DNA of 64,000 nt from Escherichia coli (lineage in GTDB: Bacteria; Pseudomonadota; Gammaproteobacteria; Enterobacterales; Enterobacteriaceae), in the NCBI GenBank assembly GCA_902499925.1, contig GCA_902499925.1_4130.1. One strand, 5' to 3'. The notes below the pieces were generated by a model. That model saw only the letters and a list, made by a program, of their open reading frames with translations. It was not told the DNA's origin and made no database searches. Both the position numbers and the translations under genes were made by a program. Positions 1 through 64,000 of the stretch are shown piece after piece (positions within the stretch are counted from its first letter, which is position 1; each line of letters opens with the position of its first letter).

Positions 1-389
1 GTTATAACACTACTACATGAACTTAATGTATTGTTTTGGAATTCATTTTCTTCAATGTTATCAGTACTGGTATTGATGAATTGGATAGTATCTTGTTTCT
101 GATTAGACATTGAAACTAAAGTACAATCAGTATAAGGAGTGTACAAAAACGTCTCATTACTAATTGAACTATCATTAGTATATGATGGTTTGGTAATATA
201 AATCAAACGCATGATATCACGCTCAATACCCGATTTACGACTTTCCACTAAAGAAATCATATCTATATTTTTCATATGATCAACATTGACATGGAACTTT
301 TTGTTGAGAATTACATCTTTTGGAGAATTTTTATATGAAGATAAGATCTCATACATCTCAACTAATTCTCGTGCATTTAATAAACTCAT
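1..389 (-). CDS. Hypothetical protein, 3' end truncated by window edge (family A-like)
   Basis: ATG at ~387-389 overlaps stop of next gene (ATGA); open to window start; contains 'ENEFQNNTL'. Confidence 0.45.
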   Translation of the reverse strand, partial: MSLLNARELVEMYEILSSYKNSPKDVILNKKFHVNVDHMKNIDMISLVESRKSGIERDIMRLIYITKPSYTNDSSISNETFLYTPYTDCTLVSMSNQKQDTIQFINTSTDNIEENEFQNNTLSSCSSVI

Positions 390-814
390 GTTTTGTCTCT
401 TAATGAAAGAATATCCTTAGTATAAACTGAAACTGAAATATGATTATATTTCATCATTAATTTATACACATAAGAAGCTAGTACTAAATCGTAAATTAAT
501 TTAGTATCATACAGTACTCCGTATTGTAAAGCAAGTGAATCAATATCATCTTTACTTTCAATATCCAGAAATGTGCCGAAATATGTAGTACCGTAGAGAT
601 GAAAAGTGGAATTAATGCAATCAATGCATTCATTGTCCAATAGAGTAGATGCTGATGCCCTCGGTGAATCCCAAATAGTCACTGCGTGTATGCCCTCAAC
701 GAACAAATCTATCCATATTTTGTGTCGTTGTCTTTTTTGTTTTTTATATTTTTCTGGATTTGAAAGTGTAGTGTCAATTATATCCCATATGTATAAGCAT
801 TCATCTCTTGTCAT
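386..814 (-). CDS. Hypothetical protein (possible divergent family A member)
   Basis: Complete 142-aa ORF abutting neighbours on minus strand. Confidence 0.6.
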   Translation of the reverse strand: MTRDECLYIWDIIDTTLSNPEKYKKQKRQRHKIWIDLFVEGIHAVTIWDSPRASASTLLDNECIDCINSTFHLYGTTYFGTFLDIESKDDIDSLALQYGVLYDTKLIYDLVLASYVYKLMMKYNHISVSVYTKDILSLRDKT

Positions 815-1392
815 TATAGCACCTTATCCATTGCTGCATTTAATGCTTTTAAACGATCAACATTCAAAGTATTGAAGATGTACGTTCCTAAAATGTGGAA
901 ATCGAACTGGTTCTTTTTGTATGTGTGATAAATTAAACTACAAAAAACAACAGTACTAAGAACCTCTTCCGGTATAACGGTGCTCATCTGAAACAGTTCT
1001 TCATCAACTGTACTTGATTCTGGATTGATAGCTTTTAACTTATACTCTTCATCACCGAATAGTACTTTAATATTATATAAAACACCAACAGTACTAATAT
1101 GAAATGGATGGTGTGAAAAACTTCCATCATCATTAATTTGGATATCGGATCTAATCTCGCACTCTTCATTACTTTTACTATTATTTTTTACAATACAAAT
1201 ATTCCTGGCACCAGAAATAGTAAGAATACCGTGATCGTAATATTCTTTGGACATACATTTAGATGAAAATGACACATCACGGATGAGGTAATGTTTGTTA
1301 ATTTCTTTGGTACTACCAACAATGGATAACATTTTTGTACTGATATCATATAGCTGTTGGTGTCGGGCTGTCATATAACTATAAGCGTTCAT
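814..1392 (-). CDS. Family A paralog (EExxFQxS-motif protein), function unknown
   Basis: Motif 'DEELFQMSTV'; complete ORF overlapping neighbours. Confidence 0.75.
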   Translation of the reverse strand: MNAYSYMTARHQQLYDISTKMLSIVGSTKEINKHYLIRDVSFSSKCMSKEYYDHGILTISGARNICIVKNNSKSNEECEIRSDIQINDDGSFSHHPFHISTVGVLYNIKVLFGDEEYKLKAINPESSTVDEELFQMSTVIPEEVLSTVVFCSLIYHTYKKNQFDFHILGTYIFNTLNVDRLKALNAAMDKVL

Positions 1393-1963
1393 ATGTATCC
1401 TTGATGTTTTTGATTGCCGTGTGTAGCTCTTTTAATGTATCGGATTCACAGTTAATGAACTTACTATACATTACCAATTCACCAGTGTCAATAGCTTTTG
1501 CAGTTTCATAGCAAAGCATCATGTACTCAAACTCCTTGAAGTTGTCAAGTACTGATCTCTGGAAAATGTATGCTTCACGAATGTCTTCACTTTGATCTAG
1601 TTCTGGTGGAATTTCCAAATATGTATCATTCTCTACGTCATCAAAATTGGATTCGACAATTCGATTAATATCTTCGTGTAAAGCATTGACAAATATCATG
1701 TTTGGAGTAATGGAACCGATTTGCTCACTATGCCTTGATGTGCGGATATACATTGCCATAGTATCCCATGAACCTTTTTTCGTCGTTCCATAATCGTAAA
1801 CTTTATAAGACTCCAGTACTACTGAACCAAAACGATATGGTGATTTGCATTCAACTTTAAGACGATAATTTCCAATAGGCTCATGTTCAGTAATGTTGTG
1901 CTTTTCAGATAGTTCTGCAATGTCATGCATCAATTTCATAATTTGAATGTGTTCAGCTTGCAT
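1379..1963 (-). CDS. Family A paralog, function unknown
   Basis: Motif 'EAYIFQRSVLD'; complete ORF. Confidence 0.75.
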   Translation of the reverse strand: MQAEHIQIMKLMHDIAELSEKHNITEHEPIGNYRLKVECKSPYRFGSVVLESYKVYDYGTTKKGSWDTMAMYIRTSRHSEQIGSITPNMIFVNALHEDINRIVESNFDDVENDTYLEIPPELDQSEDIREAYIFQRSVLDNFKEFEYMMLCYETAKAIDTGELVMYSKFINCESDTLKELHTAIKNIKDTYERL

Positions 1964-2526
1964 TATAAGTCCTCTAATTTAACAGGTACATGTTCATTGA
2001 TGAACGTCTTAAGAGCCAGTACTAGATCTTCTAATTCTTCTGTACTGAATTTTAATATAGTTTTAAAGATTATCAATTCATTTCTTTCTATAATCTTTGG
2101 AATTTCATATGCTAACATAAGATTGCGAACAGTACCAGCGTTGTGTATGAGGTTCGCATTGAATAAAAGTACATCGTACTCGTCTTTTTTAATTTTATAA
2201 TTGTACTCTTCAATTACTTCATGTGTGTATGTATTCTTATAAGCAATTTTATTTTTATGAAATTTATAACCAACAGTAACACTATCATCATAAAATGTAG
2301 AACGATAATCTTGTTTTCTATCGCCGGACGAAATGATGTGTAATGCTGTGTATTTGTCCTCAACATCTAACTCAATGTTTGCATAACTGTTAACAGTTTC
2401 ATTCTTTAGGACGTTAATGTTATATTTCTCATTAACTTTAATGTACTGGCGTGAACCATTATCATCAATGAACTTAAAACAATGCTTTACCAACAATGTG
2501 ATTTCTTTAATTAATTCAGTACTCAT
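1963..2526 (-). CDS. Family A-like paralog (degenerate motif)
   Basis: Complete ORF in array; weak motif 'EYDVLLFNANLIHN'. Confidence 0.65.
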   Translation of the reverse strand: MSTELIKEITLLVKHCFKFIDDNGSRQYIKVNEKYNINVLKNETVNSYANIELDVEDKYTALHIISSGDRKQDYRSTFYDDSVTVGYKFHKNKIAYKNTYTHEVIEEYNYKIKKDEYDVLLFNANLIHNAGTVRNLMLAYEIPKIIERNELIIFKTILKFSTEELEDLVLALKTFINEHVPVKLEDL

Positions 2527-2613
2527 ATCTTCTCCTGTACTCTGTTAAAAGCGATTATAACACACCTGAATGCTCATGTAAAGCACTAAACACAAAAAGA
2601 CCCATAAGGGTCT

Positions 2614-3198
2614 TTATTTTGGTAAAACGCTGTCAATGTACGCTAGAGCCTCATCTCGGAGGTACGTTCCATCTATCGTTATGTAATAGTTCTTAGGGAT
2701 ATCACTACCAATCTTCTCGTAAATTTTCATACATGATATCACATCTTCATCACAAATGGTACTCAATTGAAACTGTACTTCATCAGTTAAAGGTACGATA
2801 TCATGTTTAGATGGGGGGTTGGTATTTTCATTCAAAACAATATCAAACAAATTAGGAGTATTCTTTGACGAAATGTAACGATGTTTACTACGAATTACCA
2901 TTCTCGACAGAGAAATACTGGAACTCCATCTTGGGTCCACATCTTCGTATGTTAACGCAATTAACATTTCATAATAATCTTGGAATTTCATTGATGCATA
3001 ATATGTTTTGTCCTCACCGTACATTCCAAATGATTTGAATTCAATGTCACCTACATTGTGTGTATCACTATCACTATTCACGAATTTTAACAGACTGTTG
3101 ATTAGTCTGATTAGAATATCATCTTTATTCATTATCAGATAGCTCCCTGTGCATGTTGTATAAATCTCTAAAGTCCTGATAGAAATCTTTTTCTTCAA
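2614..3198 (-). CDS. Family A paralog, function unknown
   Basis: Motif 'DEVQFQLSTI'. Confidence 0.75.
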   Translation of the reverse strand: MKKKISIRTLEIYTTCTGSYLIMNKDDILIRLINSLLKFVNSDSDTHNVGDIEFKSFGMYGEDKTYYASMKFQDYYEMLIALTYEDVDPRWSSSISLSRMVIRSKHRYISSKNTPNLFDIVLNENTNPPSKHDIVPLTDEVQFQLSTICDEDVISCMKIYEKIGSDIPKNYYITIDGTYLRDEALAYIDSVLPK

Positions 3199-3682
3199 GA
3201 ATATCTTTTAAACTAGGAATCTCATCCATAATCTCATCGATATCAGTTTCAATAGTAAAACCTGATTTATAATTTTGTAAGAGATAACTAAAAGCAACAA
3301 TGTAAAGAATTTCATTTGGTTTATGGATTAACATGTGTTGGAACATAACTGATTCTAAATCAGATTCAGTACAAAGGTCAGCATAACATGTATCGTTTGT
3401 GTCAATTCGTACTTTACTTGAATTTGGATTCCATGTAAAGCAATGTGTTCCAACTGTTCCCAAACATCCTACTCTTGTACTATCATTTGTTCCCAAAAAG
3501 ATATCAAAATACGTTTCATCTGTATAATCGTATTTTTGTACTTTACCTTTTTTAAGGCACAAATCATTATCCTTTCGAAAAGTTTTAGATGATAATGTAT
3601 CAATGATGCACATTAATGTTTTTGCAAATGCAATACAATGACGTAATTCAAGTCTATGGAAATTATAATTAGTAAAATTCAT
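3125..3682 (-). CDS. Family A paralog, function unknown
   Basis: Motif 'ESVMFQHMLI'. Confidence 0.7.
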   Translation of the reverse strand: MNFTNYNFHRLELRHCIAFAKTLMCIIDTLSSKTFRKDNDLCLKKGKVQKYDYTDETYFDIFLGTNDSTRVGCLGTVGTHCFTWNPNSSKVRIDTNDTCYADLCTESDLESVMFQHMLIHKPNEILYIVAFSYLLQNYKSGFTIETDIDEIMDEIPSLKDILEEKDFYQDFRDLYNMHRELSDNE

Positions 3683-4224
3683 AATTGTACCTTCAATATT
3701 TTATCAGCAATTGATATAACCTTCTCACTGAATACATTACCAATCTCAATCCTTATATACATAGCAGGTGGAATCTTTCCTTGAAGTGCATAATATGTTT
3801 GTATACCTAAGTACTCATTATTTGATAATGAAAATTTGATTCTCTCCATATCTATGTCTGATTTTGGTAAATCTAGTAGTTCATGGTGGTAGTCAACATT
3901 TTCAGTGTATATTTGATTTAAGTAATTTGAATGATCACTACTAATGTAGATGCTATCATCACGAATAATTACTTTATAATCAGAAGGTTCAAACTTATCT
4001 TTAGGCGAAAAGAAGACATCATCTATCTTCTCTTCTCGTATACCGAATAACAATTTGCCATCGTACTTTACATCAAGCATACCACCTAGAATAGTAATTA
4101 CACAATGTTCATCAATGTCATGACGTAAAGAACGAGTCTTGTATTTTGGGTTAATGAAAATTTTCATTAATTTTATACAAATGTCGGCAATGCATTTTAC
4201 ATTATCATTTTCTATGTACATCAA
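3679..4224 (-). CDS. Family A-like paralog (degenerate motif)
   Basis: Complete ORF in array, ATGA-type overlap with neighbour. Confidence 0.6.
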   Translation of the reverse strand: MMYIENDNVKCIADICIKLMKIFINPKYKTRSLRHDIDEHCVITILGGMLDVKYDGKLLFGIREEKIDDVFFSPKDKFEPSDYKVIIRDDSIYISSDHSNYLNQIYTENVDYHHELLDLPKSDIDMERIKFSLSNNEYLGIQTYYALQGKIPPAMYIRIEIGNVFSEKVISIADKILKVQL

Positions 4225-4699
4225 AAACCCTCTTTAATTCTTTTACATTTTTAATGAATACTTTCATTGCAGAGATCTCAAAAGATAATGATTTAAAATT
4301 GCAGTACTTTTTAAAGTACGACATAATGAATAGCATCTTGAGTTCTTTTTCTGTGTAAATTAAACTATTTTGAAAGTAACTTTCTTCTGATAAATCATCA
4401 AGAAACGGATATAAAACTCCATTTGTTCTCAAGAACATGATACCTTCACTCCATGATCTAAATGAAAGGTAATCAGTCTTACCACATTCATATAAGGAGT
4501 TTATCATTCCATCAATCATTAAGGAGAACTCAATACTGTATCCTAATCTTTGACACTTGTATCTCTTATCTTCTTTCTTTGTAATTACGAAGTGATGACC
4601 CAGTGAGTCTTTGTTATCGAAAATGAAATCAACTGTCTCTAAACACTCCTTAGCGAACTTCATAGTTTCTCTGTACTTTCGGTTCATTAGTCTCTCCAA
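4205..4699 (-). CDS. Family A paralog, function unknown
   Basis: Motif 'EESYFQNSLIY'. Confidence 0.75.
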   Translation of the reverse strand: MERLMNRKYRETMKFAKECLETVDFIFDNKDSLGHHFVITKKEDKRYKCQRLGYSIEFSLMIDGMINSLYECGKTDYLSFRSWSEGIMFLRTNGVLYPFLDDLSEESYFQNSLIYTEKELKMLFIMSYFKKYCNFKSLSFEISAMKVFIKNVKELKRVFDVHRK

Positions 4700-5100
4700 A
4701 CTTTACCAGGGAAGTGTTTCTCGTAGAACTCATCATCACTTAACATATAATCAGGTGTTTCTACTTCTATGGGTTTGTAGAATGTTTCTGGAATGTGTGT
4801 GATTTTATTTGGTTGTACTTTATGTTCGCGTAAAACCTTCTGTATAGCTCCTAGACGTTGTAAATCAATACAGGTGGGCAGAACTAAGCTGTACTGAAAT
4901 AGCTCATCAGGGGTCATTATAGATACATCCTTGGCTTGTTTGATTTTATTGTTGGCATCAATGAATATATCAAATCCAAGTACTGCATTATAGCTTACAT
5001 ATGTTGTTTTGTTTTTGTCAATAGCTGCACTTAAACTATATCCATATATTCCATGTTGGTCAACAATGCATCGTTGCATAATTTTAATCATTTCGAACAT
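4687..5100 (-). CDS. Family A paralog, function unknown
   Basis: Motif 'PDELFQYSLV'. Confidence 0.75.
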   Translation of the reverse strand: MFEMIKIMQRCIVDQHGIYGYSLSAAIDKNKTTYVSYNAVLGFDIFIDANNKIKQAKDVSIMTPDELFQYSLVLPTCIDLQRLGAIQKVLREHKVQPNKITHIPETFYKPIEVETPDYMLSDDEFYEKHFPGKVWRD

Positions 5101-5446
5101 AATTTACCTCGTATGTGTTATAATTCCACGTTTTAACACTATCCATTTGTATATCCTGAACTTCATGGAAATATTTAAGTACCTTCTGGTATTCCATTAG
5201 TTCGTATACATCTTCAGTATTGACAGTGCTCTCCTGAAACAATTCCTCTTCTGATAAAGTACTATAATCAGGGATTTTTATTTCAGAATATATCTCATTC
5301 ATATATGAATCATTTTGGTAAATCTGTAGATAAAACTGATTATATTCAGGGATATAGGTTACGAAATGGTTCTTGATGAATTCATATCTTGAAGCAAAGC
5401 AATCATTGCCATCCGTCATGTACTGAATTGTTGTTGTATTATGCAT
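5084..5446 (-). CDS. Family A paralog, function unknown
   Basis: Motif 'EEELFQESTV'. Confidence 0.75.
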   Translation of the reverse strand: MHNTTTIQYMTDGNDCFASRYEFIKNHFVTYIPEYNQFYLQIYQNDSYMNEIYSEIKIPDYSTLSEEELFQESTVNTEDVYELMEYQKVLKYFHEVQDIQMDSVKTWNYNTYEVNYVRND

Positions 5447-5921
5447 TCAAATAATCCACGCATTTATGGTATACATCTAAATCTAAAAAGAATCGTTGTT
5501 TGTATTTGTAATGATGAAGTAGTGCACCATAAAGTAATATAGCATTAAGTACTTTTGCATCATGAATACAAGACCCTTGGAAGTACATTTCTTCAGTCAT
5601 GAAAACTAACTCATTGTAAGGGATAAGCACTGAATCTCTAAATGTATCAATGTTAATCTTCAAATCGGACCCTTGGCAATATGAAATATATTCACCTCTG
5701 TAATGAAAGTCATTATCGTCAAAGTACTCAGCATATACTTGATTGTCCCTATTATTTTTAAAGGCAAGTCTTCCTTTGGTTGAACTGAATTGGTCATATT
5801 GGAACATTCCACCAAAAGGAATTCCACCGAAAGGTTGGGGACTTCTGAACTCCTTTGCAATGCGATGAATGTTAGATGCAAATTCTAAAACACCATCGTA
5901 ATCATATTCTGTTGTAATCAT
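5439..5921 (-). CDS. Family A paralog, function unknown
   Basis: Motif 'EEMYFQGSCI'. Confidence 0.75.
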   Translation of the reverse strand: MITTEYDYDGVLEFASNIHRIAKEFRSPQPFGGIPFGGMFQYDQFSSTKGRLAFKNNRDNQVYAEYFDDNDFHYRGEYISYCQGSDLKINIDTFRDSVLIPYNELVFMTEEMYFQGSCIHDAKVLNAILLYGALLHHYKYKQRFFLDLDVYHKCVDYLNA

Positions 5922-6397
5922 AGACCATTTTTCTCCATGTACTCAATGATTTCATCTACGAAGTTTAAATCCATATAGAATCTATCATTTGCGTCATTGA
6001 GTTCATCTTTAAGTACTGTAAAAATTGTAGAACTAAACACGATTCTCTCATTGTACAAAGTACTGTACTGGAAGAATTCTTCTTCTGATCTAACATTAAA
6101 TGTGTCATATTCATCATCAACATCAGATCTAGGATGATAGTACTTAAAACTATCAGATGTATGGAAACAATATGAGATAAAATCCCCTGATGGTGCATCG
6201 TCAAGTACACGAATACCACAGAAATTCTCATCTGTAGTATGCAACAAATTGCTATTCATTGACAAATAATTTTTGTACGCATAAAGTGTGCATCGTGGGA
6301 GAATTATATTCTCTTTAACTGTTACAAGGAACTTATGAAGTTTAATGATATTTTGTGCGATTTTTTGTGCATTGCTAAATGATAGGTCTTTGGACAT
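5918..6397 (-). CDS. Family A paralog, function unknown
   Basis: Motif 'EEEFFQYSTLY'. Confidence 0.75.
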   Translation of the reverse strand: MSKDLSFSNAQKIAQNIIKLHKFLVTVKENIILPRCTLYAYKNYLSMNSNLLHTTDENFCGIRVLDDAPSGDFISYCFHTSDSFKYYHPRSDVDDEYDTFNVRSEEEFFQYSTLYNERIVFSSTIFTVLKDELNDANDRFYMDLNFVDEIIEYMEKNGL

Positions 6398-6456
6398 TGT
6401 GATATAACCCTTTACAATTAATATAAAGAGATTATATCACAAAGATTTGGAGGGTG

Positions 6457-7047
6457 TCAAGAGTTCTCACGAAGTTCTACCATTTCTTTCCATACTAAAT
6501 GGTAATCTTCTAAGTCCAGATAGAAGTCTTCATTTAAGTGCTCATATAAGTACTTGTACATGAATAGTACACCTAAATTGTATTCAGTAGTAAGCAATGA
6601 TTGTTGGAAGTAGTTTTCTTCATTTAGTTCTATATCCATGAACTCAAATCTACCTAGACCTTTTAATGTACGTATCTCAACATGTGAAGTATCTGTTTTA
6701 CTGAAGCACATGAATCCACCTCTAAATTCGGGATCATATTCACATTCATACTGTCCACTGTTATTATAGAAATCTCTATTACCATCCTTATCTTTTGGCT
6801 TAACAACTGATACGTGAAGGTCGTCATCTTTGTACATTGTACGTTCTGGCGTTTTCACACATTTTAACTTATTTTCTTTAATGTACTTGATAATATCAAT
6901 TATATCTTGTGCAGTACTGATTGCTGCCTCGAACGTATCCAACTTAAGATGATTGTATAGAGTTCCCTCGTTCTTTATTTTATCTAACATACTAACCTCA
7001 TAGTTCATACATCTTTGATTTGAATTGCATTGGTCCACCAACTTCAC
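6457..7047 (-). CDS. Family A paralog, function unknown
   Basis: Motif 'EENYFQQSLL'. Confidence 0.75.
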   Translation of the reverse strand: MKLVDQCNSNQRCMNYEVSMLDKIKNEGTLYNHLKLDTFEAAISTAQDIIDIIKYIKENKLKCVKTPERTMYKDDDLHVSVVKPKDKDGNRDFYNNSGQYECEYDPEFRGGFMCFSKTDTSHVEIRTLKGLGRFEFMDIELNEENYFQQSLLTTEYNLGVLFMYKYLYEHLNEDFYLDLEDYHLVWKEMVELRENS

Positions 7048-7336
7048 ATGGATAATTTTCCATAATACGATTCAAAAGTATCTGGTACTGTTGTAGTACT
7101 TCAATTTCCAAATGTATACTACTATCCAGTACTAATGACTCCTGAAACAATTCACCTCTATCTAAACCTGAAAAATCATTTATAGTTAGCATTGGCTTAT
7201 CATTTGTACGCAATGTAAATGATTCCTCATTTCGGATTAATGTACAGAATTCATTATGTTTTCTGTTGTAATCCATTTTAACCAATAATAACTTGGTGTG
7301 AGTTGCGTACATTATTTTTACTAATTCAGTCTTCAT
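6998..7336 (-). CDS. Family A paralog, function unknown
   Basis: Motif 'RGELFQESLVLD'. Confidence 0.75.
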   Translation of the reverse strand: MKTELVKIMYATHTKLLLVKMDYNRKHNEFCTLIRNEESFTLRTNDKPMLTINDFSGLDRGELFQESLVLDSSIHLEIEVLQQYQILLNRIMENYPCEVGGPMQFKSKMYEL

Positions 7337-7685
7337 AACGGAATAAAATTCTCCTGTACTGCTCCGGCTTAGTACTCAATCTCTTCACTGGATAATTGTC
7401 GAAGATCCTTTTCATTTCTTTCTGGATTAAACAAAGAAAATCAAAATCACAATAGTATTTTTTATCCCATACTAAACTTTCTTGAAACAACTCATCTTCT
7501 TGCATTAGCGTAGTATCAATTGTATCTTCACGTGTATTTGAGTACGCTTCATGACATTGAAAACCATCCTCGGATAATCCTAATGTATATGCCGCCATTT
7601 CAAACATATCATCATTTGTCTTTAACGAAAGTAAACAACAAACGTATTTTTTCGTTGTGTAGTAAGTAATGCTAATGGTATTCAT
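7326..7685 (-). CDS. Family A paralog, function unknown
   Basis: Motif 'EDELFQESLVWD'. Confidence 0.75.
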   Translation of the reverse strand: MNTISITYYTTKKYVCCLLSLKTNDDMFEMAAYTLGLSEDGFQCHEAYSNTREDTIDTTLMQEDELFQESLVWDKKYYCDFDFLCLIQKEMKRIFDNYPVKRLSTKPEQYRRILFRYED

Positions 7686-7690
7686 TGGAT

Positions 7691-8293
7691 TTAAACCTCA
7701 GTATAAAGCTTACAATAGCTTTCATCGAAATCAAAAATACTTCTCAAGAACTGACAAAGGTCAGTAAAAATATTTACATTTGCTATATACACATTATCAA
7801 ATTCTGTTCTTTCGAAGAATGTATGCATAGAATTTGTAATATATCTCATTGCAGATTCACGCTGCATTGTTATATCATTTGTGAACATCGCATCTTCATC
7901 AGTACTGACTAATTCAATATCAAATGATTGCATATATGGGATACTCTTCCCTAGTGCAAAGCTATCACCGTATGATGCTTCAACTGCATCTTTAGAATAC
8001 ACCAATTGATATAAGTCCGAAATAGGGTTATAAAAAGTACGACATATTGATGAACATAATTTATTATCTATCCAAAAGAAAACCCTATTTGTATTACCGT
8101 CAAATGCTATACGCAATCCATCACCATCTAACGATATATCACCATCGAGATTAAAAGAGAACTGAACTAATGCTTTTTCTAAGTCCATTCTTTTGTGATA
8201 AATGATTTCTTGCATATAGATAATATCATTTACTAATTTCTTAAAATACAAATGAACCTCAGTACTACAACATTTATTTGCATTTAATAACAT
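7691..8293 (-). CDS. Family A-like paralog (degenerate motif)
   Basis: Complete 200-aa ORF in array; weak motif 'EDAMFTNDIT'. Confidence 0.6.
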   Translation of the reverse strand: MLLNANKCCSTEVHLYFKKLVNDIIYMQEIIYHKRMDLEKALVQFSFNLDGDISLDGDGLRIAFDGNTNRVFFWIDNKLCSSICRTFYNPISDLYQLVYSKDAVEASYGDSFALGKSIPYMQSFDIELVSTDEDAMFTNDITMQRESAMRYITNSMHTFFERTEFDNVYIANVNIFTDLCQFLRSIFDFDESYCKLYTEV

Positions 8294-8880
8294 AGTAGAT
8301 CCTTATACATTGCATGTATTCTTACAATGTCTCTGTAATAACTCATATCTTCACGATTATCATTAAAAACAGTAACACTGAATACAGCAGTACTAATTGA
8401 ACTATCAACAATGTACTCTTTTAATTTATTATAAAGATATATGCACTTAGTAGATGTATCATCCCACATAAGACTATTTTGAAAGATGTTTTCTTCTGTG
8501 TTAGGATATAAGTACTGATCAATCTTGTACCCCAATGAACTATCACAGTTTTTATATACAGAAATAGATGGGACATTCATATTGCACATAATACTAATAA
8601 CATTATCATTGTATGTAGAAATTAAACTGGTACTGGATGCTACACTTTCATCATAATTCAGTACTGAAATTCTTGCATTATCTGTGCAGTACAGATGTTT
8701 CATTCCACCTCTCATAGCCATAGTAAGAAATTTATCAGTGAACCATATTCCTTTTGTTTTCAGTATAGTTTCATGCATAAGATAAGTTTCAATGAAGATT
8801 TTTACACGCTCAAATGCCAAGTCAAGTTCATTGTACATAACGGATATCCTTCTGTAAAGAATCAATATATTCTTTAACAA
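8284..8880 (-). CDS. Family A paralog, function unknown
   Basis: Motif 'EENIFQNSLMWD'. Confidence 0.75.
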   Translation of the reverse strand: MLKNILILYRRISVMYNELDLAFERVKIFIETYLMHETILKTKGIWFTDKFLTMAMRGGMKHLYCTDNARISVLNYDESVASSTSLISTYNDNVISIMCNMNVPSISVYKNCDSSLGYKIDQYLYPNTEENIFQNSLMWDDTSTKCIYLYNKLKEYIVDSSISTAVFSVTVFNDNREDMSYYRDIVRIHAMYKDLLCY

Positions 8881-9019
8881 CTTGTTCCTGATACTGTGTA
8901 CCCAAATACATCAGTACTTTTAATTCTTTGAATTCAGTACCATATGAGTCGATTTGCATCATTCTTTTAGAGTATATACCGAATAGTTTATCAATATCAT
9001 CTTGGTTTATTATTTTCAT
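8828..9019 (-). CDS. Family B paralog embedded in family A array
   Basis: 63-aa ORF with 'LGTQYQEQ' motif. Confidence 0.55.
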   Translation of the reverse strand: MKIINQDDIDKLFGIYSKRMMQIDSYGTEFKELKVLMYLGTQYQEQVVKEYIDSLQKDIRYVQ

Positions 9020-9224
9020 AAACCCTCTTCTGGATTAGTTCCTGTAAGTGCTGAATATAACCCTTCATTGCAACATCCTGTTTGTTAGAGCCAACGAAGA
9101 ACAATAGCTTAAAGTCATGGTAATCCATTTTTGGTTTAGTAGTGAACCATATGTCCCACACTGCACTCACAGTTCTCATGTATTCAATTCGATTAAATGT
9201 TTTTGAATACTTCATCGAAATCAA
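8997..9224 (-). CDS. Family B-like small protein
   Basis: 75-aa ORF with 'VGSNKQD...YIQHLQELI' resembling family B C-terminus. Confidence 0.5.
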   Translation of the reverse strand: MISMKYSKTFNRIEYMRTVSAVWDIWFTTKPKMDYHDFKLLFFVGSNKQDVAMKGYIQHLQELIQKRVYENNKPR

Positions 9225-9726
9225 CCTTTAATAAATTGATATTTAAATTACTGTTAAATGCCATCTGTAATTCCATATAGAACTGAATAATAGCATAGTC
9301 AGGATCAGTACAAGATAGTTGAAAGCACTGTTCTTCAAATGAATTGTAATTGTACTTAGGAATATTAATAGTACGATATAACTCTGGATAACCCCATATC
9401 ATAGTGTACACGTCAATTTCAGTACACTTTTTCTTAAAAGTCATCTGTCGAATAGTTTCAGATCTGGATTCAAGGTATACAACATTCTTATGAACGGCTG
9501 AACCAATTGAAAGCAATGATGTATCAATGACGTGTTTCTCACGTATATCACACTTCTGGAATGCACCATTCCCTTGTAACAGTTTATGGAAATCGTACTT
9601 CTCACTAATAACTGTACTAGGATCAATTAATCCAGTACTGCATTTTTTCAGTACTGGTACGATAGTGCGAATCTTTTTTGATAAATCTTGTAATGCATCA
9701 TAATCATTAATGTTAATTTTTCTCAA
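9193..9726 (-). CDS. Family A paralog, function unknown
   Basis: Motif 'EEQCFQLSCT'. Confidence 0.7.
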   Translation of the reverse strand: MRKININDYDALQDLSKKIRTIVPVLKKCSTGLIDPSTVISEKYDFHKLLQGNGAFQKCDIREKHVIDTSLLSIGSAVHKNVVYLESRSETIRQMTFKKKCTEIDVYTMIWGYPELYRTINIPKYNYNSFEEQCFQLSCTDPDYAIIQFYMELQMAFNSNLNINLLKVDFDEVFKNI

Positions 9727-10169
9727 ACGGATGCCTCTTCTATAGTAACGAAATCAACTAACCTATCAAGTTTTTCAGTGTCTAGATAAAATATATCCAG
9801 TACTGACTTCTGATATAGTACACTAAATGTACATAGATTGTCAAGTGTTCCTTCATTATAAACAGTACTTCCCTGGAAGTACCCTTCTTCTGTACTCAGA
9901 GATAAAATATCAGAAATTTTAAAAGATTCTTCATTCTCATGACGCTCTATCGTAACTTCATCATATTTTCTGTTCAATGAAATATAATCGTATGCTAATT
10001 CAATAGTACTACAGTTGTTGTTGCTAGTGTCAAATAAAGAATCAATTGTAATCTTCGTACCATTAGAAACTTCTCTGCGTTTATCATCTACGTATTCAGG
10101 ATTTTCTTTGAAGAACTTAACAACTTTTAGAATATCATTTGCTTTCTTGATTGCACTTTCGTAACTCAT
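9723..10169 (-). CDS. Family A paralog, function unknown
   Basis: Motif 'EEGYFQGSTVY'. Confidence 0.75.
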   Translation of the reverse strand: MSYESAIKKANDILKVVKFFKENPEYVDDKRREVSNGTKITIDSLFDTSNNNCSTIELAYDYISLNRKYDEVTIERHENEESFKISDILSLSTEEGYFQGSTVYNEGTLDNLCTFSVLYQKSVLDIFYLDTEKLDRLVDFVTIEEASV

Positions 10170-10608
10170 TTTTTCTGGACTCCATATATATCACCTGATT
10201 TAGTTCATATACATAATCTAAATCAATGAATATAGAATTATTAAAGTTCTCTTTCAGAAATGCATTAAAAACTACTAAAGCTCTTAATGCACTATTTGGG
10301 TATATAGTACTGTACTGGAAGTAAGCATCTTCTGAATTTAAGAATAGTACTTCTTCTTCGGTGAATTCAAAATATTTTCCACTTTCATCGATTGAATAGA
10401 AAGTTCCAGAATCCCATACGAAGTACTTGAATTCCAAATCATAATCATGGGACTCGTACTTATATTCATTACCTAATCCTAGAATATCTGTACCAACACT
10501 TATAGTACTAATATATGCCCCTTTATGGTCTAAGTACTTTACATTATTTTGAAAGAACTTTACTATATTAACTAATTCTTCAGCGTGCTTAAGATCACTT
10601 TCGTACAT
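10135..10608 (-). CDS. Family A paralog, function unknown
   Basis: Motif 'EDAYFQYSTIY'. Confidence 0.75.
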   Translation of the reverse strand: MYESDLKHAEELVNIVKFFQNNVKYLDHKGAYISTISVGTDILGLGNEYKYESHDYDLEFKYFVWDSGTFYSIDESGKYFEFTEEEVLFLNSEDAYFQYSTIYPNSALRALVVFNAFLKENFNNSIFIDLDYVYELNQVIYMESRKNELRKCNQESK

Positions 10609-10922
10609 TATATTTCAACCTCTATATATTCTTGGGTAATTAAGTAATCCCAGTAGTACTTCACTTGTTTTTGTATCTCAATTAAAGCATAAAAATTAAT
10701 TCTCTTATCCCATACAAGTGATTCCTGAAAAAGAAATGTTTCATGATCATCTCTGTAATCACATTCAAGGAAGTCAGGAATATAATCACAATCGTGAAGA
10801 TATTCAATCATTAAAGATTCATTACATCTCCTAACTGCAAGATGTTGGAAATTATCATGATCGAAGAAATACATTAGACTAATTGTTCCAGGAATGTACT
10901 GAATACTGTATAAGAATTTCAT
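10608..10922 (-). CDS. Family A paralog, function unknown
   Basis: Motif 'ETFLFQESLVWD'. Confidence 0.75.
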   Translation of the reverse strand: MKFLYSIQYIPGTISLMYFFDHDNFQHLAVRRCNESLMIEYLHDCDYIPDFLECDYRDDHETFLFQESLVWDKRINFYALIEIQKQVKYYWDYLITQEYIEVEI

Positions 10923-11362
10923 CGTTTACCCTTATATACTTCACGTACATATTCATAATCCAAATAAAATCTTGTACTATCAATACTTTTAAAGTACCAC
11001 ATAATAACTAAAGTATCTAGTACTTCATCATCATACAAAGTACTATTCTGAAAGTAATACTCTTCACTATCCCACGGACCTTTCAGTACTTCAAAGTTCA
11101 ATTTTAAAGGTCTGCTGCGATTATAAAAACGGATTTCACCACCATAAGCATAACTGATAAATTCTGCATCTGGATTGTATTGTGAAAAATCTGCGGGACT
11201 TTTGGAATTCAACCCAAGAATAACTGTAGTTGTAGCAAAATCACTATCCTTGTAGTAGTTACCATTCTCGGCTTTGTATACTTCTTCGAACTTCCCAGCC
11301 TTAATGTCTTCAATATATGCCTGTAGTTCTTTTGCTTTATCAAGAGCACTTCGTAATGACAT
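10919..11362 (-). CDS. Family A paralog, function unknown
   Basis: Motif 'EEYYFQNSTLY'; close paralog of the next two genes. Confidence 0.8.
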   Translation of the reverse strand: MSLRSALDKAKELQAYIEDIKAGKFEEVYKAENGNYYKDSDFATTTVILGLNSKSPADFSQYNPDAEFISYAYGGEIRFYNRSRPLKLNFEVLKGPWDSEEYYFQNSTLYDDEVLDTLVIMWYFKSIDSTRFYLDYEYVREVYKGKR

Positions 11363-11828
11363 TATCTTCCCCTACAGTATTCTCTACGTATTCATAATCG
11401 AAATAGAAACTACCAGAACCAATACTTTTAAAGTACCACATAATTACAATAACATCTAATTCTTCTTCATTGTACACAGTACTGTTCTGGAAGTAATATT
11501 CTTCACTATCCCACGGACCTTCTAGTACTGAATACGGAATGATTGTGTCATCAACATCACTATCTGTGTTGTAGATGGTAATATCTTCATTACGGCAATA
11601 ACTAATGTACTGATTGTACATATGATATTCACAGTTATCACTATCACCCGTATCAGTGTGTAGTACTAACGTTTCTGCATGTATCTCTGACTCATCATAA
11701 TCGTCGCGGTCTTTTACAAAAAATTCAGTATCAGATGTTTTATACACCCCAGGAACTGAACCTTCTTGTACCATAATCATGTACTCATGAATCTTCTTTG
11801 CTTCTTTCAATGCACTTTCTAATGACAT
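11340..11828 (-). CDS. Family A paralog, function unknown
   Basis: Motif 'EEYYFQNSTVY'. Confidence 0.8.
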   Translation of the reverse strand: MSLESALKEAKKIHEYMIMVQEGSVPGVYKTSDTEFFVKDRDDYDESEIHAETLVLHTDTGDSDNCEYHMYNQYISYCRNEDITIYNTDSDVDDTIIPYSVLEGPWDSEEYYFQNSTVYNEEELDVIVIMWYFKSIGSGSFYFDYEYVENTVGEDNVITKCS

Positions 11829-11830
11829 TA

Positions 11831-12271
11831 CTAATCCCCTGTACTTAAATATTCACATGCTCCCCAGTCAAGGAAGAAGGGTTCAAAATTCAATTCCTTA
11901 AAGTACCACAAAACAACCAAGGAATCAAGCATTTCTTGGTTAAAAATAAGACTCTGTTGGAAGTAATACTCTTCAGTACCCCACGGCCCATCAAGTACCC
12001 CGAAGTCAACAGGTGTATTTGATGTGTCAAAAGTAATCTTAGTACCTGGAATATATACAAAAAAACTAGTATATTGACTACATGAAGAGTACTGTATAGT
12101 ATTGTCTTTATCATGGCCCATAAGTAAAATATCATCAGAGTATGTCTTTATACCTGATAGATAATACTCATTACCAAATGCACTTACTTTATCACCATAG
12201 AAACCACTTTTTATGTTATCGTGGAAGTGATGTATTTTGTGTGCCAGTTTAAGTGCACTTGCTAAACTCAT
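11831..12271 (-). CDS. Family A paralog, function unknown
   Basis: Motif 'EEYYFQQSLIF'. Confidence 0.8.
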   Translation of the reverse strand: MSLASALKLAHKIHHFHDNIKSGFYGDKVSAFGNEYYLSGIKTYSDDILLMGHDKDNTIQYSSCSQYTSFFVYIPGTKITFDTSNTPVDFGVLDGPWGTEEYYFQQSLIFNQEMLDSLVVLWYFKELNFEPFFLDWGACEYLSTGD

Positions 12272-12738
12272 ATATCCTCTTTTATAACTCGTAGTAGATC
12301 CAAGTCCAAATAGAAGCTAGGACAATCTGTATTATTAAAGTACCACAGAATGACAAGCTTGTCAAGTACATCTTCCTCGTAGATAGTATTCTGCTGGAAG
12401 TAGAACTCTTCACTTCCCCAGTCATTATCCAGTACTGAATACGGAAGATGTTTCTCTGCTGCACCAGTTATAATGTCAGTATCTTGTATTAAAATATCAG
12501 CATCACGACAGAAGTACATGTAATTATCTTCCAAATTAACATCACACCCATTGAGTGTTGTTTCAGAAGAATCTAAGTTTTCTTCATACATGTGAATGTA
12601 CTCACTACTGTCATCGTATATCATTCGACAATAAGCTTTACCTTCCTTGAATAGATACCCATTGAGTCGATTGAGTACTATTTCCTTTTTACATAAATCA
12701 ATTAACTTAGCAATTTCTAATGCTCTTTCAAAACTCAT
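12268..12738 (-). CDS. Family A paralog, function unknown
   Basis: Motif 'EEFYFQQNTIY'. Confidence 0.8.
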   Translation of the reverse strand: MSFERALEIAKLIDLCKKEIVLNRLNGYLFKEGKAYCRMIYDDSSEYIHMYEENLDSSETTLNGCDVNLEDNYMYFCRDADILIQDTDIITGAAEKHLPYSVLDNDWGSEEFYFQQNTIYEEDVLDKLVILWYFNNTDCPSFYLDLDLLRVIKEDI

Positions 12739-12739
12739 A

Positions 12740-12925
12740 TCAACTCCTGTGTTGTGTCTTGATATAATCTCGGTACACCATGTGAATATTAGCTATATAC
12801 AATTCACTAATATCATATGTACCGAAGTACATGTCATTCCTAATGCTGTTGTTATGTCTAATATCAATTACGAATCGTCGAAGTATTGTATTCATGAATG
12901 ATTCCATTTGTTCTTTTTTATTCAT
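12740..12925 (-). CDS. Small hypothetical protein
   Basis: 61-aa ORF filling gap between family A genes. Confidence 0.4.
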   Translation of the reverse strand: MNKKEQMESFMNTILRRFVIDIRHNNSIRNDMYFGTYDISELYIANIHMVYRDYIKTQHRS

Positions 12926-13338
12926 AGCTTAAAACGATACCTATCTTTGGAATCAGTCTCTATACAGATTCTTCTATATTCTTTCATCTTCTGTTGGAGT
13001 TCAATGACTTCCTCTAGTGTACACAAGTACTTCTTGTCAAATATTAATGACTCTTGAAATATTTCAGCCTCACCCTGTACTGTTGTATAGTCTTTCATAT
13101 TTTCTACAACTGTTCCTTTGGACTGATAATCAATGAAGCTAAAGTAAGCACCATTAAATTTAATGTACTGATCCATTTTGTGTTCATAATCACCTTTGTT
13201 AAGATTGCAATACACTTCCAGTGAAGTACTAATCTTAGGTATAAACATAGAAAAATCATATTCCATATTACTCACCTGCATTGAAATAATAACTACTTGT
13301 TGTTGGTGTAGATGTATCAAAGGTGTTTTCTTTAACAT
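12922..13338 (-). CDS. Family A paralog, function unknown
   Basis: Motif 'AEIFQESLIFDKKYLCT'. Confidence 0.8.
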   Translation of the reverse strand: MLKKTPLIHLHQQQVVIISMQVSNMEYDFSMFIPKISTSLEVYCNLNKGDYEHKMDQYIKFNGAYFSFIDYQSKGTVVENMKDYTTVQGEAEIFQESLIFDKKYLCTLEEVIELQQKMKEYRRICIETDSKDRYRFKL

Positions 13339-13633
13339 ATCTCTTCATTTCATTTTGTATAAAAATCATATCTTCTATTGTACATGAGTACTTATTCTTG
13401 TCAAACACCAAAGAAGCTTGAAATAGTTCAACATCATCCAGTACTGTATAATCTGTAATACTTTCAGAGTTATAGTCGAAGTCATCATGCAATACATCAA
13501 TGAAATTAAAACACAAATCCGAGTACTGAATATATAAACTCAACTCATGTTCCGAATCACCCTTGACAAGATTGCAGCACAAATCCCACCCCGTTCTGGA
13601 CTTACAAACGTACATCGAATAATCAAATGTCAT
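13268..13633 (-). CDS. Family A paralog, function unknown
   Basis: Motif 'VELFQASLVFDK'. Confidence 0.75.
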   Translation of the reverse strand: MTFDYSMYVCKSRTGWDLCCNLVKGDSEHELSLYIQYSDLCFNFIDVLHDDFDYNSESITDYTVLDDVELFQASLVFDKNKYSCTIEDMIFIQNEMKRYVKENTFDTSTPTTSSYYFNAGE

Positions 13634-13986
13634 TCTGGTATTCCTATATTGAATTTGTATTCTTGATTAATACTGACATTGCCTTTATTCAAAGAGTCAT
13701 ACTCTTTCATTTCATTTTGTATTGCAATAACTTCTTCAAATGTACACAAGTACTTCTTATCAAATACTAATGACTCCTGAAATAGTTCAGCGGCATCCAT
13801 TACTGTATAATCCGGCATATCCTGATGCGGATACTGTAATGAATTATAATCAATGAATGTGAATTTACCCTGAGTGAAATGAATATACTCATTTGCACTG
13901 TGCATTAAATCACCTTTGTTTAAATTACAAAAGTACTGAAAACTGTTCTTAAAAGAATGTACTGATATTACAAAATCAAATTCCAT
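13630..13986 (-). CDS. Family A paralog, function unknown
   Basis: Motif 'AELFQESLVFDKKYLCT'. Confidence 0.8.
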   Translation of the reverse strand: MEFDFVISVHSFKNSFQYFCNLNKGDLMHSANEYIHFTQGKFTFIDYNSLQYPHQDMPDYTVMDAAELFQESLVFDKKYLCTFEEVIAIQNEMKEYDSLNKGNVSINQEYKFNIGIPE

Positions 13987-14354
13987 CAGTACTCAACCTC
14001 TAAATTAAAAGATTCAGGAAACTTAGTCATATAATCTTCAGGATAGTTCTGCATTGTTTTGATCATCTCTACCTGTGTAGCACGGACGTATTCAATTGGT
14101 GCTCCTGGTAAATTCCAGACAGTACTTTCCTGAAAGAATTCCTCTTCTGACAGTACTGTAAGATTTACAAAATCATTACGGTAATTTTTTGAATCATCAT
14201 ATGTGAAGATTTTAAAAGACCCATTTTCATATAGTACAAGAACAAAATGTGAGAATTTTTGTAATGCACCACCCATTTCCACGTCCGCATGATTCAGTGT
14301 ACAGATGACCTCTTTTTTCCTCATACCGAATTGAATTCTAATTTCTTTTTTCAT
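13986..14354 (-). CDS. Family A paralog, function unknown
   Basis: Motif 'EEEFFQESTVW'. Confidence 0.75.
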   Translation of the reverse strand: MKKEIRIQFGMRKKEVICTLNHADVEMGGALQKFSHFVLVLYENGSFKIFTYDDSKNYRNDFVNLTVLSEEEFFQESTVWNLPGAPIEYVRATQVEMIKTMQNYPEDYMTKFPESFNLEVEY

Positions 14355-14406
14355 AAAATCTCCTTCAGATTAGTACTGAATTTGTACAGAATATTAGAAC
14401 TGTATC

Positions 14407-14493
14407 CATAATCAAATCACCTTTGTTTAAATTACAAAAGTACTGAAAACTATTCTTGAAAGAATGTACTGATATTACAAAATCAAATTCCAT
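14407..14493 (-). pseudogene. Truncated duplicate of the 5' end of family A gene 13630..13986
   Basis: About 80 bp near-identical to 13905-13986 (start codon plus first ~25 codons) with no continuing ORF. Confidence 0.5.
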
Positions 14494-14966
14494 CACTCTT
14501 CCCCTAGATTGAAATAATTACTAAAATTAGTTTCACCAGTTTTACACCATTTATCGATACAATCCTTGTGAATAAATTTGATCCTACGCTGGATTTCAAC
14601 TATCTCTTCTAATGTACAGTTGTACTTCTTATCAAATACTAATGCCTCCTGAAACAGTGCAGCCTCATCCATTAATGTATAATCCAGCATATCGGTTGCT
14701 TTACCCCTAAACCCAGTACTAAAATCCATCAAATAAAATTGAGAATTTTCGAACTTTATAAGTTTGTCCCTTGCGTAGTTTAAATCACGCTTGCACAAAT
14801 TACAGCACGTAATAAACTCACCAGTGTACATCCATGTCCCTATATGAAAATCTTTATATTTCATTTGCATCTTCATTTCAATTGTAATCTTTACTGTAAT
14901 TAATAAGGTAAACTCCAATATAAGGAGCACGTTCGCGGCGGGGTATTTTTTTGTTTCAGGAAACAT
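14493..14966 (-). CDS. Family A paralog; true start probably internal (~14876)
   Basis: Motif 'AALFQEALVFDKKYNCT'; N-terminal extension hydrophobic and unlike paralogs. Confidence 0.7.
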   Translation of the reverse strand: MFPETKKYPAANVLLILEFTLLITVKITIEMKMQMKYKDFHIGTWMYTGEFITCCNLCKRDLNYARDKLIKFENSQFYLMDFSTGFRGKATDMLDYTLMDEAALFQEALVFDKKYNCTLEEIVEIQRRIKFIHKDCIDKWCKTGETNFSNYFNLGEE

Positions 14967-15078
14967 GAACTGTACTCTGAAAACACATTTTAAAACTTTA
15001 TATTAAACATATACCTTAACATGTTTTTCAGCGAAAATTTTTTTGACCCCCCCAGCGGCCTGTGAAAACGAAACGTCT

Positions 15079-15324
15079 CTATTTATTCAGCCTAGAAAGC
15101 TTGATTTCTTCAATCCTTTTCATCGCACAAAGCCTTCGACTCGTCCTCTCGTACATATTCAATACTCGTTGTAATGCATTATCTGTATTATCTGTAACTG
15201 CAATCTGAACCAAATATGTATCCTTCAAAATCGAATCCATCATGAATTCAAAACCTTTCACACTAAAGCAATATACCACTTCCGGCTCTTCAAACGTAAT
15301 CATAATTCCAATCCCCTGTCCCAT
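15079..15324 (-). CDS. Hypothetical small protein
   Basis: 81-aa ORF, minus strand. Confidence 0.4.
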   Translation of the reverse strand: MGQGIGIMITFEEPEVVYCFSVKGFEFMMDSILKDTYLVQIAVTDNTDNALQRVLNMYERTSRRLCAMKRIEEIKLSRLNK

Positions 15325-15493
15325 CTAACCTTCTAAGATATCTTGCGTAAATTATTTCGAAATATCTGTGCAACGAAATTACGGATTGCTCATAATCATC
15401 ATTCCTGTACATTGTGCATGTAAGAAAATCATTTAAACCGTAATCTAAACTGCACTTGAACTTCTCCTTTGCAACATCTCTAAAATTATCCAT
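15290..15493 (-). CDS. Hypothetical small protein
   Basis: 67-aa ORF, minus strand. Confidence 0.4.
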   Translation of the reverse strand: MDNFRDVAKEKFKCSLDYGLNDFLTCTMYRNDDYEQSVISLHRYFEIIYARYLRRLDGTGDWNYDYV

Positions 15494-15656
15494 AATATGT
15501 CCTCTGCACAGCGTAGGTGTACTGTGAACTCAGCACCGTTAATAGGTAATCTATGTTGTAAGCACGATTTCCTCGTTGACTAGCACGACTAGAATAAAGA
15601 ATATTATCCACATATGTATCGAACTGTTCTTCAAATAACTCTTTCATCAGCACCCT

Positions 15657-16211
15657 TTAGCACCCTTTAACAACTTTTGAAATGTAATCTTCTAATGCAC
15701 CAATGTTCTTTGTATTCGTTCGAACTAAAAGATAACTTAAATTCTCGAACTCCTGAACATAATGCTTAACAGCGTACATGCATCGTAATTCAAAATCTGT
15801 ATGAACCGTTTTGTACTGAAATAACATCTCTTCTGAAGCATCTAAAAGCTCTGTAGCTTGTTCTGTACTGAACTTAAAGGGATTCTGTACTCCTGAACTA
15901 AAACACTTTTGTACGTTCGTCTGGACACCCTGTGATAGATATAATCCTGTACTACCATCTTGTGTTGATATCGAATTGAAACCATTACTTGCAACCATTA
16001 AATCTGAACTCAATACAAATAATAATTTATCTTCCTTATGAATTAATAAATCTGACTTCAGGGATTTTATTCCTGTACTGGTTATATCACCTATACTAAG
16101 ATTGTCACTGAACTTCTCAGCGTTGTTCGCAATGCTCTGGACAAGATTTTTTAATCTCTTAATGGCACTTCTGTCTTTTTCTAATGTATCTAATAAACTC
16201 ATTGAACTCAT
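15657..16211 (-). CDS. Family A-like protein
   Basis: Motif 'EEMLFQYKTV'; start moved to ATG preceded by AAGGAAAG (track ORF extends to 16283). Confidence 0.6.
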   Translation of the reverse strand: MSSMSLLDTLEKDRSAIKRLKNLVQSIANNAEKFSDNLSIGDITSTGIKSLKSDLLIHKEDKLLFVLSSDLMVASNGFNSISTQDGSTGLYLSQGVQTNVQKCFSSGVQNPFKFSTEQATELLDASEEMLFQYKTVHTDFELRCMYAVKHYVQEFENLSYLLVRTNTKNIGALEDYISKVVKGC

Positions 16212-16221
16212 TGTACTTTCC

Positions 16222-16566
16222 TTACATATTTGTACTGAACAAAACGGAACTTTGAATGCCATTAATCGACACTTCATGTACATATATATTTTGTCTGAAT
16301 ACCTGAAGCAATTGAACTAAACTCTGTTGCATAATAATATGCATCGCTAAATTATCAAAGGCCGTTTCGTATTGGAATCGTGCAGCATCATCTTCTATGA
16401 AATTCGGAACTTGGACTGGATTTTCAAAATTTGTCCTTGTACTGAACTGTACATCATTGTCCTGTACCTTAATACCATATGAATTATCTTTGTTATCAAC
16501 TACATCAAATTCAATTAAACTACCATCTTTACTGACGTTTACTATATAAACTGAAAATCTACTCAT
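16222..16566 (-). CDS. Family A-like protein
   Basis: Motif 'DAARFQYETAF'. Confidence 0.6.
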   Translation of the reverse strand: MSRFSVYIVNVSKDGSLIEFDVVDNKDNSYGIKVQDNDVQFSTRTNFENPVQVPNFIEDDAARFQYETAFDNLAMHIIMQQSLVQLLQVFRQNIYVHEVSINGIQSSVLFSTNM

Positions 16567-17081
16567 AATCCTATTTCCTTTAAATCTTCCAAAAATGTTT
16601 CATAATCACTTAAGGAAAAAAAGATATCCGTATCGATGTTCGCATCTAATACATTATACAAATTCTGCATCTGTAACACATCAGGAGCATCAATCAATGA
16701 TTGCTGGAAATAGGCAGCTTCATCTTCCAAAATATCTCTGAATGTTCTCTCTCGTACTCTGTGGTGTACTGAATTGAATATTGATTTCTCATCCTTAAGC
16801 ATTGGTAGGTATCGAATGTACATGTGTTCTCTTAGCTCTGGACTGATGGAACCCCTGAACTGTAACACGTATTCGAAGCACATAGCAACATCCTGAAGGT
16901 AATTGGCACTGTAATTATTGCTGTAAACAATCTTATGACTTCTGAACTCATCATCATTTCTGAACCAATTGTCACCTACTTTGGTGTACTTATGACTAAG
17001 CAATCCACCCTCTAACGCTTTGATGATCTTCAAAATGTTGTGTGCAAATGCATATGATGTATTGTACTTGGCCTGATACAT
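16563..17081 (-). CDS. Family A paralog, function unknown
   Basis: Motif 'EAAYFQQSLID'; start moved to MYQAKY... matching paralog N-termini (track ORF extends to 17204). Confidence 0.7.
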   Translation of the reverse strand: MYQAKYNTSYAFAHNILKIIKALEGGLLSHKYTKVGDNWFRNDDEFRSHKIVYSNNYSANYLQDVAMCFEYVLQFRGSISPELREHMYIRYLPMLKDEKSIFNSVHHRVRERTFRDILEDEAAYFQQSLIDAPDVLQMQNLYNVLDANIDTDIFFSLSDYETFLEDLKEIGL

Positions 17082-17293
17082 GTGTGCCTCATCTGCCTCA
17101 TTTGGCGTTAAAATATTCACTGAAATGATTATAACACAAAAGCACCACGATGTTAAGCACTCTGTTGTCAAAATCATCTTGTGATGCAGGATGCAAGGAC
17201 GCATTGATGTTAAAATTCACTATATCATTGTGGAATTGGTATGTGAACAAATCAAACTTCGTATGCCTTTGTTTGATATCATCGGCGGTCATA

Positions 17294-17902
17294 TTATATA
17301 TTCAACCCTTTAACAATGGAAATAAATTCTTTGTATACATTTTCAGGTAAAGCTCTACTACCATAAAGAACACTAAATTCAGGTAACATATCCGAAATCT
17401 CTTTCGCTAAATTTATTTCATCCCTGAACATTTGCACAGGCATGATATCCTGTACCAATGATAACTGAAAGAAAAATGATTCAATATCTTCATGCACCTC
17501 TGAATTTAAATAAATCTCTTCTGGAAACTGGTCTGTACTGTAATAATAAAATACGTCAATTCTTTTTTCATTATTTTGTACAAGAGGTAAATTTCTTTCG
17601 TCTCTCTTATTAATATTTGTTTTCCATGACTCAATGTTATTCGGAACCCAAAACTCATAAGGTGTTTTCTCTCCTGAAATATTATCCAGCTTCAATCCAT
17701 AATATTCACCTTCGCCGTACTTCTGCTTCAAAACAATACCTGTACTACTGATGTTTACAATGTACGTATCAACAATCCCCTCTGCGGTAAAAGGAATATT
17801 TAACTCTGAACCTTCAGGGTACTTAGCATTGAATGCATCTAATGCTTTACTAAGCACTGGAATTGCACTTGTACTGTACTTCATTAATTGATCTATGTTC
17901 AT
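17294..17902 (-). CDS. Family A paralog, function unknown
   Basis: Motif 'ESFFFQLSLVQD'. Confidence 0.7.
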   Translation of the reverse strand: MNIDQLMKYSTSAIPVLSKALDAFNAKYPEGSELNIPFTAEGIVDTYIVNISSTGIVLKQKYGEGEYYGLKLDNISGEKTPYEFWVPNNIESWKTNINKRDERNLPLVQNNEKRIDVFYYYSTDQFPEEIYLNSEVHEDIESFFFQLSLVQDIMPVQMFRDEINLAKEISDMLPEFSVLYGSRALPENVYKEFISIVKGLNI

Positions 17903-18483
17903 TTTAATGCCCCTGTAATCATACTGAAATTTGAACGATACATATCGTACACTGTACTTTCTTTCTTGTGCACAATGAAATCATAAAGATCGACGAATGC
18001 AGGAATAATAATCTTGAATGATTTATTCTTGTACGTCCCAAACTCAACGGTGCTCAATTTTGCAACGAGCATAGCAACAAAGATTTCTTCTGGACTATGC
18101 AATGTACTGTACTGAAAATAATCCTCTGCACTTATTTCACCCATTGCACTAATATCTTGTACTTGTAATGAAATTTTAAGATAATAATAAGAAAAATCAT
18201 TCTCTGATTTGTTTTGTATTTTGTATTGGTCTATGGGTACATCTCTCATGAACCATAAACGGTCCTGACCATAAAAAGGAATGATTGAATTTGGGGAACC
18301 CAAAAAAACTTCTTCTCTATCAATATCCTTTAACTCAATTTGCATACTGGATGAATTGGCAATAATTAATTCATTAAAAATGTAATGAACCTTGTGTACC
18401 ATCTCTTGTACTGAATTGAAATCATCTGGTATTTTAAAATTTTCCATAGGTATCTCCTTAAAAATGATTACACATTGTACCAT
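17899..18483 (-). CDS. Family A paralog, function unknown
   Basis: Motif 'AEDYFQYSTLH'. Confidence 0.75.
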   Translation of the reverse strand: MVQCVIIFKEIPMENFKIPDDFNSVQEMVHKVHYIFNELIIANSSSMQIELKDIDREEVFLGSPNSIIPFYGQDRLWFMRDVPIDQYKIQNKSENDFSYYYLKISLQVQDISAMGEISAEDYFQYSTLHSPEEIFVAMLVAKLSTVEFGTYKNKSFKIIIPAFVDLYDFIVHKKESTVYDMYRSNFSMITGALK

Positions 18484-18519
18484 GCATTTGTACTGGTGTC
18501 AAACAAAAAAGCCCATATC

Positions 18520-19017
18520 TTACGATACAGGCATGTTTATTTGAATTTCATTGTACAAATCATCAATATATAGACATGAAAACGATAAACTTTCTTTAAC
18601 TATATTGTTGTGATAAAGCATTTTAAACACTATATAGAAAAATAAATCAATATCATCATGTACTAAATTCTGCTGGAACCACCACTCTTCTGTTAAATCT
18701 TGTGCATTAAAATCATCAGGAACTTCAATTGACGACATATCAACATCTTCTTTGTACTCAAACCACATGTCGTCATTCGGATAACGTTCATGTTTTTCTG
18801 GGTAACAATTGCTGGGATTAAATGCTAAAATATAAAATGTCGTCGCAGAATGTTCTTTATTAAAAAATGAATTATTCCACACCTGATACCTTTCACCAAC
18901 ATCAATCTCTTTTGATACTGATGTTATTGCACATAATGTACGATATATTGTTTCTATTTTGTGAACAAATTTAAAGGCTGCATCTAAACTGAACTCTAAA
19001 TCAGACATGCGGTGCAT
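18520..19017 (-). CDS. Family A paralog, function unknown
   Basis: Motif 'EEWWFQQNLVHD'. Confidence 0.75.
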   Translation of the reverse strand: MHRMSDLEFSLDAAFKFVHKIETIYRTLCAITSVSKEIDVGERYQVWNNSFFNKEHSATTFYILAFNPSNCYPEKHERYPNDDMWFEYKEDVDMSSIEVPDDFNAQDLTEEWWFQQNLVHDDIDLFFYIVFKMLYHNNIVKESLSFSCLYIDDLYNEIQINMPVS

Positions 19018-19337
19018 AAAATTATCTCAACTAAAATAAGAACGGTATTGAATTCGAGGCAACCTTTGATACCTTGATTGTACATGTACTTTGCTACTAC
19101 ATATTTCTGTACTAAATTATAATTATTAAATTCCTCAAAATTGTAATTTAGAATGAAATTTGTACTCAAAAATAACTTATGCATCTCTAATGCACTCTGA
19201 TAATATTTGTACAACTCACTGATATCAATACTTTGTAAATCACTTTGTTCATATGTATGATAAGGAATGGCGTCAATTTCAATATTATTAAACCATTCTC
19301 TTAACTTATTAATATCAAATGTATTATTCAGCTTCAT
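18996..19337 (-). CDS. Hypothetical protein
   Basis: 113-aa ORF, no family motif. Confidence 0.45.
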   Translation of the reverse strand: MKLNNTFDINKLREWFNNIEIDAIPYHTYEQSDLQSIDISELYKYYQSALEMHKLFLSTNFILNYNFEEFNNYNLVQKYVVAKYMYNQGIKGCLEFNTVLILVEIILCTACLI

Positions 19338-19890
19338 AACTCAATACCTCCATTAAGCACTCATAAACACCATCAATCGCATAAGCACAAAAACTGAAAT
19401 TAATTTTGTTATTCTTGTGTAATGGACTATTGTATACTGTACTCATTATGACATTATAAAATAACAAACGCACTGGTACAAGCATTGAACCTTGGAAAAA
19501 TTCTTCCTCTGATTTATATGTATTGTACTCTATTGCTTTGTTCGTTTCTGTATCATATTTTACCATTACTAACGGGGCATTTTTATTATACCATGCGTAC
19601 TCTAAATCATTCTTTCCAATAACAGCACCAGGGGCAAAATCCAAAAGACTAATAACACTACGGGCATTTGGGGTATCAGGTGTATTGAATCGTTTATCAA
19701 AATGTCTCGTGCACGCAATATATGTATTGTACTTCGATGGAATAATACCAATACATTTGTGGATGTGACGCTTGTAATCTTTCTGTGCATTATATAAGGC
19801 TGCAACAATACAAGCTAACTTTTGTCCCATAAGGATTGCATTAGCGTAGGTGTACTGAATTTCATTGTACTCACTGTACGTCGATGTCAT
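19324..19890 (-). CDS. Family A paralog, function unknown
   Basis: Motif 'EEEFFQGSMLV'. Confidence 0.75.
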   Translation of the reverse strand: MTSTYSEYNEIQYTYANAILMGQKLACIVAALYNAQKDYKRHIHKCIGIIPSKYNTYIACTRHFDKRFNTPDTPNARSVISLLDFAPGAVIGKNDLEYAWYNKNAPLVMVKYDTETNKAIEYNTYKSEEEFFQGSMLVPVRLLFYNVIMSTVYNSPLHKNNKINFSFCAYAIDGVYECLMEVLSYEAE

Positions 19891-20182
19891 AATACGCTCC
19901 TACCTCATAATCTTTCTTGCTTTGGAATTCATTAACGACTTTCTGTATATTTCTTAATGTTACCATGTCATGTCCGTACATGTCAACCACCAATTGCATT
20001 TGGAAAAATTCTTCTTCAGATAATGTATTAAAATCTATAAAATAATCCGTAACAACCTGTGCGTCTAAATTTGCCATGTACCATTGATTGGTATCGACCT
20101 CTTTAACCAAATTCCATGCATCTGAATCGGATTCTAATTCTACATATATTAATGTTAATGTATAAAGCATTTTATACTTCAT
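19871..20182 (-). CDS. Family A paralog, function unknown
   Basis: Motif 'EEEFFQMQLVVD'. Confidence 0.75.
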   Translation of the reverse strand: MKYKMLYTLTLIYVELESDSDAWNLVKEVDTNQWYMANLDAQVVTDYFIDFNTLSEEEFFQMQLVVDMYGHDMVTLRNIQKVVNEFQSKKDYEVGAYYDIDVQ

Positions 20183-20732
20183 AACTGTATCCTTGCATTA
20201 AAAGATCATAAGCAATATCAACTAATTCTAAACGAATGAAAAATTTTAAATTATCTTTCAATGGATTCAAATGCATTGTACTAAACAACATAAGATACTT
20301 CATTTGATTTGTATTGTATATTAGGGATGTCTGAAATACTTCTGCTTCATTGTAAGGATCAATGAATTTTATACCTTCTTCACTGTAATCCGTTTTGGAA
20401 TTCTGATATATAAAATAATCATCACCAGCATTATACCACAAATAACCTTCAAAACTAGAATCAAATTCTGAATTTTCATTTCGCATTAAAGGTGATACTG
20501 AAATTGGATTTGAACCAACTGTTGCACAAACCTCAAGGAAAGCATCTTCACTTCCCTTAACTTCCTCTTTGATTTTATCATTGTACTGACCTGCAAAACC
20601 AGCTTTTACTTCCAAATATAAACTACTACCAACTTTATTAATTCTTAAAAGGGAACTCTGTACTGTATTCGCATTATTCAGCACAAACACTATTGTGCAA
20701 ATCTTATGTACCAATAACTGAATATCATTCAT
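20172..20732 (-). CDS. Family A paralog, function unknown
   Basis: Motif 'EAEVFQTSLIY'. Confidence 0.75.
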   Translation of the reverse strand: MNDIQLLVHKICTIVFVLNNANTVQSSLLRINKVGSSLYLEVKAGFAGQYNDKIKEEVKGSEDAFLEVCATVGSNPISVSPLMRNENSEFDSSFEGYLWYNAGDDYFIYQNSKTDYSEEGIKFIDPYNEAEVFQTSLIYNTNQMKYLMLFSTMHLNPLKDNLKFFIRLELVDIAYDLLMQGYSYEV

Positions 20733-20733
20733 A

Positions 20734-21063
20734 TTATACCCTTGTGCATTTAAGCACTGTAACTAAACCTTTTGCGTTCTTGAAATGCATTAACGATAAT
20801 GATGCATCAACGTATTGTAATGATACAATTACATCTTCTGATGTGTTCTTGAATAAAAATTCCTGTACTGAATTCTCACCAAAATAAATGTACTTTGTGG
20901 ACTCAATTTGCAAATACGGAATTTCTGTACTATGTAAAAAGATATCAATTTTATCATTGTTTTGTAATCTGCAATCAAATTGATATACTTCATAATCAGC
21001 GGCCTGTACTGTATTAGAGAACATTGATAAAATAAATGTTAGAGCTAAAATAATTTTATTCAT
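20734..21063 (-). CDS. Putative secreted/periplasmic small protein
   Basis: N-terminus MNKIILALTFILSMFSNTVQA-ADYE looks like a cleavable signal peptide. Confidence 0.6.
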   Translation of the reverse strand: MNKIILALTFILSMFSNTVQAADYEVYQFDCRLQNNDKIDIFLHSTEIPYLQIESTKYIYFGENSVQEFLFKNTSEDVIVSLQYVDASLSLMHFKNAKGLVTVLKCTRV

Positions 21064-21074
21064 ATTGGTATTCC

Positions 21075-21257
21075 TTAATTTGGTGGATTTGGATGTAATA
21101 AATGATCTATATAATTTAAATGTTCTATTGTAACTAATGAAAGATAATAATTGTAATCATCAATACCACCCTTTAAATGTATATTGTAATACATCTTGAT
21201 ACTTACTAATAAAGAATCATTTAAATCATTTATTGCTTTTGTATTAACGTCTTTCAT
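21075..21257 (-). CDS. Hypothetical small protein
   Basis: 60-aa ORF. Confidence 0.3.
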   Translation of the reverse strand: MKDVNTKAINDLNDSLLVSIKMYYNIHLKGGIDDYNYYLSLVTIEHLNYIDHLLHPNPPN

Positions 21258-21396
21258 TAATGTTCTTCTCTTAAAAAACGCTTAATGGCACAATCTAAAT
21301 AAAAATCATAATACATCATATCTCGATTCTTAACCCATACACAATAATCTGCATTAATATTTCTTAATAATATATTCATATTATAATCTTCACTCC

Positions 21397-21786
21397 CTAA
21401 TCGTGCCATTTAATAGGATACTCCGTTCCATTTATTGTATAAGATATAATCCATCCGTAATGAATAGGACTATTCTTTTCTCCTTTAGGAATAAAATATA
21501 AAGATGTACTAGGATTATAACTGAATAAATCTTTATTGTCAAATGTAAAATGAGATAACGTTATCTTCCTTGAACTTGGACTAATAACATTCTTAACACC
21601 AAACACGGTATCTTGATATTTCTCTGAAAATTCAAACAATGCATCTGTAATTAAATCATTGAATTCTATACATAATGGTTTAAAAGAACCATCATTATCT
21701 TTGAATTCCTTATATAAAGAGCTTCTTGTATTCAAAAGAAATATTACTTTTTTAAGATCCTGAACTATTTCTGGATTCATATTCAT
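21397..21786 (-). CDS. Hypothetical protein
   Basis: 129-aa ORF. Confidence 0.5.
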   Translation of the reverse strand: MNMNPEIVQDLKKVIFLLNTRSSLYKEFKDNDGSFKPLCIEFNDLITDALFEFSEKYQDTVFGVKNVISPSSRKITLSHFTFDNKDLFSYNPSTSLYFIPKGEKNSPIHYGWIISYTINGTEYPIKWHD

Positions 21787-22003
21787 TTATCTCATCCTGT
21801 AACTTAAGCATCAAAATTTGCATATTAATTTTTTGTACAAGGTGATTGAGAAATTTCTGTACTGTATCTTCTTGTTCTTTTGACCCAAGATAAAATAACA
21901 TATTAAATTCCGATAACCTCAGAGCAAAATCGTCATCTCCCCCTTGTAAACAAAAATCCCTGTACTTTGATGCATACAAATAACGGTTTATTTTTTTGTA
22001 CAT
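21752..22003 (-). CDS. Family B paralog
   Basis: Motif 'LGSKEQED'. Confidence 0.55.
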   Translation of the reverse strand: MYKKINRYLYASKYRDFCLQGGDDDFALRLSEFNMLFYLGSKEQEDTVQKFLNHLVQKINMQILMLKLQDEINEYESRNSSGS

Positions 22004-22031
22004 TTATATTGCATCTCCTTTAGGTATATTC

Positions 22032-22343
22032 TTATATGTCAATTTCAATGATCCTCCCTGACATACCTTGTATTAGCTTATCATACATATCGAGCATCAC
22101 TTTTTGAATACTAATTAATACTGGCATCGTGCAAATATCAATGTCGTATATTAAGCTGTACTGGAATAATTCCTCTTCCTGCATTTGTACTAAATTAGGT
22201 AAAAGATAATTGTCTGCCTCTTCATCCTGGTACTTGAAATGCATAACGCCATCCTTTTTGTACAAAAGAATGTCAATATCACCTAACTCTTCTGCATAAC
22301 CAAAAATACATATACTCGATGTTTTTGCTATATTAAATTTCAT
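22032..22343 (-). CDS. Family A paralog (short form)
   Basis: Motif 'EEELFQYSLIYD'. Confidence 0.75.
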   Translation of the reverse strand: MKFNIAKTSSICIFGYAEELGDIDILLYKKDGVMHFKYQDEEADNYLLPNLVQMQEEELFQYSLIYDIDICTMPVLISIQKVMLDMYDKLIQGMSGRIIEIDI

Positions 22344-22352
22344 ATTCTTCTC

Positions 22353-22676
22353 TTATATGTGGAATTCACATACGTGTTGAACAAAATTCTTTGGAAGATG
22401 ACAATGTGTAATCATCTGCTTTTGTACTTCCTTCATATCTTCGAATGTAAATCCTAAAGAATCATCATGTACTAACAAGTACTGAAACTCTTCTTCTTCA
22501 GAGATAGAACATAAATTCGGTACTGAAATTGTTTTTGTTTTTCTTGCACCTAATTTCCAATGAAAAGAATTATTGCATTTTCTGTACTCAAATATCTTCA
22601 ACCCAGAACCTGTATTAAAATCAGCTACTACAATGTAACATGAATTCTTACGTACAATACAATTGAACTTACGCAT
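22353..22676 (-). CDS. Family A paralog (short form)
   Basis: Motif 'EEEEFQYLLVHD'; start moved to MRKFNCIV (track ORF to 22703). Confidence 0.7.
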   Translation of the reverse strand: MRKFNCIVRKNSCYIVVADFNTGSGLKIFEYRKCNNSFHWKLGARKTKTISVPNLCSISEEEEFQYLLVHDDSLGFTFEDMKEVQKQMITHCHLPKNFVQHVCEFHI

Positions 22677-22921
22677 TATCTCCACCTCTCTCCGTCTGTA
22701 CAAGAGTACTGGTACGTTGTCGTTAGGGTAGGAACCATGTTTGTAATGGGCATATTGTTAACAATAACCGTAACAGGCATAAGAATCGTCTCTTCTCTAC
22801 TCTGTCCTGTCCTTGTGCAATTCATCTTCTGCATTTCATCTGAATCCATGAAATACAATACAAATGGTGCAATCCCAAGAACAATACACAAGACGATAAG
22901 GAAATTTAAAAAATTTAACAT
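22676..22921 (-). CDS. Putative small membrane protein
   Basis: N-terminal ~24 strongly hydrophobic residues (LNFLNFLIVLCIVLGIAPFVLYF). Confidence 0.4.
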   Translation of the reverse strand: MLNFLNFLIVLCIVLGIAPFVLYFMDSDEMQKMNCTRTGQSREETILMPVTVIVNNMPITNMVPTLTTTYQYSCTDGERWR

Positions 22922-22990
22922 AATTTTTACCCTCTATTTGAACGCTCAAAAAGTACAGGTACTATAGCACTAAAGAAAAGTACTGTCAAG

Positions 22991-23356
22991 CTAGTATTGC
23001 ACTGTTCTAATGAAAGTACCTGAACTCATGGATTTAAGCTTATGAACCTCTTCCTGTATACCCTTGAGCAACTCTAAAGGCATTGGTACATCATGTACTA
23101 AGCTGTACTGAAAGTATTCTTCTTCAGATAAAGTACTAACATCTGGGACGCCAATTTTAGTTAGATAATCTTGATGTGTTGACCAATAAATTATATCTTC
23201 AGTACAATTGTACTCCCCATATACTGAACAATATTGATGAATATCTTTCCTGTACCCTTGAGCAATAAAGAACTTATCTACGGCATTAATAGAACTCACT
23301 TCGATTGTTACAGTACTTGAGCTTGTTTTTCCTTTATTATGCATATTAATCCCCAA
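22991..23356 (-). CDS. Family A paralog (short form)
   Basis: Motif 'EEEYFQYSLVHD'. Confidence 0.75.
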   Translation of the reverse strand: MGINMHNKGKTSSSTVTIEVSSINAVDKFFIAQGYRKDIHQYCSVYGEYNCTEDIIYWSTHQDYLTKIGVPDVSTLSEEEYFQYSLVHDVPMPLELLKGIQEEVHKLKSMSSGTFIRTVQY

Positions 23357-23532
23357 ATTAGATATCGAACACTATCAGCTTGATAGTTAGTTCCTACTGT
23401 GTGTTTTAATATTAACTCATCTTTCAGTACTGAACATTCTGCATTAGATATAGGAAGTGAATTAATTCTTTGAATTTCTGGTCGCAACATACCGCGAATC
23501 TTGCGATAATCTTCGTATGATAATCTTTTCAT
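23308..23532 (-). CDS. Family B paralog
   Basis: Motif 'VGTNYQAD'. Confidence 0.6.
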   Translation of the reverse strand: MKRLSYEDYRKIRGMLRPEIQRINSLPISNAECSVLKDELILKHTVGTNYQADSVRYLIWGLICIIKEKQAQVL

Positions 23533-23535
23533 GGT

Positions 23536-23880
23536 TTAATACTCAATAATGTGTTCTTCATAATCACCATTAGGCTCCTGTTTAGCTTCTTTCATTAGTA
23601 CTATCATCTTATGTACTAATGGCATAGGAAACTCTAAATCCCATACTAATGATTCCTGAAAGTATTCCTCTGGTGATAAAGTACTTAAATCTTTAATATC
23701 AACGTGCTTGTATATTTTATTTTCGTAATTAACAAATGATATATATAAATCATTAATATAAGAATCATACGTAATTGTGAATGGCTTACCCTTGTAGTCC
23801 ATTACATCTCTACATAGACTACTTTTGATATATATATGTTCATAGGATTTATATACCTTGAGTTGTATATTAGTTTTCAT
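23536..23880 (-). CDS. Family A paralog (short form)
   Basis: Motif 'PEEYFQESLVWD'. Confidence 0.75.
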   Translation of the reverse strand: MKTNIQLKVYKSYEHIYIKSSLCRDVMDYKGKPFTITYDSYINDLYISFVNYENKIYKHVDIKDLSTLSPEEYFQESLVWDLEFPMPLVHKMIVLMKEAKQEPNGDYEEHIIEY

Positions 23881-24121
23881 ATTTCTCTTTATTAGCTTGT
23901 TTGGTTTTATAGTGAATTAAATCTATTAATGTAATCAAGTACAACTTCAAAAAGTACTCTTGATGGTTCGTACCTAATGATACAAAGAACTTATGCTCAT
24001 AAATCAAAACCTGTTTCACTTCAAAGGGACACTTAATCCTCTGTATAGGTTTAAGTAAATGATAGTACTTATTAAATCTATGATACATTTCTAGTTCTGT
24101 CAGTACTTTCATATTAAACAA
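23870..24121 (-). CDS. Family B paralog (LGTNYQE-motif small protein)
   Basis: Motif 'LGTNHQEY'. Confidence 0.65.
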   Translation of the reverse strand: MFNMKVLTELEMYHRFNKYYHLLKPIQRIKCPFEVKQVLIYEHKFFVSLGTNHQEYFLKLYLITLIDLIHYKTKQANKEKYEN

Positions 24122-24335
24122 TCACTCCATTAGCTGTAGCATCACGTAAAGCTCTCAAATACTTCTGTACTGCTTGCTCTTGCTTATTTGTACCTAAAAG
24201 TATATACATCCATAATTCACTGTAATGTACATCTTGTGTATAAGGGTTGTTGTAACTTTTTGATAATATAGCATCAAATTCAGATGCATGAACCCTTGTG
24301 AACTTAAGAATATCTTGTTGTGTTATGATTCTCAT
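24114..24335 (-). CDS. Family B paralog
   Basis: Motif 'LGTNKQEQ'. Confidence 0.7.
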   Translation of the reverse strand: MRIITQQDILKFTRVHASEFDAILSKSYNNPYTQDVHYSELWMYILLGTNKQEQAVQKYLRALRDATANGVIV

Positions 24336-24547
24336 ATCTTTTCCTGTACTATCTGTATAAGAATCCCTATGTGTGAATTAACAGTTCTCTCTTGATGCTG
24401 TGTTCCTAAGAGTGTCAGTACTATCATCTCTGAACGCAAAAGATTTTTCTGAAGTTCACTTATATCAGTCCTCATATCAAGATTCAGAAATTCTTGACTA
24501 TTTTTTCTGAATAGTGCCAAGTACTCTTGATTTGATATTTCCTTCAT
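24332..24547 (-). CDS. Family B paralog
   Basis: Motif 'LGTQHQER'. Confidence 0.7.
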   Translation of the reverse strand: MKEISNQEYLALFRKNSQEFLNLDMRTDISELQKNLLRSEMIVLTLLGTQHQERTVNSHIGILIQIVQEKI

Positions 24548-24774
24548 AGTTTATCCCTGATGCCATTTAAAAGTGCTCTAATATGCTCCTGTACGAATTT
24601 GTACTGACTGTCTGTTCCTAGAGTGAGTAGCAATCTTAAATCTGAACTTTTGATGTGATATTCTAAATCATTATTTGATTCTTGCATCAGTTTCTTAAAG
24701 GATGAGAAGTTTGCAGCCATTAGTTCAATGTATTCTGCTGTTCCTAGTGGTTTGTGTATTGGCTGTTTGTGCAT
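24544..24774 (-). CDS. Family B paralog
   Basis: Motif 'LGTDSQYK'. Confidence 0.7.
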   Translation of the reverse strand: MHKQPIHKPLGTAEYIELMAANFSSFKKLMQESNNDLEYHIKSSDLRLLLTLGTDSQYKFVQEHIRALLNGIRDKL

Positions 24775-24986
24775 TTTAATTTTATTACCCTTTTGAGTGT
24801 ATTAATGTAATTATACACATTGGCTTCTTGATAGTTAGTTCCCAGTGTAGCTTGAACATAGATTTCATTTAACTTAATAATTTTATCAGTATCTGGTAGT
24901 TTTGATGTGTTAATGGCAAATAACTTCAAAAACAGTCCATTTAAGATTGTTAGGTATTCTTCGTCGGTAATGATTCGCATTTGCAT
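24744..24986 (-). CDS. Family B paralog
   Basis: Motif 'LGTNYQEA'. Confidence 0.7.
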   Translation of the reverse strand: MQMRIITDEEYLTILNGLFLKLFAINTSKLPDTDKIIKLNEIYVQATLGTNYQEANVYNYINTLKRVIKLKCTNSQYTNH

Positions 24987-25192
24987 TGGATAAACCTTTT
25001 TAGTTCTTTGATGTAATCATTAATATTGCATTCTTGATAGTTAGTCCCTAGGGTAGCTTGAACATAGATTTCACTCATTAGAATATTTTTTTCTTCATCA
25101 GGTAAATCTGTGGTCTTTGCTATATACAATTTTAGAATTAAACTACTTAATAGTTCGTGGTATTCACTTGGTGAAAGGATTTTCATTTGCAT
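24950..25192 (-). CDS. Family B paralog
   Basis: Motif 'LGTNYQEC'; near-duplicate of 24744..24986. Confidence 0.7.
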   Translation of the reverse strand: MQMKILSPSEYHELLSSLILKLYIAKTTDLPDEEKNILMSEIYVQATLGTNYQECNINDYIKELKRFIQCKCESLPTKNT

Positions 25193-25398
25193 GTTCTCAG
25201 TACAGATTCTTTAAGTTCATCGATGTAGTCCTCAACGAATTGCTCTTGGAAGTTAGTTCCAATATATAAAAGAACTCTTAAATCTGCTCTAAGTAACTCT
25301 TTTTCATCATCATCTATATCAGACAATGTTATGTTTAAGAATTTACTTGTATTAAAGATTAACAATTCTGTTTGTTCACTGTGGCTTAAAATTTTCAT
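25183..25398 (-). CDS. Family B paralog
   Basis: Motif 'IGTNFQEQ'. Confidence 0.7.
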   Translation of the reverse strand: MKILSHSEQTELLIFNTSKFLNITLSDIDDDEKELLRADLRVLLYIGTNFQEQFVEDYIDELKESVLRTCK

Positions 25399-25606
25399 AA
25401 TCTCTTTTTGCTTTCCTCGACAGTAGGTACAAATACGATTCTTCGTATTGTGCTTGGAAGTTTGTGTTTAAGAGTCGAAACAACTTCTGTTCTTCTAGAA
25501 CGAGTTGCTTATCTTCATAACAACGGTAGCGTATCAACTTTTTGTATTCGATGTTGATTACATCCATTACTATAAGCCCATGTTCATCATCTGTCAAGTG
25601 CTTCAT
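25376..25606 (-). CDS. Family B paralog
   Basis: Motif 'LNTNFQAQ'. Confidence 0.65.
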   Translation of the reverse strand: MKHLTDDEHGLIVMDVINIEYKKLIRYRCYEDKQLVLEEQKLFRLLNTNFQAQYEESYLYLLSRKAKRDYENFKPQ

Positions 25607-25845
25607 GCTTTTTTTCTTTTCCTGATGTGTTTAGTTAAAAGGTATATTAGTTTTCTGATGTATTCTTCCTGATAGTTTGTTCCTAATAGTGCAAGAAGTT
25701 TTGCTTCAACTAAAGCTAATTGACGTTCTTCAAATGTGTGTTCCAGTATGTACTTTGGGTTTGATTTTTTAGAAATTGCACTATTAGTTTTCATTACAAT
25801 CTTATGATATTCATTAACTGTTAGGATTTTTAAATTCTTGAGCAT
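25603..25845 (-). CDS. Family B paralog
   Basis: Motif 'LGTNYQEE'. Confidence 0.7.
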   Translation of the reverse strand: MLKNLKILTVNEYHKIVMKTNSAISKKSNPKYILEHTFEERQLALVEAKLLALLGTNYQEEYIRKLIYLLTKHIRKRKKA

Positions 25846-26071
25846 GTACCTTTTCCTTTATAGAGAATTTAAGATATCGAAGCATACTTTCAATGTAATA
25901 CTCTTGTCTGTCAGTTCCAAGAAAGTACAGGAGTTGAATGTATAAAACTTCTGCACTCCTTTCGGCATGTGACTTGTTTGTGTCGTTTGGAAGTTGATTT
26001 GTAAGTTTTCTGGATTTAATTAATCGTTCTTTTAACTCATCGTCTGTTAAGTATTTCATTTGCATTTGCAT
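25814..26071 (-). CDS. Family B paralog
   Basis: Motif 'LGTDRQEY'. Confidence 0.7.
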   Translation of the reverse strand: MQMQMKYLTDDELKERLIKSRKLTNQLPNDTNKSHAERSAEVLYIQLLYFLGTDRQEYYIESMLRYLKFSIKEKVHAQEFKNPNS

Positions 26072-26297
26072 TTACTTTTTCCTTAATAGTGATTTTAAGA
26101 TATCTAATCATACGTGCAACATATTCCTCTTGTCTATCAGTTCCCAGAAGATATGGTAGTGATTGGAATAATACTTCTGCACTCCTTTCTGCTGGGGTTT
26201 GGTTTAGGTCAATTGGACGTTTATTGGTATATCTCTTGGCACGAACTAATCTCTCGACGTATTCATTATAGGTTAAGTATATCATTTCATTTTGCAT
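26037..26297 (-). CDS. Family B paralog
   Basis: Motif 'LGTDRQEE'; near-duplicate of 25814..26071. Confidence 0.7.
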   Translation of the reverse strand: MQNEMIYLTYNEYVERLVRAKRYTNKRPIDLNQTPAERSAEVLFQSLPYLLGTDRQEEYVARMIRYLKITIKEKVNANANEILNRR

Positions 26298-26533
26298 TTA
26301 ATGTTTCTTACGTAAATTGTCTGGATTAAACAATCAATCCAAGTTTGAATATATTGGTTTTGATACTGTGTGCCTAAGAGACTCTGCATTTTAAACTCTG
26401 CTTCAAGTTCATATCTCTTTTCTATAGAAAAGCTCAAATGACCATATTCTTTATCGTATCTTCTCAGTGCTTCCCCAATTCTATCAAATCTTTCTGCTAA
26501 TCTGATGTTATTCACAATATTCATCGCATTCAT
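26282..26533 (-). CDS. Family B paralog
   Basis: Motif 'LGTQYQNQ'. Confidence 0.7.
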   Translation of the reverse strand: MNAMNIVNNIRLAERFDRIGEALRRYDKEYGHLSFSIEKRYELEAEFKMQSLLGTQYQNQYIQTWIDCLIQTIYVRNIKCKMK

Positions 26534-26808
26534 CGATCAGTACACCTCAGTGGTTGGGTCATTTGATGAAAGTACAGCTTACCTCTGATTTCCAGTAGTA
26601 ACTCCGCGATTAAGCGATTTACTTCTGTATCTTGATAGTTTGTTCCTAAGAATACACCCATCTTTAACTCACGCATCATAATCATTTTCTTACTGTGTTG
26701 AATTTCTGGGTTGTGATAGATTGTATTACGTTTGTGCGTAATTTTTGTCATACGCTCGGTATATTCATCTTTACTTAAATTAATCATTTTTATTCTCCAA
26801 AGCATCAC
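26530..26808 (-). CDS. Family B paralog (start probably at internal MINLSKDEY)
   Basis: Motif 'LGTNYQDT'. Confidence 0.65.
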   Translation of the reverse strand: MMLWRIKMINLSKDEYTERMTKITHKRNTIYHNPEIQHSKKMIMMRELKMGVFLGTNYQDTEVNRLIAELLLEIRGKLYFHQMTQPLRCTDR

Positions 26809-27019
26809 ATTTATTTTCGATACAAATCATTAGTTCTCTAAGATAGTTTTTTATCTTACCTTCCTGATGGTTCGTCCCCAGGAAGTTGCATAACTCTGCT
26901 TCTATTATTTTGATTCTTCTGGTGTCAGGTTTCAATTTTTTGTTATTGAAGATTTGAATCCTTATATCCCTTGATGCATTTAAACGTTTTTGATATTCAT
27001 GGAAAGATAAATTAATCAT
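26780..27019 (-). CDS. Family B paralog
   Basis: Motif 'LGTNHQEG'. Confidence 0.7.
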   Translation of the reverse strand: MINLSFHEYQKRLNASRDIRIQIFNNKKLKPDTRRIKIIEAELCNFLGTNHQEGKIKNYLRELMICIENKCDALENKND

Positions 27020-27234
27020 TTACTTTGTATCTCTCTCTTGAGGGCATCAATTAACAACAGTACAGCATTCTCTTGATAGTTTGTTCCTAAGACTGAAAGC
27101 ATCTTAATCTCATTTACTACAATCAACTTCTTTGAGCGTTCAATAATGTTACTATTATAAACGGCGTTACGTGCTGGATAAGTTTTTGCAAGACGAACAT
27201 AATATTCATCTTTACTTAAATTAATCATTTGCAT
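27016..27234 (-). CDS. Family B paralog
   Basis: Motif 'LGTNYQEN'. Confidence 0.7.
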   Translation of the reverse strand: MQMINLSKDEYYVRLAKTYPARNAVYNSNIIERSKKLIVVNEIKMLSVLGTNYQENAVLLLIDALKREIQSK

Positions 27235-27443
27235 TTACTTTGGATCTCCTTGACTAATGCATCAACCCACATGTCTATATACATTTGTTGATAGTTTGTC
27301 CCTATGAGTGCCCCTGCATAGAGTTCAGCTACCATTGCATGTTTTAGGTTGGCAGGGATGCTCTTATCAGATTGAATCTTTACTCTTCTGTTGGCACATG
27401 TTTTCAGAAGCTTAACATATTCGTAACCTATTAATTTTCTCAT
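27225..27443 (-). CDS. Family B paralog
   Basis: Motif 'IGTNYQQM'. Confidence 0.7.
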   Translation of the reverse strand: MRKLIGYEYVKLLKTCANRRVKIQSDKSIPANLKHAMVAELYAGALIGTNYQQMYIDMWVDALVKEIQSKCK

Positions 27444-27655
27444 TCTTTTGATATCACCTTGTTACGTAAGGCACTTAACAATACGTCAGTGTAGATGTTT
27501 TGATAGTTTGTTCCTACGAATACACCCAACTTCATTTCAGCTATTATAACACATTTGTCCTCTTGTGCAATAGACTTGTCTAAAGAAATACTAACAACTT
27601 TCCTTCTTATAGCTTGTAACCTCCAATGATACTGATACTCATTTAGGGTTATCAT
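27440..27655 (-). CDS. Family B paralog
   Basis: Motif 'VGTNYQNI'. Confidence 0.7.
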   Translation of the reverse strand: MITLNEYQYHWRLQAIRRKVVSISLDKSIAQEDKCVIIAEMKLGVFVGTNYQNIYTDVLLSALRNKVISKE

Positions 27656-27890
27656 TCTCTCGCCTCCATTTCTCGGTTCTAATGTGTTGACATTGTGCTT
27701 CGATGAACATATCTATTGATTTGGCAATTGCTTTTTTATCTGTGCCTGTCATCAGTACAAGCATCTCGGCCTCACAGTGAAGTAAACGCATGATATCATA
27801 GGGTAATATTCCAGATACCGTGTCATAGTGTTTCTGTGCCAGTGTCTGTAATAGTTTACAATACATTTTGTGATTTAGTCTGTGTCGCAT
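27639..27890 (-). CDS. Family B-like paralog (divergent)
   Basis: Divergent motif 'TGTDKKAI'; same size and position in array. Confidence 0.55.
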   Translation of the reverse strand: MRHRLNHKMYCKLLQTLAQKHYDTVSGILPYDIMRLLHCEAEMLVLMTGTDKKAIAKSIDMFIEAQCQHIRTEKWRRENDNPK

Positions 27891-28147
27891 TGTTTATTCC
27901 ATTCTTTTTTGGCCTTGATGGTTTTATATTGGATTTGGTTTCTTAATGCTGATAAGTATCGTTGAATGAACAGATCTTGATAGTTTGTTCCAATGAATTT
28001 CATCAGATAAAGTTCACCGTTGATAACATCCACTTCAGGTGCACCATATAAGGCATTGTTTTTTCTAAGGGTATGGATTAAAGAGAATAGGGCAGTTTGA
28101 TACTCAACTCCTGATAAAGTCTTCATGTTTTGTGAGCCAATAATCAT
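27875..28147 (-). CDS. Family B paralog
   Basis: Motif 'IGTNYQDL'. Confidence 0.7.
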   Translation of the reverse strand: MIIGSQNMKTLSGVEYQTALFSLIHTLRKNNALYGAPEVDVINGELYLMKFIGTNYQDLFIQRYLSALRNQIQYKTIKAKKEWNKQCDTD

Positions 28148-28361
28148 CTAGTTTATCCTGTATAACATTCATTAATTGTTCGACATATTCTGTGCAAAAC
28201 TTATCTTGATATTGAGTCCCCATAAAGTACAACAACCATAGCTCATTAACTTTAGCTCGCATTTGGTTCCATGTAAGGCTGGGGTCATCGTAGACTATCC
28301 TTGCTATAGGGGTTAGTTTACGGACTATAGTTTCATATTCATCTAGTGTTAAGTGTTTCAT
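28104..28361 (-). CDS. Family B paralog
   Basis: Motif 'MGTQYQDK'. Confidence 0.7.
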   Translation of the reverse strand: MKHLTLDEYETIVRKLTPIARIVYDDPSLTWNQMRAKVNELWLLYFMGTQYQDKFCTEYVEQLMNVIQDKLDDYWLTKHEDFIRS

Positions 28362-28576
28362 TTACATTTGTCCCTTATTAGATCAGTGAGGGCAACTATG
28401 TGTGCAACAACATACTCTTCCTGAAAGTTCGTCCCCAGTACAGCCATCATGCGTATATCGGTGGTGTTTATCCTGTGTTCCCTTACACATAAACCTTCTG
28501 TGTGAGGAAGTGTAAAATATTTGTTTATTGCAGCAACGATAATTTTATTCTTCTCGGAGTTACTTAAATGTTTCAT
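28358..28576 (-). CDS. Family B paralog
   Basis: Motif 'LGTNFQEE'. Confidence 0.7.
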   Translation of the reverse strand: MKHLSNSEKNKIIVAAINKYFTLPHTEGLCVREHRINTTDIRMMAVLGTNFQEEYVVAHIVALTDLIRDKCK

Positions 28577-28785
28577 AGTTTGCTCTTAATGTATTTCTGG
28601 AGTGCAATTATATACTCATTCAAGAAATGCTCCTGATAGTCTGTGCCGAGGAATGCACCCAATAGTATATCATTTTCCAATACTAATGCTAAGTTTAAAT
28701 CATCAGTCTCTTCATATACTATGAGAATTTCAAGTTGTCTGGCAGCGACGCGTTCGGTATATAGATTTGAGTTAATGCTATTCAT
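28573..28785 (-). CDS. Family B paralog
   Basis: Motif 'LGTDYQEH'. Confidence 0.7.
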   Translation of the reverse strand: MNSINSNLYTERVAARQLEILIVYEETDDLNLALVLENDILLGAFLGTDYQEHFLNEYIIALQKYIKSKL

Positions 28786-28994
28786 AGTTTACTCTTAATG
28801 TAATTCTGGAGTGCAATTAAGTATTCCCCTACATAATACACCTGAAAGTCTGTATCCAAAAATGCACCCATAAGTAAATCTTTTTCTAATACCCTTGATA
28901 AGTTAAGGTCTGCATTTGAAAGGTATATAAGTAAGATTTCACCCTGTGCGGAATTGAAACGTTTCTTATATTCTTCTGGTGTTAAAAAAATCAT
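28782..28994 (-). CDS. Family B paralog
   Basis: Motif 'LDTDFQVY'; near-duplicate of 28573..28785. Confidence 0.65.
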   Translation of the reverse strand: MIFLTPEEYKKRFNSAQGEILLIYLSNADLNLSRVLEKDLLMGAFLDTDFQVYYVGEYLIALQNYIKSKL

Positions 28995-29200
28995 AGTTTC
29001 CTCTTAATATCTTCTATTAAAAATCGAATCCAATCGTCAACATACTCTTCCTGATGGTTTGTGTTCAGTACAGCCAACATGCGGATCTCTGCTCTTGCAA
29101 CTTCAATTGCAGTTTTAGGAAGGTCTTTTCTGATATCCAACATTAAGTCCATGTATCTCAAGATAAGACCGTATGATTGGGTTCGTGTTATAGTTTTCAT
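28991..29200 (-). CDS. Family B paralog
   Basis: Motif 'LNTNHQEE'. Confidence 0.65.
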   Translation of the reverse strand: MKTITRTQSYGLILRYMDLMLDIRKDLPKTAIEVARAEIRMLAVLNTNHQEEYVDDWIRFLIEDIKRKL

Positions 29201-29397
29201 TGTTTCCTCGTGGATAATATTTCATTTTTCAATGCATCCATATATTGAATCACCCATCTTCCCTGATAGCTTGTTCCCAATGTAATCAAAAGGTATAACT
29301 CAATTCGTTCTAAGTTTGTGTCTGTGTTATAAATCTTTACCATGTTTTTACGTAACAGTTCTTGATAATCTTCTTTATTTAAAATACGCATTTTCAT
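29197..29397 (-). CDS. Family B paralog
   Basis: Motif 'LGTSYQGR'. Confidence 0.65.
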   Translation of the reverse strand: MKMRILNKEDYQELLRKNMVKIYNTDTNLERIELYLLITLGTSYQGRWVIQYMDALKNEILSTRKQ

Positions 29398-29591
29398 AGT
29401 CTACCTTTTATGTCCCTTCGTAATTCTTGTAAGTATAGTTCGATATACTTTTCTTGATAGTTAGTTCCTATGAAAAGTTTCATAACCAATTCACGCTTAT
29501 ATGCAATACCACGGATATGTGACATATGTAGGATATATGCCATGTTGGATATGAGTGTGTGGTTGTGCTCTTCTTGAGTTAAAATACGCAT
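29394..29591 (-). CDS. Family B paralog, first gene of array
   Basis: Motif 'IGTNYQEK'; start moved to MRILTQEE preceded by GGAG (track ORF to 29621). Confidence 0.7.
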   Translation of the reverse strand: MRILTQEEHNHTLISNMAYILHMSHIRGIAYKRELVMKLFIGTNYQEKYIELYLQELRRDIKGRL

Positions 29592-29619
29592 AGGGACTCC
29601 ATTAAAAATAATATCAATC

Positions 29620-29650
29620 ATATAATATACAATTCATATAAAAAGTCAAT
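29620..29650 (-). promoter_or_regulatory. Candidate sigma70-like promoter reading into family B array
   Basis: Minus-strand TTGACT, ~17-nt spacer, TATTAT/ATTATA just upstream of gene start 29591; approximate. Confidence 0.35.
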
Positions 29651-29840
29651 AACATTTTATTAGTAATACCCCTTTATCGAAGTCGCTAAGGTTACCCGCC
29701 CTTTAGCCCCCTACGCATTTTGCCATAGTCCAATCCCTTTTTATTCATAAAAGTCAAGGGATTACCTATGCATTTTTTTAACGCTGAAATTTAAAAATGC
29801 CTTGACTTTTTTATGATTCAGTACTAAATCCTTTTACGCA

Positions 29841-30050
29841 TTAATCCTTCGTTACGCTTACGATTATCTGTGTATCCCCATAGTCCTGCCATACTTCCAC
29901 GCCAGCCGCCGCCCTGGTTAGTCGTGCTGTCATCTGCTTAATGGTCTTAGGCTTTAGTGGAACCTGTTGCAGTACTGTACGCATAGCACTATCGACGTTA
30001 TCATGTACGCCTGCAATAGTGCCTAGAACGTTGTATACTGTATAGATCAT
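29841..30050 (-). CDS. Hypothetical protein
   Basis: 69-aa ORF; AGGAG upstream; composition shifts to higher G+C here. Confidence 0.6.
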   Translation of the reverse strand: MIYTVYNVLGTIAGVHDNVDSAMRTVLQQVPLKPKTIKQMTARLTRAAAGVEVWQDYGDTQIIVSVTKD

Positions 30051-30118
30051 GTGTATGTACTCCTGATATAGTTAAGGCCGCTAGAGAGCGGCCTATGATG
30101 TTTGATGATGTGTAACGC

Positions 30119-30520
30119 TTACAACCCTAAGATAGTACGTGCTTCGTTGCGTTCCGTCCACAACTGCATGATGTGAGCAAGTAAGTCCTTGCTAATGTAT
30201 CCGGTGTTCATAGCTTCACGGATAGATACATCATAAGCACCGAAGCCAGTGCGAACGATACGCACATCATTCAGGTTAGTGTTATAGATACCGCCGAGAT
30301 CAACGGCTTCGAATACTGCATCAACAGAATATTCATTGTTGCCATCGTTGAAGTTTTCCAGTGCAATAGTATTGGATACCGCCCAACGTTTGCAGTTTCC
30401 AATGATGCGGCACTGTTCCGGTTGGATAGTGCCATTACTTACAGCGTACTCCAGTGCATCTTTACCAAAAGTCCGAGCCAGTACTAAAACGTCAGCGAAG
30501 GAAGTGATTGAGAAGGTCAT
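30119..30520 (-). CDS. Hypothetical protein
   Basis: Start set at ATG 7 nt after TAAGGAG; track N-terminal extension is the promoter/hairpin read through. Confidence 0.7.
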   Translation of the reverse strand: MTFSITSFADVLVLARTFGKDALEYAVSNGTIQPEQCRIIGNCKRWAVSNTIALENFNDGNNEYSVDAVFEAVDLGGIYNTNLNDVRIVRTGFGAYDVSIREAMNTGYISKDLLAHIMQLWTERNEARTILGL

Positions 30521-30540
30521 GATAAAACTCCTTAATTTAG

Positions 30541-30610
30541 GAGGGAGAACCATTTCCCCCTCTCTATGTAAAACATTATACATGAATCTAAGTACTATGC
30601 AAGTACTTTT
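30541..30610 (-). promoter_or_regulatory. Promoter (TTGCAT-N16-TATAAT) plus 5' leader palindrome
   Basis: Minus-strand reading: AAAAAGTACTTGCATAGTACTTAGATTCATGTATAAT then GGGGGAAATGGTTCTCCC then TAAGGAG. Confidence 0.55.
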
Positions 30611-30942
30611 TACATTTTGATACCTGGATTCAGGTAGCGGTGAGATCCATATTCTGGATCGGTTTCGGCCCAGTACTGTAAATCTATAGTACCTTTAGCG
30701 TTAATCTTGTCTACCAGCTTATTCATCTTAGCGTATACTACATCAGCATCGATGCGTTTAAAGCCAGTGGCTTTAGTGAAGTAGTAGTGATTTGCTTCAC
30801 TATCATTAAGGATGTACCGAGCACCGTTTGCCGTTTGTGCAATAATGATTGAGTATTCTACGTTACGGTCGAGGCCGTCAATGAATACAGAGGAAACATT
30901 AGTACGGATGAAAGCTTTAACGATAGCGATTGAAGTAGTCAT
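30610..30942 (-). CDS. Hypothetical protein
   Basis: 110-aa ORF; upstream TTGACA-N17-GATAAT and AGGAG. Confidence 0.7.
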   Translation of the reverse strand: MTTSIAIVKAFIRTNVSSVFIDGLDRNVEYSIIIAQTANGARYILNDSEANHYYFTKATGFKRIDADVVYAKMNKLVDKINAKGTIDLQYWAETDPEYGSHRYLNPGIKM

Positions 30943-31094
30943 TTTGAATCTCCTAACTTTGTGGGCCGTCGCACCGTTGCCGCCCTACGAGATACATTAT
31001 CGCAGTACTGATATACTTTGTCAATACTTTTTTATTAATAGTTTCCACTCCACCAGCAGATAGTTACTCACCGTTATTAACTATATATTTTGGG

Positions 31095-31180
31095 TACACC
31101 TATGCACCCTGTGGGCTAGTTTTTGTCTATGCGTATATAATAGCAAAGGGACTGACCGGAGTCAATCCCTTTTTTTATTC
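31095..31180. repeat. Copy A of ~90-bp intergenic repeat (GCACCCTGTGGGC motif + AAAGGGACTGACCGGAGTCAATCCCTTTTTT hairpin)
   Basis: Near-identical copies at ~33350, ~36615 and ~40624. Confidence 0.6.
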
Positions 31181-31187
31181 TTTTTTG

Positions 31188-31388
31188 TTAGATGATTCTC
31201 CAATCATCAACGATCATGGTAAGATACCGAACCAGTGATCCGAGTGATTCGTGTTCTCGATAGTCTGCCGCTCCACCAGCGGTACAAGTACAGCCGATTA
31301 AGCCGTTTTGTAGTTCCTGGATCTTTACGTCGATCTGGTTGGCTTTAGCTTCTTTCAGTACTTCAACCAGGGCGATAGCGATAGACAT
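31188..31388 (-). CDS. Hypothetical protein
   Basis: 66-aa ORF with own promoter and leader hairpin. Confidence 0.65.
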   Translation of the reverse strand: MSIAIALVEVLKEAKANQIDVKIQELQNGLIGCTCTAGGAADYREHESLGSLVRYLTMIVDDWRII

Positions 31389-31410
31389 AATGTTTTACTC
31401 CAAACTATTG

Positions 31411-31472
31411 GCGGGAGAACTATTCCCCCGCTCTATGTAAAACATTATACATTACTGGTTAGTACTGTCAAA
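31411..31472 (-). promoter_or_regulatory. Promoter (TTGACA-N16-TATAAT) plus leader palindrome GGCGGGAGAACTATTCCCCCGC
   Basis: Read on minus strand immediately upstream of gene start 31388. Confidence 0.55.
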
Positions 31473-31478
31473 TAGTTT

Positions 31479-31736
31479 TTATGAAATATCTTCGATGTAG
31501 TCGGCCCATTTCATTTTTTCAGTACTGTCAATGGCGACCGGATTATTTGGATCAAACCATTCACCATCACCGCAATACATACCCACGGCTACGGTTTTAT
31601 AGCCATCCTGGGCCGCACTCCACGACATTGCACGATAGATATGGCCTTTAACTGGTTGCAGTACTGGTAACGTTTTATGGTCTTCTACGTAGGCCATAGC
31701 TTGAGGATTTACCCGATATTGTGTGAACTGATCCAT
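31479..31736 (-). CDS. Hypothetical protein
   Basis: 85-aa ORF. Confidence 0.65.
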   Translation of the reverse strand: MDQFTQYRVNPQAMAYVEDHKTLPVLQPVKGHIYRAMSWSAAQDGYKTVAVGMYCGDGEWFDPNNPVAIDSTEKMKWADYIEDIS

Positions 31737-31812
31737 TATGTTTCCCCTTGTAGTTAGTAAAGTTATTACATCAGTACTATCAAGCTATGTCAATAGTACT
31801 GAAATAAAACTT

Positions 31813-32037
31813 TTAGATTAGATTATTGAGGCCGTCAATGGTAGACTCACTTTCTTCTTTCTCCCATTGTCGGTAGTACTTCCATGCTTCATGATAGGTG
31901 GCGATTAGTTCATCTTTTTGATCCTGGTTACATGCCAGTACTGAATCACGGTGAGCGGTGTTATAGATAGAATCGAATGATTTCTTCTCTTCTGCCAGGT
32001 TAGCTACTTCCCGCATCAGTTCATCAAAGTTAGCCAT
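31813..32037 (-). CDS. Hypothetical protein
   Basis: 74-aa ORF; leader palindrome GGGGGAGGATATCTCCCCC upstream. Confidence 0.65.
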   Translation of the reverse strand: MANFDELMREVANLAEEKKSFDSIYNTAHRDSVLACNQDQKDELIATYHEAWKYYRQWEKEESESTIDGLNNLI

Positions 32038-32104
32038 TTTATTACTCCTTTTAGTGGGGGAGGATATCTCCCCCTATGCAAAACATTATACGCTTTATTC
32101 AGTA

Positions 32105-32368
32105 CTATGCAAGTACTTTTTTCATATAAAGATTATATTCTACACCGCCGTAACCTTCTACGATGATATGTTTTGCGTTATCACGTTTGCATATAGTAAA
32201 GGCATCGTTGACGTGTTTTGCATTTTCCAGGGCAACATCGCCGATAGCGGCACATACTGAACTAATAACGATATTCCGCAAAGTACTGGTATCATTAGCG
32301 GTCATAGTAGTTTGCAGTACTACGTTGTCGTATACGTGTGCATTGATAGTGATTTCGATAGTGTTCAT
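32105..32368 (-). CDS. Hypothetical protein
   Basis: Start set at MNTIEIT preceded by AGGAG; track extension MFYIERGKWF... is the translated promoter/hairpin. Confidence 0.7.
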   Translation of the reverse strand: MNTIEITINAHVYDNVVLQTTMTANDTSTLRNIVISSVCAAIGDVALENAKHVNDAFTICKRDNAKHIIVEGYGGVEYNLYMKKVLA

Positions 32369-32455
32369 GGTGTATCTCCTGGACTTGAGGGGAAACCATT
32401 TCCCCCTCTCGATATAAAACATTATACGTTAATCTAACTACAATGCAAGTACTTT

Positions 32456-32647
32456 TTAAATTTTATTTCCGATATAGTCCGGTCTATTCTTTTCGGTCAT
32501 ACGCTTTGCTAATGATTGCATATGGCTTATTGCGTTTAATGTGTCTTCCTCCAGGGATGAATCAACATAATCAGGATCATTCTTCACCTTGCAATGATTA
32601 TGATATCGTAGTACTGCCAGTACTTTTTTAACTTCTTCAACTGTCAT
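32456..32647 (-). CDS. Hypothetical protein
   Basis: 63-aa ORF; ATGA overlap with upstream gene. Confidence 0.6.
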   Translation of the reverse strand: MTVEEVKKVLAVLRYHNHCKVKNDPDYVDSSLEEDTLNAISHMQSLAKRMTEKNRPDYIGNKI

Positions 32648-32916
32648 AATAAGTATTCCACTTCGTTAGCTTTCAGGTTAGTATCAATCATCAGTGGATT
32701 TTTGTAGTTCACAAAACGAGTAGTTTTCTCGATAGCGAATCCCATATAATCCAGCTTACTAACAGTACATTCATTCTTAAAAACTTCTTTCGCTGCATCG
32801 ATGGCTGATTGCATGGATAACCGCCCATCTAAGTTAATATTTCCAAATGATCCACCAGCAGAAGTAGGATTACCGTTCATATCTTTAATGATCATAGTAG
32901 CGGAGTAGCTGGACAT
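32644..32916 (-). CDS. Hypothetical protein
   Basis: 90-aa ORF. Confidence 0.65.
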   Translation of the reverse strand: MSSYSATMIIKDMNGNPTSAGGSFGNINLDGRLSMQSAIDAAKEVFKNECTVSKLDYMGFAIEKTTRFVNYKNPLMIDTNLKANEVEYLL

Positions 32917-32937
32917 AATTTTGTTTCCTTTTAGTAT

Positions 32938-32997
32938 CGGGGAGAACTATTCTCCCCTTGATGTAAACTATTATACAGTACTAATATACTTTGTCAA
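32938..32997 (-). promoter_or_regulatory. Promoter (TTGACA-N16-TATAAT) plus leader palindrome GGGGAGAA-cta-TTCTCCCC
   Basis: Hexamers and perfect 8-bp inverted repeat read directly upstream of gene start 32916. Confidence 0.6.
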
Positions 32998-33000
32998 TAC

Positions 33001-33222
33001 TTAATTACGTTTAAAATGATATGTGCCTTTATCATCCTGTACGCCCCATACTGATTTACCATCAACACCAGTGAAACCGGATTGTAATTCAATATGGAAA
33101 CCATTATTATCAACTACAAAAACTTTTTTATTTTCATCCCGATAACATTGATATTCTGAATCAACATTAAAGGCCGCATCATTCAGAAGATTGGAAGCGT
33201 AAATGCAAGTCATTGTAGTCAT
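33001..33222 (-). CDS. Hypothetical protein
   Basis: Start set at MTTMTCIY after AAGGAA. Confidence 0.65.
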   Translation of the reverse strand: MTTMTCIYASNLLNDAAFNVDSEYQCYRDENKKVFVVDNNGFHIELQSGFTGVDGKSVWGVQDDKGTYHFKRN

Positions 33223-33349
33223 GATTTTATTCCTTAATATACCAGGGAGAACCATTTCCCCCTCTCGATATAAAACATTATACTTGATTCTAAGTACAAT
33301 GCAAGTACTTTTTTAAAAATAGTTTTCAGTACTGAATACTTATATAATA

Positions 33350-33438
33350 TATACACTTCCGCACCCTATGGGTCAGTGAGTTATCTCTCAATGAATATAT
33401 AATAGCAAAGGGACTGACCGGAGTCAATCCCTTTTTTA
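33350..33438. repeat. Copy B of ~90-bp intergenic repeat
   Basis: GCACCCTATGGGTCAGTGAG...TATAATAGCAAAGGGACTGACCGGAGTCAATCCCTTTTTT. Confidence 0.6.
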
Positions 33439-33445
33439 ATCTTTT

Positions 33446-34030
33446 TTATCGTGTTACCTTACTTGCTTCTACATCACGCTTTTTATAGTACTGATTCCAG
33501 ATATTGCGGGTTAAACCGTAATCAAGTACTTTAATAAGTCCATTACGATCCTGGCCGATATTCTGTTTTCTGATATCTCTTATCGTTAGTGTTGATAATG
33601 TATCATCAACGTGTTGTAGTGCATCAGCAAAGCGGTGCTGGCGTTCGATTGCATTACGTTTAATATTGTACTTTAATTCGTTGCACGCGTTAACGTGCTT
33701 CACACTGCCTTTACTTGCAGTACTCAACCGATCCATAACGATAAACATATTATCAGGATCGCATAAATGCATATGCACCTTTGCAAAGTACTGTTTCAAC
33801 TGAGGGCGGTCATAGTCTAAAAAATTCCATACCTTACATTCAGTTTCATTTTGTTCTACACCCGCATCACAATTCGCGACCTTAATCACTAACCGATCAT
33901 TTAAAGCGAAAACTATACGGGAAGAACCAGCACCGATGATCTCCAGGCCAGCTAACCGACAAGCTGAAAGGATCTCTTTGTTGGTTTCCATTTCTGACAG
34001 TGTACGGATGAATTTAGTATAATTACGCAT
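33446..34030 (-). CDS. Putative Ser/Thr protein kinase-like protein
   Basis: Gly-rich loop 'GAGSSRIVF', 'VIKVAN', catalytic-loop-like 'RDIRKQNIG' and DFG-like 'LDYGL'; start at MRNYTKF after GGAG. Confidence 0.6.
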   Translation of the reverse strand: MRNYTKFIRTLSEMETNKEILSACRLAGLEIIGAGSSRIVFALNDRLVIKVANCDAGVEQNETECKVWNFLDYDRPQLKQYFAKVHMHLCDPDNMFIVMDRLSTASKGSVKHVNACNELKYNIKRNAIERQHRFADALQHVDDTLSTLTIRDIRKQNIGQDRNGLIKVLDYGLTRNIWNQYYKKRDVEASKVTR

Positions 34031-34061
34031 TGTTTTATCTCCTTGAGTTAATGAAACTATA

Positions 34062-34304
34062 TTACAGTACTTTACTATCAATGGCAACTACTTTTTTAAC
34101 ATTAACGGCGTGGATCACTTCCTTCGTGTTTTTAGTACTGAATACTTTCGCCGCACCATTCACGACCGTGATACGATAGCGACCATTAACATCAACCATA
34201 TTAATAAAGTCCGGCGTGCTGAATGGTGTTGTTTTACATTTCAGTACTGTTAACAGTTCCACCAGCGATGTAGTTTCTTTGATACGTTTTTCTAAAGTAA
34301 TCAT
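34062..34304 (-). CDS. Hypothetical protein
   Basis: Start at MITLEKRIKE; track ORF begins at a TTG inside the upstream leader. Confidence 0.6.
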   Translation of the reverse strand: MITLEKRIKETTSLVELLTVLKCKTTPFSTPDFINMVDVNGRYRITVVNGAAKVFSTKNTKEVIHAVNVKKVVAIDSKVL

Positions 34305-34361
34305 TTTGTTTCCCCCGTGTTGGTATGTACATATAGTACTAAAACATTTGAGTACTGTCAA

Positions 34362-34580
34362 TTAGATAATATTATATTTCTTAAAATAAAATGCGTCCTG
34401 TGTTGGTTGATACTCGATACCGTTACCGTTATTGACTTCAACTAATAAACCTTTGTCAATAAGTTTTTTAATAGTACGATACCCTTGTTGAAAATTGGTA
34501 AAATGTGAATCATTACGAAAGGTATAACCGTGCTTAACTGCTTCATCAATAGTTTTCTTTTCGATTTTAGATAATTTCAT
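34362..34580 (-). CDS. Hypothetical protein
   Basis: Start at MKLSKIEKK; upstream leader duplicated from the previous gene. Confidence 0.6.
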   Translation of the reverse strand: MKLSKIEKKTIDEAVKHGYTFRNDSHFTNFQQGYRTIKKLIDKGLLVEVNNGNGIEYQPTQDAFYFKKYNII

Positions 34581-34633
34581 TTTGTTTCTCCCGTGTTGGT
34601 ATATGTACATAGTACTAAAACAATTGAGTACTG

Positions 34634-34888
34634 TCAACGTGATATTAGTTTTATTTTCTTATTATATTGTTGGTGTTCATATAGGTTTATCTTTCCTGTG
34701 TTCTCTATTACTATTCTGTTGTTAGTGTCTACATCGATTACACGCAGTTTTCCGTTGCTTAACTTCCTTGGTAATAGGTTACCATTAATAAACTCATTAG
34801 CAAGCTGTACGGCCTTTGTGATGATTCTCTGAGGTGCTTTATAGTGTACCCGCAAGATATTATCTTTATATAGTTGAACCTTAATCAT
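34634..34888 (-). CDS. Hypothetical protein
   Basis: 84-aa ORF directly after a terminator hairpin. Confidence 0.65.
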   Translation of the reverse strand: MIKVQLYKDNILRVHYKAPQRIITKAVQLANEFINGNLLPRKLSNGKLRVIDVDTNNRIVIENTGKINLYEHQQYNKKIKLISR

Positions 34889-34902
34889 TTTAGTTTATCC
34901 TA

Positions 34903-34928
34903 TAAAAAAGGCGGGAACTGATCCCGCC
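34903..34928 (-). terminator. Rho-independent terminator
   Basis: GGCGGGATCAGTTCCCGCC followed by TTTTTT on minus strand. Confidence 0.6.
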
Positions 34929-34950
34929 GTGTTGTTAGTACTGCAAGTTA

Positions 34951-35346
34951 TTAGATAACCTGGCGGCGTTTACTGTATACTGTTACACGATTACCCTTAC
35001 GGTCGTGTCGGATCTCTTTCTGGTTGCGAATCAGTTCACTTGGACGCTTAAGGTTTGCCAGGTGATCCGCGTGAGTCCAAGCGGTATGGTTTACCTGTAC
35101 TTTGATATCAGAACCAGCGATAAACTCATCTTGTGCGTTAAGTACTGCCGCCAGATCTTCCGCTCGTTTTAGTTCTGCTGCTGTTAGTACTGGCTCAGGT
35201 GAATTCACAATATCAGAGATCTCTTTGAACTGTACGGCCCAACGTTGGCCTTTCGGTGCATCTTTGCCCATGTCTTTAAATGCTGCTCCTTCCTCGCGTG
35301 CAACAATACGGGCAGCTTCACGGGTAGCGTAGAATTTAGTAATCAT
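34951..35346 (-). CDS. Hypothetical protein (paralog of 47602..47865)
   Basis: Shares 'YFATREAARI...FKDMG' and 'DRKGNRVTVY' with 47602..47865; start at MITKFYATRE after AGGA. Confidence 0.65.
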   Translation of the reverse strand: MITKFYATREAARIVAREEGAAFKDMGKDAPKGQRWAVQFKEISDIVNSPEPVLTAAELKRAEDLAAVLNAQDEFIAGSDIKVQVNHTAWTHADHLANLKRPSELIRNQKEIRHDRKGNRVTVYSKRRQVI

Positions 35347-35441
35347 GGTATACATCCTATTAGTTAAGTTAGTACTACAAGTTAGAGTCTATTATAAAGT
35401 ACTATCTGGGCAATGTCAAATAGTACTTTAAATGGATTCTA

Positions 35442-35765
35442 TTACATGTCTTTCTTACGTTTTACATCGTAGTAGCGAACTGTTATTTCTTTGTTAATCT
35501 CTTTTTCGATGTGGTGAATAACTTTTTCTTTCGGGTTGAAACCTATAACGGTTTCTTTAATGATCTCCAAACCAGTGTATTCGCCTTGTGTGCCGTAACC
35601 GTATGTAAAGGTTTCATGTCCCAGGTCTTCCCAGCGGTCGCCAATTAACGCAGACACGTAGCAAGAGTGGTAAGTATTGCCGTGTGAATCAGTCCACCGA
35701 TTAACTTTAATGTCAAAGGAGGTTACAATTTTCAATTCTACTTTCTGGGCAAGGATCATAGCCAT
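35442..35765 (-). CDS. Hypothetical protein (paralog of 42290..42613)
   Basis: Shares 'RWTDSHGNTYHSC.VS' and 'FTYGYG' with 42290..42613. Confidence 0.7.
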   Translation of the reverse strand: MAMILAQKVELKIVTSFDIKVNRWTDSHGNTYHSCYVSALIGDRWEDLGHETFTYGYGTQGEYTGLEIIKETVIGFNPKEKVIHHIEKEINKEITVRYYDVKRKKDM

Positions 35766-35852
35766 TTTTATTTCTCTCTTTTAGTTAGGAGGGGAACCAT
35801 TCCCCTCACTTGATGTAAACTATTATACAGTACTAAGATACTTTGTCAATAC

Positions 35853-36035
35853 TTATTTTTTGGAAAGTTTACGCATTAATTCTACGCTTTCTTGTGAACG
35901 TTTTGCTACCTGGCAAGCTGCATGGACAGTAAACATTTTTGTATAGTCTGACGCTTTGCCACCGAACCGAGCGGCACGTTCACGGGCACTTGGAACTAAT
36001 ACTATTTCTTTCTTGCAGATAGTGCACTTAGCCAT
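35853..36035 (-). CDS. Small Cys-rich (zinc-ribbon-like) protein
   Basis: MAKCTICKK...HAACQ; start set 45 nt inside track ORF. Confidence 0.55.
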   Translation of the reverse strand: MAKCTICKKEIVLVPSARERAARFGGKASDYTKMFTVHAACQVAKRSQESVELMRKLSKK

Positions 36036-36123
36036 TTTTATTTCTCTCTCTTTGTTAGGAGGGGAACCGTTTCCCCTCACTCGATGTAAACTATTATACA
36101 GTACTAAGATACTTTGTCAATAC

Positions 36124-36399
36124 TTAATTATTGTAAATGTCGTGAATAGTGATAAAGTTTTTACGACCGTAAACCTGCAAATCAATATCAATGTAGTGCT
36201 TATCTAGTACATCCTCGACGCTTAACGCGGTGTCGTGGATATCTTCGTAGAATTGAGGATCTACAATCTTGCTTAAGTCATCCGGCGTTAACTTATCGTT
36301 AAGCCATTGAACCGCCTGGATATCTGCTTCACGTTTCCAGTCTTCCAGGTTAGTAGTCAGTACTTGTTCGATTTCGTTAGCTGTCAGTAGAATCCGCAT
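36124..36399 (-). CDS. Hypothetical protein
   Basis: 91-aa ORF downstream of tandem promoters and structured leader. Confidence 0.65.
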   Translation of the reverse strand: MRILLTANEIEQVLTTNLEDWKREADIQAVQWLNDKLTPDDLSKIVDPQFYEDIHDTALSVEDVLDKHYIDIDLQVYGRKNFITIHDIYNN

Positions 36400-36423
36400 T
36401 TTTATGTTTCCTTATCAGTGGTT

Positions 36424-36600
36424 GATGTAAGTATTATACTCTTTTACTTTCTATTGTCAAACTATTTTATCAGGGGAGGTTTTCTTATGTCTTACTCCTG
36501 GACTACTTAACGGGGTTACTTGTTTCGTTCCCCGTCCTGATGTAAAACATTATACTTGATTCTAAGTACAATGCAAGTACTTTTTTAAAAATAGTTTTCA
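36424..36600 (-). promoter_or_regulatory. Tandem promoters flanking a ~70-nt conserved structured leader element
   Basis: Two TTGACA/TTGCAT-N16-17-TATAAT promoters; between them CAGGACGGGGAACGAAAC...CCTCCCCTG, repeated at ~46925-46998. Confidence 0.5.
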
Positions 36601-36614
36601 GTACTAGCCACCAG

Positions 36615-36706
36615 CATATAATAGATACATTTATGCACCCTGTGGGCTGATTTGTTTCTATGCGTATATAATAGCAAAGGGACTGACCGGAGTCAATCCC
36701 TTTTTC
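36615..36706. repeat. Copy C of ~90-bp intergenic repeat
   Basis: TATAATAGATACATTTATGCACCCTGTGGGCT...AAAGGGACTGACCGGAGTCAATCCCTTTTT. Confidence 0.6.
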
Positions 36707-36714
36707 AATTATTT

Positions 36715-36864
36715 TTAAACTTCTTTCGGGTTGCGATAGGTGATAGCGTTCGGGTACATTTGTTTAATGTTATTCCATGCCTGGTTAACATTGTAACCAC
36801 TTGAGCGAATCAGTTGGTTACTACCGACACCTTGAAACACTACTTCGAATAAGAATTCTTTCAT
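36715..36864 (-). CDS. Small hypothetical protein (~49 aa), not in ORF track
   Basis: ATG overlaps stop of upstream gene (ATGA); translation MKEFLFEVVFQGVGSNQLIRSSGYNVNQAWNN... Confidence 0.45.
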   Translation of the reverse strand: MKEFLFEVVFQGVGSNQLIRSSGYNVNQAWNNIKQMYPNAITYRNPKEV

Positions 36865-37034
36865 GCTTTCACCTCGCGATCTGCTTTACCTTTACGCCAG
36901 GACATTACTAATTGTTCGCGTTGCCATAAGTCGAGTGATACAAAAAGTTTTGCGGTATCACTTTTAGGATACTCGCCATTAGTACCTAACCGATAAAACA
37001 GATCTTTCAGTACTGATAATTCTACTTGGATCAT
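36861..37034 (-). CDS. Hypothetical small protein
   Basis: Start at MIQVELSVLKD; track extension is the translated leader hairpin. Confidence 0.55.
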   Translation of the reverse strand: MIQVELSVLKDLFYRLGTNGEYPKSDTAKLFVSLDLWQREQLVMSWRKGKADREVKA

Positions 37035-37120
37035 TATACTTTCCTCTTTGTTGGGAGGGGAACTATTCCCCTCTCGATATAAAACATTATACACTTTATT
37101 CAGTACTGTGCAAGTACTTT

Positions 37121-37333
37121 TTAATCTTTCAGCCAATGATCCTGAATGAATTTTTCGCCGGAACCTTGCTGCATAGATTGTAACAGACGTTCACGATGAG
37201 CGGCGGCGAATTGCTCAGTACTATGCGTTACACCTGGTTGATATCTGGATTCACCATTGGGGGCGATGTATTGTACATCCCACGGTTTTTCGTTAGTATC
37301 AGACCATTTACGAACGATTAGTTGACCTTGCAT
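37121..37333 (-). CDS. Hypothetical protein
   Basis: 70-aa ORF with promoter and GGGGAGAATCATTTCTCCCC leader. Confidence 0.65.
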   Translation of the reverse strand: MQGQLIVRKWSDTNEKPWDVQYIAPNGESRYQPGVTHSTEQFAAAHRERLLQSMQQGSGEKFIQDHWLKD

Positions 37334-37416
37334 TTTTCTTTCCTCTTAGTGGGGAGAATCATTTCTCCCCTTCATGTAAACTATTATACAGTACTAGATT
37401 ATCTTGTCAATAGTTT

Positions 37417-37740
37417 TTATTCACCTTGTTTGAATTTAGTTTTCTCCATTGATTCCATGATTGCAACCAATACACCGTGGATCTCGCTTAACGCGGAATC
37501 ACTAAAAGCATTAATGAATAGTCGATCATTCTCGCGAATATTTTTAATGTACTTTTCAGCAGTAGTTGCGAATTCATTCAACGGTAGATCAAATGCTTTA
37601 TCCCATGATGGATGGCGTAATTGTAACAGTACTGGATTATCACGATCACCAGGGGAAAACGTACCAGTGATGAAACATACGCCCGGAATACTTTCGAACT
37701 GGCAACGGACTTCCTTTGTGATAGTAGTATGAATGTACAT
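37417..37740 (-). CDS. Hypothetical protein
   Basis: 107-aa ORF; GAGGA SD; likely co-transcribed with 37768..37956. Confidence 0.65.
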   Translation of the reverse strand: MYIHTTITKEVRCQFESIPGVCFITGTFSPGDRDNPVLLQLRHPSWDKAFDLPLNEFATTAEKYIKNIRENDRLFINAFSDSALSEIHGVLVAIMESMEKTKFKQGE

Positions 37741-37767
37741 TTATTGTTATCCTCTATTAAATTAATA

Positions 37768-37956
37768 TTACAGTTTATGAATCAATTCTTTATCTAAGCG
37801 ATAGCGTACATTATTAATGGTAACAGCATTATTTTTAATGCTACGCTGTACAGGTCCACCAGCAATAACAAATGTTGCTTTATTACCCCGAACAATGATA
37901 GCACTTCCAGGATTACCGAAATCATCTTGTACTAAAATACTTGATAAGTTTTCCAT
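37768..37956 (-). CDS. Hypothetical protein
   Basis: 62-aa ORF; promoter TTGCAT...TATAGT and leader hairpin upstream. Confidence 0.6.
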   Translation of the reverse strand: MENLSSILVQDDFGNPGSAIIVRGNKATFVIAGGPVQRSIKNNAVTINNVRYRLDKELIHKL

Positions 37957-38034
37957 TTTTATTTCCTCTTAGTAGGGGAAGATGTTTCCCCTTGATGTAA
38001 GTACTATAACAGTACTGAAAACTAAATGCAAGTA

Positions 38035-38391
38035 CTATGATAAAATCATGATAGGATATTCACTATCGATCAGTACCTCGAATCCGAAACCTTCGTACCA
38101 TTCTTTAAGATTAAAGGCGTTATCTTCTCCCGTATCGCATTCTAAGATGATACAATCTGAATCATCAGCGGCATCGATAAAGGCATTCATTAATTCGTTA
38201 CCTTCACCATTGCCCCGACTATCAGGATCAACATAAAGAGAATCAATAAACGCTACACGGTCATAATCAAGATCCGGTGCAATGATTCCACGTTTAACAA
38301 ACCAGTACTGCAATTGTGCTACTTTGCCCTGTACTTGATAGCCAGTGATCTCGCCATTGTCAGTAGTACGCGTGATATGTTGTATTCCCAT
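38035..38391 (-). CDS. Putative GNAT-family N-acetyltransferase-like protein
   Basis: 'IDSLYVDPDSRGNGEGNELMNAF' resembles acetyl-CoA-binding motif A; TTGACA-N16-TATAAT upstream. Confidence 0.55.
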   Translation of the reverse strand: MGIQHITRTTDNGEITGYQVQGKVAQLQYWFVKRGIIAPDLDYDRVAFIDSLYVDPDSRGNGEGNELMNAFIDAADDSDCIILECDTGEDNAFNLKEWYEGFGFEVLIDSEYPIMILS

Positions 38392-38455
38392 GATTACTAT
38401 CCTCAGTTAAGATATAAAACATTATACACTATCTTTCAGTACTGTCAATTACTTT

Positions 38456-38713
38456 TTATCTCATAGATCTATGCCAACAATTACGCGGGGGACGTTTAAA
38501 AGTACTATCATGATCCTCCTGGCAAGTAATGCAGTACATGCACCCTATAACGGCCTGGCGTCGATTCTCAGGGATTTTATCGCCGCAGTCGAGGCAATGT
38601 ACTAGTGATTCTCTTTGTGCGTTAATTTGCTTTCTAGCGTGGTTGACGGCGGCCTGAATCACTGCGTTGATCTCGTCTTGTTCGGCCCCGTCTTTCGCGT
38701 ATCCTACTGCCAT
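38456..38713 (-). CDS. Putative DksA/TraR-type C4 zinc-finger protein
   Basis: 'HCLDCGDKIPENRRQAVIGCMYCITCQ' gives CxxC-N17-CxxC spacing. Confidence 0.55.
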   Translation of the reverse strand: MAVGYAKDGAEQDEINAVIQAAVNHARKQINAQRESLVHCLDCGDKIPENRRQAVIGCMYCITCQEDHDSTFKRPPRNCWHRSMR

Positions 38714-39042
38714 TATTTTAACCTCATTATAAAAATACTATAGTACTGTAATGCTACAATAATACTACTAGTGTTTATCTTATTCAAACCATATGATACT
38801 ACATATCCATCAGCATTACCACGGATAGTAACGCCTTTGTACTGTCTATATAAATTCAACTGCGTATATTGCCTTTGATCAAGAATTGATCAGAATTATA
38901 CGCCTTATGCTAAATTAATCCAGTACTTTTTTGATCATTTATTGATCGATATTATATAGTTACATTTGTGCACCCTATGGGTTAGTGACGTTCTCGTCTT
39001 GATGTAAGTATTATGCCAGTACTGGAGGATATTGTCAATAGA

Positions 39043-39240
39043 TTATTTTAATTTTTTTCTGTCATTGATTAATGCTTTCAGTACTATACTAATAACTTGC
39101 AATGATTCATCAATGACAATGAAATTATTCTCTTTCATTAGATGATAGTTACCATTGATTGTATATTCTAACGAGTACTGTTTACGTTTAATTTTTGATA
39201 ATGTTTCTATTTGTTTTTGTACTGATTTCATGCTAATCAT
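39043..39240 (-). CDS. Hypothetical small protein
   Basis: ORF in AT-rich spacer; start taken at first ATG (track begins at TTG). Confidence 0.35.
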   Translation of the reverse strand: MISMKSVQKQIETLSKIKRKQYSLEYTINGNYHLMKENNFIVIDESLQVISIVLKALINDRKKLK

Positions 39241-39313
39241 TGTCAAACGTCCTGTAACGCATTCTAACGAGATAAACGGTTTAGTACTGGCATTGTATAG
39301 GGTAAATGATTAA

Positions 39314-39339
39314 AGCCCACCAGCGTTAACCAGTGGGCT
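39314..39339 (-). terminator. Rho-independent terminator
   Basis: AGCCCAC-N12-GTGGGCT hairpin followed by T-rich tract on minus strand. Confidence 0.55.
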
Positions 39340-39345
39340 ATAATC

Positions 39346-39489
39346 TTACATCTTGCGGATAATCTTAACAGTATCTTTCACCGATTTACCGTTTTGCTGA
39401 CATTGCTCGATCATCGCGTATTGTTCTGCGGTCAGATCCTCGCCAGTTTTTGCCAGTACTGCGTCGATGAATGAATCCAGTGCGATCAT
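39346..39489 (-). CDS. Small hypothetical protein (~47 aa), not in ORF track
   Basis: Own TTGACA-N16-TATAAT promoter; translation MIALDSFIDAVLAKTGEDLTAEQYAMIEQCQQNGK...; terminator downstream. Confidence 0.45.
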   Translation of the reverse strand: MIALDSFIDAVLAKTGEDLTAEQYAMIEQCQQNGKSVKDTVKIIRKM

Positions 39490-39588
39490 TTTGTTTCTCT
39501 CTTAGGTTAAGTTAACTACTGTTTATAAAACTTATTATACAGTACTATCAAACGTTGTCAATATCTTTAATAGTACTGGTAATATATT

Positions 39589-39768
39589 TTAGCGGTAATC
39601 GTCGTATGCTTTATTCACCTGGCGAATGTAACTTTCAAAGGCTTCGTCTACCGTTTCATACTCCCGAACATAATCACCATAGGAAACTACATACATACCT
39701 TTTTGATCTTCAAACGTCATGATGATAGAATCCAGGCCGATGATTTCAGTTTTTGCGATGATAGCCAT
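39589..39768 (-). CDS. Hypothetical small protein
   Basis: Start at MAIIAKTEII after AAGGA; upstream TTGACA-N17-CATAAT. Confidence 0.55.
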   Translation of the reverse strand: MAIIAKTEIIGLDSIIMTFEDQKGMYVVSYGDYVREYETVDEAFESYIRQVNKAYDDYR

Positions 39769-39850
39769 TTTTAATTCCTTAGTAGTGTAGTTGATAAAAG
39801 TTATTATGCCAGTACTATCAATCAGTGTCAATAGTACTGTGATAATATTT

Positions 39851-40063
39851 TTAGTTAATGATAGTCAGTGTAAAATTGTAATCCCCTGCCTGGTATAGTA
39901 CTTTGTCGCCGAACGTTCCAACACGTTTCATATTGCAATAGATACCCATAACACTTTTTACATCTTTGATATTCCGAACGCCAGTAATATCCTTGTTTAA
40001 ATGATCGTGATCAGAAAATAAAACTTGTTTTGCATTTTTCAGTACAGTGCAGATATTAGCCAT
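39851..40063 (-). CDS. Hypothetical protein
   Basis: 70-aa ORF; promoter and GGGGAGAATCATTTCTCCCC leader. Confidence 0.6.
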   Translation of the reverse strand: MANICTVLKNAKQVLFSDHDHLNKDITGVRNIKDVKSVMGIYCNMKRVGTFGDKVLYQAGDYNFTLTIIN

Positions 40064-40157
40064 TTTGTTTTCTCTCTGTTAGTGGGGAGAATCATTTCTC
40101 CCCTTGATGTAAACTATTATACAGTACTATAATCTATTGTCAAACTATTTTTTTATA

Positions 40158-40499
40158 TTATTCGAAATCTTCTGGACCGGACTGATAATCATCTTCACCG
40201 TATGCACTTTCTAACCGCTCACCAGTGTGATCATCAGTTAGTGAGTCATCCTCATAGTTCACGTCTACGCCAGTGATGTAAAACTGGCTATCGTCTGGAT
40301 CATTGAAATTAATTTTTTGGATGTTTACAATAACTGTATTGATACCCAGGACACCGCCATCAGCCGTTACAAAGTACTGATAGTTTTCGCAACCGCCTGA
40401 ATTGAAACCGTAATTAATTTCGGCCCGACCATCATTTAAACGCAGTGCCTGGGCGATGATTTCATTTTCAAAGTTAGATTGAGCAATTGAGATAGTCAT
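40158..40499 (-). CDS. Hypothetical acidic protein
   Basis: 113-aa ORF with promoter TTGCAA-N16-TATAAT and GGGGAAACGGTTTCCCC leader. Confidence 0.65.
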   Translation of the reverse strand: MTISIAQSNFENEIIAQALRLNDGRAEINYGFNSGGCENYQYFVTADGGVLGINTVIVNIQKINFNDPDDSQFYITGVDVNYEDDSLTDDHTGERLESAYGEDDYQSGPEDFE

Positions 40500-40623
40500 G
40501 ATTTGTTTCCTTATTACCAGGGGAAACCGTTTCCCCTTTCGATGTAAAACATTATACGCTTATTGAGATAGTTTGCAAGTACTTTCTACAAATACTTTTA
40601 AAATAGTTTTCAGTACTCAAACA

Positions 40624-40727
40624 TTATATAATAGATACACTTATGCACCCTGTGGGCTAGTGAGCTATCTCTCAATGAATATATAATAGCAAAATGGCTG
40701 ACCGGAGTCAACCACTTTTTTCATTTA
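40624..40727. repeat. Copy D of ~90-bp intergenic repeat
   Basis: TATAATAGATACACTTATGCACCCTGTGGGCTAGTGAGC...AAAATGGCTGACCGGAGTCAACCACTTTTTT. Confidence 0.6.
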
Positions 40728-40864
40728 TTTTTAGCTTTTAGAATCGCCGCCTTTCGCGTCATGCCTTGCTTGATGTATTCCTGTACTTTCGCTTTACGTG
40801 CATTCGCTTTATTTGCTTTCGTAAACGCCGAACAACTTTTATAATTTAAGCCTGTTGGATTCAT
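40721..40864 (-). CDS. Small basic hypothetical protein (~47 aa), not in ORF track
   Basis: Start directly after stop of upstream ORF (TAAATG); Lys-rich; followed by terminator hairpin. Confidence 0.4.
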   Translation of the reverse strand: MNPTGLNYKSCSAFTKANKANARKAKVQEYIKQGMTRKAAILKAKNK

Positions 40865-40954
40865 TTAAATCACCATAAAGAATAGATAGGTTACTAACAA
40901 TGCCGCGATCAATGCACCGACCAGGGCCGAACTATAGTAAGCTAATGATTTCAT
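40865..40954 (-). CDS. Small hydrophobic peptide (~29 aa), not in ORF track
   Basis: ATGA overlap with upstream gene; MKSLAYYSSALVGALIAALLVTYLFFMVI is a single predicted TM helix. Confidence 0.4.
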   Translation of the reverse strand: MKSLAYYSSALVGALIAALLVTYLFFMVI

Positions 40955-41103
40955 TTTTTAGCCTGAAAGTAATGTTTAATTTGAGCGGCGGTCAGTGCAC
41001 AATTACGCAGGAAGTTTTCTGTATAACTGCGGCGAGTACTGAAAGAGAATTGACCTTTGCCGTTACCGATAGTAACATCAAACCGAGCGTTGTATTGTTT
41101 CAT
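40951..41103 (-). CDS. Hypothetical small protein
   Basis: Start at MKQYNARF after GGAG; track extension is promoter/hairpin. Confidence 0.5.
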   Translation of the reverse strand: MKQYNARFDVTIGNGKGQFSFSTRRSYTENFLRNCALTAAQIKHYFQAKK

Positions 41104-41184
41104 TTTGTTTCTCCTGTTATTGGGGAGAATCATTTCTCCCCTTCATGTAAAACATTATACAGTACTAAAAACTAATTGCAAGTA

Positions 41185-41331
41185 CTATTTTTTAGATTTA
41201 CGCAAACTTTCTACCATCTCAGGAGTAAGGCCAGGCGGGTAGAAAACCACTTCATCAACGAAACGTAAAGGGAATACCCCATCTAAGGTTGAACGTGCTT
41301 TCTTGTTAGTACTCTTTTTTGATGCTTTCAT
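41185..41331 (-). CDS. Small basic hypothetical protein (~48 aa), not in ORF track
   Basis: Own promoter (TTGCAA-N16-TATAAT), GGGGAGAA leader and TAAGGAA SD; MKASKKSTNKKARSTLDGVFPLRF... Confidence 0.5.
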   Translation of the reverse strand: MKASKKSTNKKARSTLDGVFPLRFVDEVVFYPPGLTPEMVESLRKSKK

Positions 41332-41400
41332 TTCATATTCCTTAATTAGTGGGGAGAATCATTTCTCCCCTTCATGTAAAACATTATACGCGTTTAAAAA

Positions 41401-41610
41401 CTAATTGCAAGTACTATTTGAAAGTAAATGCTCATACGCTGCATTAACTACGTTTTCAATAACCGACTGTACAGAAAGATCCCCCACGGCCTGGCTATAG
41501 TAGAAATCGCTTACAGTGGTGTCATCGTATGCAAATACTTTACCAGGTACTGCATCAATCACATACATATTAACCTTTAAGATGTCGATCTTATCCTGTA
41601 CAGTAAGCAT
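41401..41610 (-). CDS. Hypothetical protein
   Basis: 69-aa ORF. Confidence 0.6.
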   Translation of the reverse strand: MLTVQDKIDILKVNMYVIDAVPGKVFAYDDTTVSDFYYSQAVGDLSVQSVIENVVNAAYEHLLSNSTCN

Positions 41611-41615
41611 ATTAA

Positions 41616-41888
41616 TTAACCTTTTAAGTACTGGCTTAAGTAGTCTTGTTGATCTTCGGTGATTGCAGCCATCTTCCCTAGTACTGGATTGATGATATAA
41701 TCCCCTGTAACGTCCTGTAACGCATTCTCAGGCGGTTTAACGGCTGGGGTAGCCATAGCCATTGCCTGGACTTGTTCGACGCTGTAACGCTCATAAAGGC
41801 GGCATTCTTCCGGTGTTAACATAGCATCAGTACGCTTCATCGGTTTAATGATGCTTTCGATCTCATTCAGTACTTGATTAACGTTCAT
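41616..41888 (-). CDS. Hypothetical protein
   Basis: 90-aa ORF. Confidence 0.65.
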   Translation of the reverse strand: MNVNQVLNEIESIIKPMKRTDAMLTPEECRLYERYSVEQVQAMAMATPAVKPPENALQDVTGDYIINPVLGKMAAITEDQQDYLSQYLKG

Positions 41889-41939
41889 GGTATAATCCCC
41901 AATATAAGCGGCCTGAATCGACCGCTAACGATGTTTTGA

Positions 41940-42209
41940 TTAATAGGTGTATGGTTGACGCTCAAACAATGATTGCACGTTGTACGCCCCGCTTATGGGC
42001 TTCGCTGGTAAATCAATTTTATATTGTTCACGCTTAAAGATAATAAAACGGCAATTGTTTTTAACATCAAAATTGATTGAACGTTCCAGGAGTTTTCCAT
42101 CGTGCACAAATACAAGATAACCGCTTGCTACTTGTTTTGTAGTACTGGTTGCAACCATAGACCGACGAACATGTGTACCTGCATCGATTAAAGTACTGAT
42201 ATTTTTCAT
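41940..42209 (-). CDS. Hypothetical protein
   Basis: 89-aa ORF. Confidence 0.65.
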   Translation of the reverse strand: MKNISTLIDAGTHVRRSMVATSTTKQVASGYLVFVHDGKLLERSINFDVKNNCRFIIFKREQYKIDLPAKPISGAYNVQSLFERQPYTY

Positions 42210-42289
42210 TATACGATCCTCTTAAGTTAATTTAATTTCTTTCCCCTATGCAGACACTATATCAAAGTATCTGCATAAAGTAAAGCTAA

Positions 42290-42613
42290 TTAAAGATCTT
42301 TTTTGCGTTTAACATTCTGTACAGTACAATGCAACGGGATATTAAGATCATTGCACAAACGAGTAAGGGAGGTTTCATCAGTATTAAGCCCGTCTACTGA
42401 TTCCTTTAAGAGAGATAACGCCGTTTGTTGATATGCATCTTCATAGCCATAAGTAAATGATTCAACCGCCAGATCATTCAAACCGTTATCCAGTTCAACG
42501 CTTACATGACAAGAATGATAAGTATTGCCATATGAATCAGTCCAACGTTTACCGTCAACATTGATTGCACGGATTGCAGCCAGGGAAACGGTGTTAATGA
42601 TAGTTTTAGCCAT
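42290..42613 (-). CDS. Hypothetical protein (paralog of 35442..35765)
   Basis: Shares 'RWTDSYGNTYHSCHVS' and 'FTYGYE'. Confidence 0.7.
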   Translation of the reverse strand: MAKTIINTVSLAAIRAINVDGKRWTDSYGNTYHSCHVSVELDNGLNDLAVESFTYGYEDAYQQTALSLLKESVDGLNTDETSLTRLCNDLNIPLHCTVQNVKRKKDL

Positions 42614-42702
42614 TTTTGTATTCCTTAAATTAATATGTTGTCTTGATAAAATCTATTATGCCAGTACTATCAAACTATGTCAATAGTACTGTGATAATAT
42701 TT

Positions 42703-42846
42703 TTACTTACTTTTTTCTTTCTTTATTACTTCCACCTGGTCGGCCCATTCTTTACCCCATACTTGTAAATTATAATGGTACTGGCAAAGAGCAACGCCCC
42801 GCTTTAAACCCGTAATAGATTTCTGACCACATTGACAAGTTTTCAT
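42703..42846 (-). CDS. Small Cys-containing hypothetical protein (~47 aa), not in ORF track
   Basis: Own promoter and GGGGAGAACCATTTCTCCCC leader; MKTCQCGQKSITGLKRGVALCQYHYNLQVW... Confidence 0.45.
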   Translation of the reverse strand: MKTCQCGQKSITGLKRGVALCQYHYNLQVWGKEWADQVEVIKKEKSK

Positions 42847-42932
42847 TTTAGTTTCCTTGTAGTGGGGAGAACCATTTCTCCCCTTGATGTAATGTATTAT
42901 ACTTTATTCGATTTACTTTGCAAGTACTTTTT

Positions 42933-43160
42933 TTAATTTAATTCATCAAGGCAAAGGATACGCTCAACGCCCAAATCAGTTAAACTAATCGACGGCACTT
43001 GATAGGTTTCAATGTATGCTACACTTGCCCACTGACCGAACTCATTAACGGCCCAGGTATTCATTGCATTTTGCAATTCCGCACCTTCCTTGTTGGTAAT
43101 GACTGCAACTACTTGTTCGTTGCCAGTAGTACCAGATACGCGAGTAATGATAATAGCCAT
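42933..43160 (-). CDS. Hypothetical protein
   Basis: Start at MAIIITRVSG; track extension is promoter/hairpin. Confidence 0.65.
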   Translation of the reverse strand: MAIIITRVSGTTGNEQVVAVITNKEGAELQNAMNTWAVNEFGQWASVAYIETYQVPSISLTDLGVERILCLDELN

Positions 43161-43397
43161 TGTTTTGATTCCTTTGATTTGGAAGGAGAACCGTTTCCCC
43201 CTCTCGATGTAAAACATTATACGCTAATCTCTTAATCGTGCAAGTACTTTTTATTACTTTTTGCAAAATACTTTAAACGCTCTCAATCGCATTACAACGA
43301 CCTTAACGCCACCAGCTAGGGCAATTGCATCAGATAATCAGTTTAATGCGTTAGAATCGTTTCTAGGCGGTGCTGGTGGCCTGGTAAACGATAAACA

Positions 43398-43425
43398 CAA
43401 AAAAGCCCACCATTTAAGGTGGGCT
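43398..43425 (-). terminator. Rho-independent terminator
   Basis: AGCCCACC-ttaaat-GGTGGGCT followed by TTTTTT on minus strand, just 3' of gene 43447..43929. Confidence 0.65.
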
Positions 43426-43446
43426 AGTGATTCAGTACTTTAATTG

Positions 43447-43929
43447 TTATGCTTCAACTTTGCGATGAGCTTCGATCCATTCCTCGCGAGTCATACCGCT
43501 GGAGTTAATCGCATCCAGTACTACAGCAATGCAGTTACCACGCACCGGAATCAGATATTCTTCCCCGTTGTCCAGTACTACCGCTACGCGTTCCTGAATC
43601 CATTTTTTTGCTTTTACTTCTGGCTTATCTTCCCCGTACTTAACCGCCAGGGCTTTTTGTGCCATCTCTGTAACTACTTCCAGATCCAGCCCAACTACTG
43701 CCGCCTGAATACTTTCAATTGTTGCTTGCAGTTCTGCTTCACGGGCCGCTTTCGCCGCTTCAATTTCTGCCGCTTTATTTGCTTGTAGTTCTTTCGCAGT
43801 ACTGTACGCGATGTTAAAATTATTGCGTACCGCTTTCATGGTATCGTTGTCCAGTTCAGCCAGGATCTCAGCCGCGACGTTAGTTTCATTTGCTACCAGT
43901 GCTTTGATGAATGATTTTACATTAGCCAT
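43447..43929 (-). CDS. Hypothetical protein with Ala/Glu-rich predicted coiled-coil region
   Basis: Start at MANVKSFIK; central 'AKELQANKAAEIEAAKAAREAELQATIESIQAA'. Confidence 0.7.
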   Translation of the reverse strand: MANVKSFIKALVANETNVAAEILAELDNDTMKAVRNNFNIAYSTAKELQANKAAEIEAAKAAREAELQATIESIQAAVVGLDLEVVTEMAQKALAVKYGEDKPEVKAKKWIQERVAVVLDNGEEYLIPVRGNCIAVVLDAINSSGMTREEWIEAHRKVEA

Positions 43930-44134
43930 TTTATAAATCCTCAATTAAAGTTTAGTTTACGTTTATTAGTGTATCAAAGTTTTCTCGACGTGTCCAGTTT
44001 TTCGTTCGACTTACTGGCGGTCTACTTAGTGCTCCCCGTCTTGATGTAATACATTCTACGCCTTTTTGCGGTAATGTCAACTACTTTTTTTAAAACTATT
44101 TTCAAAGTATCTCAGTACTACGATACTATAAAAA

Positions 44135-44161
44135 CAAAAAAGCCCACTGTATAAGTGGGCT
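44135..44161 (-). terminator. Rho-independent terminator
   Basis: AGCCCAC-ttataca-GTGGGCT followed by T-run on minus strand, 3' of gene 44179..44478. Confidence 0.6.
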
Positions 44162-44178
44162 AGTGATTCAGTACTAGA

Positions 44179-44478
44179 TTATAAACAGTTAATTACTCCG
44201 GTGTGCGTTACTTTCTCAGTATCCATTACAGTGACCGAACCGCGTTTAGTACTTGCATCGTAATAAATTGTCGTGCTACCTTTTTCGTCTTCTTCATGGA
44301 ACGGGCCGCTTTTAAATGCTTCTGGCTGGATCTCTAAATCCTTTAAAACAATCTCGCCAGTACTTTCATTGGTCATCGCTACAGTGCACTGAATGAATTT
44401 TTCATTACTTACATCTAACGACGCATTAACAGCGAAAGAGGAAACAGATAAAGCCAGGGCGATGATTGCAATTTTCAT
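44179..44478 (-). CDS. Putative secreted/periplasmic protein
   Basis: N-terminus MKIAIIALALSVSSFAVNA-SLDV looks like a signal peptide. Confidence 0.7.
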   Translation of the reverse strand: MKIAIIALALSVSSFAVNASLDVSNEKFIQCTVAMTNESTGEIVLKDLEIQPEAFKSGPFHEEDEKGSTTIYYDASTKRGSVTVMDTEKVTHTGVINCL

Positions 44479-44562
44479 TTGATTATCCTTAGTTACCAGG
44501 GGGAACCGCTCCCCCTTGCGATGTAAAATATTATACAGTTCTAAAAACTATTATCAAGTACT

Positions 44563-44799
44563 TTATGATTTTTTATAAAACATTTCAGCAGTGATATTTT
44601 TACCCGTTGGCTGTACTTTATCCAGGATTTTTTGATGTCCAGGCCGACCAAATGAATATGATCCGTAAACCGTAAACCAGTAGTTACCCTCAGTGTTTAC
44701 ATGTACAGCACAATAAGGAACACCACGCGATTCATCACTAGTAAAGTGTGATACCGTTCCCGTTACATTCGCAGACGTTGATTTGATTTGTTCGAGCAT
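44563..44799 (-). CDS. Hypothetical protein
   Basis: 78-aa ORF with leader hairpin GGGGAACCACTCCCC. Confidence 0.6.
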   Translation of the reverse strand: MLEQIKSTSANVTGTVSHFTSDESRGVPYCAVHVNTEGNYWFTVYGSYSFGRPGHQKILDKVQPTGKNITAEMFYKKS

Positions 44800-44906
44800 T
44801 TTCTTATTCCTTAGTTACCAGGGGAACCACTCCCCTATGCAAAACATTATACGCGTTTAAAAACTAATTGCAAGTATTTTAATAAAAAGTATTTGAAAAA
44901 TAGTTG

Positions 44907-44935
44907 TTGACAAGTGCATCCAGTACTGGCATAAT
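44907..44935 (+). promoter_or_regulatory. Plus-strand sigma70-like promoter (TTGACA-N17-CATAAT) with no downstream ORF
   Basis: Hexamers read on plus strand; followed by CCCACCGGGTGC motif and a hairpin. Confidence 0.5.
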
Positions 44936-44941
44936 TACTAC

Positions 44942-45045
44942 ATAAAGACAAAACAGTCTCTAACCCACCGGGTGCCGAGATCCGTCTATTAAATGATTCA
45001 GTACTGAAAAAGTAACGGGGAGTTATTATCTCCCCGCGTTGTTAT
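44942..45045 (+). ncRNA. Candidate small RNA (promoter-to-terminator unit ~100 nt)
   Basis: Begins after promoter at 44907-44935; contains CCCACCGGGTGC; ends at CGGGGAG-ttattat-CTCCCCG hairpin followed by T-rich tract. Confidence 0.35.
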
Positions 45046-45263
45046 TTGGTAAGGTATAAACAGAAGTCACCTTTATTTGCTACGCCGCCAGTGTAACGCG
45101 ATGAATAGTTAGAAACGTCCTGGACTTCTGCTATTACCAGTGTATCATCATTCATTTCGTCGCAGAAGCAAACGGCTGGATCTTGTACGCCGATTTTGTC
45201 GGCATGTTCCCGCATAGATTTAACCAGTGCTTCCAGTTGGGAAAGAGTAGTGATATTAGCCAT
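45042..45263 (-). CDS. Hypothetical protein
   Basis: Start at MANITTLSQ; track extension is leader. Confidence 0.65.
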   Translation of the reverse strand: MANITTLSQLEALVKSMREHADKIGVQDPAVCFCDEMNDDTLVIAEVQDVSNYSSRYTGGVANKGDFCLYLTK

Positions 45264-45349
45264 TTTATTTTCCTCATTACCAGGGAGAACCATTTCTCCC
45301 TTTGATGTAAACCATTATACAGTACTGAAAACTAATTGCAAGTACTTTT

Positions 45350-45553
45350 TTAATTTAATTGCTTTAAAACATACTCAAAGACACCACGCACATCATTGAT
45401 CATCGCCTGGCGGTTAGCAGGTAACGCATCAGGATCGCCACTATCCCAGGCATTGATAAAACTCCCCAAATCATGATAGATTTTATTCTGTAAGCCGATT
45501 AACTGCAATTCTTTTTCTTCAAGCTCTTTGATACGTTCAATTAAATCACTCAT
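45350..45553 (-). CDS. Hypothetical protein
   Basis: Start at MSDLIERIKE after GAGGA. Confidence 0.6.
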   Translation of the reverse strand: MSDLIERIKELEEKELQLIGLQNKIYHDLGSFINAWDSGDPDALPANRQAMINDVRGVFEYVLKQLN

Positions 45554-45570
45554 TAGATAATCCTCAGTAC

Positions 45571-45855
45571 TTAACTGTAAGATCCGCAACGGTCGCAGTA
45601 GTGCCCGTCCTCGTCATCGTCAACGAATTGACCGACGAAATGATCTACTTTCGCTTTCAGGTTATTATAATCGTTTTCTACTTCCGTTAAACGCTTCTGG
45701 TAGTATTCCAGTGCTTTAAGATATGCCGCATCAGCAGTTTTCTCCTGCATAGCTAAATTCATGCCACGCGTTTCATCGTACAGCCAAAAACCATCGGTGC
45801 ACTCACTGATTGACAATGATTTACTTAACACATTGTACTTTATTACTTTACTCAT
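45571..45855 (-). CDS. Hypothetical protein with C-terminal CxxC
   Basis: Start at MSKVIKYNVL after GAGGA; C-terminal 'HYCDRCGSYS'. Confidence 0.65.
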   Translation of the reverse strand: MSKVIKYNVLSKSLSISECTDGFWLYDETRGMNLAMQEKTADAAYLKALEYYQKRLTEVENDYNNLKAKVDHFVGQFVDDDEDGHYCDRCGSYS

Positions 45856-45911
45856 TAGATAATCCTCAGTAAAGGCGGGAACCATTCCCGCCATTGATTC
45901 AGTACTGAATG

Positions 45912-46151
45912 TTACATTCCAACCATTGCGGCACGGATCGCAGTAGTGCTATACTTGAATCCGTCCGGCGTTGTAGTAGTACCGTTGGCTTTTAATCTGC
46001 GGTACATACATTGGGCCGCAATATCTTTAGTTTTACATTGTGCGATGCAACTTTGAGCAAGCCGATATAATGACTCACCGTTATTAATCCACAATGAAAC
46101 ATTCCAATGAGTTTTGTTTTTGTGCCCGTTGTAAGTTTTAGTACTAGCCAT
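45912..46151 (-). CDS. Hypothetical protein (paralog of 47951..48190)
   Basis: Shares 'GHKNKTHWNVSLWINN' and identical C-terminus 'TPDGFKYSTTAIRAAMVGM'. Confidence 0.7.
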   Translation of the reverse strand: MASTKTYNGHKNKTHWNVSLWINNGESLYRLAQSCIAQCKTKDIAAQCMYRRLKANGTTTTPDGFKYSTTAIRAAMVGM

Positions 46152-46241
46152 TTTTAAATCCTCGTTTGAGCGGGGAACCATTCCCCGCCTCGATATAAAG
46201 TATTATACGCTTTTAAACTTAGTTTGCAAGTACTTTTTGAA

Positions 46242-46853
46242 TTAATATTCGATTGATTCTACTACGCCATCAATAACATTGAATTGATATTCGTTACCCT
46301 CAATCAGTGCCGTAATGTTTTCAGTACTGAATTGATCCTCATATGCATTCTCTAAATCACGGTACAACTTGCGGGATAATTCACGAATAGTTTCAGTGAG
46401 TAGTTCCTCAAGCTCATTAACTAACGTTTCTTGTTTTGCGGTTAAATCAGTGTAAGCCGATTCAATGTACCCGCTTACAGTGTTTTCGTGTGAGTAGCGA
46501 GATTGAGAACGCTTTACACTCATCGCCAAATCATCTTCATTCAGCAGGTGACGGATTGAGCGATACTTAGTTAATGCTCTTACCTTGCGTAAAAACTTCA
46601 CTGCGTCAACGTGGTCAGTACTGATTGATGCACCGTCACCCTGGGACCAAAAACCACTGAATTGTATTTCAGCGTCATTAATGCCATATTCCGGTAATAC
46701 TGTTTCTTTATAGTATTCGATCACTGACTCAGAAAAGAAATCATCCCCGCTTGAACGTTCACGTTCCCGAACCAGTTCGATAGCTGACGTTTTTTGTTCT
46801 GCGTTCAATTCAGAAAAATCCATAACATAAGTAGTAGTAGTGATAGTTTTCAT
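46242..46853 (-). CDS. Hypothetical acidic protein
   Basis: 203-aa ORF; tandem promoters plus structured leader upstream. Confidence 0.7.
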   Translation of the reverse strand: MKTITTTTYVMDFSELNAEQKTSAIELVRERERSSGDDFFSESVIEYYKETVLPEYGINDAEIQFSGFWSQGDGASISTDHVDAVKFLRKVRALTKYRSIRHLLNEDDLAMSVKRSQSRYSHENTVSGYIESAYTDLTAKQETLVNELEELLTETIRELSRKLYRDLENAYEDQFSTENITALIEGNEYQFNVIDGVVESIEY

Positions 46854-46879
46854 TTTGTAACCCTCATTCAGTAGTTGAT

Positions 46880-47035
46880 GTAAGTATTATACGCTTTTAA
46901 AAACATTTGTCAAACTATTTTATCAGGGGAGTTTTTCGTGTGCCTTACTCCTGGGCTACTTAACGGGGAGTTACTTATTTCGTTCCCCGTCCTGATGTAA
47001 AACATTATACGCCTTTAAACATAGTTTGCAAGTAC
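46880..47035 (-). promoter_or_regulatory. Tandem promoters flanking second copy of ~70-nt structured leader
   Basis: Same arrangement and near-identical element as 36424-36600. Confidence 0.5.
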
Positions 47036-47078
47036 TTTTTAAAAATAGTTTTCAGTACTGAATATTAAAAAAAAAGTA

Positions 47079-47107
47079 TTGACAGCATTATCAAGTACTG
47101 GTATAAT
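47079..47107 (+). promoter_or_regulatory. Plus-strand consensus promoter (TTGACA-N17-TATAAT)
   Basis: Followed at ~20 nt by CCCACCGGGTGC; no plus ORF downstream. Confidence 0.5.
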
Positions 47108-47281
47108 ATATCCCATGACAACAGCTAACCCACCGGGTGCACAATTGTAACTATACTAAACTAATTTTTCTATAGATACACTCCCGCACCCTATGGGCTA
47201 CGGCTTATCTGCCAATGAATACATTATGCCAGTACTGACAAAATAAGTCAATACCGGCAATTGTAAAGATTTGTAAACTGC

Positions 47282-47512
47282 TTATACTGCAATCGCGTCC
47301 AGGCTATAATAATAATAAGTGCCGTATTGGTGTACTTTATTACCTTTTATTTCAGTACTGAATGAATCCGAACGATTGGCATATGATGTTAATTTAAAGT
47401 ACTTTGATTTGCTGATACGTTGCCATACACCGCAGATCCGCTGTAAGTAAGTAGTTTTATTAGTGGTAGTATCTTTTACGGTTTTAACTTCAGTCATATA
47501 CATATTGGTCAT
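47282..47512 (-). CDS. Hypothetical protein
   Basis: 76-aa ORF; AAGGAG upstream. Confidence 0.55.
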   Translation of the reverse strand: MTNMYMTEVKTVKDTTTNKTTYLQRICGVWQRISKSKYFKLTSYANRSDSFSTEIKGNKVHQYGTYYYYSLDAIAV

Positions 47513-47601
47513 TTTTTTTTACTCCTTGCTTTAGTGGGGAACTATTCCCCACCTGATATAAAGTATTATACGCTTTTAAACTTAGTTTGCAAGTACTTTT
47601 T

Positions 47602-47865
47602 TTATAGTACTGCTATCTTTTTAGTACGGTACACGGTAACACGATTCCCCTTACGGTCGAGCTTTATTTCTACCACTCGACGCGATACACTAGCAGGACT
47701 TTTCAACGCCGCTAACCAGTACTGTAATGATCTGGCGGTACTACGCTTTACAATGGCCCAACGTTTACCACTTTCCGATTGTACGCCCATATCTTTAAAC
47801 GTTGCCCCGTCCTGGCGTGCGGCGATCCGAGCTTGTTCACGCGTCGCAAAATACTTAATATTCAT
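47602..47865 (-). CDS. Hypothetical protein (paralog of 34951..35346)
   Basis: Start at MNIKYFATREQARIAAR. Confidence 0.65.
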   Translation of the reverse strand: MNIKYFATREQARIAARQDGATFKDMGVQSESGKRWAIVKRSTARSLQYWLAALKSPASVSRRVVEIKLDRKGNRVTVYRTKKIAVL

Positions 47866-47950
47866 GCTGTTGCCCTTATCGTTGGTGTATGAATAAAACA
47901 CTATTATAAAGTACTATCGCAAAAAATGATAGTACTTTAAATAAATTCTA

Positions 47951-48190
47951 TTACATTCCAACCATCGCCGCACGGATCGCAGTAGTGCTATATTTGAATC
48001 CGTCCGGTGTTTTATCTTGTCCAGTCTGTTCTAAAAATAACATCATATGACGGGCCGCATCATTGCGATTAGTGCTATCGTTAATAAAGTCCTGGGCCAA
48101 CCGGTATAATGATTCATCGTTATTAATCCAAAGGCTTACATTCCAATGAGTTTTGTTTTTGTGACCTAAGAACATTTTTGATTTAGCCAT
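47951..48190 (-). CDS. Hypothetical protein (paralog of 45912..46151)
   Basis: 79-aa ORF sharing N- and C-terminal blocks with 45912..46151. Confidence 0.7.
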   Translation of the reverse strand: MAKSKMFLGHKNKTHWNVSLWINNDESLYRLAQDFINDSTNRNDAARHMMLFLEQTGQDKTPDGFKYSTTAIRAAMVGM

Positions 48191-48282
48191 TTTTTAATCC
48201 TCTTATATAGTGGGGAACTATTCCCCACCTGATGTAAAACATTATACGCTTTTAAACTTAGTTTGCAAGTACTTTATTAAAC

Positions 48283-48645
48283 TTATTTGTAAATTTTGCC
48301 ACTGTCAGCCCATACCAGGAAACGATGCATATTATCCCATGCATCTTGTTTTAAATTTAAACCGTGCAATTCCTCAGTAGTTGCCATCCCTGGTACTGGC
48401 TTACTACACACCGCGAAATTTTCTCCCATGTACTGATAAACCATCGTTAAATCATTTGAGATCATTACATGGATCATTGAATCAAGCATCAAAGTAGCGG
48501 CGTATTGTTCACGCTTAAGCGGCAACATTGCAATAAGTTCCCGATAAGCTGCAATGTGAATTTTTACAGTTTCAGCCGGAAGACCTTTCATCTCTTCACG
48601 GAAGTTAACCAGGTTAAGCATGATTTTATTGATTTGAGTCGCCAT
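48283..48645 (-). CDS. Hypothetical protein
   Basis: Start at MATQINKIML; leader palindrome GCGGGAA-gtg-TTCCCGC. Confidence 0.7.
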   Translation of the reverse strand: MATQINKIMLNLVNFREEMKGLPAETVKIHIAAYRELIAMLPLKREQYAATLMLDSMIHVMISNDLTMVYQYMGENFAVCSKPVPGMATTEELHGLNLKQDAWDNMHRFLVWADSGKIYK

Positions 48646-49008
48646 CGTTTTAATCTCTCTTAATGTGTAGCGGGAAGTGTTCCCGCTCTCGATGTAAAAC
48701 ATTATACGCTTTTATCAGTACGGTGCAAGTACTTTCTACAAATACTTTTAAAATAGTTTTCTTTCTATATAGGGGAACTATTATTCAGTACTGCAACCAT
48801 CCAGGGGAACTATCTTTCTATATAGTAGTACTATCATTCAGTACTGAATCAATCCACCAAATCATCCCGATACCCCGTAAAACGGCCTCAGACGCATTCT
48901 AACGCATTAATACACCTAAGCTATACATTTGCACCATTCCAATCATTCCAGGGCTTTACTGGCCGTTTAAACGCGTTAAATTATTTTCAATTATTTTGTT
49001 TTTAGCTA

Positions 49009-49036
49009 TTGACTCAGTACTAAAAAAGCGTATAAT
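49009..49036 (+). promoter_or_regulatory. Plus-strand promoter (TTGACT-N17-TATAAT) in noncoding region
   Basis: Followed by TACTACATAGA...GAGAAAG...GATCCGTCC leader resembling the unit at 44936. Confidence 0.45.
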
Positions 49037-49474
49037 TACTACATAGACGCGAGAAAGCGGATACCCCAGGGGGTGGGAAGATCCGTCCAAAATTCATAAA
49101 ATTTAAAAAGGATACACTCCCGCACCCTAGCAGGTCAAAGCACTTTCTCAGTACTGAAATATAGTACCATAGTCCGGCCCAGGATAGCAAGCAAATTAAT
49201 TAAAACTTTTTGCTTCCAGGGTATTGCTTTATTTTTCCAGTACTGTATAATAGTTCCATCAAGTCGAGAAAGACTCAAGCCCACCGGGTGCATAGTTACG
49301 CCCAAAATTCAGTACTGAAAAAATTTTTAAAAATATCCGTCCAGGCCGTTGACATTGCCCCCAGTTTATAAGATAATGATTCCAGATTCAGAAAAATCTA
49401 ACTCCAGATACTGCGGGGAAACTATCCCCACGCGGTAGGGGAACTATTGGAAAAAACAAAATAAAATTTTGATT

Positions 49475-49620
49475 TAGCCGTCTATACTTCCAGACGTGTA
49501 ACCATCTAGCCGTTTAGCCGTCCAAACGTCTAGCCATCCAGCCATCCAGAAATCTAGCCGTTTAGCCGTCTAGATGGATAGCCATCTTTACTTCCAGACT
49601 TCTGGAGGGCTAGACATATC
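49475..49620. repeat. Cluster of short direct repeats (TAGCCGT / CCATCCAG / TCTAGCC), iteron-like
   Basis: About ten TAGCC(G/A)T-type units within ~150 bp in ORF-free region. Confidence 0.6.
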
Positions 49621-50289
49621 TACGTCCAAAATCCATCCAGGGTAACTACGCCCAAAATCCGTCAGTACTATACCATAGATCTATCTTTTGAAAGGGAGTA
49701 TTCAGTACTGCCATCATAGCCCTCACTATGTTACCCTAGGAGGATGAAGACTATCATGTAGTACTGAATACTGTTAGAGGGAATCCACCAGCTTGTGCTG
49801 GTGGCATAATGCTTTAGATTAAAATCAGTACTGATACCATTCTGTTAATACCAGTACTGTTATTACGATTTTCATATGAGGTTCAAAAAGATGTACCACC
49901 ACAGGAGGAACTATCTTTTCTGTACTGTCTCACGACAGGAGGTAGAGTAAATGAATTGTTCGCAGCAACTCATCTCTCTATGTAGAACATTATACAGTAC
50001 TGAATCATAATGTCAATAACTTTCTTTCACCATTCAGTACTGATATTCTTGAGAACTACCCGACTACAAACATCATTATATCCCACAAATCATAAACGTC
50101 CCAACGTAAATTTCAACTTTCGAAGATCCAACTTTTATTTCATAGGTACTCCAAAATTTTTAGGATCGAGATTTAGGATGGAGTACTAACCAACTTTTTG
50201 CTGGAGCCTCAAGGGGTAATGGAATTTTACCCCGAAGGGTAAAGGGGTAATTGAAATTAAGGTGAAAGTAATAATTCAGTACTAATCAT

Positions 50290-50560
50290 TGCGTGATTAC
50301 TTTTGATTACATTTGATGTAATTTGCAAAATGGAAAAGGAGCTTGGAAACTACAAAGTACGGCAGACTTCCTCTGCCTACTTAGTGGCATATCGACACCT
50401 TCAGTACTGAATACTTTTGGGGCAGTACTGAATCCTTCCCTAGCATTCTTGAGTAATCTTGTCTATAATAATCAGTACTGAATCATATATAATCATTCTG
50501 TGATTCTACGGTGCTCATATAAATGTTTATATATGATTACTTATGACTACATATGATTAC
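50290..50560. repeat. Repeated TGATTAC-type heptamers
   Basis: GTGATTAC...TGATTAC...TGATGTAAT and ATGATTAC...TGACTAC...ATGATTAC read directly. Confidence 0.45.
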
Positions 50561-50683
50561 GGGGTTTAGCCTGGGGAGAATCCTAGTGATCGCATTTGTC
50601 CAGGCTGAATTTTAACATATATAACATATGTTAAAGCCTGTCCAATGCTTTCCCTGCGGAGCTTCCCCTGTCTATATGTTGAA

Positions 50684-50890
50684 TTACTTCCTATATATAA
50701 GCATTAACATATAGTAGTACTGATTATGCTGTACATTCTCTTTAATATTATAAGGGTCTATAGCAATCTCGGTACATCTGTTAAATGCATATCTATTAAA
50801 TGCCAGTACTATTATAGATCTAATCCATGCTTGGTCAGTCGGTGGTAGTTTACTTATATAGTACTCTTTATAATTTTTTATGTTCTGCAT
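50684..50890 (-). CDS. Family C paralog (small protein, N-terminal KEYY...KL motif)
   Basis: MQNIKNYKEYYISKL...YYYMLMLIYRK. Confidence 0.65.
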   Translation of the reverse strand: MQNIKNYKEYYISKLPPTDQAWIRSIIVLAFNRYAFNRCTEIAIDPYNIKENVQHNQYYYMLMLIYRK

Positions 50891-50901
50891 AGTATACCTT
50901 A

Positions 50902-51093
50902 TTATTTCAAAGTACCATATAGTACTCTTAATAGGAAGTAGTACGTATTAGAAATATCATTACTAGTTAAAACAATCTTTGTACACATATTAAATTCGTA
51001 TTGAGTCATTGCCAGGGGGATTAAATTGTTAACCCATGCTTGTTCGTTTTCTTTGAGTTTACTTATATAGAAATCTTTATGTTCTTTATTCAT
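50902..51093 (-). CDS. Family C paralog
   Basis: MNKEHKDFYISKL... Confidence 0.65.
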   Translation of the reverse strand: MNKEHKDFYISKLKENEQAWVNNLIPLAMTQYEFNMCTKIVLTSNDISNTYYFLLRVLYGTLK

Positions 51094-51295
51094 ATAGGAA
51101 TAGTATACCTATGATGCCGGAGTACATATTAGTACTGTTATTATTGGCGTTTGCGTTTAAAGTCATTTGAATACAATTATTGTAGCATACTCTGCCGAAA
51201 TATGTATCAGTACTTAAAGGTGCTGTAGTCCTTAGAAACATTTGTTCTGTGGGGCTGAGGTGTTTGGAATAGAATTCTTTATGTTCTTTATTCAT
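51086..51295 (-). CDS. Family C paralog
   Basis: MNKEHKEFYSKHLSPTEQMFL... Confidence 0.65.
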   Translation of the reverse strand: MNKEHKEFYSKHLSPTEQMFLRTTAPLSTDTYFGRVCYNNCIQMTLNANANNNSTNMYSGIIGILFLYE

Positions 51296-51300
51296 ATTAG

Positions 51301-51486
51301 TTAGTGTCTGTATATAAGTAATAGTAAGAATACGTACTGCACCTGTTCATCTTTAGTATTGAGTACTGTACGTATTGCGTCATGGAACAAGAATATAGTA
51401 CTTGGGTCATTAGAATTTAAGGGGTTTACGGGGACGGCGTGTTTGTAGTTCCCTTTAACAAATTGTATATAGTATTCTCTATGCAT
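51301..51486 (-). CDS. Family C paralog
   Basis: MHREYYIQFV...VFLLLLIYRH. Confidence 0.6.
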   Translation of the reverse strand: MHREYYIQFVKGNYKHAVPVNPLNSNDPSTIFLFHDAIRTVLNTKDEQVQYVFLLLLIYRH

Positions 51487-51487
51487 A

Positions 51488-51676
51488 TCAGTACCTATAT
51501 ATTAGGGCGAGAATGTAGTACAGTTTATATGTATTATAATCTGGGTTGATAGCACATAGTGTGTGGTAGTGGAATTGTTTGGTATTTTTCTTATCCTTGA
51601 TATCTATTGGGTTTAGTGGTATAAGCATTTGGGAGTTTAGTTCCAGATGGTTTAAGTAGAATTCTTTGTTATTCAT
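51488..51676 (-). CDS. Family C paralog
   Basis: MNNKEFYLNHL...YYILALIYRY. Confidence 0.65.
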   Translation of the reverse strand: MNNKEFYLNHLELNSQMLIPLNPIDIKDKKNTKQFHYHTLCAINPDYNTYKLYYILALIYRY

Positions 51677-51875
51677 AGAAGAATATTAGTCCCATTACGC
51701 CTGAGTATTGAATATTTTTGTTATTGTTTTCTAAAGCTTCTAGAGTAATACGTATACAATTATTAAAGCAATCTCTGGCGTGTGGTGTATCTAAACTTAA
51801 AGGTGATACACTCCTTAGAAACATTTGTTCTGATGCACTGAGGTGTTTGGTGTAAAATTCTTTCTGTTCGTTCAT
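51669..51875 (-). CDS. Family C paralog
   Basis: MNEQKEFYTKHLSASEQMFL...; close paralog of 51086..51295. Confidence 0.65.
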   Translation of the reverse strand: MNEQKEFYTKHLSASEQMFLRSVSPLSLDTPHARDCFNNCIRITLEALENNNKNIQYSGVMGLIFFYE

Positions 51876-51885
51876 ATTGGCCTCT

Positions 51886-52074
51886 TTAGTACACGAAAGC
51901 TAGGTACAGTGTATGATACAGTACTCGATGATAGCTATCAAAATCTAGTATACATGCTTTAGTGCACATAGTAAAGTACACTTTATCGTTTTGAGCATTG
52001 ATACCGCGAGGTTTATCTAATAGATTAGTACTGAGGTACATTGGGAAATATTTTGTGTAGTATTCTTTATGCAT
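51886..52074 (-). CDS. Family C paralog
   Basis: Start at MHKEYYTKYF (track ORF to 52119). Confidence 0.6.
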   Translation of the reverse strand: MHKEYYTKYFPMYLSTNLLDKPRGINAQNDKVYFTMCTKACILDFDSYHRVLYHTLYLAFVY

Positions 52075-52075
52075 A

Positions 52076-52258
52076 TTAGTACCTGAATATAAGTAGGATA
52101 GTGTTATATAATTGGTCATAACTACTACTATTTTCTATACTTCGTTCTATGCAGTTATTGAATCCCAGTACTGCCAAATCGTTATCCAGGGGGACTTTGT
52201 ATCTGGCGTAGTGTTCAAAAATGCTGGGGAGAAATTGTGTGTAGTATTCTTTGTGCAT
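52076..52258 (-). CDS. Family C paralog
   Basis: MHKEYYTQFL... Confidence 0.65.
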   Translation of the reverse strand: MHKEYYTQFLPSIFEHYARYKVPLDNDLAVLGFNNCIERSIENSSSYDQLYNTILLIFRY

Positions 52259-52259
52259 A

Positions 52260-52451
52260 TTAGTACTTATATATTAGTAAAAGGATGTGATACAGTACTC
52301 GATTATAGTCTTCAATATATATCGAGGATTTAGTGCACTGAATGAAGTAGTCTTTTTCGTAGTTTTTTTCTATACCCAATGGTTCTGTTGGTAGAAGGTG
52401 TTGGAGATACATTGGGAGTTTCTCTATGTAGTATTCTTTGTGGTTATTCAT
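52260..52451 (-). CDS. Family C paralog
   Basis: MNNHKEYYIEKL... Confidence 0.65.
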   Translation of the reverse strand: MNNHKEYYIEKLPMYLQHLLPTEPLGIEKNYEKDYFIQCTKSSIYIEDYNRVLYHILLLIYKY

Positions 52452-52459
52452 ATTATGTG

Positions 52460-52633
52460 TTATTTCGTGAAAACAAGGGTTAGTACTGCATAGTACAAGT
52501 CATACGTATCTTTAGGGTTAATAGCACCTTTAATACATTCTTTCATTACTTCATTATAGATAATTTTAGTACTGAATGTATTGGATGTTACTATATCGGA
52601 ATTAAGGTACGAGAGGTAGAATTCTTTATACAT
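52460..52633 (-). CDS. Family C paralog
   Basis: Start at MYKEFYLSYL (track ORF to 52696). Confidence 0.6.
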   Translation of the reverse strand: MYKEFYLSYLNSDIVTSNTFSTKIIYNEVMKECIKGAINPKDTYDLYYAVLTLVFTK

Positions 52634-53285
52634 AGTTTGAAATATACGTAATGAGGTGATGAAATTTCTTATCAGTACTGATAAGTTCCTGTACATGTTT
52701 TGTTAGTTTGTACGCGTTTTTATAGAGTCCTGGATTATCGATTACAGTACTGTACATGAATTCTTCTTCCTCGGATAATTCTTTGTGTTCTAGTTCTTTG
52801 AGGAATTGCAGTACTGTATCAGTTTCGTTAGTACGTTGCTTTTGGAAGAAGTGCATGTTATCGTGTATTTTTTCTGAACCCATGCAGTACATATCGCCGA
52901 TTTGGAATTGTGCAGTACTGATATCATGGGTGCTATTACAATTCCCGAAGAAGTATACATTCCCGAAAGATAGAATTATAGTGCACGGGATATTATCCAT
53001 GTGTATATAGATAGATGCATTCTTTAGTGCTTTTGTGCTGGTATTAGTACTCAATACTTTTAAATCAGTATTATAGATATTAATAAAAGCAAGAGCTATA
53101 TTATTTTTCTTCAAGTACGATTTGAGGTTCTTAGATACGAGAACATTTCTGGATTTTTTCTTTTTATTTCGTTTCTTTAGTACACACGGGTCGTAAGTAT
53201 ATGCTGGTGTAAAAGATTCTGCTTGAATACTGTTGAGGTATTTAAAGTGCTTAAGGTATTGTTTGCTGTGTGCATTAAGTTTCAT
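52626..53285 (-). CDS. Family A-like protein embedded in family C array
   Basis: 219-aa ORF with 'SEEEEFMYSTVIDNPG'. Confidence 0.65.
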   Translation of the reverse strand: MKLNAHSKQYLKHFKYLNSIQAESFTPAYTYDPCVLKKRNKKKKSRNVLVSKNLKSYLKKNNIALAFINIYNTDLKVLSTNTSTKALKNASIYIHMDNIPCTIILSFGNVYFFGNCNSTHDISTAQFQIGDMYCMGSEKIHDNMHFFQKQRTNETDTVLQFLKELEHKELSEEEEFMYSTVIDNPGLYKNAYKLTKHVQELISTDKKFHHLITYISNYV

Positions 53286-53294
53286 TTGGTTTCC

Positions 53295-53474
53295 TTTATA
53301 CAGATGCGAGAGCGAGGATTTCCCTGAAGGGATTATCTTTTGTTAGTGCGTGATGAATGCAGCTATTGAGATTAATATTTTTAGTACTGTTAGTTGCCAG
53401 GTTGTAGTACTTCACGAAGGTGTCGTACATGAAACGGTCTTTAATGCTTATGTGTTCTATATAGTATTCTTGCA
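53295..53474 (-). CDS. Family C paralog (~59 aa), not in ORF track
   Basis: Translation MQEYYIEHISIKDRFMYDTFVKYYNLATN...; coordinates approximate. Confidence 0.45.
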
Positions 53475-53483
53475 TATTATTCC

Positions 53484-53672
53484 TTACATAGAGATGAGTT
53501 TCAGTACATCAATATACATATAACGTTCAGATGACAGTACACGGGTAGTGATAATCTCAATCGATATATTTTTAATTCCATGTGCAGATGATTGATGGTG
53601 CTGAATAAATGAGTTGTGCATACTTTGTTCTATGTGGTTTAGTTTATTGAAGTAGTACTCAAAAGTGTTCAT
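53484..53672 (-). CDS. Family C paralog
   Basis: MNTFEYYFNKL...YIDVLKLISM. Confidence 0.65.
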   Translation of the reverse strand: MNTFEYYFNKLNHIEQSMHNSFIQHHQSSAHGIKNISIEIITTRVLSSERYMYIDVLKLISM

Positions 53673-53679
53673 GTCTACC

Positions 53680-53859
53680 TTAGATTGAGATTAGTTTAAG
53701 TACTTCTCTGTACGTGTACTTTTCGTTTTGTGCTTCTACTGTACATGATAGTAGGTATCGTTTTTTATCTCTTTTGTTCCCGACTGTGTAGTACCTTTGG
53801 AATTTATTATAGTTGTATCTATCTTTGTGCTGGAGGTTATAGATATAGAATTCTTGCAT
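53680..53859 (-). CDS. Family C paralog (~59 aa), not in ORF track
   Basis: Translation MQEFYIYNLQHKDRYNYNKFQRYY...YTYREVLKLISI; coordinates approximate. Confidence 0.45.
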   Translation of the reverse strand: MQEFYIYNLQHKDRYNYNKFQRYYTVGNKRDKKRYLLSCTVEAQNEKYTYREVLKLISI

Positions 53860-53867
53860 AGAGTACC

Positions 53868-54053
53868 TTAGATTGCTATCAGTTTGAGTACTTCAATATA
53901 TGTGCGGTACTCTGCTTTAATTAAATTTGTACACACTGTAAGGGAATTTCTTTGTATAAGTTTATTGCCGCTTTTATACGCATTTCTCCACACATAGAGA
54001 TGAGATCTTTCAGGCATAGATAGTTTATTTGTATAGTACTCAAATGTATTCAT
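53868..54053 (-). CDS. Family C paralog
   Basis: MNTFEYYTNKL...YIEVLKLIAI. Confidence 0.65.
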   Translation of the reverse strand: MNTFEYYTNKLSMPERSHLYVWRNAYKSGNKLIQRNSLTVCTNLIKAEYRTYIEVLKLIAI

Positions 54054-54061
54054 ATATTACC

Positions 54062-54265
54062 TCAAATAGAGATTAGTTTAAGTACTTCTCTGTATGTGTA
54101 CTTTTCGTTTTGTGCATCTCTTGTGCTTGTATATAGGTATCCTCGACGATATTTGTTGCTCCCGTTCTTGTAGTTGAATTCGAACTTATTGTAGATGAAT
54201 CTATCGCCAGGCTGTAATTTACTTAAGTACAATTCAATGCTCATAGTATTCTCTTTACATATCAA
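54062..54265 (-). CDS. Family C paralog
   Basis: ...MSIELYLSKL...YTYREVLKLISI. Confidence 0.65.
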   Translation of the reverse strand: MICKENTMSIELYLSKLQPGDRFIYNKFEFNYKNGSNKYRRGYLYTSTRDAQNEKYTYREVLKLISI

Positions 54266-54440
54266 TAAGTTTCAGTACTGCTCTGTACGTGTACTTAGTT
54301 GTTAGTGCTTCTTTTATAGCAATACAGAAGTAATGTTGTTTGTCTCTTATACTACCGCGTTTGTAGTACCATACATTGGAGTTGTGGGTGTACTTGTCCC
54401 TGTCGGATAGATTTTGGTAATAGTATAATATATGATTCAT
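54255..54440 (-). CDS. Family C paralog
   Basis: MNHILYYYQNL...YTYRAVLKLIDM. Confidence 0.65.
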   Translation of the reverse strand: MNHILYYYQNLSDRDKYTHNSNVWYYKRGSIRDKQHYFCIAIKEALTTKYTYRAVLKLIDM

Positions 54441-54649
54441 GGTAATGTAATTAGCCTTACTATATTAAAGTACTCGGTCCCTGGTACACCTTGTAGAATA
54501 TTATCAACTACATTTTCTTGGTGCAGGATTAATACATTCGGTGCGGTTCTTTTAAGGTTTTTTAAAGTACTGTATTCTTGTTTAAGGATGAACTGTACAT
54601 CTTTAGGGAGAATATCTAAGTAGTACTGGTGTATGTTCATAGTTTTCAT
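54437..54649 (-). CDS. Family C paralog
   Basis: MKTMNIHQYYLDIL... Confidence 0.6.
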   Translation of the reverse strand: MKTMNIHQYYLDILPKDVQFILKQEYSTLKNLKRTAPNVLILHQENVVDNILQGVPGTEYFNIVRLITLP

Positions 54650-54660
54650 ATAGTACTCTT

Positions 54661-54846
54661 TTAGAACTTAAAGATGAGGTTCATGATAGATAAGTACTTA
54701 GTTTCAGGAAATTGATGTTCTATTGCATAACGTGTCTCCAGTCTGAAGTCAAATTTATAAAAGGGACTATTCATATCCATAGGTTCATTGGGAAATGAAT
54801 CTCTGTATTGTTTGTGCAGCTTACTACAGTAGAATTCTTTATACAT
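54661..54846 (-). CDS. Family C paralog
   Basis: MYKEFYCSKL... Confidence 0.6.
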   Translation of the reverse strand: MYKEFYCSKLHKQYRDSFPNEPMDMNSPFYKFDFRLETRYAIEHQFPETKYLSIMNLIFKF

Positions 54847-54847
54847 A

Positions 54848-64000: not shown

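Follow-up and report, generated by a model that had tools for sequence, protein, structure and literature searches.

What is the conserved segment that separates pairs of tandem promoters in this DNA, and what might it do for the phage that carries it? A first-pass annotation of the window (the whole stretch of 64,000 nucleotides analyzed here) had described one such segment at 36424-36600 and a second upstream of the gene at 46242-46853, and had likened both to a regulatory RNA leader or a protein-binding operator. Using covariance models, comparative sequence analysis, and searches of phage and bacterial genomes, we find that the segment is very probably a conserved structured RNA that is homologous to the leader between the A1 and A2 promoters of phage T7.

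Tandem promoters and shared leaders in a jumbo coliphage

The window is DNA of an Asteriusvirus jumbo coliphage of the PBECO4/121Q/G17 type. A 1-kb query around the element matched 43 phage records at 94-98% identity; sizes among the matches listed are 310-386 kb, and the records that were fetched (PBECO4, 121Q, G17, phAPEC6, and others) are classed as Asteriusvirus. In the records with annotated terminal repeats, the direct terminal repeat includes the region of the element. Between about 30 and 50 kb of the window, small ORFs are arrayed along the minus strand, and each has its own consensus sigma70-type promoter (TTGACA or GTACTTGCAA, N16, TATAAT). The genes downstream of the element have no Pfam match and belong only to PHROGs families of unknown function, and the 203-aa product, the sole downstream product compared, has no match among solved structures. 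No tRNA or tmRNA was found in the window.

Two closely related copies of the element, which we call A and B, lie on the minus strand, as do all features described below. In copy A, the distal promoter P1 (36549-36576) consists of a -35 hexamer TTGCAT (36571-36576), a 16-nt spacer, and a -10 hexamer TATAAT (36549-36554), and belongs to a promoter class present at 18 sites (family D1). P1 is followed by a leader module at 36465-36545 that comprises a hairpin (P0), a pseudoknot, and a closing stem and that scores 109 bits with R1, a covariance model of the leader. P0 (ACGGGG ... CCCCGT, 36510-36535) starts 12 nt after the -10, and the core matches a further model, R2, at 36471-36512 (54.9 bits). 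The proximal promoter P2 (TTGACA-16-TATAAT, 36433-36460) then precedes a 91-aa gene (36124-36399), and its 5' UTR contains no hairpin. Copy B has the same layout: P1 (TTGCAA-16-TATAAT, 47004-47031), a leader module at 46918-47000 (R1, 113.9 bits; R2 core match at 46924-46965, 56.7 bits) with P0 (ACGGGGA ... TCCCCGT, 7 bp) at 46963-46990, and P2 (TTGACA-16-TATAAT, 46886-46913) before the 203-aa gene (46242-46853). Both distal and both proximal promoters have an A/T-rich run upstream, and in this phage the R2 core match ends 10 nt before the next -35, with A/T-rich sequence in between. Every P1 in the window stands at the head of a new transcription unit, and either a terminator or a long intergenic stretch lies ahead of it.

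The promoters are consensus matches, and their geometry is read from sequence alone. On this reading, transcription presumably starts at the distal promoters, and only transcripts from these would carry the structured leader at their 5' end, in agreement with the first-pass annotation. The tandem arrangement with a conserved element in between likewise holds by consensus for both copies. The span first given for copy A, 36424-36600, takes in both promoters, and the transcribed leader proper is the shorter stretch at approximately 36465-36545.

Between the UP/-35 region of P1 and the beginning of the P2 5' UTR, copies A and B differ only in the spacers of both promoters and at a few positions. 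A 25-nt core, CAGGACGGGGAACGAAAYAAGTAAC, occurs exactly twice in the window (36515-36539 and 46970-46994; expected number 0 from 100 shuffles). The first consensus string had entered a 2-nt indel between the copies as a substitution. Because of this indel the stems differ in length, and the proposed 7-bp stem ACGGGGA/TCCCCGT is correct for copy B, whereas copy A has 6 bp (ACGGGG/CCCCGT). Both leaders fold better than shuffled sequences by minimum free energy (z = -2.5 for copy A and -2.8 for copy B), and the predicted minimum free energy fold contains a closing stem AUCAGG/CCUGAU, the first hairpin, and a GGAG/CUCC hairpin.

A third copy connects the leader to T7

An unfiltered search of the window with R1 uncovered a third, diverged copy of the leader at 43983-44044 (copy C; E = 6e-4 with R1 and 56.2 bits with R2), so the element, which had been reported to be present twice, occurs three times. 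Its promoter (TTGACA-16-TAGAAT, 44053-44080) lies just downstream of an intrinsic terminator at 44141-44161. Copy C lacks the 3' arm of P0 and has CCAG/CUGG in place of GGAG/CUCC, with loss of the AGGAG, and it retains the unpaired stretches UAAGUAGNCC, GUAAG, and ACGAAAAAC. Downstream there is only a degenerate promoter-like site, TTGATA-17-TAAACT, followed by a 160-aa gene with its ATG at 43929; the transcription unit consists of this one gene and has a terminator at its end.

Copy C opened the way to a wider family. When used as a BLAST query, it matched the left ends of T7-like phages of Yersinia and E. coli, the jumbo phages Munch, 7t3, SE_PL, PHA46, fENko-Kae01, and Hallingskeid, and one member of the Vequintavirinae. 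A BLAST search with the A1 leader of phiA1122 matched 588 phage records, many of them over the core part only. The homologous segment of T7 occupies nt 548-590 and is flanked by the annotated start sites of A1 (498) and A2 (626). The R2 motif, which consists of a (U/A)UAAGUAGNC flank, a 4-5 bp helix (S2), and the loop UAAGNCNNACGAAAAA, scores 59.7 bits in T7 and 63.9 bits in T3, and the three window copies score 54.9, 56.2, and 56.7 bits (E ~1e-11). In addition to T7 and T3, the core is found in Kayfunavirus, Elunavirus, Caroctavirus CR8, LIMElight, Munch-like jumbo phages, Vequintavirinae, and Justusliebigvirus. In LIMElight, the motif is located between the first two annotated host promoters.

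The T7 A1-A2 interval (T7 nt 498-626) and its counterparts in T3 and phiA1122 resemble the window copies in several respects. The end of the DNA that is expressed first carries tandem strong sigma70 promoters; sequence homology extends over the hairpin, the UAAGUAG, and the pseudoknot core; and even the initial transcribed sequence ATCGAGAGGG recurs in other cassettes of the window. The arrangements differ in that the T7 module is preceded by an extra 5' hairpin, lies about 50 nt from the start of A1, and abuts the A2 -35, whereas in this phage the module begins right at the canonical hairpin position described below. T7 has one copy and this phage has three. The A2 -35 begins 2 nt after the last helix, and in the T7/T3 type it overlaps the last 2 nt of the motif.

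Among T7-like loci fetched through their RNA polymerase gene, 27 of 80 have the motif, including phages with an RNA polymerase only 58% identical to that of T7. In a large T7-like clade with 69-70% RNA polymerase identity the motif is mostly absent, with a single locus (L061) carrying it; being missing from most loci of this clade, the motif is dispensable there. Wherever it occurs, the motif is in the sense orientation, 19-97 nt after the upstream -10, and the next -35 is positioned at -2 to +38 nt from it. In 40 of 45 distinct contexts, the next 110 nt or so contain a sigma70-like promoter (at least 9/12). The downstream promoter is degenerate or absent in EJP2 and in the lineage of copy C, and in both the pseudoknot is retained; in the copy C lineage it is 92-100% conserved.

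Outside phages the motif was not detected. There was no blastn match in 5,426 complete E. coli genomes and no strict-pattern match in bacteria and archaea (185,579 species, one genome each), and strict-pattern searches of IMG/VR and a metagenome collection returned only a few near-identical Asteriusvirus copies. An origin in, or mimicry of, the host was rejected because the bacterial genomes searched contain no match.

Compensatory changes in two interleaved helices

To what extent is the fold itself conserved? We tested two helices, S1 and S2, on 21 and later on 34 distinct sequences. Their strands follow one another in the order S1-5', S2-5', S1-3', S2-3', which is that of an H-type pseudoknot. 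The structure spans 34-36 nt, with a loop 1 of 1-2 nt, a loop 2 of (A)UAA, and a loop 3 of 6 A-rich nt (GAAAAA), and the loop lengths fit an H-type pseudoknot, given a loop 1 of this size and a loop 3 that crosses the 6-bp S1. In copy A the core (36475-36506) is made up of S1 5' GUAGUC (36501-36506), S2 5' GGAG (36495-36498), S1 3' GACAUAA (36485-36491), loop 3 GAAAAC (36479-36484), and S2 3' CUCC (36475-36478). The corresponding elements of copy B (46928-46959) are GUAGCC (46954-46959), GGAG (46948-46951), GGCACAC (46938-46944), GAAAAA (46932-46937), and CUCC (46928-46931), and those of copy C (43994-44025) are GUAGAC (44020-44025), CCAG (44014-44017), GUCGAAC (44004-44010), GAAAAA (43998-44003), and CUGG (43994-43997). 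The core of copy A is supported by the covariation of both helices.

Compensatory changes are present in both of the interleaved helices across the 34 sequences. S2 is 4-5 bp long and appears as GGAG/CUCC, CCAG/CUGG, CCUG/CAGG, CUUG/CAAG, and CAAGC/GCUUG, with one U-G variant. Both sides have changed at 4 of its 5 pairs, the inner four pairs are standard wherever both sides have letters, and the CUUG/CAAG form occurs twice in unrelated backgrounds. S1 has the form GUAGNC, paired with GNC-N-UAC inside the loop of S2, and since S1 is not part of the search model it serves as an independent check. In the window, S1 is GUAGUC/GAC-A-UAA in copy A, GUAGCC/GGC-A-CAC in copy B, and GUAGAC/GUC-G-AAC in copy C, such that its middle pair is U-A, C-G, and A-U, respectively. 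Across the 34 sequences this pair (11-24) is A-U in 25, U-A in 6, C-G in 2, and other or unpaired in 1, and the U-A form arose both in Asteriusvirus and within Kayfunavirus.

Overall, 94.4% of cells in the 34 sequences are paired versus 80.5% in shuffles, and the covariation score of 0.341 (shuffles, 0.098 +/- 0.018) was reached by 0 of 500 shuffles, a control that overstates significance because the sequences are related. When the partners are slid by 1-3 columns, pairing falls to 20-38%. For S1, covariation rests on a single pair, and pair 9-27 is unpaired in 8 of the 34 sequences. From its geometry, we infer that S1 and S2 form simultaneously as a pseudoknot, although the two could be alternative folds.

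This structure places two features of the first-pass annotation in a new light. Based on homologue alignment and structure, the 7-bp stem is P0 and the AGGAG is the 5' strand of S2. As had been pointed out, no start codon follows the AGGAG, and this holds in all 17 unique variants collected. The AGGAG is not, however, a conserved Shine-Dalgarno-like feature: in relatives, CCAG, CCUG, CUUG, or CAAGC takes the place of the GGAG, and the partner strand matches in every case. Given that the GGAG is a strand of S2 and is not conserved, the AGGAG is not a ribosome-binding site. Of the two identities originally suggested, the RNA leader is upheld, and the operator is disfavored by the fact that complementarity is kept rather than sequence. 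The element had also been expected to be conserved in relatives, and its core does recur in unrelated phage families, with compensatory changes. What had not been recognized is that there is a third copy and a pseudoknot, that the element is homologous to the T7 A1-A2 interval, and that the 7-bp stem, to which we now turn, is generic.

The promoter-proximal hairpin belongs to a cassette family

About 20 of the 23 promoters of this class in the window are followed by a GGGG..CCCC hairpin exactly 12 nt after the -10, and then by a Shine-Dalgarno sequence and an ATG. P0 of copies A and B is in the same register as these canonical hairpins, with a loop of 11-14 nt versus 3-4 nt, and an ACG or AAG is found where the canonical cassette has its ATG. 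The P0 stem is thus the promoter-proximal hairpin of a cassette family and is not special to the element. In copies A and B and in most relatives the hairpin ends 1-2 nt before UAAGUAG; this is not the case for copy C and its lineage. Across groups, P0 changes in a compensatory manner (CCGG/CCGG, CCGGG/CCCGG, CCUGG/CCAGG, CCUAG/CUAGG, CCAC/GUGG, and GGGAUG/CAUUCC, compared with ACGGGGA/UCCCCGU here). Among close relatives there are three changes in P0, all one-sided from G-C to G-U, and none of the 16 unique close variants of copies A and B has a compensatory change. The covariation that supports the fold therefore comes from the wider family and not from the close relatives of copies A and B.

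Signs of recombination abound in these cassettes. The same leader precedes different genes in muut, EmilieFrey, outra, A73, A7_1, and 121Q; the P1 spacer has been exchanged in two metagenome contigs (L007 and L008); the two copies in UE-S1 are identical; and copy B of 121Q is pieced together from the A type and the B type. The copies are homogenized by gene conversion, and the early region is an array of promoter/hairpin cassettes that probably recombine at conserved modules. Within Asteriusvirus, the leader varies no less than neighboring intergenic DNA. We dropped the contrast between a conserved leader and diverged promoter spacers as evidence for selection: because spacers are exchanged by recombination, their divergence is not evidence of selection on the leader.

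Cassettes of a similar kind, termed PeSL (promoter-early stem-loop), are known from T4-like phages. In them, a strong sigma70-like promoter preceded by an AT-rich tract is combined with a GGGG..CCCC stem-loop and a Shine-Dalgarno sequence ahead of small ORFs of unknown function, and modular shuffling through such cassettes has been demonstrated (Arbiol et al. 2010, PMC2839356; Comeau et al. 2014, PMC4122927). The strong early promoter with an AT-rich tract and the adjacent stem-loop of a G-run and a C-run are both present here, and the mosaics that we observe (swapped spacers, different downstream genes, and gene conversion) are consistent with shuffling at modules. There are also differences. 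The PeSL cassettes described so far are those of T4-like phages, and Asteriusvirus, T7-like, and V5-like phages are not among their described carriers. In PeSL cassettes the stem-loop, a proposed terminator, is usually located ahead of the promoter or overlapping it, whereas the hairpin here lies within the 5' UTR, always at +12 relative to the -10, and lacks a U-tract. Finally, the PeSL description includes no pseudoknot, and the distal cassette here has no ORF (an AGGAG with no ATG, GTG, or TTG).

Known elements considered

We compared the leader with known RNA elements and with simpler explanations at the sequence level. Across the whole window, no Rfam family reached its gathering score. 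A permissive search of 36380-36720 (E up to 10) gave no relevant family, and the leaders of T7, phiA1122, T3, and Munch had no match at E up to 1. The preQ1-I, preQ1-II, preQ1-III, SAM-II, and guanidine-III riboswitches and small ribozymes were rejected on this basis, as none scored at the Rfam gathering threshold. An intrinsic terminator or attenuator was rejected since no U-tract follows the hairpin and a terminator scan flagged none in the leaders; the sole terminator-like site near copy A (36676-36703) is upstream of P1. The replacement of GGAG in homologues speaks against a STAB-SD-type stabilizer or an SD/anti-SD leader. A coding relic was rejected as well, given that no variant has a start codon after the AGGAG and that a search of 50,697 phage records turned up no relative with an intact ORF that could be a progenitor; conservation does not extend to the TAG at the 3' end. 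On the opposite strand, a 7-codon mini-ORF (ATG or GTG ... TAA) was dismissed because the compensatory stem changes rewrite its peptide and because no plus-strand promoter into it was seen. Matches to a boxA-type antitermination partner were no more frequent in the window than expected by chance.

Two well-studied phage RNAs are useful points of comparison. The leader of the gene 32 mRNA of T4, T2, and T6 has a small autoregulatory H-type pseudoknot near its 5' end, which is a protein-binding site. That pseudoknot is tied to one gene and binds the product of that gene, whereas the module described here precedes unrelated genes or a promoter and has no sequence similarity to it; to our knowledge, the phages with the module share no gene 32-like binding protein. 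The put RNAs of HK022 are about 70 nt long, are located just downstream of early promoters, and act on host RNA polymerase without phage proteins. put consists of two stem-loops and the module of a hairpin and a pseudoknot, and we know of no sequence similarity between them. A put-like role in antitermination finds no support in copy C, the unit of which ends at a terminator after one gene.

Possible functions of the leader

What might such a leader do? As the best explanation of the whole, which we hold to be somewhat better than an even bet, we propose that it is a folded early-RNA module that engages the host and is mobile between phages. In this proposal, a non-coding RNA module would have moved horizontally between phages, and the host sigma70 RNA polymerase, starting at a strong immediate-early promoter, would produce it as the opening 65-80 nt of the transcript. 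The RNA would consist of the P0 hairpin, a 4-nt linker (U/A)UAA, and a compact H-type pseudoknot, and would act through its fold, with no role as coding sequence, ribosome-binding site, or DNA operator. Its occurrence in unrelated virulent Enterobacterales phages, in combination with varying distances to the start site upstream and to the promoter or gene downstream, suggests a self-contained module that engages the host. For a host component as its partner we put the odds at about even; candidate partners would be RNA polymerase or sigma, Rho, RNase E, the ribosome, or a defense sensor. We lean slightly and tentatively toward action in trans rather than in cis, because the context is so variable and the copy C unit is a single gene that ends at a terminator. 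In its trans form, the abundant early RNA may serve as a decoy or binder, supplied in three doses in this phage. In T7, a cut by RNase III at R0.3 releases the A1 leader.

Alternatively, the leader may act in cis on transcription. Here the nascent hairpin and pseudoknot would act on their own polymerase as it crosses the next promoter, by release of sigma70, by preventing sigma-dependent pausing or backtracking, or as a put-type or anti-Rho leader, and only transcripts from the distal promoter would behave differently. The invariant sense orientation at 19-97 nt from the upstream -10, together with the position of each P1 at the head of a new transcription unit, would suit such a mechanism, and the sigma70-like promoter that follows in 40 of 45 contexts could mean that the function is tied to that promoter. 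Yet the distance to that promoter varies from -2 to +38 nt, the pseudoknot persists in EJP2 and the copy C lineage where the promoter is degenerate or absent, and the copy C unit has only one gene before its terminator. The window has no boxA-like partner, and in T7 the leader is cut off by RNase III. We consider this cis reading, although it is the main alternative, rather unlikely. A DNA-level element, either an UP element or a protein operator that controls the downstream promoter, is far less likely still. T7-type leaders have an A-tract, GAAAAA, at about -46 to -41 of A2, which we take to be the expected place of a proximal UP subsite, and a TTGACA -35 nearly always comes after the motif. 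In other groups, however, the distance from the A-tract to the -35 is very different. Moreover, the complementarity of two interleaved helices is kept, which recognition of double-stranded DNA does not need, and the pseudoknot outlasts the decay of the downstream promoter.

The leader might also be a functionless relic, namely a PeSL-type cassette that was left without an ORF by recombination of promoter modules after deletion of its small ORF. Gene conversion and recent spread would then be the only causes of its conservation, and it would do nothing beyond supplying a second promoter. This idea accommodates the hairpin, AGGAG, and spacing of the canonical cassette, the ACG or AAG at the ATG site, the abundant mosaicism (swapped spacers, the identical UE-S1 copies, the A/B mosaic in 121Q, and different downstream genes), and a leader diversity within Asteriusvirus that is like that of flanking DNA. 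It is at odds with the failure to find an intact-ORF progenitor, with the unconserved TAG, and above all with compensatory changes that extend out to T7, LIMElight, and Munch, which neither drift nor recent transfer explains. A relic accounts for the local layout and not for the family-wide covariation; we judge it improbable, and the operator or UP-element reading likewise fails to account for the covariation. Least probable of all is a ligand-sensing pseudoknot resembling a riboswitch. Small aptamers such as preQ1-I have a comparable size and pseudoknot topology, and the H-type pseudoknot of 34-36 nt, whose loop 1 is short and whose loop 3 is A-rich, recalls them, although the resemblance is topological only. 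Against this, no Rfam family is detected even with E relaxed to 1-10, neither a terminator nor a start-site expression platform accompanies the pseudoknot, and the downstream context is variable.

Discussion

Tandem early promoters and promoter/stem-loop cassettes are already known. The module of a hairpin and a pseudoknot between the promoters has no description in Rfam or in the searchable literature, a scope that does not extend to older subscription-journal papers on T7, and within the same scope we found no RNA element or function described for the T7 A1-A2 interval. The module therefore looks undescribed. It is conceivable, if short of probable, that it represents an unrecognized class of RNA, a hairpin plus H-type pseudoknot of about 60 nt that is mobile between phages and that captures or reprograms a host component. 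In the same tentative vein, members of such a class may be the first RNAs made from the strongest host-polymerase promoters of T7-like, jumbo Rak2-like, V5-like, and phAPEC8-like phages, and the much-studied A1 leader of T7 would be one of them.

The early promoter region of T7 has been a standard transcription template for decades. If our interpretation is correct, a conserved, covarying pseudoknot in this region, common to jumbo phages and other myoviruses, would be a functional RNA that has gone unnoticed in a model system. Given its spread over unrelated virulent Enterobacterales phages, a host-directed function at the start of infection is suggested, and this spread points to transcription takeover, control of RNA fate, or counter-defense; the absence of the module from the bacterial genomes searched fits a host-directed role. 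The module may also be relevant to phage engineering and to the design of synthetic cassettes for early expression.

Recombination and distribution of the leader

The copies of the leader RNA and their promoters have undergone gene conversion and mosaic recombination among themselves. For instance, phage UE-S1 carries two leader copies, at 12035 and 21948, that are identical. In 121Q, copy B is a mixture of the A and B types, and in two metagenome contigs (L007 and L008) the spacer of the distal promoter, P1, is swapped. Among T7-like phages, the hairpin and pseudoknot motif is missing from nearly all loci of a large clade (L052-L095; 69-70% RNA polymerase identity), of which L061 is the sole carrier, and some of these loci may stop short of the left end of the genome.

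Antisense features

On the plus strand, antisense to the leaders, we find a 7-codon ORF (ATG or GTG to TAA) at 36477-36500 and again at 46930-46953. This ORF is preceded by GGAGG and is found in all close leader variants; its presence is probably a side effect of the conservation of the RNA sequence. Another plus-strand feature is a promoter at 47079-47107 that matches the consensus perfectly (TTGACA-17-TATAAT), carries a TG extension and has an A-rich tract upstream. It is antisense to the early genes and is directed at the 3' end of the gene at 47282-47512, and a weaker counterpart is present at 36595-36622.

Repeated elements and the early promoter array

Some of the early promoters, among them the distal promoters of both leader copies, have a repeated minus-strand motif, AGCCCAYAGGGTGCNNRAGTGTATC, on their 5' side. 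A search allowing 3 mismatches returned four copies (33350-33367, 40634-40651, 47175-47192, and 49111-49128) versus 0.01 expected, a count that does not include a further copy at ~36645-36667, spotted by eye in the alignment. A terminator-like hairpin is also repeated on the minus strand, with three identical copies of AAAGGGATTGACTCCGGTCAGTCCCTTT at 31145-31172, 33407-33434, and 36676-36703 and a variant at 40691-40718. This hairpin contains an embedded promoter-like sequence, TTGACT-17-TATTAT plus a TG extension, and could represent a combined terminator and promoter module.

Elsewhere in the window, at least eight tandem paralogous genes with a spacing of ~1.2 kb occupy 55380-64000 on the plus strand, each starting with MLPFVRM and each with a conserved TATAAT/AGGAGG region upstream. 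The early-gene array has at its upstream edge (49479-49630) a run of CGTCTAGC-like units with an 8-nt period, which recalls the short repeat arrays located close to the termini of T7-like genomes, such as the (acctacagtcaac)3 repeat annotated in CR8. The array itself (30500-48800, minus strand) contains at least 20 early promoters that each have a GGGG..CCCC hairpin starting exactly 12 nt past the -10 element; the Shine-Dalgarno sequence and start codon (ATG) of a small ORF come next. This arrangement is similar to the promoter-early stem-loop (PeSL) cassettes of T4-like phages, although the phage in question is not T4-like. Several of the cassettes have exactly the same initial transcribed sequence, ATCGAGAGGG, as the early T7 promoter A1.

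Follow-up and report, generated by a model that had tools for sequence, protein, structure and literature searches.

The question raised by this stretch of DNA (the window, 64,000 nucleotides) was whether the small open reading frames (ORFs) on its minus strand between positions 36,715 and 42,846 are genuine genes and, if so, what their products, in particular a hydrophobic peptide of 29 amino acids, might do. Seven such ORFs had been proposed in the initial annotation and all were present in the ORF list at the same coordinates, with matching lengths and sequences; they are designated A and C to H here, B being an additional ORF (Table 1). The window is derived from an Asteriusvirus (PBECO4/121Q-like) jumbo E. 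coli phage, with 96.9% identity over 6.5 kb to JNE01 and fEgEco12, and it matched 81 records, mostly Asteriusvirus.

Table 1. Small ORFs and expression signals of the region (window coordinates)
Feature	Position	Strand	Details
ORF A	36715..36864	-	49 aa; ATG overlaps stop of upstream 57-aa gene (ATGA); SD GAGGTGA
Hairpin just 3' of ORF A	36676..36703	-	same terminator-like hairpin as 3' of ORF D, with embedded -35; terminator annotated in G17
ORF B	38713..38859	-	48 aa; TTG start; stop overlaps start of DksA-like gene
ORF C	39346..39489	-	47 aa; acidic; predicted helical; monocistronic unit
ORF C promoter	39534..39561	-	TTGACA-16-TATAAT, without leader hairpin
Hairpin just 3' of ORF C	39314..39339	-	AGCCCAC..GTGGGCT; orthologous site annotated as an ARNOLD terminator in G17
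ORF D	40721..40864	-	47 aa; net charge +10.5; last gene of trio
Hairpin just 3' of ORF D	40691..40718	-	terminator-like; -35 (TTGACT) in stem; orthologous site annotated as terminator in G17
ORF E	40865..40954	-	29 aa, MKSLAYYSSALVGALIAALLVTYLFFMVI; single-helix hydrophobic; ATG overlaps TGA of F
ORF F	40951..41103	-	50 aa; basic; first gene of trio
F-E-D cassette	41104..41181	-	-35 41181-41176; -10 41159-41154; AGGAG 41115-41111
F-E-D leader hairpin	41141-41122	-	GGGGAGAAATGATTCTCCCC; MFE -13.9 kcal/mol
ORF G	41185..41331	-	48 aa; basic termini
ORF G cassette	41332..41410	-	-35 41410-41405; -10 41388-41383; hairpin 41370-41351
ORF H	42703..42846	-	47 aa; Cys3His motif (C4, C6, C21, H24)
ORF H cassette	42847..42923	-	-35 42923-42918; -10 42901-42896; hairpin 42883-42864

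The ORFs had been described as missed by the ORF track. They are indeed left out there, only because that track has a 60-aa cut-off, but they are not a discovery: all seven are annotated as hypothetical-protein CDSs in GenBank relatives, in fEgEco12 as g036, g027, g023, g022, g021, g020 and g015, while 121Q has gp300, gp291, gp287, gp286 and gp280 among the seven. Peptide E is annotated in phAPEC6 as gp520c and is without annotation in about half of the records inspected. These Asteriusvirus proteins are the same genes as those of the window (87-100% amino acid identity, same order and context), which differs from the other genomes in a slightly different set of cassettes and otherwise in nothing of substance.

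As 133 ORFs of at least 20 aa were listed in 8.5 kb of this AT-rich DNA, the presence of an ORF is uninformative by itself, and it is the comparative test that lifts these above chance. In-frame conservation among relatives, the test by which the initial annotation could have been refuted, was assessed in 13 related genomes. Every copy of the ORFs was intact and ungapped, with no stops or indels, in each relative carrying it; the variable sites at codon positions 1/2/3 summed to 32/25/100 (binomial p=7.7e-15), and pN/pS was 0.04-0.25 in frame vs 0.7-6.5 in the other two frames. A pN/pS of 0.04 was obtained for A (intact in 11 relatives; variable sites 2/1/12), C (13 relatives; 2/1/10) and D (11/5/27), with values of 0.09 for F, 0.17 for E (4/1/8, p=0.035 alone), 0.18 for H and 0.25 for G (intact in 8 relatives). 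The relatives are 92-97% identical, so that the number of variable sites behind any one ORF is small (7-22). Two ORFs of a repeated non-coding element (40610-40711 and 36585-36677), used as a negative control, had no codon periodicity.

Random open frames in AT-rich DNA between genes or in leaders, conserved through close kinship or through signals at the DNA or RNA level, would be suggested by the abundance of such frames and the closeness of the relatives, and spurious small CDSs have been called nearby: the JP4 and SD phages are annotated with ORFs over the non-coding element, and the A73 annotation over the homologue of H is in the wrong frame. This explanation retains hardly any probability, as the codon-position and cross-genus comparisons in effect refute it. 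The substitutions are strongly frame-specific, whereas the control ORFs fail this codon-position test; no copy of the seven carried a stop or indel; and for A, C, F and H, homologous proteins with 44-67% identity persist in other genera whose DNA no longer matches. The seven ORFs are almost certainly real translated genes. No transcript, ribosome-profiling or peptide evidence for them was found in the literature on Asteriusvirus.

Expression signals flank the genes, and the promoters, leader hairpins, Shine-Dalgarno sequences (SDs) and ATGA couplings named in the initial annotation were all present on the sequence; together with the frame-specific substitutions, they bear out its view that the small ORFs are genuine and carry expression signals of their own. 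F, G and H are each preceded by TTGCAA-16-TATAAT, 12 nt, a hairpin GGGGAGAAATG(A/G)TTCTCCCC and then an SD. As the hairpin begins 12 nt after the -10 box, the transcript carries it in its 5' leader; the hairpin has no U-run, which makes terminator activity doubtful. An in-frame ATG in the hairpin loop causes the mechanical ORF of F to extend to 41133, and 41103 is the start behind the SD and also the start annotated in relatives. The ATG of D follows directly on the TAA of E, behind GGTGA, and the hairpin 3' of D opens the repeated non-coding element. The promoter and terminator claimed for C were both located, its 3' hairpin being a likely terminator, which a simple scan did not call because its T-run is weak. 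There were 27 consensus promoters on the minus strand between 31.4 and 50.0 kb, ~19 of them with a G-rich hairpin, and repeat families D1-D7 cover these same cassettes.

The arrangement suggests small expression cassettes in which a near-consensus sigma-70 promoter would be recognised by the host RNA polymerase in its unmodified form. Usually a GGGG..CCCC leader hairpin comes 12 nt behind the -10 box, ahead of an SD, and a cassette serves either a single gene or, as for F-E-D, a short translationally coupled operon. A similar system is formed by the PeSL and ORFan cassettes of T4-type phages (Arbiol et al. 2010, PMC2839356; Comeau et al. 2014, PMC4122927), which share the strong sigma-70-like promoter with A/T-rich upstream tract, the adjacent GGGG..CCCC stem-loop, the SD and the small ORFan, as well as multiple repetition across a plastic region whose early genes are non-essential, and the presence/absence differences between close relatives. 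In one PeSL subclass the stem-loop lies downstream of the -10 box, as here (PMC2839356, PMC4122927). The cassettes differ from those of T4-type phages in belonging to a Rak2-like jumbo phage, in a region inside the direct terminal repeat, and in the fixed position of the hairpin. Neither PeSL paper (PMC2839356, PMC4122927) mentions 121Q, PBECO4, RaK2 or GAP32.

The cassettes are mobile. G and H occur in only some Asteriusvirus genomes, a 93-nt ORF of G17 and 121Q corresponds to a bare cassette in the window, and in the Vequintavirinae phage A73 a homologue of H stands behind a nearly identical promoter, hairpin and SD cassette. The cassette flanks, repeated ~20 times, probably act as recombination linkers like the T4 PeSLs, which would explain both the presence/absence pattern among relatives and a whole H cassette in another phage subfamily.

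The small genes lie inside the ~21-kb direct terminal repeat (DTR). That of fEgEco12 is 20,993 bp (PMC13070987), the orthologous block lies at 1,630-13,692 of the fEgEco12 record, and homologues of these genes are covered by the DTR features of vB_Ec-M-J, Muenster and fENko-Kae01. In the Rak2-like phage CBB, a stretch of short ORFs rich in RpoD promoters and running into the terminal repeat was proposed as the early region (PMC5259590). The small genes of the window are likely to be early genes as well, with products that may be accessory micro-proteins synthesised during the first minutes after infection. The pre-early genes of phage T5 are comparable in being small and mostly of unknown function, with strong host-type promoters, and in both phages they lie in a long direct terminal repeat, and are therefore present twice per genome; there is no sequence relationship between the two sets. 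The T5 genes, transferred in the first step, serve host shut-off; two-step DNA transfer is not known in Asteriusvirus. Taken together, the seven ORFs, probably along with B, are best explained as bona fide Asteriusvirus genes in early cassettes, a reading that we consider likely.

Four of the seven ORFs matched PHROG families without known function end to end (E<=1e-21): A phrog_37188 (E=3e-40), C phrog_34103 (E=4e-37), D phrog_29913 (E=1e-21) and F phrog_7119 (E=7e-28). The PHROG profile search gave no match for G and none that was convincing for E or H, and no functional match for the small ORFs was obtained in Pfam, NCBIfam, PADLOC, PDB sequence or fold searches. Homologues of A were found in Klebsiella phages RaK2, K64-1 and Muenster (51-53% identity), and of C in Salmonella PHA46/7t3 and Klebsiella fENko-Kae01 (67% identity). 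D is confined to Asteriusvirus, with two N-terminal alleles, and G to 25 Asteriusvirus records, while others, 121Q and PBECO4 among them, lack it; both proteins are highly basic. F has 51 homologues, in Alcyoneusvirus, Vequintavirinae and CR3-like phages, and its AF2 model (pLDDT 92.8; b4-a2-b topology) predicts a compact b-sheet plus two-helix protein; fold searches gave no significant match for it. The label 'tail fiber protein' given to ORF C in fEgEco12 found no support in this analysis. In the same repeat region fEgEco12 has a neighbouring gene labelled 'protein spackle'.

The ORF noted in the initial annotation as Cys-containing, H, carries a Cys3His motif. All its homologues share C4, C21 and H24, 16/17 have C6, and the pattern CxCG.KS..GL.RGVALCQ.HYN is strongly conserved; homologues also occur in ~20 coliphages of 137-155 kb (A73 among them) and one Aeromonas phage. 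H (AF2 model, pLDDT 89) is a candidate Cys3His zinc knuckle. When H (CQCGKKSITGLKRGVALCQYHY) was aligned with the N-terminal Cys3His zinc finger of TtuA-type tRNA thiolases (PDB 5gha, 5b4e; CKVCGQKAQVEMRSRGLALCREHY), the same ligand order and the same RG-(V/L)-ALC-x-x-HY core were seen.

The middle ORF of the trio had been read as a single-helix hydrophobic peptide, and E does have a maximum 19-residue Kyte-Doolittle mean of 2.69 and an N-terminal Lys; no other micro-ORF on the window's coding strand is hydrophobic. E was present in 35/35 Asteriusvirus records, and in the 13 relatives in which its sequence was compared it was intact, with conservative changes only (K2R, S3T, L11V, V12I, L15M). 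A coupled 38-aa hydrophobic ORF was intact in 9/9 Alcyoneusvirus (Klebsiella, K64-1-like) records (70-100% identity; gp442 in RefSeq K64-1), and metagenomic contigs L018/L019 have a diverged 33-aa counterpart, in L018 likewise translationally coupled. In composition-controlled shuffle tests E was similar to the L018 peptide (p=6e-4) and the latter to that of Muenster (p=1.6e-3); there was no direct similarity between E and the K64-1 peptide (p=0.67), so that their homology rests on the bridging L018. An E-like peptide is thus retained across genera. Its linkage to F is not universal: other F lineages continue with a promoter cassette or a soluble 59-aa ORF, rV5-like and CR3 phages have no such peptide, and in KP13-7 the peptide is kept and F replaced.

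E is squeezed between its neighbours, overlapping F by 4 nt and leaving no gap before D, and its partners vary between lineages, as might be expected of a functionless spacer or coupling device passing ribosomes from F to D. We regard this as improbable given the amino acid constraint (in-frame pN/pS, purely conservative hydrophobic changes) and the persistence of single-helix hydrophobicity and a small-xxx-small pattern in three lineages despite large divergence; moreover, other F lineages are without any spacer ORF, and Alcyoneusvirus keeps the peptide where the upstream gene is swapped. The SD of E itself is weak, and translation may therefore be low. This weakness, the -1 frame of E relative to F and the overlap of its ATG with the TGA of F straight after AAAAAA could also reflect a -1 slip on the A6 run (GCT AAA AAA TGA -> ATG AAA TCA...), giving F with a C-terminal membrane anchor. 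Such a fusion is very improbable, as the geometry is not conserved: K64-1 has AAG AAA TAA TG, RCIP0023 and Muenster a TTG start overlapping TGA, the L018 peptide lies in the +1 frame 1 nt after TAA, and that of KP13-7 lies behind a different gene. An own start codon, superfluous for a fusion, is kept in every version, and ATGA and TAATG overlaps are ordinary termination-reinitiation coupling.

As a separate peptide, E is probably membrane-inserted; it would cross the inner membrane as one helix with Lys2 cytoplasmic. A10/G13/A14/A17/A18 would form a small-xxx-small face, which makes it most likely that E packs against another transmembrane helix, whether in a second copy of E or in a membrane protein of host or phage. 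Small single-pass membrane proteins of E. coli and phages are alike in length (about 20-50 aa), in having a single hydrophobic helix with a positive N-terminus, and in their small-xxx-small packing motifs; they include the regulators KdpF, AcrZ, MgtS and PmrR, the type I toxins IbsC, ShoB and TisB, and the T4 superinfection-exclusion proteins Imm and Sp. Neither sequence nor profile comparison linked E to any of them.

In size, in its N-terminal Lys and in the almost wholly hydrophobic remainder, E resembles Ibs- and ShoB-type toxins. It might instead be a self-assembling, membrane-damaging peptide of type I toxin or holin/pinholin type, depolarising the host early without a specific partner, and the small-xxx-small motif could equally drive self-association. 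This is unlikely, since E matched no toxin, holin or bacteriocin family in the database searches, has neither a charged or amphipathic face nor a C-terminal charged tail, and lies in the early region rather than a lysis cassette; its promoter also ranks among the strongest early ones, in a phage that depends on an energised host throughout a latent period which, for a jumbo phage, is probably long. Any one specific target would be doubtful at best. Host takeover, superinfection exclusion, anti-defence and membrane-targeting roles are conceivable for the small proteins, and the suggestion in the initial annotation that such peptides are host-targeting or membrane-active has location as its one argument (sigma-70 promoters, the early region, the terminal repeat).

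ORF B, outside the list of the initial annotation, is a probable extra small gene. It is less certain because its SD is weak; its 5' third varies among relatives, and its pN/pS of 0.19 comes from 4 sequences only. It matched phrog_38664 (E=1e-31) and is annotated as 121Q gp293 and fEgEco12 g029.

Over its full length, the 36500-43000 interval shares 96.9% identity with Escherichia phages vB_EcoM_JNE01 and fEgEco12, and the search matched 81 phage records, mostly Asteriusvirus (PBECO4, 121Q, G17, phAPEC6, SP27 and others), a group of Rak2-like jumbo myoviruses of approximately 350 kb. [quoted passage not shown] A block of small genes spans ~31.4 to 50.0 kb and, judged from the records of relatives, the whole of it lies within the direct terminal repeat (DTR). 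The DTR of fEgEco12 is 20,993 bp (PMC13070987) and the orthologous match in that record is at 1,630-13,692; the DTR features of vB_Ec-M-J, Muenster and fENko-Kae01 take in homologues of these small genes. In the Rak2-like phage CBB, a run of short ORFs rich in RpoD promoters and reaching into the terminal repeat has been proposed as the early, host-takeover region (PMC5259590). The minus strand of the block carries 27 near-consensus sigma-70 promoters of the type TTG(A/C)(C/A)A-16/17-TATAAT and, on the good grounds of these promoters, the DTR location and the CBB proposal, we infer early expression by host RNA polymerase. A literature search found no transcriptomic, proteomic, ribosome-footprint or peptide data for Asteriusvirus early genes, and an Rfam scan of 30-50 kb gave no relevant match.

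Seven minus-strand ORFs (A and C to H in the table) had been listed in the initial annotation as plausible genes below 60 aa missed by the ORF track. Listing ORFs mechanically down to 20 aa reproduced their coordinates and sequences; for F the list reached 41133 (60 aa) due to an in-frame ATG in the loop of the leader hairpin, the start annotated in relatives being that at 41103, behind AGGAG. With 133 ORFs of this size (>=20 aa) in 8.5 kb of AT-rich DNA, an open frame alone is worthless as evidence, and the ORFs were therefore compared with the orthologous blocks of 13 relatives (loci L001-L013). All full-length copies of the seven ORFs in these relatives were ungapped and open, a result extended by tblastn to 24-45 records. 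Variable sites showed a summed excess at the third codon position (binomial P =7.7e-15), and pairwise pN/pS was 0.04-0.25 in the proposed frame, against 0.7-6.5 when the same DNA was read in either of the other two frames. In-frame conservation among relatives, which had been proposed as the test of these genes, was observed in every copy, with selection specific to the frame. The explanation that these are chance ORFs is contradicted by this frame-specific substitution pattern and is refuted; on the same pattern, the seven ORFs are coding genes. Two negative-control ORFs in a repeated non-coding element gave flat counts without codon periodicity. Plus-strand ORFs showing a third-position excess are antisense shadows of minus-strand genes. 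ORF B, which was not on the initial list, has a TTG start, matches phrog_38664 and is probably an eighth small gene, less secure than the others. The orthologues of the control ORFs (30-33 aa, within the repeated element 3' of A and D) are annotated as CDSs in JP4 and Salmonella SD phages; the control ORFs were rejected as coding genes for their lack of codon periodicity, and the CDS annotations are probably spurious.

Features of the early region, with the number of variable sites at codon positions 1/2/3 among relatives
Feature	Position (nt)	Strand	Length	Variable sites 1/2/3
ORF A	36715-36864	minus	49 aa	2/2/12
ORF B	38713-38859	minus	48 aa	
ORF C	39346-39489	minus	47 aa	2/1/10
ORF D (trio, last)	40721-40864	minus	47 aa	11/5/27
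ORF E (trio, middle)	40865-40954	minus	29 aa	4/1/8
ORF F (trio, first)	40951-41103	minus	50 aa	6/5/16
ORF G	41185-41331	minus	48 aa	2/7/11
ORF H	42703-42846	minus	47 aa	5/4/16
A and C-H summed				32/25/100
Control ORF	40610-40711	minus		4/3/5
Control ORF	36585-36677	minus		12/8/11
107-aa paralogue	35442-35765	minus	107 aa	
107-aa paralogue	42290-42613	minus	107 aa	
CxxC...HxxC protein gene	35853-36035	minus	60 aa	
MIQVELSV gene	36861-37034	minus	57 aa	
~30-nt motif	near 47204, 40663, 38988, 36653, 33379, 31122	minus		
~30-nt motif	near 44957, 47122, 49273	plus		
Candidate small-RNA unit	44907-45047	plus	~100 nt	
Promoter of small-RNA unit	44907-44935	plus		
Gene convergent with small-RNA unit	45042-45293	minus		

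The seven ORFs were indeed absent under the 60-aa cut-off of the ORF track, but all are annotated CDSs ("hypothetical protein") in public relatives; that they were "missed" is thus an effect of the cut-off and not a gap in knowledge. In fEgEco12 they are annotated as g036, g027, g023, g022, g021, g020 and g015, and in 121Q annotations are found as gp300, gp291, gp287, gp286 and gp280. ORF E lacks annotation in roughly half of the relatives inspected, and some records carry spurious frames instead. It is called as a CDS in fEgEco12, JP4, phAPEC6 (gp520c) and Salmonella SD phages, and is unannotated in JNE01, G17, 121Q, PBECO4, SP27, CRJP21 and UB, though an 86-nt gap is present and the frame is open. 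Full-length PHROG profile matches, all to families of unknown function, were obtained for A (phrog 37188, 3e-40), C (34103, 4e-37), D (29913, 1e-21) and F (7119, 7e-28); G and H had no PHROG match and E none that was convincing (only phrog_32088, E =0.005). There was no significant match for any of the eight peptides in Pfam, NCBIfam or PADLOC, including small-toxin, holin, bacteriocin and defence-related families. Sub-threshold matches were rejected for F (SAM_SMF), D (aureocin A53, E =0.03 and 14 bits against a cut-off of 27; permease prefix domain) and B (IscR), as was the label "tail fiber protein" on the fEgEco12 orthologue of C, which had no support in this analysis. As hypothetical proteins, the seven are already known and annotated in a phage genus that is itself known; the finding, while real, is ordinary and of little weight as a discovery of "missed genes". 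With a 60-aa cut-off, about one gene in three goes unseen in phage early regions of this kind, and public annotations carry such genes unevenly. The modest added value lies in a micropeptide family across Rak2-like genera, PeSL-like cassettes in a jumbo phage and cassette transfer between phage families.

The promoter, leader, Shine-Dalgarno (SD) and coupling context that had been claimed for the small ORFs is present in the sequence. F, G and H each follow TTGCAA-16-TATAAT, with the hairpin GGGGAGAAATG(A/G)TTCTCCCC (-13.9 kcal/mol) 12 nt on, then an SD and the ATG. ORF C has its own promoter, a perfect TTGACA-16-TATAAT, and a downstream hairpin that the annotators of G17 call a terminator. 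A is ATGA-coupled as described, its ATG overlapping the upstream stop behind GAGGTGA, and the trio forms a coupled F-E-D operon in which the ATG of E overlaps the TGA of F and that of D directly follows the TAA of E, behind GGTGA. The SD is weak for E and B, and E depends on its ATGA overlap with F. Approximately 19 of the 27 minus-strand promoters are followed by a G-run/C-run hairpin of -11 to -16 kcal/mol, and the repeat finder grouped these cassettes into families D1-D7, with 5-8 copies each within 8.5 kb. The terminator scan did not call the leader hairpins on the minus strand, because they have no U-run.

Promoter-early stem-loop (PeSL) cassettes of T4-type phages consist of a strong early promoter, a GGGG..CCCC stem-loop and an SD before ORFans in hyperplastic regions, and were proposed by their authors to be recombination linkers (PMC2839356); Rak2-like phages are unmentioned in both PeSL papers (PMC2839356, PMC4122927). 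The window shares with the T4-type cassettes the strong sigma-70-like promoter, A/T-rich upstream tract, G-run/C-run stem-loop and SD, repeated upstream of ORFans, and here too close relatives differ by insertion, deletion or replacement at the cassettes. G and H each occur in only some Asteriusvirus genomes, a bare cassette stands in the window in place of a 93-nt ORF of G17 and 121Q, and the Vequintavirinae phage A73 carries a homologue of H (~83% aa identity) behind essentially the same promoter, hairpin and SD. These observations would fit a recombination-linker role, and the comparison shows a predicted cassette shared between phage families. The PeSL-like architecture, together with the apparent transfer of one whole cassette between phage families, extends the T4 "modular shuffling" picture to Rak2-like jumbo phages. 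Two paralogous 107-aa genes ~6.8 kb apart (…RWTDSHGNTYHSC.VS… / …RWTDSYGNTYHSCHVS…; DNA repeat family D11) are evidence for duplication inside this plastic region. The 57-aa gene beginning MIQVELSV and the 60-aa CxxC...HxxC protein beginning MAKCTICKK are annotated in relatives as 174 and 183 nt, respectively; the ORF list inflates them to 91 and 75 aa due to in-frame upstream TTG/GTG codons inside the promoter cassette.

The middle ORF of the trio, E, had been described as encoding a hydrophobic, single-helix membrane peptide, and its maximum 19-residue Kyte-Doolittle mean of 2.69 (residues 11-29) agrees with this. The peptide has a GRAVY of 1.78, a small-xxx-small pattern and Lys2 as its sole charged residue, and is predicted to insert into the membrane; the coding strand of the whole window holds no other hydrophobic micro-ORF. 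It was found in 35/35 Asteriusvirus records at >=90% identity and was undetectable by tblastn outside the genus. In Klebsiella phage K64-1, a homologue of F (~54% identity, tblastn) is followed by a TAATG-coupled 38-aa hydrophobic ORF (gp442 in RefSeq), which is in turn ATGA-coupled to a 101-aa gene. In Alcyoneusvirus, 9/9 records carry the 38-aa ORF intact, down to 70% identity, with an ATG or TTG start that always adjoins the upstream stop, and metagenomic contigs bearing a 72%-identical F homologue encode a 33-aa hydrophobic counterpart. The counterparts likewise have one bilayer-length segment with flanking positive charge, with maximum 19-residue means of 2.69 (K64-1) and 2.55 (metagenomic contig L018). 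In composition-preserving shuffles, similarity was significant between E and the L018 intermediate (P =6e-4) and between the intermediate and the Klebsiella peptides (P =0.0016 and 0.01); it was not significant between E and the K64-1 peptide directly. We take E, the Klebsiella-phage peptides and the metagenomic counterpart to be members of a single, fast-diverging micropeptide family, and the comparisons show this putative membrane peptide to be kept across genera.

An obligate pairing of F and E was rejected, as other F lineages, in which a promoter cassette or a soluble 59-aa ORF follows F, are without the peptide, and the peptide persists in KP13-7 although F is missing; no peptide is found in rV5-like and CR3 phages. 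In KP13-7 (Alcyoneusvirus; L027, 1-620) the 3' end of a 333-aa gene stands in place of the F homologue, and the peptide (ATG start) and downstream 101-aa gene are kept, which suggests that in Klebsiella phages the stable partner of the peptide is the 101-aa gene and not F. The 101-aa gene was looked for in the window and is absent. Slippage into the -1 frame on the A6 run before the F stop could in principle fuse F and E, but such a fusion is unlikely: no other lineage has this geometry, and a separate start codon is retained in each version of the peptide. It is also unlikely that E serves merely as a coupling spacer, given the constraint at the amino-acid level and the retention of the helix, and a self-assembling depolarising toxin is possible but not favoured.

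The other small proteins were compared with sequence and structure databases. F has 51 homologues, all unnamed, and its AF2 model (pLDDT 92.8) has four strands, two helices and a final strand. In a profile search against PDB sequences F weakly matched helices 2-3 of homeodomains (best E =0.001); a homeodomain-like helix-turn-helix was not adopted and is only a lead, because the key DNA-contact residue is unconserved. H has a Cys3His arrangement in which C4, C21 and H24 are invariant and C6 is found in 16/17 sequences (Y in one cluster representative), within a motif, CxCG.KS..GL.RGVALCQ.HYN, kept down to ~40% identity (38-45% in an Aeromonas-phage-like lineage). Among solved sequences, the N-terminal zinc finger of TtuA came nearest to H, but without significance (E =0.14). 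A homologue of H is an unannotated ORF in the Aeromonas Casjensviridae phage 13AC503A (L029, ~693-854). In A73 (L030, OP778609.1) the H homologue is at 701-844, in another frame than the annotated CDS at 717-890 (A73_32); the CDS called over this conserved, putative Cys3His micro-gene appears to be in the wrong frame. Two basic proteins, D (net charge +10.5) and G, occur in Asteriusvirus only. Homologues of A extend to Alcyoneusvirus and those of C to Salmonella and Klebsiella jumbo phages; both gave only noise against PDB sequences.

In the mechanism we propose, host RNA polymerase would fire the cassette promoters once the terminal-repeat DNA is in the cell, and each short transcript would probably be stabilised or insulated by the hairpin fixed at its 5' end. 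Translation would begin at the SD, and in the trio termination-reinitiation would carry ribosomes through F, E and D in turn; the products would be accessory micro-proteins. E would insert in the inner membrane with its small-residue face packed against another transmembrane helix, H would bind zinc, and F, D and G probably bind a macromolecular partner; the timing of expression and every target are what we infer. The earlier suggestion that the small ORFs encode putative host-targeting or membrane-active factors is reasonable. The region offers a compact set of experimental candidates, conserved micro-proteins behind strong promoters at a site where genes for host takeover would be expected. 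Among them are a predicted membrane micropeptide kept in two jumbo-phage genera, a widespread 50-aa fold (F), and a putative zinc-knuckle protein (H) common to Vequintavirinae and a Casjensviridae (Aeromonas) phage. A wider reading, which we put forward tentatively and consider rather unlikely as a whole, is that E and its Klebsiella-phage and metagenomic counterparts form a fast-diverging family of ~30-40-aa inner-membrane micropeptides of the terminal-repeat early region of Rak2-like jumbo phages, whose target would be one particular membrane protein of the host or the phage (so as to block, for example, superinfection, a transporter or a membrane-bound defence sensor), and that the promoter-hairpin cassettes act as an integron-like shuttle moving micro-genes between unrelated coliphage families. 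If true, the E family would be a new class of phage membrane effector.

Further repeated elements were observed in the early region. The hexamer AGTACT recurs at fixed sites in the early promoters (31400-50050, minus strand), where it extends over the upstream edge of the -35 (AAAGTACTTGCAA), lies directly beside the -10 (CAGTACTGTATAAT), or does both, and the same pattern is seen in K64-1; it may be a candidate site for a regulator switching early promoters off, or part of an UP or extended -10 element. A ~30-nt motif, CTA[GA]CCC-A[CT][AC]-GGGTGC-N6-8-TGTA.CTAT, occurs in nine copies on both strands, all within the early region, and is also found in K64-1. In the five copies examined with their flanks it lies 25-30 nt downstream of a TTGAC[AT]-17-[CT]AT[AT]AT promoter. 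It had no Rfam match, and could act as RNA, in the form of a boxB/nut-like hairpin with a 4-bp stem and a 3-nt loop of variable sequence, or as DNA, in the form of a box bound by a phage transcription factor (middle promoter). One copy lies in a candidate small-RNA unit on the strand opposite the genes, in which the promoter TTGACA-17-CATAAT is followed by the motif and then by the hairpin GGGGAGTTATTATCTCCCC with a T-tail; this hairpin would also terminate the convergent minus-strand gene.

Follow-up and report, generated by a model that had tools for sequence, protein, structure and literature searches.

Neighbouring genes for a YbiI/TraR-type zinc finger and a mini-GNAT acetyltransferase in the putative early region of an Asteriusvirus jumbo coliphage appear to be independent cassettes

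The window analysed here, a stretch of DNA of 64,000 nucleotides, carries two neighbouring minus-strand genes that are likely to be independent early genes of a jumbo coliphage, one for a TraR-like modulator of host RNA polymerase (RNAP) and the other for an accessory protein acetyltransferase. The first is a YbiI/TraR-type C4 zinc-finger gene of 85 amino acids (38456..38713, the homologue of 121Q gp294) and the second a minimal GNAT N-acetyltransferase gene of 118 amino acids (38035..38391, the homologue of 121Q gp295). Both open reading frames singled out in the preliminary description are real, with exact coordinates that include the stop codon; the strand, which it did not give, is minus in each case. 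By nucleotide identity the source of the window is an Asteriusvirus (121Q/PBECO4-type) jumbo coliphage, the DNA of this region being 91–97% identical to the Asteriusvirus jumbo coliphages WPEC3, fEgEco12, 121Q and PBECO4. In 121Q, gp295 is labelled 'GNAT family N-acetyltransferase' and gp294 'DksA-like zinc-finger protein', and 18 listed phage records contain an identical (100%) GNAT protein, 19 at 99% identity or more, many of them labelling it acetyltransferase. Since identical or near-identical genes carry the same labels in related phage genomes, both are already known at the level of annotation; they are ordinary accessory early genes in a phage genus that is known and well sampled. The value of the finding is modest and nothing in it should surprise a specialist; it adds little, because the databases already annotate both genes in this way. 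A literature search found no experiments on the GNAT, the zinc finger or any close homologue. Neither gene has a second copy in the window, which also yielded no tRNA gene and no match to Rfam.

The matches of both proteins to their families are far beyond chance, and profile searches assigned the folds that had been proposed for them rather than unrelated ones. For the zinc finger, Pfam zf-dskA_traR (PF01258) matches with E=3.7e-9 (36.9 bits against a gathering score of 24.9) and PHROG 54, 'DksA-like zinc-finger protein', with E=7.6e-19. The CxxC-N17-CxxC pattern read earlier as DksA/TraR-like corresponds to C40-x2-C43, 17 residues and C61-x2-C64, and the reading holds, with all four finger cysteines invariant in 47 homologues; an extra cysteine, C58 ('CMYC'), is not conserved among homologues. 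A pN/pS of 0.15–0.22 against relatives indicates purifying selection. Among NCBIfam models the YbiI-type PRK11019 ranks first (80.4 bits against a cut-off of 96), and the TraR models PRK13715 (31.1 bits against 108) and TIGR02419 (49.1 against 59.7) are likewise below their cut-offs. Because its scores fall below every NCBIfam equivalog cut-off, the protein is classed by profile score as a relative, not an equivalog, of the YbiI and TraR families. It is a single-helix protein of the short YbiI/TraR type and not DksA proper. Homologues are 60–72% identical in T4-like phages, and in bacteria they are the 88-amino-acid YbiI proteins. The family is present in 947 phage records by tblastn, many of them T4-like, and the YbiI branch of the DksA/TraR proteins is thereby set in a phage context.

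Of the mechanisms considered for the zinc finger, the likeliest is that it acts as TraR does, through the secondary channel of host RNAP, and on comparative grounds we regard this as moderately probable. TraR has a three-part layout in which a C4 zinc globule stands between an N-terminal and a C-terminal helix (PMC6970531). The AF2 model of the phage protein, of moderate confidence (pLDDT 70), predicts a helix at residues 8–28, a zinc knuckle, a short C-terminal helix at residues 62–70 and then a disordered, Pro-containing basic tail of low model confidence. The only significant Foldseek matches to this model are E. coli YbiI (2kgo) and RNAP-bound TraR (6n57_M), and superposition on the latter gives a TM of 0.56 normalised to the target. 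Sequence comparison with the PDB points to the same two proteins, with E=3e-12 for YbiI 2kgo in a full-length alignment over residues 1–74 and E=7.5e-6 for RNAP-complexed F-plasmid TraR (5w1s/6n57). The TraR positions I44-P45-E46-x-R48-R49, G54 and Q62 align to I47-P48-E49-x-R51-R52, G57 and Q65 of the phage protein; P48, R51 and R52 are invariant and E49 is at least 90% conserved among the 47 homologues. In TraR, P45, E46, R48 and R49 contact the beta' rim helices and beta'Si3 (PMC9239242, PMC6970531). By analogy with F-plasmid TraR and lambda Orf73, the N-terminal helix would enter the secondary channel of host RNAP, and the zinc knuckle would sit on the beta' rim helices via the conserved I-P-E-x-R-R segment. 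Such binding would shift initiation kinetics without ppGpp and damp rRNA and ribosomal-protein promoters, and the damping of these host promoters may divert resources to the phage.

The phage protein departs from this template at the tip of the N-terminal helix, and a different function has to be weighed. The tip sequence Y5-A-K-D8-G-A10 keeps a near-invariant D-x-A and lacks the first Asp of the DxxDxA motif, which is replaced by Tyr, Phe or Trp throughout the subfamily ([F/W/Y]-A-K-D-G-A). D8 lies 32 residues from the first Cys, where both TraR and YbiI have 31, and the register of the tip motif is uncertain because phmmer and MAFFT offsets differ. An incomplete DxxDxA in the entire YbiI-type subfamily would suit proteins that are not secondary-channel regulators of RNAP and that bind nucleic acid, metal or another partner via the basic tail. 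The phage-specific tail, FKRxPRNCWHRSMR, is near-invariant among phage homologues, different in bacterial YbiI and without a counterpart in TraR. E. coli YbiI is itself uncharacterised, with a link to iron metabolism once suggested, and some intermediate-length C4 relatives without the DxxDxA motif have no DksA/TraR-like action (PMC9239242). Against this stand the conserved RNAP-contacting segment and the TraR-like predicted layout already described, together with the behaviour of relatives. All five TraR homologues tested bound RNAP and complemented a dksA deletion; P2 Orf82 and X. bovienii Gp34, which have imperfect tip motifs, still bound RNAP and inhibited rRNA promoters, with lower activity (PMC9239242). 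Overexpressed YbiI is also reported, as data not shown, to rescue the auxotrophy of a dksA deletion (PMC2613031). Taken together, a role for the zinc finger away from the secondary channel is rather doubtful.

Both closest families share much with the phage protein and differ from it in definable ways. YbiI is of similar length (88 amino acids against 85), is the best fold match and has in common the N-terminal M-A-x-G-[FWY]-A-x-D-x-A, the C4 spacing and I-P-x-x-R-R. The phage protein differs from it in its C-terminal tail and in a one-residue insertion before the finger. The genes also differ in setting: that of the zinc finger is carried by a phage and preceded by a putative early promoter of the sigma-70 type, and ybiI is a chromosomal gene that the literature describes as sigma-S-dependent. 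TraR and its homologues, such as lambda Orf73 and VP882 Orf61, have the same three-part layout and are encoded on mobile elements; the C-terminal helix of such regulators contacts the beta lobe-Si1. Relative to TraR, the N-terminus of the phage zinc finger is 2–3 residues longer, D-x-A alone is kept of DxxDxA and a basic tail of 15 residues is added.

The zinc-finger gene is preceded by a small open reading frame, orf48 (38713..38859, minus strand; 48 amino acids with a TTG start; 121Q gp293), the stop codon of which shares bases with the ATG of the zinc finger (TAATG). It matches PHROG 38664 (1.3e-31), its substitutions relative to PBECO4 are conservative with the frame kept, and its pN/pS is 0.22–0.39 on few differences. 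The two genes are probably co-transcribed and translationally coupled. The arrangement recalls phage VP882, whose TraR homologue is shown in a 2026 preprint to be in a complex with QisA, encoded directly upstream of it. T4-like phages likewise have a DUF7438 open reading frame that overlaps the zinc-finger start codon. A conserved QisA-like partner for the zinc finger was considered and discarded, as orf48 and the DUF7438 open reading frame are unrelated; an overlapping upstream open reading frame was absent at all four of the more distant phage zinc-finger loci. Tight phage gene packing explains the overlap equally well, and a QisA-type partner is a weak lead.

The second gene encodes a GNAT with an intact catalytic signature on a shortened fold. 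The acetyl-CoA motif that had been noticed in its translation, VDPDSRGNGEGNELMNAF, corresponds to residues 54–71, and within it R59-G60-N61-G62-E63-G64 fits GNAT motif A (Q/R-x-x-G-x-G/A), which forms the pyrophosphate-binding loop between beta4 and alpha3. Three Pfam GNAT families score above their cut-offs and so substantiate the motif: Acetyltransf_1 (PF00583; E=4.1e-9, 37.2 bits against 20.7), Acetyltransf_7 (PF13508; 33.5 bits against 27) and Acetyltransf_10 (PF13673; 26.3 against 23.6). Acetyltransf_7 is matched by 58 of 62 family members, and the PHROG matches, 1249 and 3810, are both 'acetyltransferase'. In the alignment of 62 sequences G64 and Y99 are invariant, R59 and G62 are at least 90% conserved and D86, E89, F93, W98 and F104 are near-invariant. 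Because they are conserved across this alignment, the acetyl-CoA loop and the motif-B tyrosine Y99, the usual general acid, are judged intact, a sequence pattern consistent with activity. The pN/pS relative to 121Q is 0.07, again indicating purifying selection.

The AF2 model of the GNAT is of high confidence (pLDDT 94) and, as with the zinc finger, structure prediction agrees with the fold first proposed. Its topology is beta-beta-alpha-beta-alpha-beta-alpha-beta-beta, with the GNAT core, beta4-alpha3-beta5-alpha4-beta6(-beta7), represented by elements at E45–54, H63–74, E80–84, H95–101, E105–108 and E114–117. Before beta4 there are only a beta-hairpin (residues 4–21) and a helix (25–33), so that the N-terminal arm (beta1-alpha1-alpha2-beta2-beta3) is incomplete; the Acetyltransf_1 match correspondingly covers positions 53–116 of the 116-position profile. 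As modelled, the protein is a trimmed 'mini-GNAT' without the usual alpha1-alpha2 region. The trimming does not exclude membership of the GNAT superfamily, because accepted mini-GNATs such as AcrVA5 share it. All significant Foldseek matches to the model in the PDB and BFVD are GNATs. PDB neighbours include the N-terminal acetyltransferases Naa60, Naa30, Naa50 and Ard1, and the neighbour closest in size is AcrVA5 (6iuf), an anti-CRISPR lysine acetyltransferase of 92 amino acids, with a TM of 0.74 normalised to the target, an rmsd of 2.8 Å and 16% sequence identity. In BFVD, mini-GNATs of 100–125 amino acids are common in phages and giant viruses.

The relatives of the GNAT place it within a family that also occurs inside much larger phage proteins. 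A word-indexed homologue search returned two clusters only, and it took an exhaustive HMMER search to uncover the family, with 290 GNAT representatives of which many are 117–140 amino acids long and aligned end to end. Some large proteins carry the same mini-GNAT domain at one end, beside PARP/ART and ParB, Amidoligase_2 or DUF5661 domains, and these fused domains match the phage GNAT with E of about 1e-12 and about 40% identity. A GNAT family in the polyvalent proteins of gammaproteobacterial phages has been predicted to modify proteins, and solo versions of it have been noted (Iyer et al. 2017, PMC5512222). The domain described there appears homologous, family membership being judged from domain architecture and not from the sequences of that paper. 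The difference lies in context, in that the phage gene here is a stand-alone gene of 118 amino acids that would be transcribed after entry, and not part of a large multidomain protein. The GNAT appears to be a solo copy of a mini-GNAT domain also present inside phage polyvalent proteins, and the connection is useful in that it links this domain to a compact, easily expressed protein of 118 amino acids.

Fold neighbours that act on proteins, combined with the polyvalent-protein context, favour acetylation of a host protein, and on this analysis the GNAT is most likely an accessory protein acetyltransferase acting on a host protein. It would transfer an acetyl group from acetyl-CoA to an amino group of that protein, which might belong to the transcription or translation machinery or be a defence factor. 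It is termed accessory because some members of the genus lack the gene. Two small GNATs encoded by phages are precedents, each acetylating a bacterial protein to the advantage of the phage: AcrVA5, which shares the trimmed fold, and Rac of phiKMV-like phages, a GNAT acting on RNAP (PMC7552054). The comparison with Rac concerns role.

A narrower form of protein acetylation would make the mini-GNAT an anti-defence enzyme that inactivates a host immune protein as AcrVA5 does. AcrVA5 is the structural neighbour closest in size, and the polyvalent proteins that contain the mini-GNAT domain have been credited with countering host defences at entry. The closest relative of the GNAT outside Asteriusvirus (48% identity) lies among Antirestrict, CcdA, SocA_Panacea and HNH genes, and presence or absence within a genus is typical of counter-defence genes. 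These points are set against the 16% identity to AcrVA5, a fold similarity that is generic to GNATs, and the lack of a defence-linked partner or of a PADLOC match for the GNAT (for the zinc finger PADLOC gave a non-significant match only). A dedicated anti-defence function is, on balance, unlikely.

Acetylation of a small molecule such as an antibiotic, polyamine or amino-acid analogue, or of aminoacyl-tRNA in the manner of AtaT/TacT, would take the substrate away from proteins altogether. Substrates of GNATs with comparable cores include antibiotics, polyamines and aminoacyl-tRNA, and several such enzymes turn up here: phosphinothricin, puromycin, aminoglycoside and streptothricin acetyltransferases as weak matches by sequence, and a GNAT toxin (7byy) and small-molecule GNATs among the fold matches. 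However, the antibiotic-acetyltransferase matches are far below family cut-offs and limited to the shared acetyl-CoA-binding core, and the missing part of the fold, alpha1-alpha2, is what usually gives small-molecule acceptor pockets their shape. Moreover, mini-GNAT fusions are with protein- or DNA-directed conflict domains, and no antitoxin-like partner gene was seen for the GNAT. A non-protein substrate is thus quite unlikely, and protein acetylation is retained as the preferred reading.

A more specific combination may also be considered, in which the mini-GNAT acetylates a specific host defence or transcription protein and the YbiI-type finger acts on RNAP in a manner unlike TraR, via its tail or orf48. 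We hold this combination to be distinctly unlikely. On this view coliphages would have a new enzyme directed against the host, the GNAT, comparable to AcrVA5 or Rac, and the zinc finger with the orf48 product would perhaps be a two-protein complex like QisA-TraR of VP882.

The surroundings of the two genes point to expression at the onset of infection. From approximately 30 to 50 kb the minus strand of the window is an array of small genes, most of them behind a near-consensus sigma-70 promoter. The window has 15 perfect TTGACA-N16-17-TATAAT sites where 0.22 would be expected, and almost all of them lie on the gene (minus) strand. Repeat analysis resolves a module of approximately 90 nt, comprising promoter and stem-loop and repeated roughly 20–30 times, which runs in order through an A/T tract, the -35, a spacer often ending in AGTACTG, TATAAT, an ACATC start region, a G-rich stem-loop and a Shine-Dalgarno sequence. 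Three minus-strand promoter elements frame the genes discussed here. Upstream of the orf48 and zinc-finger pair is a promoter-like site at 39010..39038 (TTGACA-17 nt-CATAAT with TG), followed by the conserved start region ACTTACATCAAG. The GNAT promoter at 38421..38448 matches the sigma-70 consensus at 12 of 12 positions (TTGACA-16 nt-TATAAT) and serves the GNAT alone. The next promoter, with the 5' arm of a G-rich stem-loop, lies at 37985..38031 (TTGCAT-17 nt-TATAGT; repeat family D2) and drives a downstream gene of 62 amino acids.

PeSL (promoter-early stem-loop) cassettes have reportedly been described in T4-type phages by Arbiol and colleagues in 2010. The likeness lies in modules of early promoter and stem-loop that flank small open reading frames, with indel breakpoints within the promoters; the resemblance is organisational only. 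In the relative vB_Ec-M-J, annotation assigns this stretch to a direct terminal repeat of 21.5 kb. In the related phage CBB, RpoD-like promoters cluster in a region of short open reading frames that has been read as early host-takeover genes (PMC5259590). The sigma-70 promoters, the small-gene array, the terminal-repeat annotation and the CBB precedent together give good sequence support for early expression of both genes by host RNAP, which would probably transcribe the genes of the array soon after DNA entry. The preliminary description had suggested that both proteins would fit host takeover, and the timing it implied fits this setting of strong sigma-70-type promoters, small genes and, in a relative, a terminal repeat.

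The adjacency of the two genes, which that description had put in its title, has no detectable functional meaning. The perfect consensus promoter of the GNAT stands between them, and in PBECO4 and Salmonella phage SD-1_S14 the zinc finger is kept while the GNAT cassette is precisely missing. T4-like phages carry a 65% identical zinc finger in the tk/vs/rI early region with no GNAT within 4 kb, and conversely Klebsiella phage 05F01 and the P0199 loci have the GNAT and no DksA/TraR gene nearby. The zinc finger is present in 947 phage records and the GNAT in 25, the genomic context of the GNAT being taken from annotated phage records and one exact-protein look-up. A functional module, in which the GNAT acetylates host RNAP or the zinc finger so that both act together on transcription, could draw on the shared strand and early array of the two neighbours and on the precedent that Rac sets for a phage GNAT acting on RNAP. 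With a promoter of its own for the GNAT, relatives that lack the GNAT and no co-occurrence of the two genes elsewhere, functional coupling was rejected and a joint module is highly improbable. The adjacency appears incidental, and the two genes appear to be independent cassettes rather than a functional pair.

The junction left by the missing GNAT is informative in its own right. In the GNAT-less genomes the -35 and spacer of the GNAT promoter are joined directly to the -10 of the next promoter (37985..38031). Because the breakpoints fall inside two promoters, the GNAT is a cassette with promoters as its bounds, and recombination between promoter repeats accounts for its gain or loss. At nucleotide resolution, the locus records how early genes come and go by recombination between repeated promoters. 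The neighbouring DUF7247 gene (37417–37740) shows the same kind of polymorphism, being present in the window and absent from 121Q and vB_Ec-M-J.

The GNAT gene, which encodes a 118-aa mini-acetyltransferase, is present or absent within the genus Asteriusvirus, as seen when 37985-38448 of the window is compared with PBECO4 and Salmonella phage SD-1_S14. Both breakpoints of this polymorphism lie within promoter repeats, belonging to two promoters, which implies that the cassette was gained or lost through recombination between promoters. The DUF7247 gene (37417-37740) behaves in the same way and is missing from 121Q and vB_Ec-M-J.

The repeats belong to a module of ~90 nt that tiles the minus strand of the early array between ~30000 and 50000 in about 20-30 copies, with example sites at 35822-35849, 36093-36120, 37383-37410, 38421-38448, 39534-39561 and 40116-40143. 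Each module runs from an A/T tract through a -35 element (TTGACA or AGTACTTGCAA), a 16-17-nt spacer that frequently ends in AGTACTG, and TATAAT to an ACATC start region. Behind this come a G-rich stem-loop (GGGGAGAAATGATTCTCCCC-like) and a Shine-Dalgarno site, followed by a small ORF with an ATG start. Perfect consensus promoters number 15 in the window against 0.22 expected. In its layout of promoter and stem-loop the module is akin to the PeSL cassettes of T4-type phages.

The zinc-finger protein encoded next to the GNAT gene is distinguished by its C-terminal tail, FKRxPRNCWHRSMR (residues 72-85; 38456-38500). This tail is nearly invariant across homologues from Asteriusvirus and T4-like phages, although their overall identity is only 60-72%. 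The C-terminus of bacterial YbiI differs from it, and the F-plasmid relative TraR is without a counterpart. In the structure model the tail is of low confidence. Immediately upstream, a 48-aa ORF (38713-38859, minus strand) begins at a TTG, and its stop codon shares bases with the start codon (ATG) of the zinc-finger gene. Pfam gives no match for this ORF. Its substitutions relative to PBECO4 are conservative and suggest a real micro-protein. In T4-like phages the equivalent position is instead occupied by an unrelated DUF7438 ORF.

Further repeats occur in the early array. A 33-nt element with the palindromic core GCACCC-TRTG-GGT(C) is found in five copies (33347-33379, 36621-36653, 38956-38988, 40631-40663 and 47172-47204), located in 5' leaders or intergenic regions, and no Rfam family was matched across the window. 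Two strong, near-identical terminator-like hairpins on the minus strand (36676-36703 and 40691-40718) consist of AAAGGGATTGACTCCGGTCAGTCCCTTT followed by a T-rich tail, and both overlap a promoter-like TTGACT-17-TATTAT site. A degenerate run of about 150 nt with an 8-nt period (CGTCTAGC/CATCCAGC-like) was also observed at 49479-49630.

The G+C content of the array (30000-50000) is 0.36-0.42, higher than the 0.28-0.34 of its flanks, and the sign of the GC skew switches near 50-52 kb. At 55391-63870, on the plus strand and so opposite to the early array, seven ORFs of 358-440 aa stand in tandem and form a paralogous family with pairwise identities of 25-36% and BLASTP E-values as low as 2e-42.

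Follow-up and report, generated by a model that had tools for sequence, protein, structure and literature searches.

The locus studied here poses a simple question: what does a near-consensus sigma70 promoter produce when it reads into DNA that holds no open reading frame, against the direction of its neighbouring genes? The unit occupies positions 44907–45047 of a 64,000-nucleotide stretch of DNA, the whole of which is referred to below as the window, and an earlier, sequence-only reading had proposed that it encodes a small RNA antisense to the gene flow. Following the unit through its copies and relatives, we find that it belongs to a structured RNA module that is multi-copy and clade-wide and is not previously described in Rfam or the searchable literature.

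The unit lies in the terminal repeat of a jumbo coliphage

When a 1 kb query around the unit was compared with phage records, 39 were matched, the best of them Asteriusvirus jumbo coliphages at 93–97% identity (ECO103 4-12-1, A4, G17 and PBECO4). Judged by this nucleotide comparison, the source of the window is an Asteriusvirus jumbo coliphage of the PBECO4/121Q/G17-like kind. In the annotation of phage vB_Ec-M-J the corresponding stretch falls inside a 21.5 kb direct terminal repeat; terminal repeats of ~20–21 kb have been confirmed experimentally in fEgEco12 (PMC13070987), and PhageTerm predicts one of ~20–21 kb in Klebsiella phage Muenster. Coordinate transfer places the direct terminal repeat (~21 kb) at about 29,000–50,500 of the window, with the physical left end of the genome near position 50,500.

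This repeat is a series of small early genes on the minus strand, most of which are preceded by one cassette (repeat families D1–D9) with a regular order: an AGTACT motif with A/T-rich UP-like DNA, the promoter TTGCAA-N16-TATAAT, a 5'UTR hairpin (GGGGAnnnnTCCCC), a ribosome site and ATG. The window holds no tRNA or tmRNA genes, and Rfam 15 gave no match at the gathering score anywhere in it; at E values up to 10, a search of 44800–49500 returned three chance-level matches, none of them on any unit. The proteins encoded beside the unit matched only families of unknown function in Pfam and PHROGs and yielded no candidate for a partner. More than 80% of the genes of RaK2-like giant phages, which are in development for therapy, are of unknown function, and we know of no study of their early programme.

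Anatomy of the unit

The unit promoter (44907–44935, plus strand) reads TTGACA, 17 nt, CATAAT, just as the sequence-only reading had it; TG stands before the −10 hexamer, and 11 of 12 positions agree with the consensus. It stands back-to-back, 33 bp apart, with a canonical minus-strand promoter (44873–44846), which belongs to the regular early cassette of the next gene (44821–44873, minus strand; TTGCAA-N16-TATAAT, then the 5'UTR hairpin GGGGAgtggtTCCCC at 44835–44821) and is context rather than part of the unit. The A/T-rich spacer between them (44874–44906) is common to both promoters and occupies the UP-element position for each, with −35 hexamers at 44907 on the plus strand and at 44873 on the minus strand.

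Beyond the −10 hexamer comes a conserved CAT (44941–44943) in nearly invariant alignment columns, the A of which, at 44942 and 7 nt past the −10, is the predicted start site. It is followed by a hairpin, P1 (44946–44959; AGAC-AAAACA-GTCT), with an A-rich loop, and by a 12-mer, Box 1 (44964–44975), that reads CCCACCGGGTGC here and CCCAYNGGGTGC in the family consensus. Overlapping Box 1 is a second hairpin, P3 (44970–44987), in which GGGUG (44970–44974) pairs with CGUCU (44983–44987); it is mutually exclusive with a small alternative hairpin, P2 (ACCC-ACC-GGGU, 44963–44973). The 3' strand of P3 falls in Box 2 (44981–44989; TCCGTCTAT here, TGTATCTAT in the commonest family form), which keeps a fixed distance from Box 1. 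The two motifs singled out earlier, Box 1 itself and GATCCGTC at 44979–44986, are both in place. Further on lie a palindrome, CAGTACTG, with an A run after it (44999–45006), found at the same place in sense and antisense copies, and a bidirectional intrinsic terminator (45016–45047; stem 45016–45036) with a terminator-like score on both strands.

The primary role of the hairpin at 45016–45036 is to terminate the minus-strand gene upstream (45042–45293), and it is annotated as a terminator in G17 and Muenster. It had been described from the letters as CGGGGAG-ttattat-CTCCCCG with a T-rich tract closing the plus-strand unit; the hairpin is there, but in the plus direction its 7-bp GC stem is followed by an interrupted tail, CGUUGUUAUUU, which makes for a moderate terminator only, and one that may be leaky. 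Clean U tracts are present in the orthologues from Muenster, RaK2 and the metagenomic loci L014 and L015, and between orthologues the stem covaries through compensated changes. Termination in the plus direction at 45016–45047 would give a unit RNA of ~105 nt (44942 to ~45047). For the 44942 copy, the predicted 106-nt RNA has a folding energy of −27.9 kcal/mol, lower than that of shuffles (z = −3.1). On the plus strand there is no open reading frame of 30 amino acids or more between 44392 and 45183, and the genes on either side (44563–44799 and 45042–45293) are on the minus strand, both in agreement with the sequence-only reading; a short structured RNA would be a reasonable product of the unit.

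A family of copies on both strands

Three similar units had been pointed out further along the window. Exact motif copies are indeed present at 47079–47140 and 49245–49295, and the third, at 49009–49090, carries a degenerate version of Box 1, CCCAGGGGGTGG. With one mismatch allowed, the Box 1 12-mer occurs six times in the window against 0.00 expected by chance, and CCCNNNGGGTGC occurs 12 times against 1.66. Alignment joins the units into one family of 10–11 window copies on both strands, seven of them in sense orientation, and the covariance model places all ten of its window matches with E ≤ 8e-4 between 31,086 and 49,309. On the minus strand, copies lie at 31115, 33372, 36646, 38981, 40656 and 47197, with a degenerate one at 49131. 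These six or seven minus-strand copies had escaped the sequence-only reading, as had the back-to-back promoter, the main role of the hairpin as terminator of the upstream gene, and the convergent pairs.

Sense copies on the minus strand span 31086–31182, 33343–33440, 36617–36712, 38952–39045 (a seed sequence of the model), 40627–40722 and 47168–47251. At 31115, 33372, 36646 and 40656 the −35 hexamer lies within the terminator hairpin GGGATTGACtccgGTCAGTCCC; at 40627–40722 this hexamer is TTGACT and the hairpin is that of the upstream gene. The copies at 31086–31182 and 36617–36712 have short leaders and are each accompanied by a Chi site, which follows the copy in the former and Box 2 in the latter. 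The copy at 47168–47251 (TTGACT-N17-CATAAT; P1 of the form TGGC-AGATAA-GCCG; CCCATAGGGTGC) converges with an antisense plus-strand copy with a short leader at 47079–47158 (30 bits, E 2e-6), the two forming the pair 47129(+)/47197(−). In a second convergent pair, 49065(+)/49131(−), a plus-strand copy at 49009–49094, in which the G at position 12 of the degenerate Box 1 is compensated in P3, faces the degenerate minus-strand copy at ~49109–49131. One more plus-strand copy (49224–49309) points toward the physical left genome end, with a weak −35 (TTGCTT), TATAAT and a P1 of AGTC-GAGAAA-GACT. The copies at 49009–49094 and 49224–49309 score 67.5 and 67.7 bits, both being model seeds and hence matches by construction.

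Across at least eight phages or contigs there are 66 distinct copies, 48 of which, drawn from the window and its relatives, make up the alignment. The order of elements is fixed: −35 (TTGACA or TTGACT); −10; 5 nt; the nearly invariant CAT; a leader of 13–23 nt; CTAR; Box 1 (CCC-A-Y-N-GGGTG-C); five mostly purine bases; and Box 2 (T-[G/C/A]-Y-R-T-C-Y-A-T). The −10 hexamer keeps its position in 48 of 48 aligned copies, with three of its six positions invariant, and a −10-like hexamer with CAT stands upstream in every listed copy. Ten of the 12 positions of Box 1 are identical in at least 65 of the 66 copies, GGGTG being invariant, and in Box 2 position +19 is Y and position +20 is R in 100% of copies. 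Not one indel occurs between Box 1 and +28 in the 66 copies, a stretch that ends in a weak −10-like hexamer, [T/C]A[T/A][A/T]N[T], at +23 to +28 from Box 1. The spacing of −10, CAT, Box 1 and Box 2 is fixed, whereas the P1 stems and the 5-nt spacer vary freely.

Covariation supports two leader hairpins

P1 is formed in 28 of the 42 distinct leaders (about two thirds) by 18 different stems, among them AGAC/GTCT, AGTC/GACT, TGAG/CTCA, TGGC/GCCG, CGC/GCG, ACCG/CGGT and AGCA/TGCT, and its loops are A/G-rich and 6–7 nt long (AGAUAA, AGAACAA, GAGAAA, AAAACA). The core stem has 3–4 bp only, and about 14 of the 42 leaders are short ones (e.g. AUAGAAACAAACUAG) that keep the A-rich stretch and a 3-bp UAG/CUA stem, without a stable fold. 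In a permutation test that was position-constrained and counted Watson-Crick pairs only, the 5' strand of P1 paired with its own 3' strand at 3.46 of 4 positions and with those of other copies at 2.42 of 4 (p < 1/5000). Using a covariance model built on nine copies of the same geometry, 78 matches were realigned; in this model-fitted alignment P1 shows 84 double-change cells against 35 ± 5 in shuffles (0 of 500), and its three inner pairs alternate between GC, CG and AU, hardly any cell being unpaired. Since the 78-match alignment was fitted to the model, the permutation test, which does not depend on it, serves as the independent check on P1.

P3, in which GGGUGC pairs with the Box 2 bases GYRUCY, is paired in 92.7% of cells, against 29–67% when the partner is slid by one to three columns. 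Its 3' strand varies by transitions only, keeping G-U/G-C or U-A/U-G pairs, and where the last base of Box 1 changes from C to G (C11G), the partner changes from G to C (G18C) in three of four copies. P2 (RCCC-AYN-GGGU), the sole call of RNAalifold on the plain alignment, is possible; it is untestable by covariation because its sequence is invariant. P1 and P3 are supported, as predicted helices, by the patterns described above. Since the stems covary, since the strand opposite the invariant G/U strand varies by transitions only, and since the distance from the start site is fixed, selection appears to act on the transcript.

Other structural ideas were discarded. A helix P0 that would close the structure by pairing the linker with the 5-nt spacer was not convincing (own −6.2 against permuted −5.9 kcal/mol, p ~0.05), a pseudoknot between the P1 loop AGAUA and the Box 2 bases UAUCU showed no covariation by eye, and a mini-ORF in Box 2 (NUG-UAU-CUA-stop) lacks its start codon in about one third of copies. 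A likeness of Box 2 (GTCTAT) to what we take to be the nick site of the R388 relaxase was likewise dropped.

The module is conserved across genera and occurs in both orientations

By blastn, the 156-nt unit is found at 72–73% identity in intergenic DNA of the Klebsiella phages RaK2, K64-1 and Muenster (genus Alcyoneusvirus). An exact-pattern scan of IMG/VR gave 12 loci, attributed to RaK2, 121Q, GAP32 (358,663 bp), CBB (378,379 bp), putatively Yersinia phage fHe-Yen9-04 (354,378 bp) and a number of jumbo contigs from metagenomes. Phages of Escherichia, Klebsiella, Cronobacter, Yersinia and Pectobacterium/Erwinia all carry an identical Box 1, whereas their genomes are otherwise only ~30% alignable (PMC13070987). 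In the closest relative, complete at 351,992 bp, a regular-expression census and the covariance model put all copies within 302,363–321,167, which is the terminal-repeat region, and none in the other 330 kb. A BLAST search of the unit against E. coli genomes and plasmids, a search insensitive for short seeds, gave no match. Literature searches on the motif strings, on Asteriusvirus, on the promoters of RaK2, GAP32 and CBB, and on promoter-early stem-loop (PeSL) cassettes returned no description of the element; the CBB paper reports promoters of three kinds only, RpoD-like, TGAAACG-type and ATAAATA.

In the window, in Muenster and in the metagenomic loci L005 and L015, the unit fills the gap between the terminator of one gene and the regular promoter of the next, in either orientation. 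Sense copies usually have their −35 inside the terminator hairpin (GGGATTGACtccgGTCAGTCCC) and run through the AGTACTG motif into the next promoter; one of them, L015:12617, leads straight into a ribosome site and ATG and is the direct leader of a gene. Antisense intergenic copies stand back-to-back with the next promoter and pass through AGTACTG into a bidirectional terminator ~45 nt after Box 1, and about half of the terminators that close them have clean U tracts in the direction of the unit. The antisense members of convergent pairs and the end-facing copy 49280(+) are without a terminator hairpin ~45 nt after Box 1. The terminators closing antisense copies look like containment, not read-through. 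The layout of promoter, leader, AGTACTG and terminator is shared by Muenster, RaK2, L005, L014 and L015, and two convergent pairs near the left end are kept between genera.

The genes on either side of the Muenster orthologue bear no relation to their counterparts in the window, yet unit and terminator align over their full length, with compensated terminator stems; it is therefore the unit itself that is conserved. As a function common to both orientations, regulation of the downstream gene in cis is excluded because it fails for antisense copies, and antisense control of the upstream gene because it fails for sense copies and because the overlap is terminator only. What stands of the antisense small RNA proposed at the outset is an ORF-less promoter-to-terminator unit that runs against the gene flow, is conserved in other genera and has a covarying leader hairpin. 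The antisense role is not supported: the RNA would reach only into the terminator hairpin common to both transcripts and the last ~6 nt of the upstream gene, with no coding body, and the module occurs in sense orientation as well. Nor did complementarity disclose a phage target, the complement of Box 1 being found nowhere else in the related 352 kb genome; a target of the c4/OOP type was rejected on the same ground.

An RNA as the proposed functional product

Taking these observations together, we favour the reading that the unit represents a noncoding RNA module, immediate-early and present in many copies, that is found in the terminal repeat of RaK2-like jumbo phages only, and that the RNA is its functional product; we put the probability of this at roughly 0.45. 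Host sigma70 RNA polymerase would start at the A of the conserved CAT, and the transcript would fold into a 5' P1 hairpin with an A-rich loop, a single-stranded CUAR-CCCAYN stretch and P3 (GGGUG/YRYCY) before running through an AU-rich stretch and the AGUACUG motif. Antisense copies, such as the one from 44942 to ~45047, would end at the bidirectional terminator of the upstream gene and release an RNA of ~105 nt, and in sense copies the module would form the 5' part of a longer transcript. With about ten strong sigma70 promoters per repeat and two repeats per genome, the RNA could reach large amounts within the first minutes of infection, and it may bind a conserved protein, as a platform or as a decoy; this protein would be a host factor or an early protein of the phage.

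The RNA itself is taken to be functional because the module would work in either orientation, is confined by terminators when it runs against genes, and carries the same invariant box in five host genera. Because Box 1 is identical across at least five enterobacterial genera, the partner would itself be a conserved one, whether a component of the host or an early protein of the phage. We also count in favour of an RNA product the ~92% of cells that are compatible with P3, together with its one compensated pair. Against it, sense copies are without a terminator of their own, so that a discrete small RNA would need processing or a roadblock, and the invariance of Box 1 puts its pairing or single-strandedness beyond covariation, which means that recognition as DNA has to be reckoned with. 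Complementarity or identity to E. coli 16S, 23S and 5S rRNA and the rrnB leader extends to 7–8 nt at most, which is chance level, and a bipartite match to the 16S 790 loop was rejected, since it is lost in variant copies.

In a bolder form of this reading, which we hold to be speculative and somewhat unlikely, RaK2-like jumbo phages would flood the cell within the first minutes with ~20 gene copies' worth of short structured RNA, whose invariant CCCAYNGGGUGC platform would seize some conserved machine of the host or turn it to other use. Candidates for this machine include RNA polymerase, an RNA chaperone, an RNase and a sensor of the defence systems, and a put-like polymerase-modifying RNA would be one version of the idea. 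If true, the module would be an RNA-based device for host takeover or anti-defence, and binding to a host factor would bring a mechanism based on RNA into a field in which protein effectors prevail. The module is among the most conserved non-coding sequences found here and lies in the first DNA expected to enter the cell. It merits an Rfam covariance model, annotation pipelines leave these gaps blank, and, being short, promoter-defined and multi-copy, it is easy to test.

Alternative explanations

The alternative that survives best, which we nevertheless consider unlikely, is a cis-acting antitermination leader resembling HK022 put or lambda nut, in which the nascent two-hairpin RNA, with or without a phage protein, would stay on the polymerase and allow it to read through early terminators. 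In its favour, the element begins within a few nt of the point where transcription from a strong early sigma70 promoter would start, it contains two hairpins, terminators abound in the region, the L015:12617 copy serves a gene directly as leader, and the hexamer after P3 that weakly resembles a −10 has a parallel in the −10-like element of putL (PMC9378689). However, nearly every early gene has its own promoter, which leaves no obvious need for read-through, and the antisense copies aim at a terminator and then at a gene in antisense; about half of these terminators have good U tracts in the direction of the unit, which looks like selection to stop. There is also no match to boxA and none in Rfam, and at least ten copies in both orientations make a layout unlike that of put or nut. 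Were the leader to alter the behaviour of polymerase, it would represent a new class of processivity signal.

It is less probable again that the module acts at the level of DNA, with Box 1 as a site for a protein or sigma factor (for instance CCCAYN as −35 to a TAtaaT-like −10 for the phage-encoded sigma factor, a MotA-box-like middle promoter, or a Q-type loading site) or with the unit as a transcription-primed R-loop origin. T4 oriF and oriG combine a promoter with an unwinding element, and the G-cluster followed by AT-rich DNA in the unit resembles their layout. An invariant, non-covarying 12-mer is typical of protein recognition, CCCAYN and the −10-like hexamer stand exactly 17 bp apart, without an indel in any of 66 copies, and sigma-like proteins are encoded by these phages, namely CBB_513 (PMC5259590) and the early-region Muenster gp004, with HHpred matches to sigma factors. 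Yet the absence of Box 1 from the 330 kb outside the terminal repeat would be odd for a promoter class, and the sixth position of the supposed −10 is T in 61% of copies only, less well conserved than the supposed spacer TGTATC. The transitions in Box 2 keep the pairing with GGGUG, one pair being compensated, which points to an RNA or a single-strand structure; the covariation of P1 just upstream is without a DNA-duplex explanation; and convergent pairs would be senseless for origins.

Very little weight, in our view, can be given to a classical cis-antisense regulator of the lambda OOP kind, whose RNA would pair with the 3' end of the upstream mRNA and bring about its cleavage, or whose head-on transcription would reinforce termination and insulate early genes. 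The unit is convergent with gene 45042–45293 and has its terminator in common with it, and intergenic antisense copies always lie between a terminator and the next promoter, but the overlap amounts to the terminator hairpin and ~6 nt of coding sequence and takes in none of the conserved parts (P1, Box 1, Box 2), the upstream gene differs in Muenster, and to the seven window copies in sense orientation the mechanism is inapplicable. Equally improbable is a purely PeSL-like terminator/promoter cassette, kept because it drives the recombinational shuffling of early genes, and with a leader that has no function of its own: the whole repeat is built of terminator-plus-sigma70-promoter cassettes flanking small variable ORFs, as in T4-like phages (PMC2839356, PMC4122927), and flanking genes differ between genera, but gene conversion would homogenise cassettes, whereas here the two boxes stay fixed from genus to genus and the stems and loops of P1 and the spacers differ from copy to copy in one genome, and the covarying stems indicate selection on the transcript.

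Comparison with known systems

Noncoding RNAs are found in the terminal repeat of the Pseudomonas jumbo phage PA5oct, where ncRNA001 and ncRNA002 are abundant and verified by RNA-seq (PMC7318152). PA5oct is a distant relative and has a long direct terminal repeat full of early genes; its ncRNAs, however, are 236 and 451 nt long, and the covariance model finds no copy of the module in its 39 kb terminal repeat, which leaves the likeness as an analogy only.

Lambda OOP and PR'-6S are short non-coding transcripts that run from a constitutive sigma70 promoter to an intrinsic terminator, OOP against its neighbouring gene, and OOP acts through ~50 nt of complementarity to the 3' end of cII. The unit resembles both in its short promoter-to-terminator transcript, and OOP also in running against a neighbour gene, but the conserved part of the unit is outside any overlap, and its RNA would have no extended complementarity to the opposite mRNA. 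Neither a Q-like factor nor a binding element was identified for the unit.

With HK022 putL and putR and lambda nut, the module shares promoter-proximal hairpin RNAs, strong early sigma70 promoters and a terminator-rich early region. The put RNAs, like P1 and P3 at about +5 to +46, consist of two stem-loops directly after an early sigma70 promoter. They differ from the unit in length (~70 nt against ~47 nt) and in setting, the unit being present in at least ten copies per repeat, in both orientations, with its intergenic antisense copies closed by terminators. When compared with lambda nutR, every aligned copy is without a boxA (CGCUCUUA-like) next to a boxB hairpin, and, set beside lambda boxB, the P1 loop is purine-rich and 6–7 nt long.

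PeSL cassettes are known from T4-like phages (Arbiol 2010, Comeau 2014; PMC2839356, PMC4122927). As in these cassettes, a terminator stem-loop and a near-consensus sigma70 early promoter are repeated between small variable early ORFs, with flanking genes that differ. PeSLs are without a conserved transcribed leader, whereas the unit has a structured one of ~50 nt with an invariant 12-mer, and its copies lie in both orientations and in the terminal repeat only. In their sequence architecture, the terminator-plus-promoter repeats are the jumbo-phage counterpart of PeSL cassettes; these surroundings are of a known, PeSL-like type, and the new part is the conserved structured leader.

Chi sites and AGTACT palindromes in the terminal repeat

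The E. coli Chi sequence GCTGGTGG is strongly over-represented in the window as a whole, with 12 sites observed versus 0.58 expected, and 11 of these lie inside the terminal repeat, in a Chi-rich span extending from 31050 to 49804. Nine of the 11 are carried by the minus strand, the sense strand of the small early genes, in the orientation read by RecBCD coming in from the right genome end. An inverted Chi pair, CCACCAGCttgtGCTGGTGG, occupies 49785-49804, with the presumed left end about 700 bp away. In the closest relative, the 19 kb repeat holds 11 of the 28 Chi sites in the complete genome. The concentration of Chi within the repeat suggests a role in DNA-end protection or in the promotion of recombination.

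The 64 kb window has 284 copies of the palindrome AGTACT and 65 of CAGTACTG; AGTACT is absent from the stretches 14715-22478 and 24520-29820. In the complete genome of the relative there are 919 copies, at a density 3-4 times higher in the repeat. This abundance is roughly 10-15 times that expected by chance, a rough estimate that takes a uniform hexamer frequency, rather than a shuffled sequence, as its expectation. AGTACT overlaps the -35 or extended -10 element of many early promoters and is present after every unit of promoter and structured leader. It looks like a binding or modification site for some factor.

Regions flanking the presumed left end

In the ~1.1 kb adjoining the presumed left genome end (49400-50500) we found no convincing ORF, and this ORF-poor stretch grows to ~1.7 kb when it is counted from the first gene, at 48702. 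The left-end region contains 8-bp tandem repeats CGTCTAGC/CATCCAGC (49479-49630), many CAGTACTG sites and long inverted repeats based on AGTACT (49826-49859), together with an outward-facing promoter, TTGACA-N17-GATAAT (49349-49377). Just outside the terminal repeat, seven plus-strand ORFs, each of 358-440 aa, follow one another (55391-63870) and run opposite to the small early genes. They are alike in size, five of them being 374-393 aa, which suggests a candidate paralogous array.

Regulatory-like motifs around the units

A direct repeat, TTTACAA-ATC-TTTACAA, directly precedes the -35 element of some units, on the minus strand of the window (47256-47275) and in several units of Muenster. It is placed as an activator or UP site would be. 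Between the members of convergent unit pairs, Muenster (L003, ~21620-21650) and two metagenomic relatives (L015, ~6095-6115; L005, ~1290) carry an AT-rich palindrome, present in the window's convergent pairs in a degenerate version only. It resembles the Fur box (AATGATAATCATT / GAGAATCATTATCATTCTC).

An SOS-box-like sequence, TACTGT-N8-ACAG, was looked for in the window and none was found. In terminated units it lies downstream of Box 2 and ahead of the terminator, in CBB (L007:5384-5403), the fHe-Yen9-04-sized contig (L006:6369-6386), L008 (747-764), and the metagenomic relatives L014 (726-743, 2656-2673) and L015 (857-874, 3144-3161, 9968-9985). Two such sequences also occur in L005. The sites match the LexA consensus at up to 17 of 20 positions, a likeness that may be no more than a by-product of two overlapping ACAGTACTGT motifs.
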